Origin: Takakia lepidozioides | Taxonomy: Eukaryota > Plantae > Bryophyta | Length of the DNA: 64,000 nucleotides | NCBI GenBank assembly: GCA_030704615.1 | Contig: CM060731.1 | Span: forward strand, 49,104,001-49,168,000 | Reading direction: 5' to 3' | In this document: positions 1 through 64,000 of the stretch, in pieces | Position numbering within the stretch: the first letter of the stretch is position 1 | Layout: each line of letters opens with the position of its first letter | Program-made: the position numbers and the translations under genes | The notes under the pieces: generated by a model | What the model saw: only the letters and a program-made list of their open reading frames with translations | What the model was told of the DNA's origin: nothing | The model's database searches: none

Positions 1-904
1 AATTTCCAAGTATCGTCGTAGGTACCCCCAGAGGCGGCCTTCGCCAACACCAAACCGCTCCGAAATTTCGCACGTGCGAACCCTAATGCGGCATCCTATT
101 TCCCAGTTCAGTTGCAAACCTTTCCCGCCGAATACCCGAAGAAGACAGAATTGTGAAGTACTGCAGACTGTATTGGTGCAGACTCCATTGGTTCAATCGC
201 GGCAAAAGGGTCAGCTTCATTCCAATGTTAAGGCATGTAAAACCGCGGAATACTCTATACAGGCCAGTATGCGACGTCCTTTTGCAGTGGTATACTGGAT
301 TTCCCGTTGCACGGTCACTTATTTCCATGAGCGGATCTAAAAAACCATGAGCGGACTTGTTACTGACGACATATCTTCGCCGCATTACATGATCTGGAAC
401 GTCCAAAAACGGCAAGGTCAAATAAAAAACTATTATTTTAATACTTGTTTAATCTGCCGCATTTCCAAATTTGGAGGAGTCCGCTCATGAAATCCGCGTA
501 TCTTAGACTTCGGCTCACCGCTCATGCGGCTCATGGCTCATGGCTCATGGTTTCTGCTCATGAAATAGTAAACCTCCCCAAGTACTAGAGGCACGTGTCA
601 CTCCCTCGGCAGTTCTAAGAGAAATGACGGAATGTGCAATGAAAAAAACGTGCATGCCAGATGAGCGCTTCCCAGGAGGTACTCAACATCGAATTCGTAG
701 AATCCAACGGCCCAAAGTACCCCCCACCCAACCAATAGCATCCATCTCCACTTGGACTCAATGACAAGGAATGCAACATCCCATCGCCCACCAAGTCCTG
801 GTGTGGAGAAAAGTGAGGGAGAGAATGGCCTCCAAGGCCTTATAAGCCCCCCCTCCACACTCGGGGCGGACGCTGTCATCATGACTGCGCACGCTAGTAA
901 TAGC

Positions 905-1012
905 TGCGACCGCCAGCAGGGGTGGTCGCATCTTTTTTTCTTTTCTTTATTATGTGCGACCACCAGCAGGGGGGTGGTCGCATAATTTTTATTTTTTTTA
1001 ATAGGTGCGACC
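905..1012. repeat. Two short hairpin units (TGCGACC-N12-14-GGTCGCA) plus a third half-unit, separated by T-rich spacers
   Basis: tgcgaccgccagcaggggtggtcgca at 905-930, tgcgaccaccagcaggggggtggtcgca at 955-982, tgcgacc at 1006-1012. The last half-unit runs into the transposase-like frame. Confidence 0.75.
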
Positions 1013-2189
1013 CATGAGGACATCGACGGGTTCTTCAGCTACCTTTCAAAGAAGCTGAAGGAATGAAGCACCTACATTCTTTCGGATTTGATGAGGTTAT
1101 TTATGACCTCGCAAGATCTACAGTTCATTCCACAGATTATTCAGGAGGTTCCCGACTTCAAGAATTTTGTAAAGGGTTGTATTCTGGATGGAAAGGAGGC
1201 ATTGGTCGGGATTTCGGAGATGCACGTCTTCCGCTTTTTTAAGGATGCAGAGGGCTGGCCTGTCATGAAGTACAAGAAGTCCGCTACTGATTCAGATTGG
1301 CTTCCAACAAACAATAGCGTGAAGATGTGGAAGTCCGCTACTGACGGGACTCTCAAGCTCCCTGAATGAGACCTAGACACCGTTCCAAGGAGACCTATCT
1401 GGGGAGTCAGGGACGACTCCTCCGAAAAACAGTCATTCATTAAGAATGGAATAAAAAAATACAGGGATTTTTGGACGAAAGGAATGATACTTGACGATCA
1501 TTACAGAGGTCGAATGGAACAATACGACCAGTACTGGGGAAACATTCTCGCCGAGCTGGATAAGCCAATTCCAGAAGCTCCCGAGCGTATTCATCTGCTT
1601 GAGGGATTCTGGCCGAAAATAAATTGGTCCAAGAATCATCTCAGAGATGGAATCCATCCACATATAGTGCCAGATGTGGAAGAAGAGGATGAAATCCTAA
1701 AACCTTACTATGGCCCGAGGTGTGAGCGACCAAGAATATCCTTGAATCCGTTCAATGATATTGAGAAATGGTTTTTTGTGCTCGTTCGCCCTCATGACCC
1801 AAGTACGTGCCCGGTCTAGATGGGGGTGGCAATATCTGACGTGATCCGCGAAAGGGAGGATCCTAATTTTAAGAGGCGAAGGTGGAGTGGTGGAGACCGA
1901 AAAACGATGGTAACCCAACAGACTTGGAAAGGTACAGGGACTGTTGGTCAAAATTTTCGGAGTATAACTCGTCAGATCCTCCTCAATGGATCCATGTGAA
2001 CAATGTTGTGTGGACAATGCCTCCACGAAAAAATTAAATAGCACTAAGAGAATTACTGCCGCCGAAGCAGTGAAGGCGCGTGCTAATTTGGAGAGGCTAT
2101 TCGTCAGTCAGAAAGCGAGTCGTGCGAGCGAGTTCCAGACCAAGGACATATTGTTGAGGTCAACTCCAGTACTTCGATTTAAGATATAA
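1010..2189 (+). pseudogene. Degenerate DNA-transposon transposase fragment (GHTHEDID-type, Sola/DUF7869-like), 5'-truncated
   Basis: Frame from 1010 reads THEDIDGFFSYLSKKLKE*STYILSDLMRLFMTSQ...HVFRFFKDAEGWPVMKYK, matching the GHTHEDIDxxFS transposase motif. ORFs 1088-1369 and 1484-1819 share the frame and are broken by TGA/TAG stops. Superfamily assignment is from memory of the motif. Confidence 0.5.
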
Positions 2190-2959
2190 AATTTTTCTTC
2201 TCTTATGGCCCTTCTTGTTTGCGTTGGGGGATCCTTTTTGTTATCTTCTTATGTCGCACTGAACCTCGAATGTCCAGTGGACATTCTCGTCCTTTGTTTC
2301 TGGTGTGTTGGATTCTGGCCTGCTGTACGTTCTGGTCAACAAAGAAAATCCTGTGGGGGAGTTTCGCCTACATAACATATAGATCACAAGAACAAAAATG
2401 GCGGGCACAACCACTGGAGTCTTCAAATTTGGTCAAAGTGGTTTTTAACAATGAAAGAAAATAGCCCATTTCCAGTCATTCTCTGAAACATTGGACTTGC
2501 TTTTTGTATAACCAATTCTCCCACTGAAGTCTCCCACTAGGATGAGCCTTACTCAATCGTTGTTGACATACTTTTCAATTTGCCAGTCCTGAAGTTTTTT
2601 CTCTAAGGTTTTCCTCCATTTTCCCTCTAAGCTCTACGACTTTTCTGCACCAAATTTTCATTTCATTTCATTTTCATACTTCTCATTTTTGGCCCTGGTT
2701 TAAGAGGGAATTTCACATGTCCTTTTCCATTGTTCAAATTTTAAGCAATTTTCATTTCTCTTAGTTTTTATTTGGTGGTCTGACTTTTTATCTTCTCTCA
2801 TGTTTTCTTCAGATCCATTTTCTCCCATGAGATCCAGGCGCTTCCCAAAAGTCGTTATATAACGCCATTTTCTTTCCAAATCTCATAGGGTGTATTTATT
2901 TTTATTTTTTTTTGGGCAATTTAGGATTTAGGATTGACATACATTTTTTTCAGTACCTT

Positions 2960-4640
2960 GCTTTTTATGTTAGCATTACCCCTAACCCTTACCCTTTTCT
3001 GCAAATGGCCCATGAACTATTCATACCATAACCATAGCCATAACCATAACCATTATGGTTATTGAAATGTCTCCTCCCTTCACATTTGCGCTTCTTTTTT
3101 CCTTTGTTTTGGATTGATATGCATTTAGGCATGTTACAGTTTGCTTTCTATGTTACATCTTAATACCAGGTTCCAACAATGAGTCTTTCATTTAAATACT
3201 TGTCCATAATATTAGGTTATTCATTTTTCTTTTGCTTACTAGTACCCTACTAACAACACTAAGTTCTAGCGAAGTCTGGAGTTTTCCATAAGTGTTTGTC
3301 TATTTTGTAACTTAAACAAAAACCCTAAACCCTTACTCTAAACCCTTAACATTTACCCTTAACCCAATACCCCAGAACCCTTTCCCTTCCATTTGCAAAT
3401 GGGAATCAACTATCCATACCATAACCATAACCATTTTGGTTATCCAAATCTCTTCAATGTATCCAAATTTCCATTTTGTACCCTACTAACACACACTAAG
3501 TTGTAGCGAGTGCGAGTCTTCCGGCATGTATGCTCACCATTTCTGCCTTCAACCCAAGCCCTAAACCCTCGTCGAAAACCAGAAGCAAAACCCTACGCCA
3601 TTGTTACGTCTAAACCCTTACCCTTCCTTTGCAAATGGGAATGAAGTATCTATACCATAACCATAACTATTATGGTTATTCAAATATCTTCGCCCTTCAC
3701 CTTGTGCAAGGTTTTGCCTTTGGTTTGGATTAATATGCACTTACCTTTTTTTTATCGAACTTTGTTTTCTATGTATCTCAATACCAGGTTCCAAGGACGA
3801 GTCTTTCATTTAAATACTTGTCCGATACAATGACTACACTTCCAGAATATTAGGTTCTTCATTTTTATTTTGCTTACTACCTTACTAACAACACTAAGTT
3901 GTAGCGAGTGCGAGTCTTCCGGCATGTATGCTTACCATTTCTGCCTTCAACCCAAACCCTAAACCCTCATCGGGAACCCTAAACAAAACCCTACGCCATT
4001 GTTACATCTAAACCCTTACCCTTCCCCTGCAAATGTGAATGAAGTATCCATACCATAACCATATGTATCTTAATACAGATTCCAAGGACAAATCCTCAAT
4101 GTAAATACTTCTCCGGCCCAATGACTCTTCCATAATATTTGTTTCTTCATTTTTTTTATAAATTTTTTTATCTTACTAACACACACCAAGTTCTAGCGAC
4201 TGTGAGTCTTCCATATTTGTTTGTCCAATAGTGTTCTTAAACCCAAACTGAAAACCCTACCTTTACCATCACCCCTAAACCATTAATCTTACCATAAACC
4301 AATAACTTTAGTGTACTACCCTAGTTACACTCCAAACCTTATTGTACTACCATGTTACATCTTCTCAATGTTTCATGCTCTTTTAATATTTTCTTTTGTT
4401 GGATAAGGTATGACAGAATGATTACAGGGATATCAAATTCCTCAACCATTTCTTAATTCTACCGAGTATGAGTCCATCATATTTGTTTGTCCTTTTGTAC
4501 CCTAAATCCAAACCCTAAACCCTTACCCTTACTGTAAACCCAAACCTTATTACACTTCTCTCTAGTTACACCCCAAACCTTATTGTACTACCCTAATACC
4601 TCTTCCAAATGTTTCATGCTATTCTAATATTTTACTGCCC
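2960..4640. repeat. Irregular tandem array of 240-400 bp modules containing telomere-like CCCTAAA and CCATAA motifs
   Basis: Module head ctactaac(a)acactaagtt(c/g)tagcga recurs at ~3247, 3483, 3882, 4173. Modules contain aaaccctaaaccc, gcaaatggg and tatccataccataacc. Confidence 0.8.
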
Positions 4641-5069
4641 TTGTCACATCCAAAACATGATTCATTCCGATGGCGTGGTATGTGAACATTGTGCTTGATA
4701 TGAAGATTCAATCAATAAAATTACTAGCAAGTTGTATCGAGTATGGTAGAGTAGGAGTCTGGCCCATGTTCGTTGCGACCCATTTGTTTATCGTGATCAT
4801 GCAATGGAATATTCCTTTATTCGACTTCCAAGTGGACGTTCAATGAATTGTTCAATACTGCTACTTCACATTGAGCACTTAATGTCAAATGGACCTCTTA
4901 TATGACACATTTTGAAACAAGTATGACATCACTTGAAATTTCACAAAGTTCAATCACACATTACACCGTGATATTATTAATATTTCAATTAATTTTAATA
5001 CAAATATATATTAAGTTTAGTCCGGATTTAAGCCAAAAGTCCAGAATTAATTAAAGTAGCGTTTCTTGT

Positions 5070-5325
5070 ATAACATTCATCCACTTTCATTCATGAATGA
5101 ATGATATTTCATCCATATTCATCCACAACTTTCCATCTACATTCATCCATATTCGTAGCGTCTCATCCACATTGGCTCTCCTTCATCTTCATTAATTCAT
5201 CCACAACCATTCTAGACAGATGACAACAACGTACAATACCACATTAGCAGGACATTAATTCATCTGATGACCATTGTAGACTGATGACCTGGACATTAAT
5301 TCATCCACAACCATAGAAGTGTCCA
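5070..5325. repeat. ATTCATCC(A) low-complexity repeat cluster, probably transposon subterminal repeats
   Basis: Repeated ttcatcca / attcatccac motifs. Confidence 0.55.
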
Positions 5326-5629
5326 CAAACACTATCATTCAGCAACATTCACCAACATTCAGCTCTCTTCTGCACTTCGCCTCGTCGCCCACACATGGTT
5401 GAATATGTGCCGAATGCGCAAGTCCGCGGTTATAGGTCCCCTTTTGCCTGTTGGGCCCGCGGTTATAGGCCCGTGCCTACGAATATGACGTGGCTTGGCG
5501 TGACGTGGCGTCATACCTGTGAGCCAATGTGGCAGGAACTGCTGACGTGGCTGGGCTCACGCGCTCATGCTCACGCGGAAGCATCCCCCTTCTCGAAAGG
5601 CGTCAGACCAGGTAGTGTACTAGTACCTA

Positions 5630-6440
5630 TGCGGTTCAGTGTGTACACGACATTAACGACTGTTTCGCCCCAAAATCGCAGATGAATATCCGTAGAATAT
5701 ATCATGCTTCTTGCTGCCTCCACTACAATTCTGTTCTCCCTCTCAGCGGATCCATTCTACTCCGGTGTGTTGGGGCAGGTGAGCTGTACTTCGATGTTCT
5801 TGTCTTCCAAGAACTTGTTCACGGCCTTGCATGTGAACTTACCACCATAGTCGGATCGTAGTACTCATATGGCGACGACATTTGTATCGGCTATGCTAGT
5901 ATCTCCTAGATGCGCTAGCTGACTCTTTATGACTTCGACTTTACTGATGAACGTTGCTATGCTGTCACCTTCTCGAACTTGCATCGGATAAAACCTGACC
6001 TGCAGGTCATGGATATTATCGTTTGCTCACTGATCGTGAACTGTCTTGATCAGATCCCAGATAGCTTTGGACGAGGTGCAACCACTGATCATATCAAGAA
6101 TGGATTCATCGATGGCTGAGCAAAGTAGTGATATGCCCTGACCGTCTTTCTTAATCCACTTGTTTCTCTGGGCGACTTGCACTGCTGGGGGTTTTGGCAC
6201 TATGCCGTCTACGACTCCCATGAGCTCTCTCCCTAGAAATAAGGCTCTCATTTGGAAACCCCATATGTGGAACTTCTGACCATTGAACTTCTTGATGGTG
6301 GCAATTTTGCGGCTAGAATCCATGGCTGGAATTCACTGTACCACAAGCTAAGACTTTACTGTTCAAAAAGTTGACAAAGATATGACGTTTTTTCTGATGA
6401 CTAGCGCAGACAAAGAAACGTGAGAAATAAGGCCCATAAC
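5630..6440 (-). mobile_element. Internally deleted Ty1/Copia remnant (gag N-terminus fused to an integrase-core fragment)
   Basis: 6323-6027 KKFNGQKFHIWGFQMRALFLGRELMGVVDG (Copia gag). 5630-5870 reverse reads LRSDYGGKFT...TPE*NGSAERENRIVVEAARSM...FWGETV (rve). The half-tRNA PBS GTTATGGGCC lies at 6431-6440 (-). Confidence 0.85.
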
Positions 6441-8047
6441 ATATATAGGGCGTTGGGCGTCGCAAACCCCCGCATTTGTAGTAGTGTATTAAAAGCAATT
6501 TCAATACCCACTGACAACTACCAAGTATGCACGCACTTGGAAGGATTTTTAATACACAGAACAAGGGTACTTGAAACACCCAACAACATGTATATAAATG
6601 CAACAAGGATCACTGATCCTTACAAGGTCCTTAGGCAAGGACGTGTACTCTTCTACGGCTAGGAGAGGCATACTACGCTCACTCAGTCCGCTTCTGAAGC
6701 TCAGCTAGCCACAGGACCAGACTACGTCACTAGCCTTAGCGCTACAGGAACTGGGTGGGAGTCTCGCTGTCATGATGGGTTTCTGTAGCCGCCCTGATTC
6801 AAACTAAGCTTGGCTGTCCTGCGGGGGTGGGTGCAGGCACTTCATGCCGTATAGCTGCTGTAGCTATTTTTGATATGTACTCGGGTTTGCGGACTCTTCC
6901 ATGCATGTATACCTGAGATAATGGTGATGTATACTGTTTTTCATGCAAAGCTTCAGAAGGTTTTGAATGTGAAGAAGCTTCTGCCAGTCCACCGATCATA
7001 TCCGTACGTCCCAAATCTTGAAGCCTTGAAATAGAGGAAGATGCCTTGTAGAAAATACGTGATATATCCACAATTTCTAGCTCCTGTGGCGAAACCATTG
7101 ATTTCCAAATTGATTGCAGATGATGGAAATCCATGCTACTATTTTTGCACCCTGCAGTACTAGGATAAAACTGTCCAGATCACAACATATGAAAAAGGAC
7201 AGCTGGAAGAGGTGTTGCAATCTGACTACGCATCTTGTGTTTCTGCCACATTTGTGCACGCTCCAAAATATTCTAATGCAACAAACAAACCCTGTTTTTT
7301 GATGCAGAAGCTTCATATTTTATGTACTCATCCATATCCTGTTGCATCTGATCAGCAGTAACGCCCTTATGCACAACCGAAAGTGAGGTTCATCGATATC
7401 TTTCATACAATATCCAACCACAACTCAACAACTTGCAGTGGACGACATGACCAGGTGGCATCAACTCTGGATCTAACCATCCCAATTTTTTTAATCTGTT
7501 TGTGAAGCATTTGAATGCTGGAAGTGTATACCTAACAAACCATCTGTATGTGTAGGTGCAAGAGAGTGCCACTTTTTTCTCAAACCCGCCACACAGCTAT
7601 CATATATGAATTGTTACATTTTTCCCAAACAGTCTTGATCAATATCTCCTCCTCCAATGTTGATCGTGACACTGGCTTACAATTTTTTTTGCTTTGGCTT
7701 CCTGCTTTGATCTCTTATTTTTGGTTTCACCCGTTATTGCTTCGAAGCATTCTCTTCACCTTTCCCCTCATCCTGAGTAGGTCCCCTCTTCCTTTTTCAG
7801 ATTCCCCATGATCCGTGTAAAAGAGATGGCGGTGGCCGTGACGGTGCCTGTGCCACGGAAGACTTCTCGAAGTGTAGAGGTGACGGCTGCTCGGTCCCAC
7901 TAGGACCATCCATGAATTAATCTTCCCATTAATGGGTCCGGTGTCTAGTTTTGCACACCCTCTTCTCGGTGGGCCGTTTCTAATTCCTGGACCGTCGTCC
8001 AATCTTCACAAACCTGGGGCCTTATTGATGCCCCTACGTGTAAGAGT

Positions 8048-11000
8048 GTAGACACGAGATTTGACCTATTTTGTCCCGAGAGAAGACACCAAAAATTCGT
8101 GTTTATTGGCCTTTCATTTGGGGACGAATTTCGGAAGAAGATTTTGAAGCGGATGTAAAGGAAGGGGGAAACCTTGCCCTTGCTTTGGTGGTGGTTAGAG
8201 TGGATAGCGACTAGTTCCTTGGGTTTCTGGTCCTGCAAGCAACGAAGGGATAAATGTAGAAAGTTTCGGTGTTTTGAACTGAAGGGAACAAGATTGACCT
8301 TATTGGAAAAGCATAGTGTGCAGAAGTGATGCTTTCTAAATTCTAACCTGGACATGACCAGTAAGATATGTTAACCCTTAAGTTCCCAAGCGACCTGAAT
8401 CGGGTCACTTTGAATTTGCAGTTCGACCTAATTTTTGCAGATCTAATCTGATGGGGCCCACTCCTGAAGCTTTAATGACAAGGGATTTGTCTCGAGTATG
8501 ATGCAAAAAAAAAAAAAAAAAAAAAAAACATAAGTTTCGACCTACAAAAAATATCTTAGATCTCTCATTTACGTTTTGGGGCCTGAAAAGGGCTTGTTGA
8601 CCACTGACGTGGCAGGTAAACAAGCCCAAAACTGATTGTACTCCAAAGGCCATTTTTGGCAGAAAAATTAGCAATTTTGGAAAAAACACTTCACCTTGTG
8701 GTGTGTGAGCATTACATACACACATCCACCATTGGCTTTTATAAATTTGTAGAAAAAAAAGTACTTCATTTGGAGGCACATATTCTCTTGTCAATTTTGA
8801 GATTTCAACCCCCATGTAATTGCATGCATAGCAAGCATAAGTGAAAAAATCAGTTGGACCTGCAATTTAGTGGGGTCATAGCCACTCCACTATTGATTTG
8901 GAAATGGTGGGTCTTGGGGCAAGCAAAATTGGTTTTGATTTGGTCAAACCAATTTCTTTCTCACTTTTTATTTGGGACCTGATATTTGAGGTATAATCTC
9001 ACAATTTCCACGGTGGACTTGGCTCATTTTTTGGTATGTCATGCATAAATGAGCTGGGCTATTGCTATAAGGCTGGAATCTCTGGATGATTTTTGGTAGG
9101 TTTCTAGGGGCAATTTACTGCAGTTGGGTACCCAAAATTGGTAAAAAGTCAACAAAGGGCTTGGGAACTTAAGGGTTAATGTACTATGCTATTTACGGTT
9201 TTGCTGGCTATGCAAATTGGGATTACATAGTGCATGTTGTGGAGGGGATCGATCCAGAGATGGTGTATGGCTTGGTTTCCTTGGTTGTTCGTGCGGAATT
9301 CATGTTTTGATTTCCATATGGACACTACAGCGGCAACGCTGTTGAAGGGCAACACGGGTATGGAGGAATTGCTCGGATCGGGGCCTGCGCTGACCGCAGA
9401 GCAGCCCATCCAAAAACGTGGCAAGCAACCAATATAATAAAATAGGTATCGAGTCATTTCTGTCGGTATCAGGTCAACCAGGACTACACGTGTCGGTAGC
9501 ATTCGTCGGTCTCCTCGCCGACACTCGGACGTTCTCTCTTCTTCCACTCCTGCATCTCTAAGTTAAGTACATTATGTCTTCCTCGCTCGAGGAAGGATCC
9601 TTCCGGCGGACGCTTGGACTGCAAGCTCATGGATTCCCTTTCGTAACTCGTTTTTCACTTCGAATGTGCGAGAGTGTGGAGTGTGGATTGACAGGAAAGC
9701 CATAGGCATTAGTGCTCTACCACACTGTCATTTCGGCAACGATGGATAATTCTTGGCGGTCGTCACTGGCGGATGATTCTCGGCAGAAGATTGTGAAGCG
9801 GATGTGAGTTTTTCGAGAAATATCCCCCGTTGCTTGAATCTTGTGAGAGCGGATAGCGACTTGTTGTTTGGATTTTTGGTCCTGCAACCAACGAAGGGAT
9901 AATCATAGAATATTGAACAGAGTTTCTGTGTTGCAACTGAAAACGGAATTGACCTGATAGGTCATTGGGTTCTCGAAAAGCATAGAGGGCAGAACTGATG
10001 GTTTCCAAATGCTGGTAGGGTTAGGTTCTTCACGGGTTTCAGATTCGAAACCCTATTGTAAAGATATTAATGCTACTGCATGTCAATCGCTGGATGTACA
10101 AATTGGGATTATAGAGTGTGTTGTGGTGGTCATCCAGTCTTTGCCGGTGGAGGAATACACCCTCGGGTCTTCAGATGCTATGCCTTGGTTTCTGTGGTTG
10201 CTGGTGAATAATTCATGTTTTGATTTTCTGTCTGTTCAGAATGGACACCCTACAGCGGCACATGCCAGTGACAGGGCAAGACGGTGTGGATGAGTTGCTT
10301 AAAATTGCTTGGCGCTTTGAGGAAAAAATCTACCAGGCTGCCACTGACCAGGTCAGCTGCCATTTGTGGGTATAGGCTAGGAAGAATCTGAACCGGGCAT
10401 AGATGACAACACATGCTACTGGAGAGTATGAAGAGATCTTTTATTGTAGGGGTTGGCAAGTGTTCAGTGTATGATGTGATGGGATAATCTTCTCTAAGTT
10501 GTGTGATTTTCTTTTGGTCAATAATGTGAATACTGTTGGGCGGTTGTGAATTTTGGTGCCTTGCAGCGAGACTACCTTCGGAAAATCTCATTAAAGATGC
10601 TATCACTGGAGGTCAAGGCAAATGGTCCCCTCCAAGGCAGGCCTGGTGCACCTGGTCAGGGTGCCATGAAGCAAGACCCAGGTCAGCAGATGTGTTTTAC
10701 GATGAGATAGGGGAGAGGGGAGGGACAGAGAGTTGTAATGCTTGCTTGACCTGGTAAGTGGCAGTGCAACCTTAGCATTTATTTATAAAGAGACTGACAA
10801 AGAAAATCAGCATGTATGTGTTGCAGTGGCGCCATCTGTCTGACTAGAGGTCAGGTGTAGAGATCTCTGAGAATCTGGAATTGATGCTTTTGCTTTGACA
10901 TGCAATAGTACTGTCTCGAATTCCAAAGATCCGAAGCCTGAATTTGTTTCCTGATATTTGTTCTTTTGAGACTGATGCCTTGGCCTTCATACACACGTGG

Positions 11001-12763
11001 ACACATCTTGTTCAAAGTTGATGGAATATCTTAGGGGTGTTCTGAGGTTCGACTGGGTACCCCGAAAAGGTGGAAATACTAATATGGAGAAGGGTGTGTT
11101 TGTATACCCAACCCAGAGATACATGGGGTGAGGGAAACACTGACTGGTTCTTCTGATAAATGCAGCACCATTGGACTTCTCGTCACATTCAGGACCATCA
11201 GGTCTTGTGGACCAACGTGATGTTGTTTGGCCTAAGGTGATTCTCTGCTTCTGTGGCATGATCGTGGGAGGGATTATAGTCAATGATGAGTGCTTGAAAA
11301 TATGTTCCGCCTATGGCTGGTGGGTTTTCTTGATGACATTCTTTGGATGAGAACAAATTTGCATGCCTTTGACAAAAGTCGTTGTTTTATTCTTACATTG
11401 TGTGGGTTAAGTAACTTCCGTTCAGAAGTGCACAGTTTTGACCTTTATCGATGGTCTGAGGCTGTCAATTATGCTTACCTGACAAGTGGAAGTAGTTGAG
11501 AATACTCTAACATGATAATAATGCTCATCTTACTTCCAGCTGTAGTGACACACCTTAACCCCAACATGCTGCCTTGCAATTTTCTGAACTGTTATAACCC
11601 TTGTTTGACCAGCTGCAAGTGCTGAAGGAAAAGTACTTGCAAGAGCTGAACGAACTCTACAGCATGCTCTCAAGTCGCAGCACACAGGTTGGTCTCTTCA
11701 ATCTTTCCTAGCACTGTTTTGTACCCCCTTCTCGTGTCCAGATCATTGGTGTTTTGTTTTGCCGAAGGAAAGAGGATACTTGAGTGTCATTAGCAGAATT
11801 CTCGGCACTCAGTTGGGGGTGTTCTCTATCAAAACACAGGTACTTGGAAGCATGGGACATTTTGATTTTTAGTTCTCAATTTCTCTTTACTATGAGCTTG
11901 AACCTTCTCTCAATATCCTCATTTTCTGAGATTATTTGAGCAATCATACTAAACAAAGGCTAAATTGAGGACTTCCAAAAAATGTAAATGCAGTGGGCAG
12001 TATCCAGGTAGTGCCTAAGAGAGACACTCTACACTGTACCAGGTTTTCATTATATTTACATGGCGTTCTTTAAAGGAGGAGTATGCCAACATTAGAGAAG
12101 ACGGCCTCCTTGGCTTGTATACCCAAATAAGCTTTCAACTCCGCAATCATTCTTGGGTAGTCCAGCTGTTTTGGAGAGATTGGCAAGATAGCAGAGAAAG
12201 ACACAGAAGTTTTCCTTTGAATTTGAGGATTGTTATGGCAAGGGTTTTGCACATCATGTAGAGATGAATCATCCTGCATCTCTTGGATCTCTAGGGTTGG
12301 ACAAAATGTGTAGAGGATTGATTAATGGCCTCACAGAAGTGATAAGCAGCTATTCAAATGGACATTCATAGGAAGATATTGCAGCGTTGTTGCTATGTTG
12401 CACTACTGTGCAGTTGAAGGTTTACGAGTTACAAATTTGTCAGGGTTGCTTCTGTGCAGCCAATGCCTGCTGAGCAACTACAGAAATTGAAGCACTACAA
12501 GGACGTCCTGCATCGCATGATCCCCTATTTGAGGGTATCAAAGGAGCGAGTGCCCAAAGAGTTGAACCAGGACAAAGTGGATGCTTTTGAAAAGCAGATT
12601 GTGAGCATAATGGAGACCTTCAAGAAGCGACGACAACCACAACAACAACAGCCATCTGGTGGCCCGACTGGGCCTGGACAGCTCCAATCATTTGTGCAGG
12701 AACAAATGCCTGGGCAGCACTCGGATCAAAGCAGTTTGGCCAAAGATTTGCTACAGTCACAAC
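8048..12763 (+). repeat. Tandem segmental duplication of ~19481-25523 (MED15 upstream region and 5' half) with a ~2.2 kb internal deletion and a MITE insertion
   Basis: Both copies start tagacacgagatttgacctatttt. Exons and introns align throughout. The junction at ~10968 joins 21504-like to 23705-like sequence. Confidence 0.93.
8375..9175. mobile_element. piggyBac-like MITE (801 bp)
   Basis: Perfect 17-bp TIR CCCTTAAGTTCCCAAGC. TTAA on both sides (8371-8374, 9176-9179). The element body is absent from the paralogous site at ~19770. Confidence 0.85.
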
Positions 12764-12768
12764 TGTAA
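9742..12768 (+). CDS. Truncated MED15 paralog, predicted 6 exons, 247 aa (KIX domain plus central helical region); function or pseudogene status unknown
   Basis: GT-AG exons 9742-9803, 10240-10351, 10567-10681, 11166-11236, 11613-11687, 12460-12768 give 744 nt open to TAA. Begins MDNSWRSSLADDSRQKIVKRIMDTLQRHMP...RFEEKIYQAATDQRDYLRKISLKML. Confidence 0.6.
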
Positions 12769-14869
12769 ACGTTCCACTGAGATAGATGGGTTGGATGAAG
12801 AACTCAAGGATCACACCCTTGCAGATGGTTTGGCATTTGTATGGTCATTTGTCAGTGCGGGTCCATATCATCCCCAGGGTTTTCACAATCTCCATGGGAT
12901 GAGATTATTCCTTGCCTTGGTTTTGTGCAGAACAGGATAAAGAAAGGGATCAATGTGGACATGGTTGATGCCACTCTTGGCAAGAAAAACGAAGTCACCG
13001 TCATCAATGTGTCCCTATGCTGCACAACCCAGAGTTGAGGTTAGAGATCTTAGCTCAGAATAAGTAAACTTGCAAGGCATGTAACTAAAATTAACTCCAC
13101 AGTATGTATGGGTTTCTCATAGGGGTCGAAAATGGAATGCTGTTTAGAACAAGGTAGATCAACGTTGAACCTTTGTTAAATTTCATGCGTACTGTAGAGT
13201 ATATGGCCTTTACAACCAGTGAACATTGGCTGATTTGCATTCAGCAAGGCAGCACATTTTGCATGTTGTCAGTATCCATTGAAGTTGATGGAATACTGCG
13301 AAACCTCACCAGAAACCAACTATTGGCAAGCTGGTATTCTCCTCCCAGGACAGAGCACTAAGTACACATTCACGACAAATGTTGCAGCATTCTTAGTCCA
13401 ATACACAATAATGAAGGTGATAAACAATGTAGTAGTGACTGTCAAGAGTTTATTGAGCTTCAGCAACATAACGATTTGTCGAGTGAGTGACTGGTAGAAT
13501 TTGCGTGTGTAACAAGAAGTATATGGCTGTTGACAATGGAGGCAGGGGCAACGTTCAGGCGACTACATCAAATCCGTCTACACAGTATTATAGGCAAATC
13601 AGTATTACCTATACAAAAACCCAATGAATTATTTATGGTCCACATCAAGGTCAAATTGGCATGTACTTTCAGGCGTATCTGTGAGCATACCGGTGGTAAT
13701 ACTTGTATGGTAAACAAACAATTCTACCTTCTTTTGTGCGAATTTTGCTGTTGTTGTGATTGTCCTTGTTGAATTGGTTATCATGCTGGAGGGAGGAAAT
13801 GGAGTATCCCAGGATGGATTGCGACTGGCTCCTTATGGTGCAGGCCCTACATGTAAGCCAGCTCACTGCGGACTGCCAGATTGTCGGCGCATACAAAAGT
13901 CCCCAGCGTAGTAGATTGTAGTGTAATCAGTGCTCCATCCTACAAAGACCACATTTCTCATCCTTGATGAAACTATTTGCTGATAGGAATGCCCCATGAA
14001 AAGAAAAACCAAAGTGAAACAAAAAAGAAAATTGCAGAATGACAAACTGAGATAAACTGCCTAACCACATCTAAAGACTTTTGGGGGCAGGTCAAAATCG
14101 TAGTGCATCCTCTCGAAACAGCTGGCTGTAGCCAAATAGAAGGGATATTCATGAACCAGACCTTTTGCAAATCACCAGGAATCATCGTGTTAAATTTGTA
14201 CCCCGGCACACAAATGGAACCTGAGAAGAGGCCGTCTTTGTGGCTCTGCCTCCATAACCAGTAGGTATTGCAACACGGAAAATGTGGAGCTCACTCTAGT
14301 TACTGCGCAAGATCAAAAGCTAGATAATCAATTATTTCACACTCCTAAATGTAATAAAACTTTGCATGCACACAATCCCATTCGACCCCCACAAAACCAA
14401 ATAAACATCTTCAAAAGCTTACAGGGAGATTATTGACACTGGATATCCCATCAAATGGAGAGAATTGCATATCAAATGGAGATATCTTGAGGCAAATTCT
14501 CTGCTAGGCCGGCAGGCGCTGAGCTCCTTGACGATTACTGCAACAGTGGCTTTCACCCCACTTCCAGCCACCAGCCATTAAATGTCAGTTTCCAAGTAGT
14601 CATTTCTGATCATTATCATGCTACGGAAGGTGTTTCCTTACGATCTTTCGTTCAGGGAACATAAAAACGATTTGAGAAACATAGACGCAACAGTTAGTGT
14701 TCACTTCCGCGCCAAGGCAACTCAGCTATCAACACATGCTCGAAGTACTTTGTGAGACACCCGAGCAACTAAATGCCGGTAAGGAGCACGCACGTAGACA
14801 TACCTTGAGAAGAAAGGGGCGGAAACAGTCGTATTAGCAAATGCTGGTCCTTTTCGAACTGGTGTGTAC

Positions 14870-15322
14870 CAGTGTTGGACTGGTATATAGGTGAAGGACT
14901 GGTATAAAGTATTGGTATATGCACTGGTATTAGATACCAGACCAGTCTGGTATCGTTTGGGAGAATTCTTGGTCATATACCAGACCAGGCTGGTATCAGT
15001 TTTTTCATACCAGCCACAATACCCACAGTCTACCTCATTTACTCTGGTATGTGTACCATATTAATTTATGTGTACATTTGCCTATACATTTGTATTTATG
15101 TATATTTACTTCTAAAGCCATCTTGAATTACAAGTTTATCAAAGGAAGATAATAGGAATATCAAGTGAAAATAAATACAATACACAGAAAGGATGATACC
15201 AGAATTGATACCTCATATCAGCTGGTATTGTGGTATAGACCAGACTGGTATGAAAGTTTTGTGATACGCCTGGTACCAGGACCAGTCTGGTATGTAAAAA
15301 AATTGATACCAGTCCAACACTG
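14870..15322. mobile_element. hAT-type MITE (453 bp)
   Basis: 17-bp TIR CAGTGTTGGACTGGTAT. Perfect 8-bp TSD GTGTGTAC (14862-14869, 15323-15330). Many subterminal ATACCAG/CTGGTAT motifs. Confidence 0.92.
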
Positions 15323-16067
15323 GTGTGTACAGCGGACTGGTATCTGAGCTTGCCAATCATTTGACCAAGGGTGGGTAGGTCTAAGAAACACGTGGAATGA
15401 TTCATGTGGGGTGATTCCTGTGCGGCACTCTGATGCACCCACTGGGTCTGCTGGAGTTGAGATGGCATAAGACAAACCACAAATTAGTGAGTGTTCATAT
15501 TCTGGTGACCGTCGGTACCATTCTGATGGTTAAGAGGACAGATGGAAGAATGGGAGGCACCCCACGAGCGACAGTGACATGACACGTCAGGCGAGCAGGA
15601 AAGCAGGGCCAGGCGTTCTGGCGCCGGCTAAAGGGCCAACTTCCATGTATTGGACAAAAATGACACCTTGCTTCCATGTGTTAATTTTCGGCGACGCCCC
15701 GCTGAGCGCAATACCTGGGATTTCCGCGCCCGAGTTCATGGCCGGTAATCGCTTTTGACCTGTTTTACTGGGTTACCATGTTTCCTCTATCCACCCCACG
15801 TGAGCCAAGTGATAGGCTCAATTGGTCTAGGCCTTGGACAGTGAGGGAGACCTACTGCCAGATTGCTTTTGAACCCCATGCACATAAGAGCAACCATCCA
15901 TGCCACCAGTCTGCCATGCTCCACTGACGCTGTCCAACTTTGGCCGGGACTGCAGATACATGGAAGTTGGCCCTTAAGGCCCGATCAAGGTATTAGGAGT
16001 TGGACTTATTATGGGTATAACTTTAGAGATGTAACATAGACTAAGTTTACTATAAAATAGGCCCGTA

Positions 16068-16099
16068 CGCCCGTCACACCATGGGAATTGGCTTCGCCC
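16068..16099 (+). other. ~32-bp organellar/bacterial-type SSU rRNA micro-fragment (probable NUMT)
   Basis: cgcccgtcacaccatgggaattggcttcgccc contains the conserved 16S-type CGCCCGTCACACCATGGGA followed by a tail resembling plant mitochondrial rrn18. Confidence 0.5.
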
Positions 16100-16635
16100 A
16101 CTTTGTAGGCTATGGATTGTTGGATGATATAGGTCCATGTCACCAAGGCAATGAATAGGCTACCATACTATAGCGGAAGCCCAACGGCGAAAGAGGCAGC
16201 GACAAAGAGATAGGAGAGACCATGCACGATGGGGTTGGAGAGACCAGCTTCGTGATGGCGGGAGAATCGCGTTACAACAAAATGTCTTCATGTAATTGTG
16301 GATTTCCAGTGGACATTGTCTGGAAATCCATATTTCATGGTAATGTGACATGTAGGCGCCAGGTTGGAGCCATGTCAACGTCTCCGCCGGCAGCTGCCGC
16401 TAGTGTGGTAGGCAGAGCGGCACACTACCATCCTTTAAACCAATAGGAGGGTCCGAAATTGAGTGATGCTGCCCCTCTTGCCGCTAGTGTGTATCGCCCA
16501 TATCTAATTATAAATCGATCGCAAGGCTATAGCCACATTCATCTCTTGGACAAAATATTATTCATCCATATTCATTTCTTCATTCTTTTGATCCCGATAA
16601 TAACTACACTTGCTCTCCTCCAACCCATGAATTAA

Positions 16636-16676
16636 CCCTTAAGCGCCCACCGTACTCAAGAGATAATAACTTTTGC

Positions 16677-16712
<36 letters not shown>

Positions 16713-17433
16713 CCAAAAAAAAAAAGTATGACGCCTTCCAAAGGGAGCGTAACTTATCGTGTCTCTTCACCACAAGGGCTACTGCCTTCCAGCTGAAAGG
16801 TGGACACCTTCATGACACACCAGACCGTGGTTTGAACCCACAACCACATCCGACTTGGTATGTGCCCATTACCACTGGCTACATGCTTTATGTGCAATGG
16901 ATTGTAGGGTCGTGTGGAGCACCGCGAGATCTCGGCTGAAATTGCCCTAATTTTCAGTTAGGGCAAAGTGCTTCTCTTACAAGCGCAGGTGGTCTGACTG
17001 CCAGCTCTTTTTCTTGTTCTTGGGACCGCACGCCGTTGGTCGCTGTTTGACCAGACTTTGACCAGCTGCAAATCAGGAAATATGAATCCAATTTCTGCAT
17101 TCTATGGCTCAATAGAATGCCAATGTGTTGGATAACACCTGTGAGCGCAGGATGAGACCATGCGGATTTCATCCTGACATTGAAATTTGCAAATTCCTCC
17201 AATTTTGTTTTTTGTTTTTTGTGCAAAAAATGGCCCCACACACAACGGTGGCGTTTCTCTGATTTTTGCTTGATTGGCCTAGAAATTTCCAGGTGTGTGC
17301 AAGGGGTAGGTACAAGCATAATGTCCGGTCAATTTCCCAAAAACCTTTTTCTTCACCAAGACATAGGCTTATTTACCTGAGCTGGGATCCACATTGTTTT
17401 AAAAGTCAACATTGGGCACTCGGTGCTTAAGGG
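16636..17433. mobile_element. piggyBac-like MITE with a nested SINE
   Basis: Left end TTAA|CCCTTAAGCGCC, right end GGTGCTTAAGGG|TTGA. The right subterminal aaaagtcaac is shared with 8375-9175. A further orphan right end CTTAAGGG|TTAA lies at 18285-18296. Confidence 0.6.
16727..16886 (-). mobile_element. tRNA-derived SINE
   Basis: Minus-strand A-box TAGCCAGTGG (~16872-16881) and B-box GGTTCAAACC (16829-16838). Homologous to 18945-19070. Adjacent homopolymer tracts. Confidence 0.65.
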
Positions 17434-18450
17434 TTGAGGTGTAAGAGCATCTCCACCGGGGGTCCCTAAATGCCCAGACAACAACGGCAAAGGACCCCCC
17501 CCCCCCCTTGGTATCCAGAGGGCCTATATCATGCACGAAAGTACGGTCCGGGGGGTGTAGGCCATGCCAGTACCTGCTGGAGCGACTAAAAAACACGACT
17601 GCGTAAATGCGAACGATCAACCACATGAATAGTCGGCGTGAAGGCACTACCAAAGATGTTGATGTGTAGCCCTCACGCCATCCCCTTGTCATGGTTTTTG
17701 TGTTTTTTCTCCCTGACACGGAATTTTGCCGCTTCCGTGGCTGCGAGCGGCTCGGTGGGGATGCTCTTAGCACCAACACCCTAAAAAATCAACACACACC
17801 TTGCAACCGGCTGGCCCCCGCATGGGCTCGAGCCCTTACCTTCGCTGCAACCTCCATGCAGCCCCCCAGCTATGGGCCCGAGGCGATGGCCGGAGCTTCC
17901 ATCGCCGTCGATTACAGGTTAGGGCACAAGCCTGGAAATCCCCAGACCTGCGCCGGCCGCCGGCCCCTCTAGGGCATTCAAGGGGTTTGGGGAAGCGTGG
18001 CACCCCATATTGGATATATTTCTTTCACCCTAACCTGACCCAGGTTGCCGTGTCAGCAACTTGTGCAGGTTTGGGGGGCCAAAAAGGCCTCAAAAAGCTG
18101 AGGTGGCCCCCTTCCGTTGGTCCTTTGGCCTACCCCTTCAGGCATTGACCAATTGGCCAATGCCACATGAAGGGGGACCTCATTATCTATCCAATGAGGC
18201 CAAAAAAGGGCCAATTGCCCTTAAGCACAGGAAGATATGGCGAGCTAAGCAAACCCAACCGACCCAATTTGGGTCGGTACACCACTTAAGGGTTAATATT
18301 TTTCAATATCCGCAGGTTCTGGGTATTAAAATATTTTGGTCTTAGACATCCACCGGTTCTTGGTAGTACCAACATGCATCCGGTTATCAAGGTTAGGCTA
18401 ACATCCGCCATCTATTGACTGGTATTGGCTGGATATCCGCAGGATATTAC

Positions 18451-19367
18451 CAGTGTTGTGCGGGTTCTGACTTTTTAAGGAACCCGCCGGGTCCGGGTGC
18501 GGGTTTTTTTTTTCGGAGCCAAGTCCGGGTCCGGATCCGGGTTTTTGAAATTTGGAAAATCCGGGTCCGGGTTGGGGTCCGGGTTTGTCAACACGGACCC
18601 GGGTTGGGGTCCGGGTAGTTGTTGGGAAATATTAGCGGGTTCACGGGTTCGGATCCGGGTCCTAATTTATTGATTAAATAAATTAGAAAAATAAGATTAA
18701 TTAGGGATAAATTTATTTTTGACTGGAAAAACTTTAAATCCTAATAATGAATTTTATTTTAAGAGACATTCCCTCAAAATATACCATGAATATGAATATG
18801 TATACCATGAATAAGAATTAGATTAAGTTTGAGTTCCATTTTCTATTTTTCAATATCAATTCTTTAAACATGTTAAGAATAGTAATATGCCTCAAGGGTA
18901 GATCACTATAGCATGGATGTGTGGGATCTGGCATAATAATAATATATGACGTCTCCTTTGGGAGGTGTAAATTATGGTCCCAGAGGGCACAACTTTGTGA
19001 CACCACTCGGGGGATTGAACCCACAACCGCTTTTGAGGTGGTATGTGGGCATTACCACTGGGCTACAACGTGGTGGGGCTGGCTGCTGCCTATTACTGCT
19101 GGTCCCCTCCACACATATGACAAAACCTACCAGATCTAAGGTGGACCCAGTGTGCCCCATCTAAATTTAAGACCTGGACCTGACCCGCTACATTGGCCCA
19201 CGGGATATTACACCGGGTGTAGAAATTGTTTTTTCATATTTTCATATCCGCCGGCTATACATCTAACCCGGATCCTAGAAAATGCCAGTTCCGAGTCCGG
19301 ATACAGTGATACCCCGGTTGATATCTTGCTGTTGATATCCTGATGACTCTATATCTGCCCAACACTG
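18451..19367. mobile_element. hAT-like non-autonomous element with CCGGGT/ACCCG subterminal repeats
   Basis: Ends CAGTGTTG...CAACACTG, the same terminal motif as the 14870 MITE. Dense ccgggt repeats at 18485-18660. No intact 8-bp TSD found. Confidence 0.55.
18945..19070 (-). mobile_element. tRNA-derived SINE (same family as 16727-16886)
   Basis: Minus-strand A-box TAGCCCAGTGG (19055-19065), B-box GGTTCAATCC (19012-19021), shared atgacg end, (ATT)n tail. Confidence 0.7.
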
Positions 19368-19479
19368 TTGCATATCCCTGTAATCCCCGCATGGTGTATA
19401 TCCCCCTTGGCGTATACCCCATGTTGTCGCACTTTCCCCACCAACCAATGTCAATCTTTTCAAATGCCATGCCCCTACA

Positions 19480-19985
19480 TATAGACACGAGATTTGACCT
19501 ATTTTCCCCCAGAGAAGACACCAAAAGATTCGTGTTTATCGGCCTTTCATTTGGGGACGAATCTCGGGAAGGCGAAATCTCGCCCTCACTTTGGTGGTGC
19601 TTAGAGGGGATAGCGACTATAGTTGTTTGAGTTTCTGGTCCTGCAAGCAACGAAGGGATAAATGTAGAGTTTCGGTGTTTTCAACTGAAGGGAACGGGAT
19701 GGACCGTATTGCAAAAGCATAGTGAGCAGAAGTGATGCTTTCTAACCTGGACATGGCCAGTAAGATGTAAACCCTTAACGTTAATATACCGTGCTATTGC
19801 GGTTTCGCTGGCTATGCAAATTGGGATTACATAGTGCATGTTGTGGAGGGGATCGATCCAGAGATGGTGTATGGCTTGGTTTCCTTGGTTGTTCGTGCGG
19901 AATTCATGTTTTGATTTCCATATGGACACTACAGCGGAACGCTGTTGAAGGGCAACACGGGTATGGAGGAATTGCTCGGATCGGG
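19480..19985 (+). pseudogene. Old degenerate copy of MED15 intron 1 / KIX exon 2 directly upstream of MED15 (also copied at ~8048-9380)
   Basis: ggatagcgac...tggtcctgcaagcaacgaagggataaat and aattcatgttttgatttccatatggacactacagcgg resemble 20420-20480 and 20770-20820. The splice acceptor is lost and the frame is broken. Confidence 0.7.
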
Positions 19986-20313
19986 GAAAAGGTGGCAAAT
20001 ATTTATGCACCAATATACCGTAATATAGGTATTTAGTCATCTCTGTAGTTATCAGGTCAACCAGGACTACACGTGTCGGTAGCATTTGTCGGTCTCTTCG
20101 CCGACACTCGGACGTTCTCTCTTCTTCCACTCCTGCATCTCTAACTTACATTATGTCTTCCTCGCTCGAGGAAGGATCCTTCGGGCGGACGCTTGGACTG
20201 CAAGCTCATGGATTCCCTTTCGTAACTCGTTTTTCACTTCGAATGTGCGGGAGTGTGGATTGACAGGAAGGCCATAGGCATTAGTGCTCTACCACACTGT
20301 CATTTCGGCAACG

Positions 20314-23300
20314 ATGGATAATTCCTGGCGGTCGTCACTGGCGGATGATTCTCGGCAGAAGATTGTGAAGCGGATGTGAGTTTTTCGAGAAATATCCCCC
20401 TTTGCTTGAATCCTGTGAGAGCGGATAGCGACTTGTTGTTTGGATTTTTGGTCCTGCAACCAACGAAGGGATAAATCATAGAGTATTGAACAGAGTTTCG
20501 GTGTTGCAACTGAAAACGGAATTGACCTGATAGGTCATTGGGTGCATAGAGGGCAGAACTGATGGTTTCCAAATCCTGGTAGGGTTGGGTTCTTCACGGG
20601 TTTCAGATTCGAAACCCTATTGTATAAATATTAATGCTACTGCATGTCAATCGATGGATGTACAAATTGGGATTATAGAGTGTGATGTGGTGGTCATCCA
20701 GTCTTTGCCGAGGAATACACCCTGGGGTCTTCAGATGCTATGCCTTGGTTTCTGTGGTTGCTGGTGAATAATTCATGTTTTGACTTTCTGTCTGTTCAGA
20801 ATGGACACCCTACAGCGGCACATGCCAGTGACAGGGCAAGACGGTGTGGATGAGTTGCTTAAAATTGCTTGGCGCTTTGAGGAAAAAATCTACCAGGCTG
20901 CCACTGACCAGGTCAGCTGTCAGTGGGTATAGGCTAGGAAGAATCTGACCCGAAAGGTAGGCATAGATGACAACACATGCTACTGGAGAGGAATGAAGAG
21001 ATCTTTTATTGTAGGGGTTGGCAAGTGTTCGGTGTATGATGTGATGGGATAATCTTTTGGTCAATAATGTGAATTCTGTTGGGCGGTTGTGAATTTTGGT
21101 GCCTTGCAGCAAGACTATCTTCGGAAAATCTCATTAAAGATGCTATCACTGGAGACCAAGGCAAATGGTCCCCTCCAAGGCAGGCCTGGTGCACCTGGTC
21201 AGGGTGCCATGAAGCAAGACCCAGGTCAGCAGATGTGTTTTACAATGAGATAGGGGAGAGGGGAGGGACAGAGAGTTGCAGGGCTAGATTGACCTGGAAA
21301 ATGGCAGAGCAACCTCATCATTTAATAAAGAGACTGACAAAGAAAACTTGCATGTATTGCAGTGGCGCCATCTGCCAGATCAGAGGTCAGGTGTAGAGAT
21401 CTCGGGCAATGTGGAATTGATGCTTTTGCTTAAGCATGCAACAGCACTGTCTCAAACTTCAAAAGTCCGAAGACTGAATTTTTGTCCTGATATTTGTTCT
21501 TTTGCACAGCATCGCATTTGATTCGCAATCCTGCACAGGCCCTGAGCAATGGGGTTCAGCTGGCCAGTCAAACTCAGCAGCAGCTCCAGCAACGGCAGCA
21601 ACAACTACTCGCACAATCTCTTCAAGGGAACCTTGCAGCTGGCAACTTGCAAACTTCAGCTGCTGGCCTAGGTTCCAGCATGTCCACCTTATCTGGAATG
21701 CCACAAAACTCTATCTCTAATATGGCAGGTCAGGTTCTGGGGAATCCAAATATGTTGTCGACTCGTTTTCAGCAATTGCAGCAACAACAGCAACAACAAC
21801 AACAACAACATCGGCAACAGCAACAGCAAGTTGTCCAGCAGCAGCAGCAGCAACAACAACATCAACAACATCAACAACAACAGCAGCAGCAGGTCTGTCT
21901 CACTCTCTACTAGCACTATTTGCTTGAGCAATCTTGGTATAGGCAGCGAGTTAAACCATCTATAATTGATGCTAGCCGTGATGCATTGTGGTGAAGTGTG
22001 TGGTGATTCGTTTCCTCGTTTGTATATCTCCAGCCAGATTCTCATCTCCTTTATGATCACATTGATTGCAATTCATTGTTGGCAGTGCATCAGAGAGGGA
22101 TGCGTGCTAAACTGCCTTTGAGGTGGGATGGGTGGGGTAGCAGCTATTGTATCAGCAGAGGTTGCAGCAGCAGCAATTGGCCAAGCAGAAGATGCAGCAG
22201 CAGCAGCAGTCCCTTCTCCAGCACCAACAGCAGCAACAGCAGCAATCACTTCAGCAACAACAACAACAAGTAGGTGTCCCCTCTTCTCAAGAATGAGGAT
22301 GAGTGAGATGCAACTGGAGAGGATTTTATAACCTGTGTGTTGAGCAATGTTTACTGTTTCATTTAAGTGCGTTCCAAATCGGAAGGCCCTCTTATTCAAG
22401 AGATAGAAGGCAGGGTGTTTGTGGCATTGTGGCCTCTTTATGTGTAAGAGACTGGCAGAGTTACAGCAGGCTGCAGCCTTCTAACAATTTCTTTATGCTA
22501 CAAAATGAAGAGTGGAGTCTGGAGGATGGCATTGGGGTAAAGGTTTAGACTGTCCTCTGGATATACTGTGTAGGTAGCAACATCTGAGTGCTGACTTTTC
22601 AAATGGCTGTACATGATTCTTAGGTCTCTGCACTCCAGCAGCCGCAACCTAACCAGATACTTGGCCAGAACACCGCCACGCTGCAGCAACAACAATTGAT
22701 ACAGCAACAACTCCTGCAGCAAGCAAAACAACAGCAGGTGGACCGTCAGAACTTGGTTGATCAGGAATGGCTTGTTTAGCAGGTCACGAGGGAGTATCTC
22801 AATTGATTCCCCACTGGTGACATGCTTTAGACATTTGAAACTTCCTCCATGGGATCAAAGTAGCTGCTTTAAGGTCCATTCTAGCACCTTCTTCATTTCT
22901 CATGAGACCATACCATCTCAGGCACTGACATACTTTTGTAGTATTCCTGGCAGCAGCAGCAGCAGCCAACGCAGAGCCAGTCACAACTGTCCCAGCCATC
23001 AACTCAACAGCCATCCCAGCAGGGGCAACAGCAGGCAGTGTCTGGGCAGCAGTCACAGCAGCAACGAGTCCAGCCCCCAGGTAGGTGCCTCATCCGCTTC
23101 AGTTTCCTTCCGACTTGTATGTAGTTTGCTAATCTACAAGGAAGCAATCCTCCCATTAGTTATCTTGGTTCCGAGTGGCTGGACATCAAATTGCGGGTGA
23201 CAAATGCAGTACTTCTGGTATATCAGGCTTTTAGAAGTGACCTCAAAATGAGGAATCTTTACAGAAGTTGCTGCAATAGGAAAAATGGTTACTGGCGGCA

Positions 23301-26300
23301 GAAAATTGTGCTGTGGAAAGGCTGAAATTTCCTCCTCTAGCATCTTATATAACCCTTGAGGTTGCAATCCCTTGCCCAACATTCTGTTCTCCACATGTTC
23401 ACAGATAAATGGTACCTCTAGCTTCTTGGCTGTCACAGCTCCTGGTTAAGATCTGGTCAAAGCATCCTTCTTCCTTAATTTAAACAGTCAGCATTGAAGT
23501 CAGAATCGTGCCCTGCATGTTGGGCCACATCATGTCGTTTGCAAATTGATGGGAAGACAATTCTCCACAGGGGGCCTTATGCAGCAGCAGCAGCAACAAC
23601 AACAAAGCCTGTTTGACCAGAAGTCACAGCTGCTTCATGCGCAACAGCAACGTGTGCTCCCTGAGCCATCCACTGGTATTACCATTGCCTTCGTCGTGAT
23701 AGTGAGACTGATGCCTTGGCCTTCATACACTCATGGACACATCTTGTTCAAAGTTGATGAAACATCTTACAGGTGTTCTGAGGTTCGACAGGGTGCCCCA
23801 AAAGGTTATTGAAGTACTAATAAGGAGCAGGGTGTGTTTGTGTACCCAACCCAGAGATACACATGCTGCGGGAAATACTGACTGATTTTTCTGATAAATG
23901 CAGCATCAGTGGACTCGTCACATTCAGGGCCATCAGGTCTTGTGGACCAACGCGATGTTGTTTGGCCTAAGGTGATTCTCTGCTTCTGTGGGCATGATTG
24001 TGGGATCGATTATAATCAATGGTGAACGCTTGAAAGTATGTTCTGAATATGGCTGGTGGGTTTTCTTGATGACATTCATTGGATGAGAACAACTCTGCAT
24101 GCCTTTGGCACAAGTCATCGTTTTATTCTTACATTGTGTGGCTTAAGTAACTTCCGTTCAGGAGTGCACAGTTTTGACCTTTATCGATGGTCTGAGGCTG
24201 TCAATTATGCTTACCTGACAAGTGGAAGTAGTTGAGAATGCTCAAACATGATAATAATACTCATCTTACTACCAGCTGTAGTGACACCTTAACCCCAACA
24301 TGCTGCCTTGCAATCTTCTGATCTGTTATAACTTATAACCCTTGTTTGACCAGCTGCAAGTGTTGAAGGAAAGGTACTTGCAAGACATGAATGAACTCTA
24401 CAGCATGCTCTCAAGTCGCAGCGCACAGGTTGGTCTCTTCAATCTTTCCTAGCATTGTTTTTGTTACCCTCTTCTCTTGTCCAGCTCATTGGTGTTTCTT
24501 TTGGCCAAAGAAAAGAGCATACTTGACTATCATTAACAGAATTCTCTGCACAATTTAGCATCAGTTGGGAGTGTTCCCTATGAAAATGCACAGGCACTTC
24601 GAGGCATGGGAGATTTCGGTTTTTAGGTCTCAATTATGTCTTCACTCTGCGCATGAATCTTACTCTCAAGATCCTCATTTTCTGAGATTCTTTGAGCGAT
24701 AATACTAAACAAAGGCTAAATTAAGGACTTCAAAAAAATGTAGCTGCAGTGGGCAGTATCCAGGTAGTGCCTAAGAGAGACACTCTACGCTGTACCAGGT
24801 TTTCATTATATTTACATTGCGTTCTTTAAAGGAGGAGTATGCCAATATTAGAGAAGACGGCCCCCTTGGCTTGTCTACCTAGATACGCTTTCAACTCCGC
24901 AATCTTGGGTAGTCCAGCTATTTTGGAGAGATTGGCGAGATAGCAGAGAAAGACACCGAAGTTTTCCTTCAATTTCCTTTGAATTTGAGGATTGTTATGG
25001 AAGGGTTTTGCACATCATGTAGAGATGGATCAACCTGCATCTCTTGGATCTCTAGGGTTGGACAAAATGTGTAGAGTATTGTTTAATGGCCTCACAGAAG
25101 TGATAAGCAGCTATCCACATGGACATTCATAGGAGGATATTGCAGTGTTGTTGCTATGTTGCACTACTGTGCAGTTGAAGGTTTATGAGTTACAAATTTG
25201 TCAGGGTTGCTTCTGTGCAGCCAATGCCTGCTGAGCAACTACAGAAGCTGAAGCACTACAAGGACGTCCTGCATCGCATGATCCCCTATTTGCGGGTATC
25301 AAAGGAGCGAGTGCCCAAAGAGTTCAACCAGGACAAAGTGGATGCTTTTGAAAAGCAGATTGTGAGTATAATGGAGACCTTCAAGAAGCGACGACAACCA
25401 CAGCAACAACAGCCTTCTGATGGCCCGTCTGGGTCTGGACAGCTCCAGTCATCTGTGCAGCAACAAATGCCTGGGCAGCACTCAGATCAAAGCAGTTTGG
25501 CCAAAGGTTTGCCACAGTCACAATCGCAGTCACAGCAGCAGCAACAACCGCAGTTGGTATGCAATCATGACTCTGTGTTGGATCACCAATATGTAATTTC
25601 TGCAGCTCTTATCTCTGTTTTTTGGTGAAAGGGCAACATTTTACATTTCTGAACATCCTCACAAAGACAGCAGCAAGAGACCCACCTCTGCTGTTATTCA
25701 ACAATTCTCACATTCTCCAAAGGTAATGTAATATGGGTCATTTACAGTTGAAACTGCACAAAAGCATGGAGAGCATCTGTTCCTCTTTGGTATTTTCCAG
25801 ATGTCTATGTCCTTGTTCTTTAACAAGGTCACTCGCTCAACCCAGCTGCCTTGTTACAGCAGAGGGTGAGAGCAGCTGCAGTGGAATCAACCTCGTACTT
25901 TCTAGTATGATCTCATGAGGGCCACCACTTCTCTAGTATACCTCATTTCACCCTGTAGTTTTCCCGGGTCATTCGCATGCTTTGTACCTGGGTACCTTAC
26001 GCCTTGTCTGCAATGGGAGCCTGCATCAATGCATAACCTGTGAATTAGGTCCAGTTGTTGGTGACTTGTTTGTGAGATCTCGCGGTTGCCACTTGCTCCC
26101 TCCTTGTTCACACATTCTAGTTCTGTACATGACAGGTTCAAAATTAGTTTGTCTTTGGGTGTACTTACAAAAGTATTGTTTACTCTGTCTGTTGTGGGAT
26201 GCAGAGTGGTCAATCTCTCCAGCAAATTCAGGGCAGCAATCAAGGTGCCCAGTCACAGCAACAGCAGCAGCTTCTCTCTCAAATGCAGCAGCAGGACAAG

Positions 26301-29300
26301 CATGCCCAGCAGCTCCAGCAGCTCAGTGCAGGAGTCCAAGCCAATGGGAGTACACTTCAGTCTGCAACTAATCCATTAGCATCACTACAGCAGAATGTCC
26401 CTCTCCAGCAGAGTGTTGGTGGGGCCTCTTTGCAAGCAACTGGTGTGCCTTCAAGTGGTTCAATTCCATCCAATGGTCCTACCTCCTTAGGGCAGAGTCA
26501 ACTGAGTGTGGTTAGTCCGTTTCTCTCTGTTTCTTGTGGTGAAATGCACAACCTAGTTGACTTACAGTCATAGTATGTCCTTCTGCTCTTGTGGTGGCAT
26601 TTGCGGCTTGGTTCACTTAGTTGATTACCATGTCCTGCCTTCTTCCCTGCCTCCTCAAAGCAGAATCGTATGCCAGTGGGCAGTCAAAACGTTCCAACTG
26701 TTTTTGTAGCTATAAGAGCTGGACTCTTGTATGCAACCAACTGCAAGTCGGTACACAATAGGATTGTCAGCTAAAGATGTATTAGGATCCCTTTGCGACT
26801 TCAAGTATGCAAGGATAGAAGTTTCACACAGCTAGACAGAAAAGAGGAGAAAAGAGGCGGACATCAGAAAGCACAACATTCTTTCCTTAGTCCAAAGGAA
26901 AGAGAGGAGTTAAAGATAAGGAGACCCGAGAGAAATGGTCACAAAGAGAATTCAAATTGGCCTAAATCAAGATGGAATGCCTGGTGAAGTTAAGCTACCA
27001 AACCACAGAGACACAAAAGTTGTTCCAACTTTCCTCCACCATCATGTGGTTTTCCCAGGTTCCTGCTCTCCTTCCTCCATCATGATGGATAACCAAGTCT
27101 GCAAGAAAGCATGGGAATGTCTACTGCATTATCAACCAGCTTGGAAGGTTTTGCTTCATGAACTATTGAACTAAGAACCACTGAACTAGAATCTTGCTCT
27201 CTAGCTCTATAGGATCCTTGCAGCAAAGATCGAACCAGTGGTCGCCTGCACTGGAGTGGCATTTTTTCAATCCAAAGATAGGGTCGCTAGTGTTGTCGCT
27301 TGGCACTCGCAGCCCCATTCGTGCTTGTTTGCTGGTGCCCTAACTCCAGTTGTTGATAATTTGCTGTTAATGTCAAACCAAAAGGTGTTCATGGTTTGCA
27401 GCAAGGTGGCGGAGTCAATTCCCTGCAGGGAAGTGGGGTTCACTCTTTGCAACCCAGTGGAATCAACCCACTTCAACAAAGTGGTGTGAATGCACTACAG
27501 CAAGGTGGTGTGAGTGCACTCCAGCAGAATGGAGTCAATGCTGCGCAACAGAATGGGGTCAATGCTCTCCAGCAAAGCGGAGCGAATCCAATGCTACAAA
27601 GTGGGCTCAATGTGCATCAACAAGGTGGGGTCGCTGGGTTGCAGCAAGGTGGTGTTAATCCCCTCCAAAATCAAGGTGGGAGCATCCAGCAGCAAATGCT
27701 GAAGCAGCAGCAGGAGCAGCACCAACAGCTTATGCAGGCACAGCAGGCCCAACAGCAACGCCTCTTCCAAAATCAAGAGCTTGTTAAACTGGTTGGTTTG
27801 GATGCCAATGCCTAAATGAGCAAGTATCATTGCCAATTTGAAATGTATAAACTTTGTAGACAGTTGACTATTCGACTGTTGCCGTTTGTTCTACCCAAGA
27901 AATTCGAGGAGTGAATCTGTTTGCTGTGTTGTTTTGCAAATGAATGTCCTGTCACATCATTTCCTTATGTATGTAGTACATAGTGGCCCTCATGAGCTTA
28001 AGCTGCTATGGAACAGCTACCAGCTTAATGTGAGCTTGTGAGTTGCCATTTCCTTTGTCTGCCTGTTGAAGACACAAAATTTTCTTTTGACGATTGGTGG
28101 GGGAACAGCAATTGCAGCAACAGCAAATACAGCAGCAGCAACTGTTGCAACAGCAGCAGCAGCGGCAGATGCAGCAGCAGCTTCAAAAGAATCAGGCTGC
28201 CGCCCAGCTCCAAACATTTCATGCTCAGCAACAGGTTAACCCTGAAACATGTAACTTTGAGAGTAAGCTCGCTTTGCTTAGCATTGCAGCTGTAGCCTAA
28301 ATTCTGTCATCTGCTTTCTCTTTTTTTGTTTGATCCCCACACTTTTAAGGAATTGTTCTCTTTTCTTCATCTGTTATATTGAGCTAAACATTACCTGTTG
28401 TAGCATGACTTGATAGCTTCTGCTACTTGGTTTTCAAAACTCTGTTATGATTTGCTTGAATTCTCTTCTTGTGAACCCTTAAGGGCCCAGGAGACCCATT
28501 TCGGGTTTTGAAGAAGTAGATTTTCCTGCGTACTTTTTGCAGTTCTTAATTTGTTTAATGGTTCCAACTACAATTCAACTTATGACAAGGTGGCCCACCC
28601 CCTAGTGCATTCTCTGACCTGTAGATTTGTTTGTAAACGTAGGGGTCATGAAATTTGTGCATGCAGGAGGGGCCATGCATAGTTGACTGTCTACGTGGCG
28701 AGGCATAAGTGGCCATTTGGCCCCACTCAGGGGCCCACATTGTAAATTCCACCCTTGGATCAGAATGTTTCCTACCAAGCTCATTATTGTAGTGCATTCC
28801 ACACCTTCACCGCCTGGATTTACTGAAACATCTCATTATGAAGGAATCAATGCTGGCATTGGCTCACATTGAATTGCCGAGTTATGGAGGTCATTTTGAC
28901 TCCACCTCAAACACATACAAGGATCCTAATTAGAAAAAAGATTGTTTGACTTGAAATTATCATGGCTAGAATACCATACCACATTTCTATGTGGGAGGCG
29001 GGAGCAGGAAAAATCAATCCGCCACTCTAACAGCTTGGTCAAAGCTCAATTTCATACTTTGCAAAACCCGAAAACGAAAACCTCCCCCGACTCAAACACT
29101 ATAGGTAGGTGTGTAGCCTCAGTTAACTGGCAAGAGGTTACTTCTTTGGGGGGTGAAATGTGCCTAATGGCGGGCCCTTAAGGGTTAATGAAGTTCTCAG
29201 TTTGTTTGATGAGCTGTCCCTAATACCGATGGTTAACAAGTGCAGCAGCAACAGCATCAACAACAGTTGTCAGACTTCAATTCAGACTTGAAGGTGGATG

Positions 29301-32056
29301 CTCTCAAGGCCAAGCAAGCCGCTGTTCAGAAGGTTACATGTTTCCCACATTCTGTCAATTTTCTGTAGAAATTATTTTTTGTTTGAAGTATAGGTGGCAT
29401 TGGGGTTTTAGTAGCAGCTTACACTTACGTTGTGTTCGACAAAGCCTCTCTGGACCTCTCACTCGTAGTCCTTTGCCCCTAATAATGAATTCTCAGCCTC
29501 TAACAATTAAATGCAGGATGAAAAGTTTTGTTTGCTTCACTTGCAGAACACAATCTGAGATAAGGAGGTACGTAGGTGTTTATTCTAGAGATTCACATTT
29601 GTTCTCAACAGCACCCTAGTTATCAACAGTCTCACACTGGGTTTTCCTCCATTGATCATGTGGGACAGGTCTTAATGCAGCAGCAGCAAATTAAACAGCG
29701 GCAGCTTTACCAGCAGCAGCTGCAGCAGCAACAGCTAAAAGTGGGTTCCCCACAGTTGGTATCCTCTCCCCAGTTGATGCAGGCCCCGTCGCCCCAAATT
29801 TCACAGCAGCTGTCTCCTCAGCCCGAACAAAGCTTCACAATGCAAATGCCAAAGGTTAGCACTCAGTTTTAATCACCTCATGCTGCCACAAATATTTTCC
29901 CATTTGGAAAATAGACTAGCAATTTTTTTCTTTCCTGCAAATACTATAGTGGGAGCATTTAAGTCCCTCCCCAGAATGCTCACCTTCTTGTCGAAGTGAA
30001 TGCAGACTGCGACACCCCCATTCCGAACACCCTCCCCTTCCACTCTTCCAGCAACCCCACCCCCGCAAGAGGAAGTCGACATGAAGGGTCCTACACCTTC
30101 CATGTCCTCTATAGCAACTCCAGGGACCATTCAAGCTCTGCAGGCGGCCATGACTGCATCAAGCAACACGCATTCTGGGGCTATCACTACTCCAGGAACT
30201 GCAGTGTCCCCACTGATGATTGACTTTTCACCAAGCCCTGCACAGATGGTAGCCACACAAGATGTGATGCAGGCATTTTCCCCAGGGACTCCTCTCCTGG
30301 ACAAATCCAACTCATCTGAACCGCCACTTGAGCGCTTGACGAGAAAGGTTGGCGTGCCTCTTTCTGTTCACTTGTGAATTCCTCTAATAAAATTTGTCGA
30401 TCCCCAGCCAATGCTGGGTTGTCTTGTGCCTTTCTACCACTTGGAAAAAGCTAGGCTGTTGTGGTAGAGCCAGAAGAGCATTCATTTTTTGAACCCATCA
30501 ACACCTAGTCAGAATGAAAGAAAGTTCATGCTCTTAATGGATGTATTTTGTGCTCTTGGAATTTGGTAGTAAAAATAGTATATGGATCAACTTGTCATAC
30601 GTCATGTCATGTGCACCAGGACTTTTAGTGGTGATTACTATTTATAGAGAAAAGCCATCTGACCTACAGGTGGAGAGTTACCTAACAAACCACATCATTT
30701 TCTATGCTGCAGATTGACTCTATGTCACCAAAAGCCCTTTGTGCAGCAGTTGGTGAAATGAATGCCGTGCTTAGTTGTTCTGACAAGCTGGCAGCGTCAG
30801 CTCCAGGTAGTGGATCACGGGCAGCAGTTGGTGAGGATTTGGCAGCCGTCACGAAGTCACGACTGCATGCACGGGCACTTGCCACCCAAGACAACAGCAA
30901 CACCAAAAAGAGGCGCCGTGTGGATTCCATAGCCCTCAACATTGTGTCCAGGGATGGGACAATCTCCAACACCCTTCAGAGGTCCTTTGATGCCGTGGAA
31001 ATGGGAACTGCCATGGTGTCCCATGTTAAGAGCCCTCGAATAAAGGTACCCTAATGTGACACTACTATGTCAGGGTCTCCTGCTGTAGGAAACACATGAT
31101 TATGCCTGTCCCTTCATGTCCAAATGAAGGAGCTCAGGAGGCCTTCAGCTTCCGGATGGTGGCCTATCTGTGGTTCCTGGGTATATGAGTGGCTGTATCA
31201 GGCTAAATGGTAGATGACATTGAGAGCTGCGAGTGTTCAATAGACTATCTTATTCCTTTTGAGGGCTAATGGTATTATCTTGGTTGAAGGTGGCTGCAAG
31301 TTTGGAAGAGGAAATAAGAGAGATCAACAGCCGCTTGATTGACACAGTTATTGAGGTTAGTGCGGAGGGCACTGAGGAAGCAGCAGCAGGAGGGAAGGAG
31401 GGAGTCGTGGTGACATGCTGTTACCAGGGGAATGCAATCAGTCCTAATGTATCATTCCTTCAGGCAAAAGAGTACTTCATGGTATGCCCAATCTGTGTTG
31501 GGGCTGGGTTGGTTGGCATGTATCTGTGTCTCCCTTGATCTCTTTGTGGAAAGACCTTCCAACCACTGCTCATAACTTACATTCGTACATGATGGCAGGT
31601 GCGAATGGCGCCACTCTTTTTGATAGTCCCGCCTAATTATCCTGACTGTTCACCAAATGTTTGGGGTGAACATACACCCCGTGACGCCAGGTACCTGTCA
31701 CGCAATGTCTTACAAGACTTGACCCATCTGTTGGAGTAGCTAAAAAATGTCTCAACCCAAGGATATTTGTAACATGGTGGAGCTTAATGTGATGTAATCC
31801 CCAGTTGAAATATTAACATGCTTTGTCTACAAATTGGTCGTTTATGCTGTACAGCCATCCTGTTGCCATAGCAACACGCGAGGAGTTTGCGCGGGCTGTG
31901 AGAATTTTACCAAGCCCAGTGTCCTTGGAATCCATTGCCAGATGTTGGGATGAGTGTGCACGCAATGCACTTACTGAGGTTGCAACATACCATGGAGGTG
32001 GCAATATAAGCACAAGCATCGGCGTATGGGAGTCATCTTGTGTGACTGTACCATAG
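20314..32056 (+). CDS. MED15: Mediator of RNA polymerase II transcription subunit 15a-like (KIX domain, Q-rich region, conserved C-terminal domain); ~21 exons
   Basis: Exons 20314-20375, 20800-20911, 21110-21224, 21510-21892, 22156-22269, 22624-22737, 22942-23080, 23571-23675, 23904-23971, 24354-24428, 25221-25556, then approximately 26205-26510, 27402-27791, 28109-28233, 29247-29333, 29611/29669-29853, 30007-30347, 30713-31045, 31290-31481, 31599-31691, 31855-32056. Motifs: KIX RFEEKIYQAATDQQDYLRKISLKML; GSRAAVGEDLAAVTKSRL; LEEEIREINSRLIDTVI; PVSLESIARCWDECAR...GGGNISTSIGVWE. Confidence 0.93.
28476..29184. mobile_element. piggyBac-like MITE in a MED15 intron (709 bp)
   Basis: 13-bp TIR CCCTTAAGGGCCC. 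Flanks are TGAA (left) and TTAA (right). Confidence 0.75.
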
Positions 32057-32884
32057 AAAGATGTCTTTGCTCATCCAGCTTGAGCCAAAGCTTTGAGGTC
32101 CCTCTATTCACGGGTGGCCTCCTGCTACAGTGCCTTTGGAGAGTTCTCTGTTGTGTATGTCTCTTACCCTATTGCCAGACTTGTCGAGCCATGCCAATGG
32201 CGCTTATGTAGTGAGGGTGATAAATTCACATTTCACAACCAACACTACCGATGGGTGTACAATATCCTTATCAACCAGACTTGTACCTACATCTGGTTTT
32301 GTGCAAAGTAAGACGAGGGAGGGTCATCCTGGCAGCATGCAAGCGCTCTCAATTGTTGCATGAGTTGTGCAGAGCATGCAACAGAGTCACTATTTTTGTT
32401 GTCTGAAGCTAACTATTACTTGTAGTTACAATCCCAGCTAAGACATTGATCCATTCCTATGATGCTTCAAGTGTTATACTATTTGATAGAGTACAAGCAG
32501 CTTGATCTTACAAAAAGCAAGTGATTTTATCATACTTATTTCTTCTTTCAAATAAATTGCACAGCGACAACCACTCGCATGGCAGCCTTGTTTCCTAACA
32601 TCATTGAGCACAACAAACATTAATCTTTTCCAAGTAACCTTGTCATGATCATGGAGGTCATATGTTTGATGTTTATTCTTGAGTGATATGGAAGCATGCT
32701 GGAGGTGCATCATTCTGAATTGTGCCGGTATCAACCAATTTGATGACGCCGAGCTGCAAATGTGACAGCGACGTGTGACTCTTTGTAGAATCGAGATCTG
32801 GAAAACTAACAATTTCTGTGTGGCCCTCTTATATGCATACTGTAAAACCTCACCTGTCACTCTTTCTCTTTGAGCACTTGAGCA

Positions 32885-33066
32885 GGTAGCCCAGTGGTTG
32901 GGTGTTTGTGCCTTGCCTGTGCATAACCTAGGTGATCCCGGGTTCAATCCTTCAACATGTGCCTTCAGACCGTCCATTGGGCCCTCGATGGCCTGTGTGT
33001 TGAGCAGTAGGCTCTGTAAATTCACTGGACGTTAAAGAATCTTTATCTTTATCTTATCTTATCTTT
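32885..33066 (+). mobile_element. tRNA-derived SINE with (TATCT)n tail
   Basis: A-box TAGCCCAGTGG, B-box GGTTCAATCC (32941-32950), 3' tail tctttatctttatcttatcttatcttt. Confidence 0.7.
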
Positions 33067-35522
33067 CACCTTGTGGTTCATGTAATCTCTCTTTTGGAAA
33101 TGGTGACAAATTCTTTTCTTGGTCAACCTGTAATGTAGTCCAATGACTCTTTGTATGTCTTTCCCCATTCAGCATGAATTCTTGGAAACTCGGAACTAAT
33201 TGATGCCGCAACTGATCATCGTTGCACAGAGGTAAATAACCAGACTCAATGCCCAGAATTACAAGCATCACATGTTCAATGGTAATAAGTGAAACCTTGA
33301 ACCAAATATTAATCTGCAATGTTATGTGCTGAAACAATGTTGTTTGTTATGTTTCCCACTGTCAGAATCTCTAGTTATGAAGTTATAGATTGACTTACCA
33401 AGATGTCGATGAGCATTCAATGCATTAGTAGCTAATGAAGCATTTCTTCACAATAGGCTTTCAATTTAGAGGGCCAAGTATCACTATGAGTTTGTGACTC
33501 ACTTTCTCCAACTAAAAAAATACCAAAGAAAAGAAACACCTCAAAACAAGTTAGTAGCTGTGAATATATTTGCTTCTTCATTCATCCAGCAGGATGGTAC
33601 TCTCTCTGTTATTTGTCTGTGGGGGGGTCGTCCCTCACCAGGTGGTGTGCTTGCTTTATGGCCCTGTGGGGTTTTATTTTTCCCCTCATCAGATAAAATA
33701 ATATTGGGGCTTCATCCCCTTCATCAAAAAAAAAAAACTATTGATAGATTAATCAACCTTATTGTATTTGGGGTCTCCATGTAATTAACAGGCGCATGAG
33801 TTAAAAGTAAGGCATTGGAGTAGAATCACATATTTTATTGCCTACACTAGTGTGGACTATCAATATTGAACTCACCTAAAGTGTGAGAGCGAAGGGGAGA
33901 GCTTGCCTGTACCAGCTTGAGCCTTGGAGCACTGCGTACAACAAAGAGGGGCATTTTTAGGGTTTCAAAGGAAATGAAAGGTAGCTGGAGCCCAGAAGGG
34001 CCCATGGGCATTGGGTGTCTATTTTGTAATTTTACTCTTAAGAACATAAATGTTTTCTCTTCTCATGTGCCTAATTCTAAAAAAATTATAGCATGAAGAT
34101 GCCTAATTTGAGAAATTGTTTTCAAATCGTGCCTAATTTTGTGATTGATTGATAATATTAGCGCAAAAATGCCTAAACGGTTGTCCAGGGACGGTATGTC
34201 AGTTCGAACTTGCAAGTAGCATCAGTAGTAATAAGTAGAAGTCCATGATCCATGCAACCAAACACTCCCTGGTAAGCCCATTTCTGACTTTTCCAGATAG
34301 AAAAAATTCCCAAATATTCTAAAGTACATGTGCAGAAAATATTCCAAAGTGAAACGTCAATGTTCTCGGCGTTGCAAAGCACCGTTGATCCATGCGATAA
34401 AAGGGAGAATGTACTGAGTAAAAAGAGGGAAAAAAGAAGAAAACAATGGTGTTCACACTTGAACGTTGACACTTGACACCTATACTACAGATTCATACTT
34501 ACGAGAACCAATTCCCAAATTCAATGCACATGAAGAATATTTTGGCAAATTCCTTGCATGCATGAAAACCAGATATGGCAAATGATCTTTAACAAGCCTG
34601 GTCCCTTTCTTTGAAAAAATAAAAGAGGTCTGCTGGAATCTCTGAGATCTCGCAAGAATCCGCGAGGTCCCGCTAGAATCTCCCGAAATTTTCTTTCATT
34701 CGGGTATGATGTTGATTTCAACGAGCCAACGATCTGGATCAAGATCACCAAGATCGATCTCTTCCCACGAGACAAGCCCTCTTCTTCTCTCGAGAGGATG
34801 TCTGGGGAGGACTATTTAAACACAAAGCAGACAAGTCATAAGCACATTGCAACAGTTCCTGGAGCTTGGTGCTTCTAGTTTTAAGTCACTTGTATCAACC
34901 CTCAATTGCGCTGTAGAGCTTAGATTCTTGCAACGGCCATTGACTCCTGCTGTTACTGATTTGTTCTTCCGTAGTGTACTGGTGATTGGAAAATTGCTCT
35001 GGATGGACGACTTCTTCTCTCCATGACTGTTTTCCGTGGCCTCTGCTTGGTGGTACTGTATCTAGACAGTCCTAATATAAGAGCTCCAGATGCAGCACAG
35101 CTTGCAGTGGAGATGGGTTTTGGGTTCTTGGTTTGATGGGGGTGCTGGCATAGACGTAGTCCAATAGTCCTGGCAATGATCTGATCAGCTACACGACGTT
35201 ATGTTGATTATTTTCCTGCCGGATGGATCAAGGGATGAGGCCTGTTGCTCATGAGCTTAGAATGAATCTGAGCTCTTACTCACCGTCCTGGGTTGTGAGG
35301 GAGGGTCTGGATGCAGGCTGCCAATCGGGTATTTATTTTCTCTCTTTTATTTATGCATTCTAGAGATTTTTCTATTTAAGCGCTACACTGCACTTGCGAA
35401 ATACTACAAGTTTGTTTTAAACCTCATAGTGGTGTTGGAAAACTAGGTGTTATTGAGCTCAATATTATAAAAATGCTGGAAATGAATAATGTCACATATC
35501 CTTTGTGCATACAGCACCACAT

Positions 35523-35944
35523 TGTAACAAGGTAGAATCTAGAAGGTTCTAGATAGAGGATGAAAGTTCCCTAGAAGTTTCCAGAATAACTAGGAAGGAT
35601 CCTAAGAAGTTTGACTTGAGGCTCTCAAGTCAAACTTCTAAGATATTTATATTATGGAGAGTAGGTCAAATCTTTGATAAAGTCATATTGTAGAGAATAC
35701 GTCAAACCTACGAAGGTTGACTTTAGCAAGTATTTTTAATAAAGTCGTATTGTGGAGAATATGTCAAACCTAGGAAGGTTGACTTTAGGAAGCTTTGACT
35801 TGAGGCTCTCAAGTCAAACCTTTAAAATAATCATTTTGTGAAGAGTATATAAACCTGCAATGAAAGCCTAGAAGACATCGAGTTGTTTTGGGAAAAAGTT
35901 GAGAAGTACTTCTATTCTAGTTAGTATAGATCCTGGGTGTTACA
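35523..35944 (+). repeat. Gypsy 5' LTR (422 bp)
   Basis: tgtaacaaggtag...gggtgttaca. About 13 substitutions and one 15-bp indel versus the 3' LTR by manual count. Confidence 0.95.
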
Positions 35945-36024
35945 ATGGTATCAGAGCCTAGTCTTTCTTAAAGTTGGGAGTGAATACCTTCTTTAGGAGG
36001 ATTCGATTAAGATGTTTCTTTTTA

Positions 36025-37055
36025 GCAGAGCCAACTGCAACAAAATTTCCATACCGGGAGTATGTTGGCAGTTGCATTTTGCTGCTCAAGGAACCCGAGT
36101 GGACCTCTCCTACTCTGTAAGTCATGCAGCCAAGTACTCTGAGTCTCCAAAGCTTTCCCATGTTGGTGGTGTCAAACGCATTCTAAAATATTTACGTGGA
36201 TTTCCGGCTTTGCGGATCACATACACTGCACAGTCTGCGTTTCAAAATCAGCTTGTGGCATATCGTGATGCCGATTATGCTGGTGACATGGATGACCGCA
36301 AAAGCAGATCTGGGTATGTTTTAATGCTCAATGGAGGCCCGGTGGCATGGGGCAGCCGCAAACAATCTTGCACAGCTACCAGCACCACTAAAGCCGAGTA
36401 CATAACTGCTCATCTTGCCACCCAGGAACTCATTTGGATGTGCCGCCTCTTGCATGATTTACGCTACACACAAACTAGCCCTACAGTTTTGTACAGCGAC
36501 AATCAAGCCGCAATTCGTTTGGTACGAAATCCAGAGTTCCATAAACGCACCAAACACATTGACGTGAAGTATCGAAAGATCATAGAAGTTGAAAAGAGTG
36601 GCGATATTCTTATCAAGTATGTTTCTACTGCTAACAATGTGGCTCATATCCTCACCAAAGCCCTCCCTCGTGACAAGTTCTGCCGCTTCAAGACTCTACT
36701 CGGTCTCACTTCCACCGTTGTTGCTGATAGTGTTGATAGTTCAACCTCATCCCGAGTGGGAGTGTTGTAAAAATATACCTATAGCGCATATACGGTATGA
36801 GGTTGGCAGTGTACCGACCTATAGTTGGGTAGCTTCTTGGCATAGCAAAGATAACGATGAGCTTAGCTGAGCTCGTGCTGAGAGTTCTGATTACTGTGCT
36901 TAGGTGGTGCAGTGGGTGTGAGAGAAAGTGAGCGATAGCAGTGTACACTTGGATTGTGAAGCTATGTGTATACTTTCACAATCAGTGTTAATACAATCTC
37001 TTTGCTATATCGTTGTGCATAATTCTTGGAGTCAATTCACTGCACTACTTCAACA
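36025..37055 (+). mobile_element. 3' part of Copia: RT C-terminus, RNase H, PPT and 3' LTR (36763-37055)
   Basis: FPYREYVGS, TRVDLSYSVS, YRDADYAGDMDDRKSRSGY, WGSRKQSCTATSTTKAEY, DNQAAI, HKRTKHIDVKY. LTR TGTTG..CAACA is followed by AGAAC. Confidence 0.92.
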
Positions 37056-38119
37056 AGAACCGAGAGTCAACCTATTGGAGGTTGCTATACAGGAAGCCAC
37101 CAGTCACTAAAATGCATGGTGAGTGTCACCTAATATGTGAACAAGTGGAATAAAGGGACCTGATGTGACATCGATATCTGCTCCACCCACGCCGATAGTA
37201 ACAGTTGCCTCTATGAACTTCTCTGCACCCTTCACCACCTTGTCTTTCCCTCTTGCAGCCACTTTGATCTTACCTGCCATACCTGGCCCAACCCCATCAT
37301 AGCAAACAACTACTCATGCTGGCTCTGGCTCTCAAACCACTAGTGAGACACGCTACTAGTGCATGTGCCAGCATGTTGAAGACACAAGTTACAAGCAACT
37401 AGTCAGTTGCTTCTCACCGGACCGACATATTAGTAGAAGTATCTAGAAATTGGAAAGTAACTAGAACTAGAACTATCAGCTAGAACTATCTAGAAAGCCC
37501 ACGCTAGAAAGTCAATCCTGGACTCATTTCATTAATTAATACAGGTGGCCTTCCTACATTGGCCCCCTCTTTTAACTCTTGGACCACAGTATCTCCTGGA
37601 CCACTCTAGAATCAGCGCCGAATGAAACTGCTCTATATATTATCACTGCAACTTTGTGATATTAATTTGAGGGGGTCAAGTGATATACCATATAGCAATC
37701 TCAACGATCTTCCCTTATTCTGCATACCTTGGTGCACTTGATTGAACGTCATGAGCAGGAAATATAGCAAACTTCGGACAACATATTGTTCAAGTAGTAG
37801 TCATCAAGCAGTATGTCGAAAAATCCCTGCAGTATCCTATGAGATGCATTTCTTCAGAACTGCTCTCGTTTAGGATTTTAGCCTCATTATAGCATACATG
37901 ATCTGTGTGCATGATGTGAAGTATGGATATCCGCTAATAACTCTAACGTGTGGACTACATGTGAGTCAAGCTTCTGTCAACTGATACTTAGCCAGAGATC
38001 AGGAAGCTTGATATTACTATTAGCCAAATTATCTGCTAATTAAGTATCTGCAAAACTCGACCTGCAAGCCTTGTATGGAATATCCAGTATGTTGTGCAAA
38101 CTCTGTTTAAGAGACTTTT

Positions 38120-39080
38120 AATACCCACACCTGGGTTGATGGAAAACAGACCACAAGAATTCTCAAGGATGTTGTCCATGTGCCCAACCTTGGCAGAAAC
38201 TTATTCTCTACCTCTGGAGGAGCCCAGAAAGGAATTGATACCCTACATACCAAAGGAGGATGTTGTCTTATGGCTGACGGAGAAGTCGTGATGAATGAAG
38301 TGGAAGAGTATGGAATCTATAGACTGTCAATGACGGTGGTATCATCGTTGGAGTCCTCAGGAAACACCGCATTCTCCGCCAGTATAATTGGTGTACAGAG
38401 CAAAAAGGGCTGCACTCAGAGCTTGGACGTTTGGCACAAAAGACTTGGTCATGTCCATCATGGAATGATCAAGCATATGGAGAATAGAGACATGGTTGAT
38501 GGATTGTTTATTTTAGGGCGAATGGAGGATCAACCCTTTTGCGTGGGTTGTGCTTATGGAAAAAGCCACAGAGAGCCTTTTCCTTGGAATGAACACAAGG
38601 AGAAGATCACAGAGATTGGAGATTTAGTGCATTGTGATCTGTGTGGCCCAATCAATGTGATCAGCATTGGTGGCGCAAGATATTTCGCATTATTTAAGGA
38701 TGATCACAGCGGGTTTAGGGTCATTTTTACATCACACATAAAACAGCCACACTGGATTGTCTACGTCGTTTCTATGGACAAATGCAACGTGAGACAGGCA
38801 TGACCATCAAGATCCTCCGATCAGATAAAGAAACAAAATTTTGCAATGGAAAATTTGAAGAGTTCATGAGCCAGAAAGATATCAAGCATGAGCTCACTTG
38901 TGTTTACTCCCTTTGAGCAGAATGGGGTGGCGGAAAGAGACAACCGTACTATTATTGAGTCTGTGCGCAACATGATACACGCTAGCAATATTCACACATG
39001 GTTTTGGGGGGAGGCTGCGCACACTGCAGTGTATTTGCTCAATCGAACCGGAAGCCGTTTGCTGGACAACGTCACACCAT
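38120..39080 (+). mobile_element. Copia protease end, GAG-pre-integrase and integrase core fragment
   Basis: THTWVDGKQTTRILKDVVHVPNLGRNLFS, WHKRLGH, CVGCAYGK, LVHCDLCGP, TPFEQNGVAERDNRTIIESVR, FWGEAAHTAVYLLNR. Confidence 0.9.
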
Positions 39081-39234
39081 CATGAGTTCAAACGTCCCTT
39101 TTGTATTACCAATAGTCACGTACGGGATGGTTTGGGATTGCACTATTTATATACTGTATTATGATAAGAGAATAGAGATAGTATACATTAATTTTAGAAG
39201 ACAACCATCACGAAAGAAGGAGTAGTGGAGCAAG

Positions 39235-42200
39235 ATGGCGGACAATGAAGAAATTGTGGACAACGCACACACTACTCATCAAGCCAATTATCAGACGGTG
39301 TGGATAATAGAGCGCTTACACGAATTGCAGAATACTCTCGTCACAATTCAACAACAAAACAACGTGTTGATGGAGGAGCTTAAACAAGTGAGACAATCAA
39401 TTGCCCTGGGACTAGTTGTTGATGGGTCGGATACGTTGCTGCAAAAGATGACCAAGACATGCAAGGTCGAGCCGTATAAAGAAAGTCGCGCAATGAGAGT
39501 GCTAGAAGGATGGATTTATCGAATGGAGGTACATCTGTCATATTTTCCTACATCAAATGATTTGAACCACGGAATGTTTATACGATCTTTTCTACTCGAC
39601 AATGCTTCAACATGGTTACAGACATGGGAGAGAAGATAGATTGCAAAATGAGAACTTTTACTATGGAGCACCTTGAAAGTGGGACTGCTCCAATAATTCA
39701 AGGCAGTAGATGTTGTTACAACTGCTCGAATGAAATTATGGAATTTGGAACAACGCGGGAGTGTGCAAAATTACATTGAAGATTTTTTGAATCTTCAGGT
39801 TCAAATCGAAGACATGAGTCCTGCAGAAGTTTTAGACAACTTCAAAAGAGGATTGAAGAAGAAAATTCAATGAGAGGTAATTTTACGCAACCCGGTTGAT
39901 GTCCACGATGCAATTTCATTGGCCCAAAAGATTGAAGGGACGCTACCAAAATACGACGAAGGTATAAACGTTCCATTGAACCAATACGGACCAACGCCTA
40001 TGGAGCTTGGAAATCTTCGAAGACGGGATAACTTCCAATACTCTCAAAGAAATAGGCCGGGAATCAGATATGGAGAAGATAACACACAGCGGTGAATGAA
40101 ATTGAATGACAAGGATGTGACCTCCTCAACATTCTCACGAACAGAAGGACAAAGGGAAAGTCGACAATGTTACAACTGTGGAAAATACGGACATCTTGCA
40201 GCCAACTGCCGAAGTGGAAGGTACAATCGACAAACTTATCAAAAACCTCTTAACAGTTTAAGGAGAGGAGAAGATAACGAACATCACAATGAGCAGGAAA
40301 ACGAGGACAATCAGTAAGTAGACCTCGCGGTCTTACTGGTTCTACAAAGAAGAGGAGAGGAGAGGCGAGGGGCCCTACAAGGAGAAGAGACAAATCAATC
40401 ATGCGGGCAAGAAAGAGACGCAGTTAATTGTGGCAGATGGAACCTTGTAAGGTATTCATGTGAAAGTGTTAATAGACCCTGGGGCAACAGAAAACTTCTT
40501 ATCTAGAAAGACTGCCTTGAAACTAGGACTCCCCTTAGAAAAAGATGAAAGAGAGGAAGTAGAAATGTCAAATGGACATACATAAGCCATTGAGACACTA
40601 CCTAAAAACATAAAGTTGTCGATTGGTAAATATAGAGAAACCTTAGAATGATGAGTGGTCAGACTGGCTCGATATGACGTAATATTAGGCATGTCTTGGA
40701 TGGAATCTCACAACCCTGAGGTTGATTGGCGTAGAAAGATAGTCAAAACCCAGAATTGAAAAATATTGGGAGATCGAGTGAGGACACCATATCGAAACCT
40801 ACCATCATTTGTTATAGGTACTACAGCTATATGTAAGAAAGACTTATTATTTGTAGATTTAATAAGAGACGTGGAAAATCCGAAAAAAGACATGAGTGAG
40901 GTCCCTATAGAATTACAGAGTATATTGAAAGAGTTCAAAGATGTCTTTCTAGATGACCTACCAGCACGACTTCTGCCAAAGATAAGAGTAGATCATAAGA
41001 TTGAGGTTGTTCCAAGTAGTGCTCCTTCTTGTAAAGTCCTTTATTGATTAGCACCAAACGAGTTGGAAGAATGTAAGGCTCAAATCGAGGACCTACTATC
41101 AAAAGGCTTTATAAGACCAAGTGTATCCCCGTATAGAGCGCCGGTGTTGTTTGTGAAGAAAAAAGATAGAGCAATGCGCATGTGCATTGATTATCGAGCA
41201 CTCAACCAGCAGACAGTGAAAAACAAGTACCCGTTACCACGCATGGACGATTTATTTGACCAACTGCGAGGAGCAAAATACTTTACGAAGCTTAATCTGA
41301 GGAGTGGATACAACCAAATTCGAGTCGCTGATGAAGATGTATATAAGACGGCTTTTCGCACTAGGTATGGACATTTTGAATACATGGTTATGCCATTTGG
41401 TCTCACCGATGCCCCAGCCACATTCATGGGCCTCATGAATGATATCTTTCGTCCATTAGATTTGTGATAGTCTTTTTAGATGATATTCTGATCTATAGTA
41501 ACAGCCTTGTCGAGCATACAAACCACCTCAAACAAGTATTACAAGTTCTCCGTGAGAATCAGCTATATGCCAAAGCATCTAAATGTGAGTTTGGAAAACA
41601 AGAAGTAGATTATCTTGGGCATCGCGTGAGTAGGAAGGGAATTGAGGTAATGAGTGAGAAAATAGAAGCTATTCAGCAGTGGATAGCCCCTGAAGACATT
41701 ACCCAATTAAGGAGTTTTCTTGGCCTTACCGGATTCTACAGACGATTTGTACGGAAATTCTCAAAGATTGCCCAACCATTGATAAATCTTTTGGGCAAAG
41801 AAATTAAATAGAAGTGGGGTACAGAAGAGGAGTTAGCATTTCAGGCCTTGAAGGATGCGTTGCTTCATGCCCCGATCTTGAAATGGTATGATCCGACAAG
41901 ACTAATCAAGCTCTCGGTAAATGCGTCAGGCTCAGCAATGGGTGGGATATTACAACAAGAATGGGAAGACGGATGGCACCCAGTGGCATATTTTTCTCGT
42001 AAATTGTTACCCGCGGAAGAAAATTATCATACAACCGAACGAGAAGAATTGGCTATTGTTTTCACTACAAAACATTGGAAGCACTATCTTGGAGACAAAG
42101 AGTTCATAGTGGAGACAGACCATAAACCGTTGGTGTACTTGGAGACACAAAAAGATCTATCGAAGAGACAGATTCGTTGGGCGGAGTGACGACAACAATT

Positions 42201-43755
42201 TAATATGAAGATCGTCTATGTGGAGGGAAAACGACAATTGGCAGATGCAATGACAAGGATGCCACGCATAAACACATTGACAGAAATCAACATTCAACCC
42301 GATTGGTGGAACAAGATAGCGACGATTTCTAAAGATGATGGGGAGATCGTGGACGCTAAAAAGAAGGGCAAAGTGACAGAAGTTCGAGGGTTGGTATTCA
42401 AGGAAGGTAAACTTTGGATCCCTGATGAACCTGCATTGAAGACAGAAGTCTTGTTTGAAGCTCATGATACGGCGATAGCATGACATGTTGGAGTTGAAAA
42501 AACATTCGAACAACTAAAACGAACATTTTAATGGCCGCGGATGCGAGACGAGGTGGAAACGTACGTTCGAAGTTGCATGAGATGTCAACAAAACAAGTCA
42601 ACAAACCGCAAGCCAGTAGGTCTTTTACAACCACTACCAGTACCAAACAGACGTTGGGAACATATGAGCATGGATTTGGTTTGTGAGTTACCTCAAACCT
42701 CATCGGGATACGACATTATAGTGGTCTTTGTAGACAAATTGAGTAAGATGATATATATCCGTCACACTAGAAAATCCGTCACTGCACCTGAACTAGCTCG
42801 ACTATATCTGGAAGCGGTCTATTCTCATCATGGGTTATCTAAAGTTCTCATTACTGACAGGGGTACCCAATTTACTAGCTTGTTTTGGAAAAACTTATTT
42901 GGTCTTTTTAAAACCAAATTAGCTATGTCAACAGCCTATCATCCGGAGTCAGATGGACATACAGAGCAAGTAAATCGTACAATTGAAGACATGTTGCGGG
43001 CCTTTACGTTAGAAGAACAAGAAAAGTGAGATTGGTTATTACCATTGGTAGAATTTTCATACAATAACTCGGTCAACGCGTCAACGAAAGAAACTCATTT
43101 CTTTTTTATGTATGGTGAACACCCAAATGTGCCAACAACTCTTACGAAGTTCAATTTATCAAAAGATGAGTTATCCAAGGTAGCCGCGACTAACGCATTT
43201 GTACAACAAATTCGACGGGGAGTACGTCAAGCTAAAGAGAAGCTGATGATTGCCCAAAATCGCCAAAAGCAGTATGCAAATGCACGTCGACGGGATGAGG
43301 AGTTTGCAGTTGGGGATCAAGTGTGGTTGTCTACAACTAATTTACACATCATTGGATCGCGAAAACTAGGGGCACGGTTCATTGGTTTTTTTTCGATCAT
43401 TAAACGCATTGGAGCAGTAGCATACAAGCTGGAGTTACCACCACATATGAAGATCCACCCGGTGTTTCACGTTTCTCTACTACGTTGTTACGAACCTCGA
43501 CCGTCAATATTCAAAGATAATCAAGAACCACAACCTTTACCAGAGTTGATAGACGGAAATGAAGATTGGGAGGTCGACCGTGTTCTGAAAAAACGCACAT
43601 ACAAACGAGGGCGACATGAGGTGTTGGAGTATTTGGTTTTATGGAAAGGATTTCCATTATATGAAGCTACCTGGGAACCGGTGCAAAATCTTGCAAATGC
43701 TCAATTGATAATTCAAGCTTTTGAAAATTCGAACAACGAGGACGTTGTTTTTTAA
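39235..43755 (+). pseudogene. Gypsy gag-pol (gag, CCHC, PR, RT, RNase H, integrase, chromodomain) with many premature stops
   Basis: CYNCGKYGHLAANC; LIDPGATENF; [10 protein letters not shown]...[12 protein letters not shown]; [11 protein letters not shown]; YFSRKL; CMRCQQNK; TDRGTQFTS; HPVFHVSLL; EDWEVDRVL...EYLVLWKGFPLYEATWEP. Confidence 0.93.
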
Positions 43756-43768
43756 GAGATGGGATGAT

Positions 43769-44205
43769 TGTAACAAGGTAGAATCTAGAAGGTTCTAGAT
43801 AGAGGAGGAAAGTTCCCTAGAAGTTTCCAGAATAACTAGGAAAGATCCTAAGAAGTTTGACTTAAGGAAGTTTGACTTGAGGCTCTCAAGTCAAACTTCT
43901 AAGATATTTATATTATGGAGAGTAGGTCAAATCTTTGATAAAGTCATATTGTAGAGAATATGTCAAACCTATGAAGGTTCACTTTAGCAAGTATTTTTGA
44001 TAAAGTCGTATTGTGGAGAATATGTCAAACCTAGGAAGGTTGACTTTAGGAAGCTTTGACTTGAGGCTCTCAAGTCAAACCTTTAAAATAATCATATTGT
44101 GAAGGGTATATAAACCTGCAATGAAAGCCTAGAAGACATCGAGTTGTTTTGGGAAAAAGTTGATAAGTACTTTTATTCTAGTTTGTGTAGATCATGGGTG
44201 TTACA
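43769..44205 (+). repeat. Gypsy 3' LTR (437 bp)
   Basis: Direct repeat of 35523-35944. Confidence 0.95.
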
Positions 44206-45728
44206 CACACCTCTGATCCTTTCCACCGCTTGCTTCTCTTCTGAGATATCGCTGTAAGTTGAAAACCAACTTCGATTCTGACACATGTGCTGTGAGCAGC
44301 AATTGTCCATGTACCAATGCTGTGAGCAGCTTTGTACATTCCCTGCCCCAATGTCGAGTGGCTCGACAGTTCCAACATTCTGTTGTTTTCTTTTGCTCTG
44401 CTATTTCTTTTTCTGCGTTGTTCACGTTGCTCCAGCGTGAGCGGTGGTTTTCCTGACTGTGAACCACTTTTTCCTTTGAACGATGCTGCATATGCGGTTA
44501 CACTTGCACTTTTGCCATTAGCTCTGCTTTCTTGGTCCCGCATTCTTGATTCTTCTCTGATCAGCCTCCCAGTCATGATACTTATCGTTCGCTCAATTGC
44601 AGGGACATTTTCCCATGATGATTGAAACGATCCATATGCTGCTGGCAGCTGACTTAAAATCTTGGCCATGACTGTGTTGTCAGTGAATATATTATCTCCA
44701 AGATTTGTGAGCTCACATCGCGCCTCCTCGATCTTACCCAAGAAATCTGCAATACTATCATCTTCATCCATGGTAATATCAAAGAAACGCTGTTGAACAT
44801 GGTGAATGCTTTCATGCGAATGCTGATCGTGTACCTCACTCAATTTATCCCAGATCGCCTTGGAGATCTTGCATCCCATGATATATTTGGATACCTTCTC
44901 CTCCACGGCTTGGCACAAAAGAATAACTGTCTGATTATCTTTCTTGATCCATACATCTAAACCCTCGGCATCATTGGAAGGTCTCATTGTGGTGCTATCT
45001 ACTACGTCCATCAGCTCTTTTCCAAGAAAGAGAGCTCGCATCTGAAACTGCCACATATGGAAATTTTGTCCTGAGAACCTCCTAATATTGCCCAGATCTT
45101 GAAGATCAGCCATGCTTGCTACGTTTGACGACAAATGAAACAAAGAAAAGGAACAACTGACGACGTACACTTTGAACTTAAAACCCAAAAGACATAACCC
45201 AAGTGCTACCACTGTTGCAAAGTTACTCACAAGAGCTCTATACTGGGGACAAGAAACCCTGTCTTGTGTACTGCAAGTGCGACGACATGACTTCACTGTA
45301 TTTAAGCTCAACAGCTTAATTGACACAGATACTCTAGACACAATATCTAACGTAACATAAATGAGAGAGAAACTAAAACAATGCAATACCGCTTTTAGAC
45401 CAGTGCACTTATCCCGGAAGAGATTCGTGGGCCCATAACCTGTTGAAGTAGTGCAGTGAATTGACTCCAAGAATTATGCACAACGATATAACAAAGAGAT
45501 TGTATTAACACTGATTGTGAAAGTATACACATAGCTTCACAATCCAAGTGTACACTGCTATCGCTCACTTTCTCTCACACCCACTGCATCACCTAAGCAC
45601 AGTAATCAAAACTCTCAGCACGAGCTAAGCTCATCGTTATCTTTGTTATGCCAAGAAGCTACCCTACTACAGGTCGGCACACTACCAACCTTATACCGTA
45701 TATGCGCTATAGGTATATTTCTACAACA
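44206..45728 (-). mobile_element. 5' part of Copia: 5' LTR (45441-45728), half-tRNA PBS, gag, zinc knuckle, protease
   Basis: The LTR is the reverse complement of 36763-37055 (~10 substitutions, one 5-bp indel). PBS GGTTATGGGCCC. gag from ATG 45113 MADLQDLGNIRRFSGQNFHMWQFQMRALF; CWNCRATRHWGREC; protease WYMDNCCSQHM. Outer flank on the element strand is AGAAC. Confidence 0.92.
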
Positions 45729-48489
45729 GTTCTCATTTCTGCAACTCTTGCGTTACCCACTTTTCAAACTTTCAATACTTTATTAATAAAGTTTGACACT
45801 CAACCATCCAACAATTAAAAGAAATCTCTATTCATATATGAATATGAACTATTGATTGCATATCCAGGCTATCATGATGCTCAATGTTTGATTTATGTAT
45901 GATGATGATTTTCACTCTAGAAATCTTACTCGAACTGTAACATTTCTGGGAACTCGAACCTGTGATAGGTTTGGCGGGGCGTTGAAGCGTTCATCTCGGT
46001 TCAACAACTGTCTGGCGAGAAGAATTGGGTTGTCATGTGATGAAGCAGGAGGTGGCAGGCTCTATGTGATCATGGCCACATGTGAATAGGATGTGATATA
46101 GAAAAGATTAGGGATTCTCTCCTTCTCTTTTCACCTCTCTCCCTAGTGTGAAAAGTTGTAGATACGAACTTTGAACAGGGATAGAGAAAAGGCATCGAGA
46201 AAGTGCCGCAAGATTGAAGAACGGAACTGGAACGGGGGAGAATCGTGCATGGTGTGGAGGCTGGGAGCACTGGATATATTCCAGTACCATGTGTCATCGT
46301 TGTGAATTCATACTGAACCTGTCAAGGGAGTTTTACATTGCTGGAGCTCGAGAGGATGCTTGGCGTGAGGTGCTATAGTGTAACTGTGCATGGCTAGAAT
46401 GAAGAAAGGTATTGTGAGCACTAAGTGTGTGACAGGAACGTGGCAAGAGCCACTGTGGGTTCTACTTGGCACCGTGTGATAATCTGCCCAAAGTCCATGA
46501 GCTTTTGCATTGTTGTTTGGGCCAAGGGTTAACATGTGCAGAGAAGAGAAAGAAACCGATCGTCAAAGCCTTACAGGTCAAAAATAGAATACTCCAACGA
46601 AGAAGAAGAAGAAAAAGAAATTCAAATAGACCTGAACTGTGAAGGGCAATTTGAGCATGTAGGAACAGAACAGAGGAACTTAAGACGAACGATCATATGT
46701 ATAGCTTACATTTCCAACTATTGGGCCTAGAGAGGTTATCGAGAGGTTATCTACCTGCGTCTAGAACCAGGTGTGGAGTATAATTGTAGTATGGGGTCTT
46801 GTCGAAGTTAAAATGTATGTACAAGTAACTATATAGTTTGGTCAAGACCTTCCCACCTCTTGACTGGTTTCAATCTGCAAAAACCACTGATTTGGTGGCG
46901 AATCAAAATTCTCATAGCGTCTGGGAGATTGCAGCTCAGTGCCAAGCACTGCCTGAGCTTACTTTACATGAGATCTTCTTTCCAACTCTCACACCCACGA
47001 CAGATTTTCTACATAGTCAACTTTCCAGGCCGACATGGTACCCTGCTCTACAACGGCAACATGAGCCTTCTCGTATCCAATAAGGCCACCGGCGCCACAA
47101 TGTGATCACCCACTGAGGATCTAGCTTAGCATGTAGTTTGTTTAATGTATGAATCGCTACTATTTCGCTTCCTTGGCAATGATCTCTCTCAACATCCAGT
47201 CAAACAGTGCTCCTGAAGATTAGTTTGATACCCTATTATGTTCCGAGGAACAAGTATCACAATCCACGGAGGCAGCTTGAGATCGCTCCATGCTGATTGA
47301 GCTACTTCGTAGACTCTCGAAGTTCAAATTTGAAGTTACGACTACGACTACATACCGCTTGAAAGGTAGATCTTATCTTTTGACTTAGTTGAAATGTATT
47401 TCCAACTAACTAACGTGCAGTGTTCGATGATCAGCGTTTGAAGCAAGCCGTCTTAAGAAAATACTGTTTATTCCGTGCGTGGATTACAGCAGCTTCCTCA
47501 TTGGACTATGCAGCATCCATCGGTTCGTAGTTACCTTGTCTTTTAGGAAAACAGCGCTATGATAGTTCACAGAGTTATAATGAATACCAACACAAGAGTC
47601 AAGGTAAAGAGTACTTTATTGTGAAGCACACAGTATATACCACGGCCCTCTCACGATTCTACACTATGTGCTATGTCTGTGCACGTATTCCAGCCGTGTG
47701 GGCTTCATCAGCAGTTCAAACGCGGGTTGGCCAGCGGTCCACCCTGGATGGACTAGATTGGTATACCTAGTCATGTAGTCGAGTTGGTAACCCTTATTCT
47801 GGACTACTCCAGTAGTGAAGTGATTAGTGACTAAAGGCGAGCAGTAACTCCACACTGTCTTGCTGCTGCTATTCTTGTAATATAGCATATGACGATCAGG
47901 ACGTGGAGCTAGAGCCATGCGTGTCAGAATAGCATAGCTGGGAGAAAGAACATAGACTAGTTACATAGCGTTACAATTCTGGATCTAGAGCTTAAAGGTG
48001 GAGTTACATTTCGGAGCGCTTATCATTTTGAAGCACTTACTCTACATGGCTCTAGTATCTACGACTCCTCGGAACAAGAGGTATCTAGAGATAATTGATA
48101 ATTCATACTGATCAAACATTGAGTCTTCAACTCAAACAGTCTCTGCACTGATTCCGGATTAGTTCAGGGTTCCCACGATAATTCGACTGCTGAATCGATT
48201 CAACAATCCTGTGGATGCAGCTCAGACCCTCTAACCACATTTTAAGACATTTTAGGACTGTATATATATATGCAGCCTAGGCCTCCTTTACTACGCTGAC
48301 ATCCTGTTTCTTTTAGTCACTCCCTTTTCAAGAGCTAATCTACCTCCGGCCCCAACGTGCCTAGAACACTTTGTCAGCCCAATTAAGTTGCAATAAAAAT
48401 AAATTCATTTGAACTTCACCAGTTGCATGTTTCCAACTGTTATCTGCCAAAGCAACCTGCCTTTTGGCAGGGCTCTTCCTGAAGGCTGG

Positions 48490-48720
48490 CCTGGTCAGTG
48501 GGGGCCTGGAAAGATTCTTTCTTGAAAGCGTAGGGGAGTGAGCAACTGCTCTCACCAGCACGTGCAGCTGTAGGTGTCCATTCTGAACAAACAGGAAATC
48601 AAACCATGAATTCTTCGCAAAACAACCGGTCACAGAAACCAAAGCGTATCATCTGAAGACCTGCAAACAGACCATCTCTGCCCCTACCACGAACACTGTA
48701 TACTCAGTAATCCCACTTTT
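48490..48720 (-). pseudogene. Inverted degenerate MED15 intron 1 / KIX exon 2 fragment
   Basis: Reverse complement gaattcatggtttgatttcctgtttgttcagaatggacacctacagctgcac...aatctttccaggcccccactgaccagg aligns to ~20770-20912 with indels. Confidence 0.75.
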
Positions 48721-49483
48721 TTTGTTCGGCCAGTGAATTATGACATGTGATGCCGTGACGCACTTTCCACCTGAAACCACACAGTTGCAAATTCCCTCTT
48801 CTGATCATAATTCAATATCTTTGGCCAGTTTTTGTGAATTACTTAGCACAGGAACCACACACAATTCCACCCACAACTACTTCACTCGCACCCACTGGGT
48901 TTAGGGTTTCTTGTTTCTTCTGCTTCATCCTTCCGACATATGTAGCCTACATGTGTTAGACTGTTCTCTCGCCTTCCCTTGTTCCGCGTCTCTCGTCTTG
49001 CACCCAAGTTAACATCTTCAAATAATAGTACGTTTAAAACTTACTCTCTTGATATGAATTGTCCACATGGTTTGCTGAAATTCCATTTTAGTCAAAGAGG
49101 TTGGCTTTGCGATTTCAAATAGTCAAAGAGGTGGTGCTCACATTTGGCAGCACGTTTTCCAGATCACCTCACTGGCAACAAGTACTGTGGCTCCAGATGT
49201 TGTGGAGAGAAGCCGGTCAGTAGAGTCTGCTCCTATTCGAGGCTGCTGCTACTCAGCTGGTCAACACTTCACAAGTTCGTGAGATCCAAGATGGGCCCGT
49301 GCATTATATATATAATGTATACTCTATTGTATACCACTTCTTCATTTTTGCGTGACCTGGTCAAGTAAGGCCGCGTCCGATTTGAGCTATGGCCACGCAG
49401 TCGTGGGCTACCTATGTATTGGAGCCTGCCAGCCACCTTCGTATGCCCCCTGGGTCCCACATGACTACTCTGTGTGCATTGCT

Positions 49484-49491
49484 TATAAATA
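49484..49491 (+). promoter_or_regulatory. Putative TATA box of PAL
   Basis: TATAAATA ~290 bp upstream of the PAL ATG, followed by a pyrimidine-rich initiator-like region. Confidence 0.45.
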
Positions 49492-49773
49492 CAGCTCCTC
49501 CTCTCATTCCCATCACTCACCGATCGAACTCCGGATTGGGTGTCTCAAAGATATTGAATTCCACATACTCTACCAGCTACCAGCTTCTCCAGTTTGAGTG
49601 TTTACTTATGTACACAGGTTCAACACTACTAGAATCATTTGTACAGTGAATCTCACGGTCTGCAGCTCCATCCATTGAAGAGTTGAGCCCTTCTGTGTAA
49701 TCCGTAGATCACACCATCCCTCTGTTTCTCTCTCACTCGCCCGGACGTTTCTACCGAGCTATTAACTGCAACA

Positions 49774-51954
49774 ATGGTGATTGCCAACGGAACTCAGGTG
49801 AGCGTCAACGGCAATGGCATCAAAGCTGAGCACGAGGCTAATTTGGAGTCTTTTTGCAGAAAGGTCCAGCTTCCTGACCCTCTGAACTGGGGGCGAGCAG
49901 CCTCAGCCCTGCAAGGCAATCATCTGGACGAGGTTAAAAATATGGTGAAAACATTCTACGACGCGACCGAAGTAGCCATTGAAGGGGTGACCTTGACGGT
50001 CGCTCAAGTGGCAGCCGTGGCCCGCCGACCAGAGGTGAGAGTGGTGCTGGATGCTGCCAATGCCAAGAATCGAGTGGATGAAAGCTCCAATTGGGTTCTC
50101 CAAAAGATCATGAACGGTGGGGATATCTATGGCGTCACAACTGGTTTCGGAGCCACCTCTCACCGGCGTACACAGCAAGGAGTGGAGCTCCAGAGAGAGC
50201 TCATTAGATTTCTGAATGCGGGAGTTTTGGGCAAGGGCAACACCCTCCCAGCGTGCACCACGCGGGCAGCCATGCTTGTGCGCACCAACACGTTAATGCA
50301 GGGATTCTCTGGCATTCGTTGGGAGATCTTGGAAGCCATGGAAAAACTTTTGAATGCAAATGTCACACCCAAGTTGCCACTGCGAGGGACCGTCACTGCT
50401 TCTGGAGACCTTGTTCCCTTATCTTACATCGCGGGACTACTTACTGCCAGGCCCAACTCCAGAGCTGTCACTGAGGACGGACAGGAAGTGTCAGCCTTGG
50501 AAGCTCTGAGACTCGCTGGGGTCGAGAAACCCTTTGAATTGCAGCCCAAGGAAGGCCTGGCCATTGTCAATGGAACAGCGGTGGGGTCAGCCTTAGCGTC
50601 CACTGTCTGCTTTGACGCCAATGTGATGGTCTTATTGGCTGAGGTTCTTTCAGCCCTGTTCTGCGAGGTGATGCAAGGAAAGCCTGAGTTTGCTGACCCC
50701 TTAACGCACAAACTGAAGCACCACCCAGGCCAGATGGAAGCGGCTGCTATCATGGAGTGGGTGCTCGATGGAAGCTCATACATGAAGGCAGCAGCAAAAC
50801 TGCATGAAACCGATCCTTTGAAGAAACCCAAGCAGGATCGATATGCGCTACGTACTTCCCCACAATGGCTGGGGCCACAGGTCGAGGCGATTCGCAATGC
50901 CACACATGCCATTCAAAGAGAAATCAACTCTGTCAACGACAACCCAATCATTGATGCTGCCGGGGACAGGGCCCTTCATGGCGGGAATTTCCAGGGAACC
51001 CCCATTGGAGTCTCGATGGACAACATGCGGTTGGCCGTTGCTGCGATTGGGAAGCTCATGTTTGCACAGTTCTCTGAGCTGGTAAACGACTACTACAACA
51101 ATGGGCTTCCTTCAAATTTGAGTGGAGGACCTAACCCAAGTCTGGACTACGGAATGAAGGGCGGGGAGATCGCCATGGCTTCATACCTCTCGGAGTTGAA
51201 CTACTTAGCCAACCCAGTGACCACCCATGTGCAAAGCGCTGAGCAGCACAACCAGGATGTCAACTCACTAGGTTTAGTGTCTGCAAGAAAGACCGAGGAA
51301 TCTATTGAGATTCTGAAGCTTATGAGCTCCACTTTCTTGGTGGGCCTCTGCCAGGCCGTGGACCTTCGCCACATCGAGGAGACAATGCAGACGACAGTGA
51401 AGCAAATTGTTTCCCAGGTCGCCAAGAAGACGCTCTTCACAGGCAGTAACGGCGAACTTTTGCCATCACGGTTTTGCGAGAAGGACCTTCTCAGCCTGGT
51501 GGATCGCCAGCCTGTATTCAGCTACATCGATGATGCCAGCAGTGAAACTTACCCCCTGATGCAGAAACTAAGGGAAGTCTTGGTGAGTCATGCGCTCCAA
51601 AACCCCAAGAATGAAAAATCGGAGACTACATCAGTGTTCCACAGGATCGCAATATTTGAAGAGGAGTTGAAGACGCGCCTGAACATTGCTGTACCTTTGG
51701 TCCGGGAGTCGTACGATAACAAGGGGTATTCGGCAGTGCCAAACCGGATTGAAGACTGCAGGACATACCCTCTCTACAGATTTGTGAGGTCTGAATTAGG
51801 GACCCAGTTGCTGTCAGGCTTGAGGACTGTGTCTCCTGGTCAAGAGATTGAGAAGGTTTACAATGCCATCTCCGAAGGCAAACTTGTGGGTCCTCTTCTC
51901 AAATGCGTTGACGGTTGGACCGGGAGACCCGGCCCTTTTGCCCAGTGCTGTTAA
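49774..51954 (+). CDS. PAL: Phenylalanine ammonia-lyase, intronless, 726 aa
   Basis: [23 protein letters not shown] motif [64 protein letters not shown] has Phe at the substrate switch, indicating Phe specificity. Confidence 0.98.
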
Positions 51955-53289
51955 GGCGGATAATATTAGATGTAGATCTAGTCATAGTGAGTAGGATTTA
52001 ACTTTACCTCCGAACCATGCATCATATGCATCCATCTTCAACCGCTATTAAAGTAGAACAGAGAGGAAAGAAGAGGCTATTTGACAGAAACAATCAGTAC
52101 TTAGTCATTGAAGTCTTTCACAAAAAGCTGTAGTTCAAGCTTTCGTGAAATAGACTGTGTCCATAATTCTTGACGGCCACGTCACCCAGTATACACAAAA
52201 GGGCTCTTAAATGATCCTGCCTTACGGTGACCAGGAGTACACACAAAATTCATCTTCCGGTCCAAAGATTGGATCATCCACATTACAGGTCAAACGCAAT
52301 TTTGTAACAAATTCAATCTCATGATCAGCACAGGCACAATAGAGGTACATGGTCGTTCAGAAACGATGCTCAACATTTGACCTCCAAAATGCCGAGCTCT
52401 TGCGCTCATCCATGCTTAACTCGATTTGAAAGTCCGTACATTTCTCATATCTCGTGTCCCAGGAGTTCAGAGATGAAGACCTAGGCCGGTGCGCGCGTGT
52501 TACTTAATAATAAGAAGTGTGAACTGGATCTAGATAGTCCACAATATATATAGAGTCCAAGGATTTGCACCGTAAGAGCAGTTTTCCACTGAGGCGATAT
52601 TACAGGTCTTCGAACGTATTCTGGCCGTATGGAATACCAAATGCTCTACAATTTTACTATCATCTACAACCCTCGACAAATCATCTACGACCCGAGAAAT
52701 CATATAATACAACCATCGACAAATCATCTAGGACCCTCGACAAATCAACCACTAGTGGTTGTAGATGATTTGTCCAGGGTTGATTTTGTGGGCAAACGGT
52801 ATGCGTTGGAATACCAAATGCCCATGTCTTCATCCCACTTGTTCAGCAAAAACCATAAATAACAGTTAATGTTCTAGCGATTGTCTAAGGGTGAAGGCCT
52901 CGTGCCGAGAGAACGGCAGCTTTACTGATGACTATAAGGAAGGAAGGAGGTCAGAGAGCACCATGTAATTTCTATCATGAGAGTAGGGGATGTCCTCTTG
53001 AAAGAAATGCTGCATCAGGAGTGTCGTGACCAAAGGATTTCAAATGCTAGGTCCAGGACTACGAGTGACAGTGAGAGCAAAAACAGGTCAGCAAAAGGCA
53101 ACTTGGAAATGGTGAAGAGGATGAAGTTGCAGAAACTGAGTAGGCAGAGTCATTCTCACCATCTCTTCACACAAAGACCCTCCCCCTTCTTCACAGATTT
53201 TACAGATTTTACCAAACACAAAGGCTGCCTGGACTCCATACCTTAACCACACAGTGCTACAGCTGTTGCCTTTTGTTGACCATCTACCC

Positions 53290-53810
53290 ATGCAAGTTTC
53301 TTATAGCTATTGATCCACATGGAATCACCCCTTCCCGCATCATTGCTCATAGGTCTCCAAAGCCTCCATCTCGCACCCGTGCTGTGCATATCCTGCAATC
53401 ATCGCACTCCACGACACCACATCTCATTCAGCCATACTGTCAAACACTCCTTTTGCATCCTCGATGCACCCACATTTGGCATACATGCAGTCCATCAGGG
53501 CAGTGTTCAGAATGACATCGGGTACAATTCCAGATTTGACGATGTCACCATGGACCTCTTTGCCCTTTCGAGAGCTCCCGGGCTTGCACACGCATTGCAA
53601 ACACAAACAAATGTGATGTGGTTGGGTTTCACCCCTTCGCGCAACATTTGCTCATAGGTCTCCAAAGCATTCATACCACACCCATGCTTGGTAATTCATG
53701 CCAACATTATATTCCACGTGATCAAAGATTGTTGAGACATTATGTTGAACACTTGGTGAGCATGCATGATGCTCCCGCACTTGACATACATGGAGACAAG
53801 GGTGTTGAGT
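53290..53810 (-). pseudogene. PLS-class pentatricopeptide repeat (PPR) gene fragment
   Basis: NTLVSMYVKCGSIMHAHQVF...EGVKPNHITFV; GKEVHGDIVKSGIVPDVILNTALMDCMYAKCGCIEDAKGVFDSM*DVVSWSAMIAGYAQHG. Contains stops and frameshifts. Confidence 0.8.
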
Positions 53811-54459
53811 AAAAAAACATTTGGCGTGCATCCACTTTGGATAATGTGTGCGTGCACCTACTTTCCAGCGTCCAGACCTTTCCATCTTGATGCACTTAAG
53901 CAAGGGACAGACATACGTACATGAATCTGCTGAAATGCCTCATTGGTTTAAAGTCTGTAGAGCCTCTGTCAGTCTGCCTGCCGCAAAGCATCTTCACGTG
54001 CCCAGAAGTGCCAGAAGAGGCATTGTGGACTCCCTCTCTTGATCCTCTTCTAGAAGCTGTGCTCATGGTTGAGGTGCCTGATTTTATCAACTGTGCCGCT
54101 GCAGCTGCTGCCTTTAGTTGACTTGACTCTACTCTCTGTCATTGTCAAAGTAGAGATCACAAGCATGAAATTCGAAGTCATAATCAGAATGCCAGAACTG
54201 AAAACCCGACAAAGTAAAACAGCAACCCTACATACCTCTACAGCCCATCCAAAAAGCATGTTAATCTTATGTCTGCTTCCAATTACAAGTTTCACAAGTC
54301 AGATTTCCAACGAGTACTTTCGCAAACCTGCAAGGAGGCCAGAGTGCAGAACACCATCCGTTCATTTCATAACTTGAGCTCTTGGGTCCTTGCCAAATGT
54401 TAGTGTAACAATCAAAGTGGTTGCGGAGAAGTTTCGGTCCAGAGCCCTCTTCAAAACTA

Positions 54460-55290
54460 TTTGCAGGTTTGTGCCTATTCCCCATCTACCAACTTCAAAA
54501 ATCTCGAGGTTGGGCCAAGGCTCAACCCCTTTCACACTCTCGGCACTAGACTAATTTAAACTTATGGCAGGATTAAGCCTACCCTTCAGCAGCAAACAGA
54601 ATCAGAGAGGAAGGGGGATCGCAAATGCCCGTGAGAATCCATTCAGGGAATTATTCATGTGTCCCTATTTACCAACTTTGTAAATCTGAACGCTAAGCCA
54701 TAGGCCCATTCAGGTCAATCTTGGCTGTAAACTGAATGTAAACTCCAAGCGGGAAGCCTACATTTGGACAGCAAACAGAAGTAGAGAGGAAAAGTGGATT
54801 GCCAATGCCCATGGTGTGGGCAACTTGAAGACAAATTTATTATTTATTTCCTGATTTCTGTCCTAGGTATTCCCACAAGGGAGATGCCCTCTTCAAATCC
54901 ATTTGCAGGTTTGTGCCTATACCCTATCTACCAACTTCAGAAATCTCGAGGCTAAGCCAAGGCTCAACCCCGGCCCCCTTTCACACTCTCGGCACTAGAC
55001 TGAATTTAAACTTAGGGCAGGAAGCCTACCTTTCAACAGCAAACAGAATCAGAGAGGAAGGGGGATCGCAAATTCCCGTGAGAATCCATTCAGGGAATTG
55101 TTCACGTGCCCCTATTTACCAACTTTGTAAATCTGAAGGCTAAGCCAAAAGCCTAGGCCCATTCAAGTCAATCTTGGTTGTGAACTGAATGTAAACACCA
55201 AGCGGGAAGCTGCATTTGGACAATGTTCAAACAGAAGTAGAGAGGAAAAGTGGATTGCCAATGCCCGTGGTGTGGGCAACCTGAAGACAT
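54460..55290. repeat. Diverged tandem duplication, period ~440 bp
   Basis: tttgcaggtttgtgcctat...caacttgaagaca at ~54460-54833 is repeated at ~54902-55290. Confidence 0.85.
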
Positions 55291-56124
55291 TATTATTCAC
55301 ATTAAGAAAAAAACCACACCTTGTGATTGCGGTTGTCCCACCATGATCGTGAAGGATCTTTACAAACTCATGCCAGCTCTGCTCCATGCCGAGTCTGATG
55401 AGAGGGCAAAACAGGCTGAAATAGGTCGAAGAAGAAGGTGCCATCACCACATTGTCCTCGACCTTGTGTCATGACCCATGGAGGATTTGACTGACCATGA
55501 ACCCAAGAGGACCTTTTGTGTGTGCTGCTTGTGTCTATCGTCAGGTAATGTCCGATTGGTCTCTGAGAACCACCATGGTGCAGCTGAACAGACGTCGATT
55601 GAAACACGGACTACCAAGACCAAGCTGACTCTCCCAAGAACCTTGTAAACATCAAGAAGAATACCACATCACGGTACTAACATGAGCTAAGAGCCCATTG
55701 CGGTTGCGGTGCAGGTTGCGCTTCGCCCCGCATCAGTAGCTCAATGCAAAGCCTCCATCCCACGCCCTATCCTGCGATCATCGTGTTCCATGACACAACA
55801 GCTCGATACTAAGAAACCGTGCAGGAGAAATAAGAAAAAAAAACTAAGTCCCAGCCCTCTAATGGGCAACCCTATAAGCAACTTTTTAAATTGTTTTAAC
55901 CTTTTGGCTACCACGCTTGCACTAGTAGTCATTCCAACGACTATTTGGTGGTAAGCTCACGCTGGTCAACCATTGTTGACCAACCTTCCGGCTAGTGCGG
56001 AGCCATGTAGTCATGACGAAGTCTACCAACGTAGTCACCCAGAGGACTACGTAGTCACGCAGTCATTTCAACGACTACGTGAGGCCCCATTTGGTCCAAA
56101 AATACAAGGAAGTCATGGTCAAAG

Positions 56125-59100
56125 TCAAGACTCATGCTCCTCAACCGTAGCACTAAAGACGATGATGTCATCAATGTAGCACCGGGCGAAGTCTAGCCCT
56201 GCGAGAATCCTATCCATGACCCTCTGAAACTCTGCAGGAGCATTCTTCAACCCAAACGGTAAGAACCGCCATTGGTACAAACAATCCTTCCCATGTTGAT
56301 CAATCCCCCAAAATGTCGTCTTTTGCTTGTCAGCCTCTTTGATTGGCAACTGGTGGTAACCGGATCGCAAGTCCAATGTGCTAATCACCTTTGCATGCCC
56401 AATGGCATCAAAGATCTCCTCTGGAGTTGGCATGGTATATCTATCGGACTTAGTTTGACGGTTCACAGGACGATAGTCCCCACACATCCTTCTTTCTGTC
56501 CAATTGCCATAGACATCCTTCTTAGCTGGCATCACCGTTGCCGAGGCATACTCCCCGCCTGACAACTCCACCAATCCAGCTTCGAACAACTCCATAGTCC
56601 GTGACTGGATCAATGACCTCTCCATGTCACTATACCGGTAGGGCCTTCAAAAGATTGGCGTTTCACTTGCCAAATCAATACGAATCTCCTGACCCTTCAA
56701 ACTCCCCAAATCCTTCAAACCGAAGGCAAAGCAATTTCTATAAGCCCTTAGAAATCGCTGGATCCTCCGTCTCTCTCCTCCGGTGACTGTAGGTCCAACA
56801 TCTGGTTCCCAATTGTCCTCAGTGACTGCAACCTTGGGTACACCAGGCTTAGAGGTAGGAGACAAATCATTTGGTTGCTAGATAGCAACCTCTTGGGCTT
56901 TGTCCGCCCAATCTGACCGTGGCGTAGCCTCCATTTGCTCCGCCATAGCCACCTTGAGAACATCCTCCGCGCAAGAAACATCCTCAACCTCTTCAAAAAC
57001 CTTGGCCACCTTGGCCTCCAACTGATCCTCAGTCCATGGCTCTCCCCACTCCTCATACTGCTGCTTGAGAGATCCAATCACACTTTGCACATCTCATCCC
57101 ACATCTGCCATGGGTGTTTACGACCCACGATCCTGTGCTCGCCCCCACTCACTGCCTCATCTGTCCCGGTTGGCAGGGAGGATGCACTATCCAATGGGAG
57201 TGCAGAAGTAGCCACCAATGCTTGCAATCTCCGTTGCTCAGCCATGCACAAGCCAATGACCCATGTCAAGCAATTTAGATCCATTGCTTGATCCAACACT
57301 TGGCGGCGTGATGCCTCTGATAGAGCTGGCACATCTGTAGTGCCCGTGGTAAAACCCATTGCCCGCTCTCGCTCATCCGCATTGGGCTCTACCAATTGCT
57401 GTAGCACACTATCCCAAATCAATCCAGGACTATTGTCTCGGAAAGCATGAGACGAGGGAAAGCTCATGAGTGTAGGCAAGGCCGCACGTGGCTGCCCCAC
57501 TCGATTGACCACTGTTAGAGGTGGACGATCATCATGTCGCACTCTCTGTGGTTGCCTCCCTTTTTCCAAAATGCTTTCAACCGTGAGATTGGGTGGCCGT
57601 TGAATGGAATCGTATGCTCTCTTGAACAGCTCTGGTGGTGCAAGATTGGTCCACCACAATCGAGGTCGATGCACGCGGGATCCCACCGCTGCTGCATCCA
57701 ATAGCACTGCCGATCCAATCCAAGACCGCACCTGATGCACACTAGCCATAACCCTGGCCTGAGAATCCCCCATAAGAGGAACATTCTCCAAGATATAGCC
57801 TAGAGGTTTCACTTGCCTCGTCTGCAAGTCCCGCAACACTCGCAACATCTCCCAAAACAAATACGATCATGCATCATGCAAGCCATTCCCATGACCTACG
57901 GGAGAGTATCCTTGGCAAGGCCATCCGGCTATCACCAAGTCAATGGCACCATGCCGGTCCAAATCATCTGCCCCCAGCAAGGTAATGTCTGCCGGCAAGG
58001 CCTTTTGATACCCTTGAATTGCTGAGAGAGGCAACAACTCAGGCTATCGGTGTGTGAGCAAGGCAATGTGGCGCATAGAAATACGCCGAGCTATCTCATC
58101 CTTCTCCACATACAAGTACTTGCGTACTTTAATCCCTGCTTGCAATACTCCTGCAAGCCCAGTGCTCATGCCTCCAAACAAGTCTAGCAAACAAATCCCT
58201 GAGTCAGGTGGTTGCCAGGTAATGGGCACTGTGTCCAAAGGAGCTAACTCAGGAGGTCCAGGTGACGTCACTGAATTCCCCTCACTCACCAATGGAAAGG
58301 GCTCCCGCCATGCTTGGTGCACACACTTGCCTGCTACTCGATGCAAATTCCCAACCGTACCCCACAGTGGAATATGCACAGGCCCATGAGGAAGCAAATC
58401 AGCCTTGTATGCCAATTGTTTGTCCTCCATCAGGTGATGGCCTATCATCTGCATGGCTATTGCCCTCCAAGAGCTCACCACCCCAAGCCACCACCCCTGA
58501 GAATGCAGCCAATGTGGGCATCATGTTCCTATGATCCACCGCTACATTCCCAATTAACCGCACTGGGAGCAGTACACGTCGGTCATCTCCTGACTGCCAT
58601 TCCGGCCTATAGGATGTCGTTTCCTCCCAAAAGTCCAAAGTAAAGCCCATGGGGTATAACACAGCCCCACCAACAAGCACATCATAAGACATCGCGTCTG
58701 TAACAATGGCTTTAGCTCTCATGACTGAGCCATCCGTAGGATGATCTGGCTGCAATAGAATGAAGAGCTCATGGCATGTAATCCCTCGTGCCTTATCTGA
58801 ACCACCCAAAGATGTTTGAATTTGGAAAGGGCAAGGTTCCAAATCCGCCTTTGTGAGGCCTAAGCCTGCAATTGCTGCTCATCCCAACATCAATGGTTGT
58901 GCTCCCGAGTCCAACAAGACCCGCAGTGGCCTATATCTCCTCCCGGCTAGGCCACCCAACTGAAACACACCATCCTAATTGTCCACCAGGACTACCCCAT
59001 GAGTCACCATACTGCGCTCAATGGCTGGCCTAGCTAGCAACTCCTGCAACCTTGCAGCTGCCGTTGGCCATGGCGCAGCTGTGGCTGTCTTCACCCTTGA

Positions 59101-59760
59101 ATCCAGGGCATTCATGCATTACATCCCCGCAGATAGTGCCGATGCATCACCACTCTCACAGAGTTCAGCTGCCAGTCTAAACTGCAGCTGGCCGCATCCC
59201 CGGCATTGCAATTGTCGTGGCAGAAAACAATGGAGCTTGGCAAACCGCTGTAGCCGCCCCCAACAATGTACTGGCTGCACCTTGCTTTGTAGCACCACCC
59301 ACTGGCATTTCCTGAGCCACACCAACTCTCCCCACTGGCACTCGTGGCTCTACCTTTGACACGCTTGGGCGAGCGGGTACCATTGATGGCGTAGTTGGAA
59401 CTGTCTCAGCCAATGTGAAAGACTGTGGAAGCCTTGTCTGTTGACTTGCTTCCCCTCTTTGTGGATCAAAATCCACATCTGCGCCTCTTGGCTCAGGTTC
59501 ACGTGTTGCTGGAGCTGGCGCCACATTAGTAGTGGCCATGGCAGCAAGATGTTGCTCTAGCTGGGCAAGCCTATCCACCATGCCTTGGTCATGACCTTGA
59601 CCTTGACCATGTGCTCCTTGGTTTTGGTTACGACCTCCATCGCGACCATTGCCTCATCTACCTCTCTGGACTACATTGTCTCGTCCTCGGCCACCATTGT
59701 TCCCTTTGCTAAAGGACTCCACCATATAGACCTCACCCACTCTCCATCTCAAGTACTAGA
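56125..59760 (-). mobile_element. Truncated Ty3/Gypsy retrotransposon: gag-like region, aspartic protease, C5 DNA methyltransferase, reverse transcriptase
   Basis: Protease RVLLDSGAQPLMLG (DSGA 58900-58911). MTase domain ~57260-58200. RT RRMCGDYRPVN...LDLRSGYHQ...LPFGLKNAPAEFQRVMD...CYIDDIIVFS (56125-56625). Truncated after YIDD; no LTR pair seen. Confidence 0.9.
57260..58200 (-). pseudogene. Retrotransposon-borne DNMT3-like cytosine-5 DNA methyltransferase domain (two in-frame stops)
   Basis: One frame contains motif I LLDLFGG (58170-58190), II YLYVEKD, IV DLVIAGWPCQG (PCQ 57912-57920), VI YILENV (57780-57788), VIII HRPRLWWTN, IX ERERAMGFTTGTT and X RRQVLDQAMD. Stops at 58044-58046 and 57867-57869. 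Confidence 0.9.
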
Positions 59761-61199
59761 GCTATAGTGGCGAGAGAGGCCTCAGGAAGCTCGACTAGAA
59801 GAAGACGAGCCTGCCTACGTCTCACGTAGAGATAACCTCTCCACGTCCCAAGTGAGGTTCACCACCTGACTTGGCACATGGAACCAAATGAAGTCTCAAT
59901 GCCAACAAAATACAAATATAAATGTATAATGTCCTAATTAACTAGAAATAACTATTTCTAACTAATCACAAACAAAACCATGACACCTATCGTGCACATA
60001 CATATCGTTACACAACTACATCATTGTCCAATCCACACAACACATACAAAACACATACATAAAACACTATTTTAACTAATTTTGGACTTTTGTTTGGTCT
60101 AGAAATAATATGAGAAATATGAATAAACAAAATTTATTATTGAAATAAAGCGATTTATATGATTATTTGGCTATTTTATGCACAATATAACCATGAACAA
60201 TAATCCTCCAAACATTTTTTGGAGACAATATAAGTATATATTGTGGTTTTAAAAGAACGTCCACTGCCAAGTTGCCATTCATGAAAAAAATGGGAGGATG
60301 CAATAAATTACACCATGATGTGAGGTCAGATATGTAAAACTTTTTGCACAAAATGGTTGCCATATCAGATGACATACAAAACCAAACATAGAACAATCAT
60401 GGCATGTGATGAAGAGGATGACATGAAAGAATGAGTCCGCATACATTGATGATAAACATTCATATTTTATTAGAGATTGCAACTTGGCGTTGATGTCAGA
60501 CATAATGTAACGTCAACTGTACATCCGTTCACATCCGCTAGACTTAATGTTATCCATCGGCTCGAAGCCATACAACGGCTTACAGTAACCCATTAATATT
60601 ATAGAGCCTCCTCCCAAACGGCTCGCAATCAAGGCATGTGTTCGAAGACGCCTCCGGTTACCACAACCACTTGCAACGGTCTCCGCACCAGAGAAAACGG
60701 AAATACTTTCAGAGAACTCGAACCTAGTAGTAATATTATCATCCGAAATGTTACTTGGAACTCTACTTGTTGAATCTCTTGATGCCCTTGAAGCCTGCCG
60801 GAAAGCCCGCCATTCTTGCCAATCACGAAGTTCTTCTTTTTCTTTTCGAATTCGCTCCTTGAATATGACTGGGCAAAAAAAATTTCAAGTGACAAATGTC
60901 AGCTGAAATGTGGAAGATTTGTAGAAAAAATGATAAGGTAAAAGTGCAAGTGGAACACACTTTCAAGATCAAATTCTCCATAAACAACAAACAGTGGGAT
61001 AAGTACATACCAAGGTAATCAGGTTCCTTTTGTTGTGGGATCCAAACACGAGGATCAACATATTTTCCATACCAAGCCCAATAGGCGTGGTCGCGACCAA
61101 TAGGCTCAAGAGAAAACTTGGCAGGGTTCTTGCTGATGTAATCTACGACTGTTGAAGCTGCAGCCATTTTCAATATATATGGCCACACAACTTTTGTCA

Positions 61200-61720
61200 T
61201 ATCATCCTGGTCAACCAAGCCTTTTGGTGATGGCTTGTATGAAATAAGGAAAATCCAGTATTTGGTGGGTTTTGGAGGCCCTTTGATGGCTCATCATCGA
61301 CAAGGAGTATTTGTCCCTGCATTGCAAAGGGTGTACCAGGGTACTAGGCAAGAACAGTGCGAATATCCTTAACGAGATAGTTCATGTCAGGCATGATGTA
61401 ACTGGTAGTGTCTTTGCAATCCTCAGCTGACCAGATGAAGCAAAACTTTTTCAAAATTTTCGTGGGAACTAAGCACTTGAGCATCCTACAAAGAACATCT
61501 CTTTCAGCACATGACCCAATCGCCACGTGAAAATGCATCAACGCAAGGTTGAGAAACTCCAAGATTTCGGGCCGGGGAACCACAAAAGGTCTGTCGGGAA
61601 CATGAACTGTAACTTTCCTGAAACGAAATCTCTCCTTAAACAATTCACCGCCGGTTGGAGGTGGCCGGTAGTAGAGGAGTCCGTTGACACTCAATATTAA
61701 CAACATCCGTTTCCTCTTCC
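61200..61720 (-). pseudogene. FCP1/NIF-like (HAD-fold) domain gene fragment
   Basis: LLILSVNGLL...RPEILEFLNLALMHFHVAIGS...VKDIRTV, then QILLVDDEPSKGLQNPPNT. The catalytic DxDxT motif is absent. Confidence 0.6.
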
Positions 61721-63299
61721 CCGATGTGGCAGATGAAGGTTGATGGACGATGCCATCCTGCGCAATTTAAGAAAATAAATTTCAGTGTTCCCACCGTCAG
61801 AAACAACCCGATGTAGTGTTTATTAGAGTGACCTCTACGTTTGCAGAGACATAAGTGTCCTGACAATGGACTATTGTAAAGGACCAAGAGTAGACGATAT
61901 ATCGAACAGTTGGAGATCATGAAAAGATGAACACCGGCTGTCAAGTGAAGGTTCGTGGACGCACCTTGTCAGGAGGCGTATTCAAGAAGTTCTGCGGCTC
62001 CATACTCGCTTGTATAAAAATTACGGAGTTAGTTTGGGACCGCAAAACAAACTGCAAACGAAAGTGGAGAAATGGTTTTGAAATTTACCATTGAAGGTCT
62101 CGCAGAGAAACAGTGTCCGATTCCTGTGGGCTTGGATTGACGAGGCGCCACAACATCCGAGGGAGTCCTCATGTGTTTGGAGTCCGCTCTTTTTTTCTTG
62201 TCAGCCTTTTGCCCGTTGGAAAGATTTCCTGCAGAGGAAGGAAATGGCTCGGGGGCTCTTTTTCGCCTCTTTGGTGCAGAACATTGTGCCACCAGTTCAG
62301 GGTCAGGCTGTGTCGATGTTGGAGATGTTTTGTTATTGAACGACGGGGGGAGTGGAGGGGCAATAACAGGCAAGCACAGAAAATTGTCCCTTGAGCACTC
62401 GACATCCTGGATGGAATGAAAACGCAACGAAGGAATATTTTACCTCGGAACTGCATTCCAATATAGACGTCGTTTGACAGGAAGGTCATGATCTGCAGAT
62501 TTTCTGACTTGGAGCAACAGATGAATATCAGACCCCAAACTAAGTGAAACTAGGAGAATGGGCAAGGAGCGAGAAATGCGTTTAAGTCACCTGACTCCTG
62601 CGGATTTGGGTTGTCCAACCCTCGTGCTGGGGAGATATGCGAAGAAGAGACGGAACAAGGTGCAGCGGAGCCGCAGCCACCCTGACGGTTGCCCTACAGG
62701 TCGAATAGACCAGACCCTGCGTACTGAACAGGGAGGGTGAGGAATGTTGGGAAAGGTCGATAAAGTTTCCGGGATAATTCTGTTCTTCACCTATACCTTG
62801 GACTTTACACCCAGGAGAACCCGAGAGGAGAAGAGTGTCGCCCGCTTCCCAAGAGGAGAAGGGTCTGACCGAGGATCCACCGAGGATCCACCGAGGACCA
62901 ATTTGAGCACCATCGTGAACCCTCAGAAAGCCTTCAATACTACAACTCACTGCTAATCCGGAGGGTTCCCTTAGGGGACTTGAGGAACCGTTGACATCGT
63001 CAGCATCTCCTTGAACCTGCCAAAGAGACCTAATCATAAATCCGGGAGTGCAGGAATATGAACCTCTACTGAACAGTGGAGGTCACTAGATATAGTCATG
63101 TCCCCGTATGAAGGCCTATATCAGAGTCTTGGGACTGCCCGGAATGTGCGTCAAGAATTCAACAGAAAATGAGTGAAAATGAGAGTATTATATCTAATAC
63201 GTGTGTGATTACAAAGCAATGAAAATCAGAAACCATGAAGATATTCAATAGCTCGAGTGAGATGGGATTGATCAAAAATAATTTTATTTCGAAGCATCG

Positions 63300-64000
63300 T
63301 ATCATTCCAGACCGTAGAGACTGATGGTTGCTATCTTCTCAAGGTTCTTCAGACCTATTTGCTTGGAATGAGGAAACATCCCACTGTTTCAAGCTATCTT
63401 AGGAAAAAAAAGATAGGGTTGAGTTTTTTTCCCAATGTTTCAAACGATCCCAAGTTTAGCCCACTCTGGGATTTTATTGAGGACAACGGTTTTAAGAGTC
63501 AACAAGACATGAGTCGCGCGGGTTCGATACACACTTCATGGCGGTGTCGCCAATGAGCAGAGTGTTACTCTTGGTGTATTGTTAAGATAAAGCTTGAGCT
63601 CTTCCAGTAAAAACTTATCTCTGTCAGGGTCCACGAGCGCTTTATATTTTGGAAGGAAGATGGTATGTCCTAACGGGTTCAAGTATGATTTGTACATATT
63701 GTCTACAGTGTCGATGAGGAGAGTATTGGATTTGTAAGCTGTCGGGTTTTCCTCAGCGAAAATATCGTAAAGACGTTTAAAGTAGATGGGATTTTTGGGA
63801 GCTTTAGGCCATTTTTCGTTGAATGCATGACGGAATTGTCACTGCTGTAAGTTTTGACTTGGGAATAGTACTTACCGAACACGGCCTTGGCGATAGTCTC
63901 GACGTTCATTTCAGGTCCCGTGTTCCAAAAACAAACAACAATTTTTTTGATGGTCCACTTAATGAATTTGTCAAGACCGTTTCGCATAGCTAACTTGAAT
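63300..64000 (-). pseudogene. Second FCP1/NIF-like domain fragment (runs off the window end)
   Basis: MRNGLDKFIKWTIKKIVVCFWNTG and, downstream in another frame, NTLLIGDTAMKCVSNP. Confidence 0.5.

Follow-up and report, generated by a model that had tools for sequence, protein, structure and literature searches.

A Copia retrotransposon entered by a Gypsy chromovirus and locally reordered in Takakia lepidozioides

The window analysed here, a stretch of 64,000 nucleotides of Takakia lepidozioides DNA, holds a Ty1/copia retrotransposon (Copia) into which a Ty3/gypsy element (Gypsy) has inserted, and the pieces of the nested pair no longer stand in their native order (Table 1). Further copies of both families exist in the genome. 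Elsewhere in the window, a PAL gene occupies positions 49708-51954, its nearest named relatives being Sphagnum proteins (86-87% identity). A literature search found no paper on this locus, which does not prove that none exists.

Contigs were compared from four runs (X1-X4) of one sample containing the stretch, a further run (X5, share 0.09) being left out. Since X1-X4 may be the window's own source, their agreement with it is a check on the assembly and not on other genotypes. Sister-copy information for both families comes exclusively from the loose ends of contigs. Holes in the exact-match cover near junctions J2 and J4 and at 38188-38548 are no evidence, because contigs drop rare variants.

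Table 1. Features of the rearranged locus, in window coordinates.
Feature	Position	Strand	Basis or remark
Junction J1	about 35484/35485		Stub; contigs 34168/71-35550
Copia protease stub left of Gypsy	35485..35517	-	Translation; likeness to sister-copy loose ends
Gypsy 5' LTR, 422 bp	35523..35944	+	TSD copy CACAT at 35518-35522
Gypsy PBS-like site and first 80 bp of leader	35945..36025	+	Other Gypsy copies diverge behind 36023
Junction J2	36025/36026		Gypsy leader to Copia RT end
Copia RT end, RNase H, PPT	36026..36762	+	tblastn, 56-65% identity; sister contig apparently starting at 36026
Copia 3' LTR, 293 bp, inverted relative to 5' LTR	36763..37055	+	
Copia TSD AGAAC, 3' copy	37056..37060	+	
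Flank B, carried along with Copia 3' end	37061..38124	+	Depth tables, sequence
Flank B, third repeat, multi-copy, ~630 bp	about 37061-37689		
Flank B, single-copy DNA, ~435 bp	about 37690-38124		
Junction J3	38124/38125		Flank B to Copia fragment E
Fragment E, 955 bp: Copia protease end, gag-pre-integrase, integrase core, inverted	38125..39079	+	Domain scan, tblastn
Junction J4	39079/39080		Copia fragment E to Gypsy region H
Gypsy internal region H: remaining leader, gag, zf-CCHC, RT, RNase H, integrase, SH3, chromodomain	39080..43768	+	
Gypsy 3' LTR, 437 bp	43769..44205	+	TSD copy CACAC at 44206-44210
Copia gag, zinc knuckle, protease start, frameshifted	44211..45113	-	Pfam Retrotran_gag_2, E 1e-23; tblastn
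Copia 5' LTR, 288 bp	45441..45728	-	TG...CA
Copia TSD AGAAC, 5' copy	45729..45733	-	Single AGAAC in other copies of host repeat
Third repeat, other half, beyond Copia 5' LTR	45734..45812	+	Right end approximate

The nested elements and their flanks

The outer element is assigned to Ty1/copia by its two LTRs, its TSD and gag-PR-IN-RT-RH pieces matching intact relatives, the RT core being missing. Its LTRs are identical at 278 of 288 aligned bases with one 5-nt indel (K2P 0.036 +/- 0.012), point in opposite directions and have AGAAC outside both, as the preliminary description had observed. Directly after the 5' LTR lies GGTTATGGGCCC (45440-45429), which we take to be a PBS-like site. The native domain order is that of relatives, six intact ones out of 38 hits having been mapped by tblastn. 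Gag to protease start maps to 45.1-44.2 kb (-), the protease end and integrase to 38120/38150-39079 (+), and the RT end and RNase H to 36066-36713 (+) for the three relatives with a match there. The gap from integrase to RT end amounts to ~520-650 residues, so that ~1.6-2.0 kb of pol is missing, and the mid-pol sequences of three relatives find no match anywhere in the window. The permuted order and the lost middle of pol reported earlier are borne out by this mapping. The protease stub differs from the loose ends of sister copies at 4 of 28 letters when compared by eye.

That a single Copia was split is likewise upheld, the evidence for one insertion coming from a third repeat into which it inserted. 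This repeat makes up part of flank B, where a PPT-like tract and an LTR-like start (TGTAGG) lie near 37558 on the minus strand, and resumes beyond the Copia 5' LTR. Before 37056, contigs of its other copies carry 45734-45758 in reverse complement and thus span an empty site with one AGAAC. Both LTRs therefore belong to one Copia insertion, two independent insertions are ruled out by the same empty site, and the element's genuine 3' flank is flank B. The roughly 1 kb of flank previously said to have travelled with Copia consists mostly of the third repeat, the remainder being single-copy DNA. Six-frame Pfam scans found nothing in the 12 frames of flanks A and B, and one chance match in the 6 frames to the right of Copia. 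No link between flanks A and B was found by blastn with a word size of 7, and their GC contents (0.38 vs 0.43) are uninformative about adjacency.

The inner element lies within the Copia protease, as first proposed, and is delimited by an LTR pair (409 of 422 positions identical, K2P 0.032 +/- 0.009) and a 5-bp TSD. Together with its RT-RH-IN order and C-terminal chromodomain (Chromo, E 9e-15), these features identify it as a Ty3/gypsy chromovirus, the region H of which carries stops and frameshifts. LTR divergences cannot order the two insertions, and their order therefore comes from the nesting. A palindrome in the Gypsy LTR (35602-35642) was considered as a source of breaks and ruled out, no breakpoint falling within it. 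Among the other Gypsy copies listed, the inserted block has no counterpart, in agreement with the original account: these copies part from the window behind 36023, carry leader letters of their own and match again from 39080. Two 30-letter loose strings of these copies show no overlap, and therefore at least 60 nt of Gypsy leader has been lost here, a deletion absent from the earlier account. A Gypsy that carried the insert before it transposed is ruled out, since the listed copies have their own leader and the insert contains the flank of this very locus.

The four junctions

The rearrangement has left four junctions, one per orientation class. The place given to J2 by the preliminary description (~36025) stands, while ~35487, ~38120 and ~39082 are refined to the boundaries of J1, J3 and J4 in Table 1. 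The confirmation of all four that it had proposed was obtained for two. J1 is spanned by its contigs, and J3 by contigs 37606/37680-38154, with 0 differences in 4/4 runs of the one sample in both cases, the J3 contigs reaching just 30-34 letters into the Copia side, according to the register (31 being the rule used). For J2 and J4, no bridging contig is found among the pieces listed for these four runs. At J2, other Gypsy copies part from the window at 36023-36025. The Copia contig that covers 36062 has its start at 36026 in three of the four runs and at 36027 in the remaining one (from_end values of 37, 37, 37 and 36, calibrated on a contig starting at 38150); such a start may be the point where two paths would merge, which lends J2 indirect support. 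At J4, Copia homology stops at 39079 and Gypsy copies join at 39080. Both joins are thus abrupt, with neither duplication nor TSD, and a self-comparison of the window revealed no repeats, inverted ones included, at the breakpoints. J1 and J3 are nearly clean, whereas J2 and J4 carry deletions.

A TTA microhomology had been put forward for the reciprocal junctions. The letters do exist, at 35489-35487 (-) and 38118-38120 (+), but they are probably not the crossover. In two contigs of run X1, sister Copia copies enter the window at 38125, and the letters preceding that point resemble the stub to about 35485. Between GTGAC and CCACACC, sister copies have 8 letters, equal in length to the TTA join, 4 of which differ from it (binomial P 9e-5 at 3.5% divergence and 0.018 at the local 14%). 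The ends of the J3 contigs at 38154 fit sharing from 38125, provided that words are 31 long. In simulations, a shared 3-mer arose by chance 9% of the time with one register and 26% of the time with three in-frame registers. Judging from these letters, the protease break appears near-exact, with 0-2 nt lost.

From a proposed ancestral order to the present one

The window now reads A G -X -E H, D being lost, where G comprises the stub with the Gypsy LTR and leader (541 bp, 35485-36025) and X runs from the Copia RT end to the PPT, through the 3' LTR, to flank B (2099 bp, 36026-38124). The ancestral order would have been A X D E G H. Since J2 and J4 sit in the Gypsy leader, the rearrangement would be later than the arrival of Gypsy. 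A single inversion does not suffice, as had been recognized: the minimum is two reversals, by a unique path in which E+G is inverted and then X+(-G). This path yields the same four junctions, reciprocal pair included, as an X-D-E circle inserted inverted, the circle and two-inversion models differing only in which of two shared reciprocal exchanges comes first. Three fragments can take 48 signed orders, of which 25 have four new junctions; four of these 25 result from two inversions and three from a moved permuted circle, five distinct orders altogether, and the observed one is in both sets. Paired exchanges are thereby about five times better supported than random rejoining, with circle and inversions left undistinguished. 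The likelihoods given below in words are our judgement rather than computed values.

We tentatively favour, at somewhat short of an even chance, one local episode in which clustered breaks within about 6 kb were repaired by end-joining. One Copia insertion, afterwards struck by a Gypsy chromovirus, would have been cut as a nested element in four zones within this length of ancestral sequence, and the ends would have been rejoined by end-joining, with three fragments kept (two inverted) and two lost. Had X-to-E closure come first, a short-lived circle would have formed, and had the other pair come first, an inversion; the sequence records neither order. What favours a single episode is locality, which speaks against a free circle, the insertion lying 541 bp from the scar, and against two unrelated inversions. 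The breaks are all confined to about 6 kb, both inner breaks carry deletions, both sides of the protease break were reused with 0-2 nt lost, and J2 and J4 are abrupt joins of the kind described above, with one junction in each orientation class. Against it, paired exchanges yield so few of the four-junction orders, with the observed order in both sets; the difference between clean and deleted junctions hints at two events; and the plant cases cited below were radiation-induced; and J2 and J4 are not directly bridged among the pieces listed.

Two separate overlapping inversions come next in likelihood and are somewhat unlikely. The first, of E+G (~1.5 kb), would have brought deletions at both ends, and the second, of X and the inverted G (~2.6 kb), would have been nearly clean, which explains why the pair J1/J3 differs from the pair J2/J4. 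They supply the unique minimal two-step path to the identical four junctions, and orders reachable in this way are just 4 of the 25. However, two independent rare events would have had to overlap within 5 kb in the brief period since the arrival of Gypsy, as dated by its LTR divergence (K2P 0.032), at breakpoints lacking inverted repeats, and no intermediate allele was seen in the one sample.

The preliminary description had deduced that a DNA circle was excised and re-inserted. As a distinct step, this would mean that an X-D-E circle of about 4.7-5 kb, linearized within D, entered the Gypsy leader in inverted orientation, which we consider improbable. X is followed by E, both on the plus strand and circularly permuted, as expected of a circle; J1 and J3 are reciprocal and both bridged by contigs; the observed order is one of the three moved permuted-circle orders; and chromosomal deletion with circle formation is described for rice in the available text of PMC10948907. 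The deduction nevertheless does not follow, because an equally short path without a circle, by two overlapping inversions, leads to an identical arrangement with identical junctions. Moreover, the recipient site, 541 bp from the scar, is not an independent one, a free circle would almost never strike so close to its own scar, and a tethered circle amounts to the single end-joining episode again. The TTA that would have closed it is doubtful on the mismatch and chance figures given above. The published cases, in the available text of PMC7188851, depend on a distant recipient and a retained donor, and self-comparison found no donor copy of the inserted block within the window.

Partial misassembly, with J1 and J3 real and the X-E block misplaced into the Gypsy leader, would account for the missing bridges at J2 and J4, among the pieces listed, and for the joining of multi-copy to multi-copy sequence at both, but is very improbable, since both joins are novel and abrupt and lack any shared repeat that could mislead an assembler, the Copia contig begins at 36026 or 36027 as would be expected at a path merger, and X-E must rejoin the chromosome somewhere if J1 and J3 are real. 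All other explanations together carry equally little weight.

Significance and relation to known systems

The locus represents a known kind of structural scar, neutral and located in dead retrotransposons, and no gene within the window is hit by it. It offers a worked example of how nested elements, TSDs and sister copies make an ancestral order readable without an outgroup. It also illustrates that local circular permutation with inversion is, alone, no evidence of extrachromosomal circular DNA. That a ~5 kb circle was excised heritably and without duplication in a moss lineage, reopened and re-inserted beside its own scar, with the excision scar and the circle-closing junction both preserved, we hold to be improbable. 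Should an allele with the deletion alone exist, the locus would become a rare example from nature of a circle leaving a plant chromosome and entering it again.

In its LTRs, TSDs, domain orders, stops and frameshifts, the locus resembles other nested and decayed LTR retrotransposons, the host being Ty1/copia and the guest Ty3/gypsy. Such elements usually decay by deletion or solo-LTR formation, to which this locus adds inversion and reordering.

The likeness to eccDNA-mediated insertion lies in a circularly permuted block with its parts in one orientation. For Takahashi and Innan (2020; PMC7188851), it is permuted duplicates at independent sites that point to circles; in the available text, they add a caveat on same-chromosome cases. 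In their cases the donor survives and the recipient is independent, which makes multi-step alternatives unlikely. At the present locus, in contrast, no donor remains, the recipient lies just 0.54 kb off and the order follows equally well from two inversions, so that the argument from independent sites, as set out in that text, does not apply.

Precedents for the favoured episode come from multi-break end-joining in plants. As far as the available parts of these reports go, irradiated Populus displays multi-break rejoining with junctions that have microhomology, are perfect or contain an insertion (PMC8423247), and a five-break case in Arabidopsis uvh3-2 involved pieces of 1.7 kb and 232 bp (PMC5710597). 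With only four junctions, the present locus falls short of the at least 10 clustered rearrangements by which chromothripsis is defined (quoted in PMC8423247). Like chromothripsis, it has fragments that were either kept once or lost, in mixed orientations, the self-comparison showing no duplication and the window no trace of the lost middle. Shared with the plant cases, as described in those parts, are clustered breaks, pieces kept or lost, mixed orientations and blunt or short-microhomology joins; those cases, however, are radiation-induced and of chromosome scale, whereas that of Takakia is a natural four-junction scar within about 6 kb.

Repeats at the rearrangement

Near 37558, on the minus strand, the third multi-copy repeat (see table) carries a purine-rich tract plus TGTAGG, which suggests a truncated LTR element whose 3' LTR lies here. 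The LTRs of the Gypsy chromovirus nested in the scrambled Copia insertion each contain one near-perfect palindrome of ~40 bp (35602-35642 and 43867-43899), with 15 additional bases adjoining it in the 3' LTR.

Repeats and genes in the window
Feature	Coordinates	Strand	Details
Third multi-copy repeat	37061-37689 and 45734-45812		Insertion target of Copia
Multi-copy repeat	33622-34369		Left of the rearrangement; high contig depth
SINE-like repeat	32874-33055		~180 bp; very high contig depth; TTATC tail
Additional reverse transcriptase fragment	56128-56646	-	RVT_1, E 6e-20
Glutamine-rich gene	21500-32000		Multi-exon
PAL (phenylalanine ammonia-lyase)	49708-51954		Single ORF

A SINE-like repeat

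In X1, one of four sequencing runs from the same sample, the bin mean of contig depth over the SINE-like repeat was 102,110 vs ~60 in single-copy DNA, values that are not to be equated with copy number. The repeat looks like a tRNA-derived SINE because its TTATC tail is accompanied by what we take to be A-box-like (at 32887) and B-box-like (at 32941) motifs; it had no Rfam match and no further copy inside the 64-kb window. One contig links it to position 37253, suggesting that a SINE-like copy sits inside a different member of the third repeat.

Duplicated DNA and genes

CCCTAAA-rich degenerate telomere-like repeats occur at 3300-4550, inside units of ~240-400 bp. A segmental duplication (9193-12539 and 19797-25300) shows 82-99% identity, with spacings of ~10.5 and ~12.7 kb, and an inverted, more diverged remnant of it lies near 48.5 kb (48479-48661), upstream of PAL. 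The 3' exons of the glutamine-rich gene are, in our estimation, reminiscent of the Mediator subunit MED15a, and the closest named relatives of PAL are Sphagnum proteins (86-87% identity).

Follow-up and report, generated by a model that had tools for sequence, protein, structure and literature searches.

A bryophyte Ty3/Gypsy retrotransposon family with a DNMT3-type methyltransferase ahead of a conserved stop codon

Why retrotransposons should encode the very enzyme that silences them is a question posed in 2018 and still unanswered; it arose from algae in which genetic tools are scarce. The closest described system is KnitGypsy-Dnmt3 of Klebsormidium nitens, for whose enzyme a yeast assay showed no de novo methylation, a result that the authors call inconclusive (de Mendoza et al., 2018, PMC5890265). 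SymbioDIRS-Dnmt3 can establish CG methylation de novo in yeast cells (PMC5890265), and the DNMTs of EpiLTRs are described as DNMT4-related and independent (bioRxiv 10.64898/2026.05.21.726589). According to one opinion paper, land plants "such as tracheophytes" have no methylase-encoding transposons (PMC6338049), a statement, as worded there, to which bryophytes are an exception. Three supplementary files of PMC5890265 name neither Marchantia nor Sphagnum, nor KnitGypsy itself.

A stretch of 64,000 nucleotides from the moss Takakia lepidozioides (the window) holds a member of a multi-copy Ty3/Gypsy family in which a DNMT3-type domain sits between protease and RT, as a first-pass annotation of the sequence had claimed for this land plant. 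The family is related to KnitGypsy-Dnmt3 and is of the kind already known from Klebsormidium. Added here are the placement of the DNMT as the last domain of ORF1, ahead of a conserved stop, the split repeats, and the reach of the family to Closterium and Scenedesmus. The DNMT closes ORF1 and is not an internal segment of a single Pol frame.

The Takakia copy and its methyltransferase domain

All parts of the window copy lie on the minus strand. The most upstream is the 3' part of a terminal repeat B (59988..60057), which ends directly before the B|A junction. A two-base spacer and the TG start of terminal repeat A follow (59979..59987), in the layout of the B1|A2 junctions of eight relatives (L001, L011, L034, L048, L058, L062, L065 and L072). 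The junction of L048 matches 60057-59979 at 74% over 85 bp, a weak match (blastn, E 0.001) that is the window's terminal-repeat trace; at 60046, run X1 shows loose ends in 27 contigs. Downstream, a C-terminal gag remnant (59153..59590) aligns with P0005 and P0167 at 34% and 38% (tblastn), while GAG and ZF queries found no match to the gag core or the CCHC zinc knuckles in the window.

The aspartic protease region (58438..59181; LLDSGA at 58917-58900) carries stops at 58977 and 58881. Its Pfam match is weak (Asp_protease_2, E 0.02), and it is 48-55% identical to the protease regions of the ten closest relatives; tblastn against relatives gives 46-51%. The DNMT3-type C5 cytosine methyltransferase with its linkers occupies 57096..58433 (core about 58205-57231), with stops at 58046 and 57869 and frame changes near 58430 and near 57090; its profile match to PF00145 has E 1.7e-11. 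A TAG followed by CAA CCA (56872..56880) fits CAR-YYA and is a likely readthrough site. Beyond it lies the N-terminal part of a Ty3/Gypsy RT (56131..56871; RVT_1, E 1.5e-19), which has a stop at 56649, is 68-80% identical to the RT of five relatives and is truncated at 56131, just beyond YIDD (56178-56167). At this cut, where run X1 shows 24 contigs with loose ends, RNase H and integrase are lost from the window copy.

The PF00145 and RVT_1 matches lie well beyond chance and bear out the domains proposed at first, and the protease is borne out weakly by its profile and by its identity to relatives. RT does share the protease frame, although the gag remnant, protease and DNMT stand in differing frames here. 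The extent first given, 56125-59760, needs correction at both ends, as the element is cut at 56131 and reaches upstream past 59760 to about 60057, and the LTR pair expected to flank it was not found when the window was compared with itself. Given its stops, frameshifts, missing gag core and cut after YIDD, the window copy is dead, internally deleted and 3'-truncated, and it can yield no product.

The methyltransferase motifs quoted by the annotation, located individually, all lie on the minus strand in the order it gave: LLDLFGG at 58190-58170, YVEKD at 58112-58098, IAGWPCQG at 57932-57909, ENV at 57788-57780, HRPRLWWTN at 57671-57645, ERERAMGF at 57374-57351 and RRQVLDQAMD at 57308-57279. Motifs I, II, IV (PC), VI (ENV), VIII, IX and X are therefore in linear order, with the catalytic motif IV between the stops at 58046 and 57869, as had been read by hand. 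Motif X carries one substitution in a column conserved in relatives. The domain has no introns relative to its relatives, and Pfam searches detected neither DUF3444 downstream of it nor any other domain attached to it.

By similarity, DNMT3 is the nearest class to the domain, ahead of DRM, DNMT2 and bacterial enzymes. The best PDB match is DNMT3A both by sequence (5.7e-13) and by fold (6.8e-14), the latter from a Foldseek search that has DNMT3A/B at the top and used an AlphaFold model of middling quality (mean pLDDT 61), which served for fold search only. A profile compared with PDB gives 7.6e-20 for DNMT3A, 3e-10 to 7e-8 for tobacco and Arabidopsis DRM-type enzymes, and 4e-5 for M.HhaI. Identity to bryophyte relatives is 59-62% (tblastn).

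Of 152 domains, a set chosen by similarity, all 152 retain the catalytic Cys and the ENV Glu. Between the window and four relatives, pN of the DNMT is 0.21-0.26 and pS 0.72-0.75, with conservation above that of the protease. These measures are quoted because dN/dS among close copies (DNMT 0.47-0.75, RT 0.36-0.68) is blurred by decay and inter-lineage dS is often saturated. Strong purifying selection acting upon the DNMT domain between lineages is indicated by these values, and the family enzyme is probably active on DNA, judging from its sequence.

Family architecture, host range and terminal repeats

Relatives share a layout in which ORF1 encodes gag, protease and DNMT and, beyond a stop, RT, RNase H, an integrase of the rve/H2C2 DDE type and a PHD finger follow. 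Among 80 metagenome loci, which are not independent, since they come from few assemblies, mostly represent one subfamily and include repeats of the same locus, all six domains are present in 19. Other copies link the methyltransferase with protease and RT, as the first-pass annotation predicted: gag, zinc-finger or protease domains lie upstream of the DNMT in 51/56 loci with room for them, and RT, RNase H or integrase downstream in 40/44. The PHD finger stands at the integrase end in 3/3 loci scanned. In each run the DNMT domain is covered by numerous diverged contigs, unlike a low-copy host gene, although summed contig depth is not copy number. Pattern searches of viral contigs gave three matches, none of them a relative of the element.

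The multi-copy family also occurs in peat moss, Marchantia, Calypogeia and Riccia and reaches Closterium, Klebsormidium and the chlorophyte Scenedesmus, where the DNMT sits between RNase H and integrase. In unrooted DNMT and RT trees built without host DNMT3, the window DNMT clusters with retroelement DNMTs, and both window domains nest with bryophyte elements (support 99-100). Bryophyte elements form a branch of their own with good support. GAQ93235.1 of K. nitens (P0371; zf-CCHC-PR-DNMT), which was not matched to the Klebsormidium copies of PMC5890265 itself, falls on the window's side of an unrooted DNMT split (support 97-99).

The flanks are moss-like, which together with the nesting among bryophyte elements speaks against algal contamination. 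The neighbouring host PAL is 86-88% identical to Sphagnum and, in a quick version of the tree, falls within a group in which every named member is a moss (support 98). Coverage of the element comes from contigs of four runs belonging to four studies; among the matches listed, no contig spans the element-flank junctions. CpG depletion does not set the element apart (DNMT 0.58, host PAL 0.60), and neither does CWG depletion separate it from PAL.

Instead of paired LTRs, relatives carry split direct repeats of the form A...B-A-B (A1 ... B1 A2 B2). Their ends are TG/CA, and 4-bp target duplications are exact in 6/7 distinct loci with both ends, the remaining one having a mismatch. Inspected by eye for a tRNA primer-binding site and a polypurine tract, four loci show no TGG after A1 and a G-rich tract before B1. 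Because split direct repeats are combined here with a DDE integrase, LTR finders likely miss the family.

The stop codon between DNMT and RT

An in-frame stop occupies the matching place in 34/34 same-frame DNMT-RT linkers; 47 linkers were scored, 13 of them frameshifted, and two more were skipped for insertions. In the window the junction reads TAG CAA CCA at 56880, and the frame is open beyond it until 56649. The motif UAG-CAR-YYA defines type I readthrough (PMC3542737). A context within one mismatch of CARYYA follows 51/53 junction stops compared with 20/863 decay stops, and an exact CARYYA follows 5/53 compared with 0/863. The commonest junction context, CAA CCC (45/53), misses CARYYA at its last base. 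A reading of the TAG at 56880 as a decay stop was rejected. No variant occurs at 56870-56889 among the matches listed (40 of 58, contigs of four runs).

Stop and context are kept across four lineages with near-saturated silent sites. Full-length ORF1-type proteins of Marchantia and Calypogeia end 94-98 aa past motif X, like the peat-moss type. The stop is not universal, as the DNMT runs into RT without one in relatives P0026, P0446 and P0455. Folding found no conserved RNA structure 3' of the stop (z -0.1 to -1.4). L004 is not fully open, as a further stop interrupts it between protease and DNMT. From context and conservation, the junction stop is likely read through.

Expression model, rival explanations and known systems

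In the favoured model, held with somewhat better than even confidence, ORF1 (gag-protease-DNMT3) would be translated and most ribosomes would end at the conserved stop, while a minority would read through to produce an RT-RNase H-integrase-PHD fusion. The conserved stop with its CAR-YYA-like context makes such readthrough likely and, with it, an enzyme at Gag level: a stop after the DNMT predicts a methyltransferase as abundant as Gag and carried in the particle. A putative protease step would free the DNMT from the polyprotein, and the packaged enzyme would then probably methylate the element's new cDNA. Taken by itself, the element's own cDNA as the main substrate is an even call.

The strongest competitor, though rather unlikely, is that the enzyme, made in bulk, has as its main target chromosomal DNA, be it at insertion sites, in sister copies or in host genes, or else RNA, and not the cDNA in the particle. 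Gag-level enzyme far exceeds the need of one cDNA, the PHD finger on the integrase suggests that the family reads chromatin, and the Discussion of PMC5890265 lists such options. However, the DNMT does not adjoin the integrase, unlike in the RT-RH-DNMT-INT-PHD group, and it lacks the DUF3444 that host plant DNMT3 carry (PMC6453930), or any other Pfam domain.

An unlikely variant keeps the family and its stop and has RT-RNase H-integrase produced through reinitiation, splicing or a second transcript. Reinitiation is possible in the peat-moss-type subfamily (CAA CCC), where an in-frame ATG lies two codons past the stop, and the junction stop is TAA in 16/53 cases. Yet the window, L004, L067 and L068 lack this ATG and keep an exact CARYYA, no Met follows soon after the stop in the window and L004, and the frame is retained over the stop despite near-saturated silent sites. 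RT also needs access to particle and protease, and a fusion delivers it to both.

It is improbable that the DNMT is carried along without catalysing anything or serves as a scaffold that binds DNA. KnitGypsy-Dnmt3 showed no activity in yeast (PMC5890265) and close-copy dN/dS is high, but RT ratios are high as well, which fits decay after insertion, and the invariant catalytic residues and the selection between lineages count against this reading. That chance insertion put a piece of host DNMT3 into a Gypsy relic, or that contamination or misassembly joined them, draws on the unspanned flank junctions and on trees without host DNMT3, and is already contradicted to the point of being hardly credible by the same domain order, which recurs across dozens of loci and among named proteins of liverworts and mosses, by coverage from four studies, by the nesting of DNMT and RT with bryophyte elements and by the moss-type PAL.

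The favoured leaky-stop model could be tested in a model plant, because many near-identical, apparently uninterrupted ORFs of the family exist in Marchantia polymorpha. One cluster at 90% identity has 18 members, of which at least 5 (among 15 listed), on chromosomes 4, 5 and V, measure 1278-1281 aa. Element-borne enzymes would add to the five DNA methyltransferases counted in Marchantia (Schmid et al., 2018, PMC5784723) and, being annotated as host genes, can confuse inventories. More tentatively, an ancient green-plant lineage with split repeats and an integrase may have kept a working DNMT3 from a time before land plants existed. Its bryophyte members would use a leaky stop to make as much enzyme as capsid and would insert pre-methylated cDNA, replicating via a palindromic B|A junction unlike standard LTR elements. 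If so, Marchantia and mosses would have in it a multi-copy source of de novo methylation that has gone unrecognised.

The family shares with KnitGypsy-Dnmt3 its Ty3/Gypsy domains, a non-permuted intronless Dnmt3 under purifying selection, and DIRS-type repeats (PMC5890265, Fig. 4c), present in relatives here as A1, A2 and two B. In KnitGypsy-Dnmt3, the DNMT is in one ORF with RT and RNase H (PMC5890265), whereas here it ends ORF1 and a stop intervenes. De Mendoza et al. place the acquisition in the K. nitens lineage (PMC5890265), whereas relatives here occur in Closterium, liverworts, mosses and Scenedesmus. DNMT and RT share a frame across the stop and would form a single product only by readthrough. 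The host of KnitGypsy-Dnmt3 is an alga; here it is a moss.

The SIRE1 retroelement uses type I readthrough. In the present family the stop follows protease and DNMT and not gag, and its commonest context ends in C. DIRS/PAT/Ngaro elements use a tyrosine recombinase, unlike the present family, which has a DDE integrase, ends in TG...CA and duplicates 4 bp of its target. Their split direct repeats, A1 ... B1 A2 B2 (PMC8557442), are arranged as in relatives here. In tobamoviruses, type I readthrough likewise involves an in-frame UAG that lies upstream of a polymerase and has CAA CCA or CAA CTA directly after it (PMC3542737). Host PpDNMT3a/b (Yaari et al., 2019, PMC6453930) have a linear DNMT3-type catalytic domain, as here, and the window domain differs in lying inside a retroelement ORF without the C-terminal DUF3444. 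SymbioDIRS-Dnmt3 (PMC5890265) and EpiLTRs (bioRxiv 10.64898/2026.05.21.726589) also bear a cytosine methyltransferase on a retrotransposon, in other element classes and other hosts.

Window copy and genomic setting

The DNMT-carrying element of the window is real. Three-frame translation of the minus strand recovers every motif of the first-pass annotation in the order quoted, and the proposed Pfam run matches the methyltransferase domain (DNMT, with X at stops) to PF00145 (E 1.7e-11) and the reverse transcriptase (RT) to RVT_1 (E 1.5e-19), with a weak protease match (E 0.02). The claimed DNMT3-like character holds as well: a PDB sequence search ranks DNMT3A first (5.7e-13) and DNMT3C/B next, with DRM2 and bacterial enzymes far lower; the family profile reproduces this ranking, DNMT3A first; and a fold search with a predicted DNMT model (mean pLDDT 61) places DNMT3A/B on top. 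The copy itself is dead, an ordinary relic. It carries in-frame stops in the protease region (two), DNMT (two) and RT (one), changes frame near 59180, 58430 and 57090, lacks a detectable gag core and zinc knuckle, and is cut at 56131, directly past YIDD. The search for paired LTRs, likewise proposed, found no pair around the element.

Four sequencing runs, from four studies, yield contigs that cover the element in many diverged pieces, 23,189 of them from run X1 matching across 8 kb, where contig depth is not equal to copy number. The element belongs to a multi-copy family in the Takakia organism; no contig among those listed spans an element/flank junction.

An intronless phenylalanine ammonia-lyase (PAL) gene lies 4 kb from the element (49774-51954, plus strand). 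Its product shares 86-88% identity with Sphagnum proteins and 79-85% with the closer paralogues in other mosses; liverwort and hornwort proteins are at 70-75%. In a quick tree of 41 rows, 40 of them picked out of 120 listed matches, the named members of its group are all mosses (support 98). The gene falls outside both the Sphagnum and the Bryopsida sub-branch, indicating a moss that is neither Sphagnum nor one of the sampled Bryopsida.

Other repeats surround the element. A conventional chromodomain Gypsy element (35521-44205, plus strand) has a true LTR pair (35521-35944 and 43767-44205; 94% identical, beginning with TG), RT-RH-INT domains at about 40900-43330, SH3 and chromodomain at 43030-43752, and no DNMT match. 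Copia-type pieces on both strands (35997-38803 and 44178-45728), with gag_pre-integrase at 38111-38800 (plus) and copia gag at 44181-45473 (minus), are nested insertions, as is a 293-bp inverted repeat (36763-37055 and 45441-45728). Because many diverged contigs cover 60141-62000, directly upstream of the DNMT element, this region looks like a separate repeat family. Of the broken minus-strand ORFs at 60826-61766 and 63536-63838, one weakly matches a NIF/FCP1-type phosphatase (E 0.0015). A 3.6-kb segment is duplicated at about 90% identity (9175-12762 and 19780-25523); a glutamine-rich coding stretch running to about 29800 interrupts the second copy, and degenerate tandem repeats with plant-telomere-like CCCTAAA units occupy 2984-4541. 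Decayed minus-strand repeats at 53300-53800, judged by eye, are presumably PPR-like.

Relatives, architecture and selection

DNMT protein searches return 33 longer and 169 near-length proteins, with named relatives in Marchantia polymorpha, M. paleacea, Calypogeia, Riccia and Sphagnum. One Marchantia cluster comprises 18 proteins at 90% identity; among those listed, 5/15 measure 1278-1281 aa, on chromosomes 4, 5 and V, and are known as gene models. A metagenome scan adds 80 loci with the family DNMT, and these bear out the expected linkage to gag/protease and RT: gag, knuckle or protease lies upstream in 51 of the 56 loci whose upstream sequence exceeds 1 kb, and RT, RNase H or integrase downstream in 40 of the 44 whose downstream sequence exceeds 1.5 kb. 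All six domains occur in 19 of the 80, and a PHD finger ends the integrase in all three loci scanned. Most loci form one subfamily, its DNMT-RT linker near-identical to that of a Sphagnum fallax protein (P0021). Since the 80 loci come from few assemblies and repeat the same locus, they are counted as about three lineages (main, L004/L067-69 and L041) plus the window.

Searching 1.84 billion representatives with a profile yields 434 proteins with an E value no higher than 1e-30, and the best 150 of these show two architectures, PR-DNMT(-RT) and RT-RH-DNMT-INT-PHD. Across 152 domains, a set picked by similarity, neither the catalytic Cys nor the Glu of ENV varies. The two architectures separate (support 96-99) in DNMT trees of 152 and 52 rows and in an RT tree of 52 rows. 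The separate DNMT and RT trees called for by the first-pass annotation group the window with bryophyte retroelements, among which it nests with support 99-100. Among 20 representatives looked up, the named ones that side with the window are from Closterium (2) and Klebsormidium nitens (1), and the one in the opposite group is from Scenedesmus (1). One ancient DNMT capture, relocated later, is likely from these trees, which are unrooted and have no host DNMT3 among their rows. Gypsy polyproteins of the RT-RH-DNMT-INT-PHD type include P0029, P0365 and about 80 others, with the one from Scenedesmus sp. PABB004 as the only named member.

Between the window and four metagenome loci (L004, L001, L017, L005), DNMT pN is 0.21-0.26 and pS 0.72-0.75. 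Against five relatives, the DNMT (63-68% identity) is conserved more than the protease (48-59%) and less than the RT (68-80%). Among close copies, DNMT dN/dS is 0.47-0.75, similar for RT, a high ratio that fits decay.

Stop after the DNMT

DNMT and RT share one frame in 34 of 47 scored linkers (2 more were skipped for insertions), and all 34 carry a stop at the matching place. Where the stop was located by motif (52 loci and the window, n=53), the hexamer after it is at most one mismatch from CARYYA in 51, with an exact match in 5 of these; the remaining 2 have tandem stops. At 863 decay stops inside domains, the motif is exact at none and within one mismatch at 20. The window stop is TAG (56880-56878, minus strand) followed by CAA CCA; contigs of the four runs show no variant at 56870-56889 among the rows listed (40/58), and neighbouring positions vary. 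Full-length ORF1-type proteins (Marchantia, Calypogeia and others) end 92-98 residues past motif X. A protein from Klebsormidium, annotated as partial, and its sister have a common endpoint shortly past the DNMT, and a Closterium protein ends soon past it, all known from protein alone.

According to the available text of PMC3542737, type I readthrough uses the motif UAG-CAR-YYA, which also functions with UAA as the stop. Several observations count against readthrough: the commonest context is CAA CCC then ATG, 16/53 junctions have TAA, no conserved RNA structure was found 3' of the stop, and three proteins (P0026, P0446, P0455) run from DNMT into RT without a stop. Readthrough is nonetheless the best reading, and on the sequence evidence a quite probable one, because the window and L004 lineages keep the exact motif without a nearby Met. 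The DNMT would then be produced once per Gag, and RT-integrase solely via readthrough.

Termini, proposed mechanism and known systems

Comparing 30 of the 80 loci with themselves, and mapping the repeats over all loci, gives the terminal layout A1...B1-A2-B2, in which A is about 340 bp long and B about 115 bp. The layout is complete in L034, L048/L062 and L058; L001, L011, L065 and L072 show part of it. Elements start with TG and finish with CA, and a 4-bp target duplication is exact in 6/7 distinct loci with both ends, the other having a mismatch. As these ends and duplications show, the family integrates by the DDE integrase despite its split-repeat DIRS layout. A weak B/A junction match in the window (60057-59979, E 0.001) suggests the same structure in the Takakia copy.

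The B1/A2 junction forms a near-palindrome (..GACA, two bases, TGTC..) and resembles joined element ends (L001 14788-14804, L058 10343-10359 and similar); it may be a template or substrate regenerating both termini. Three loci (L020, L024, L033) have A...B only, yet are flanked by 4-bp duplications, through either B1 x B2 recombination or assembly collapse. L020 and L065 have a flank in common yet are unlike each other in this layout.

Beyond what is observed of the family, namely its domain architecture, its termini, the selection on it and the conservation of both stop and active site, a mechanism can be proposed. Termination at the ORF1 stop would be leaky, the ORF1 product would be packaged into the particle and cleaved by the element protease, and the DNMT would methylate new cDNA inside or close to the particle, so that copies would carry methylation when they insert. 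The cDNA is the favoured substrate since in this family the DNMT goes with Gag, not integrase, and is without DUF3444, the comparison being host plant DNMT3 (PMC6453930, available text). CpG depletion gives no support in either direction.

Neither the family's presence in land plants, nor its stop behind the DNMT, nor the chlorophyte group with a DNMT3-type domain (RT-RH-DNMT-INT-PHD) is described in the available text of the literature searched, which includes PMC6317226, PMC11982613, PMC9516144, PMC5784723, PMC10714607, PMC11244446, PMC6338049, PMC8557442 and bioRxiv 10.1101/363937; subscription papers are few in it, so absence from print is not established. Two later papers, as far as their available text goes, cite the kind as 'streptophytes', bryophytes not named, and their supplementary trees may include moss or liverwort sequences (PMC12344493; bioRxiv 10.64898/2026.05.21.726589). 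The interest of the family lies in its stop and termini, and in making an open question accessible in a genetic model.

In the available text of De Mendoza et al. 2018, the DNMT-Gypsy kind is described in K. nitens only, and the Klebsormidium enzyme showed no activity in yeast, a result its authors call inconclusive (PMC5890265). The K. nitens element, KnitGypsy-Dnmt3, likewise has a DIRS-type layout according to the legend of Fig. 4c (PMC5890265).
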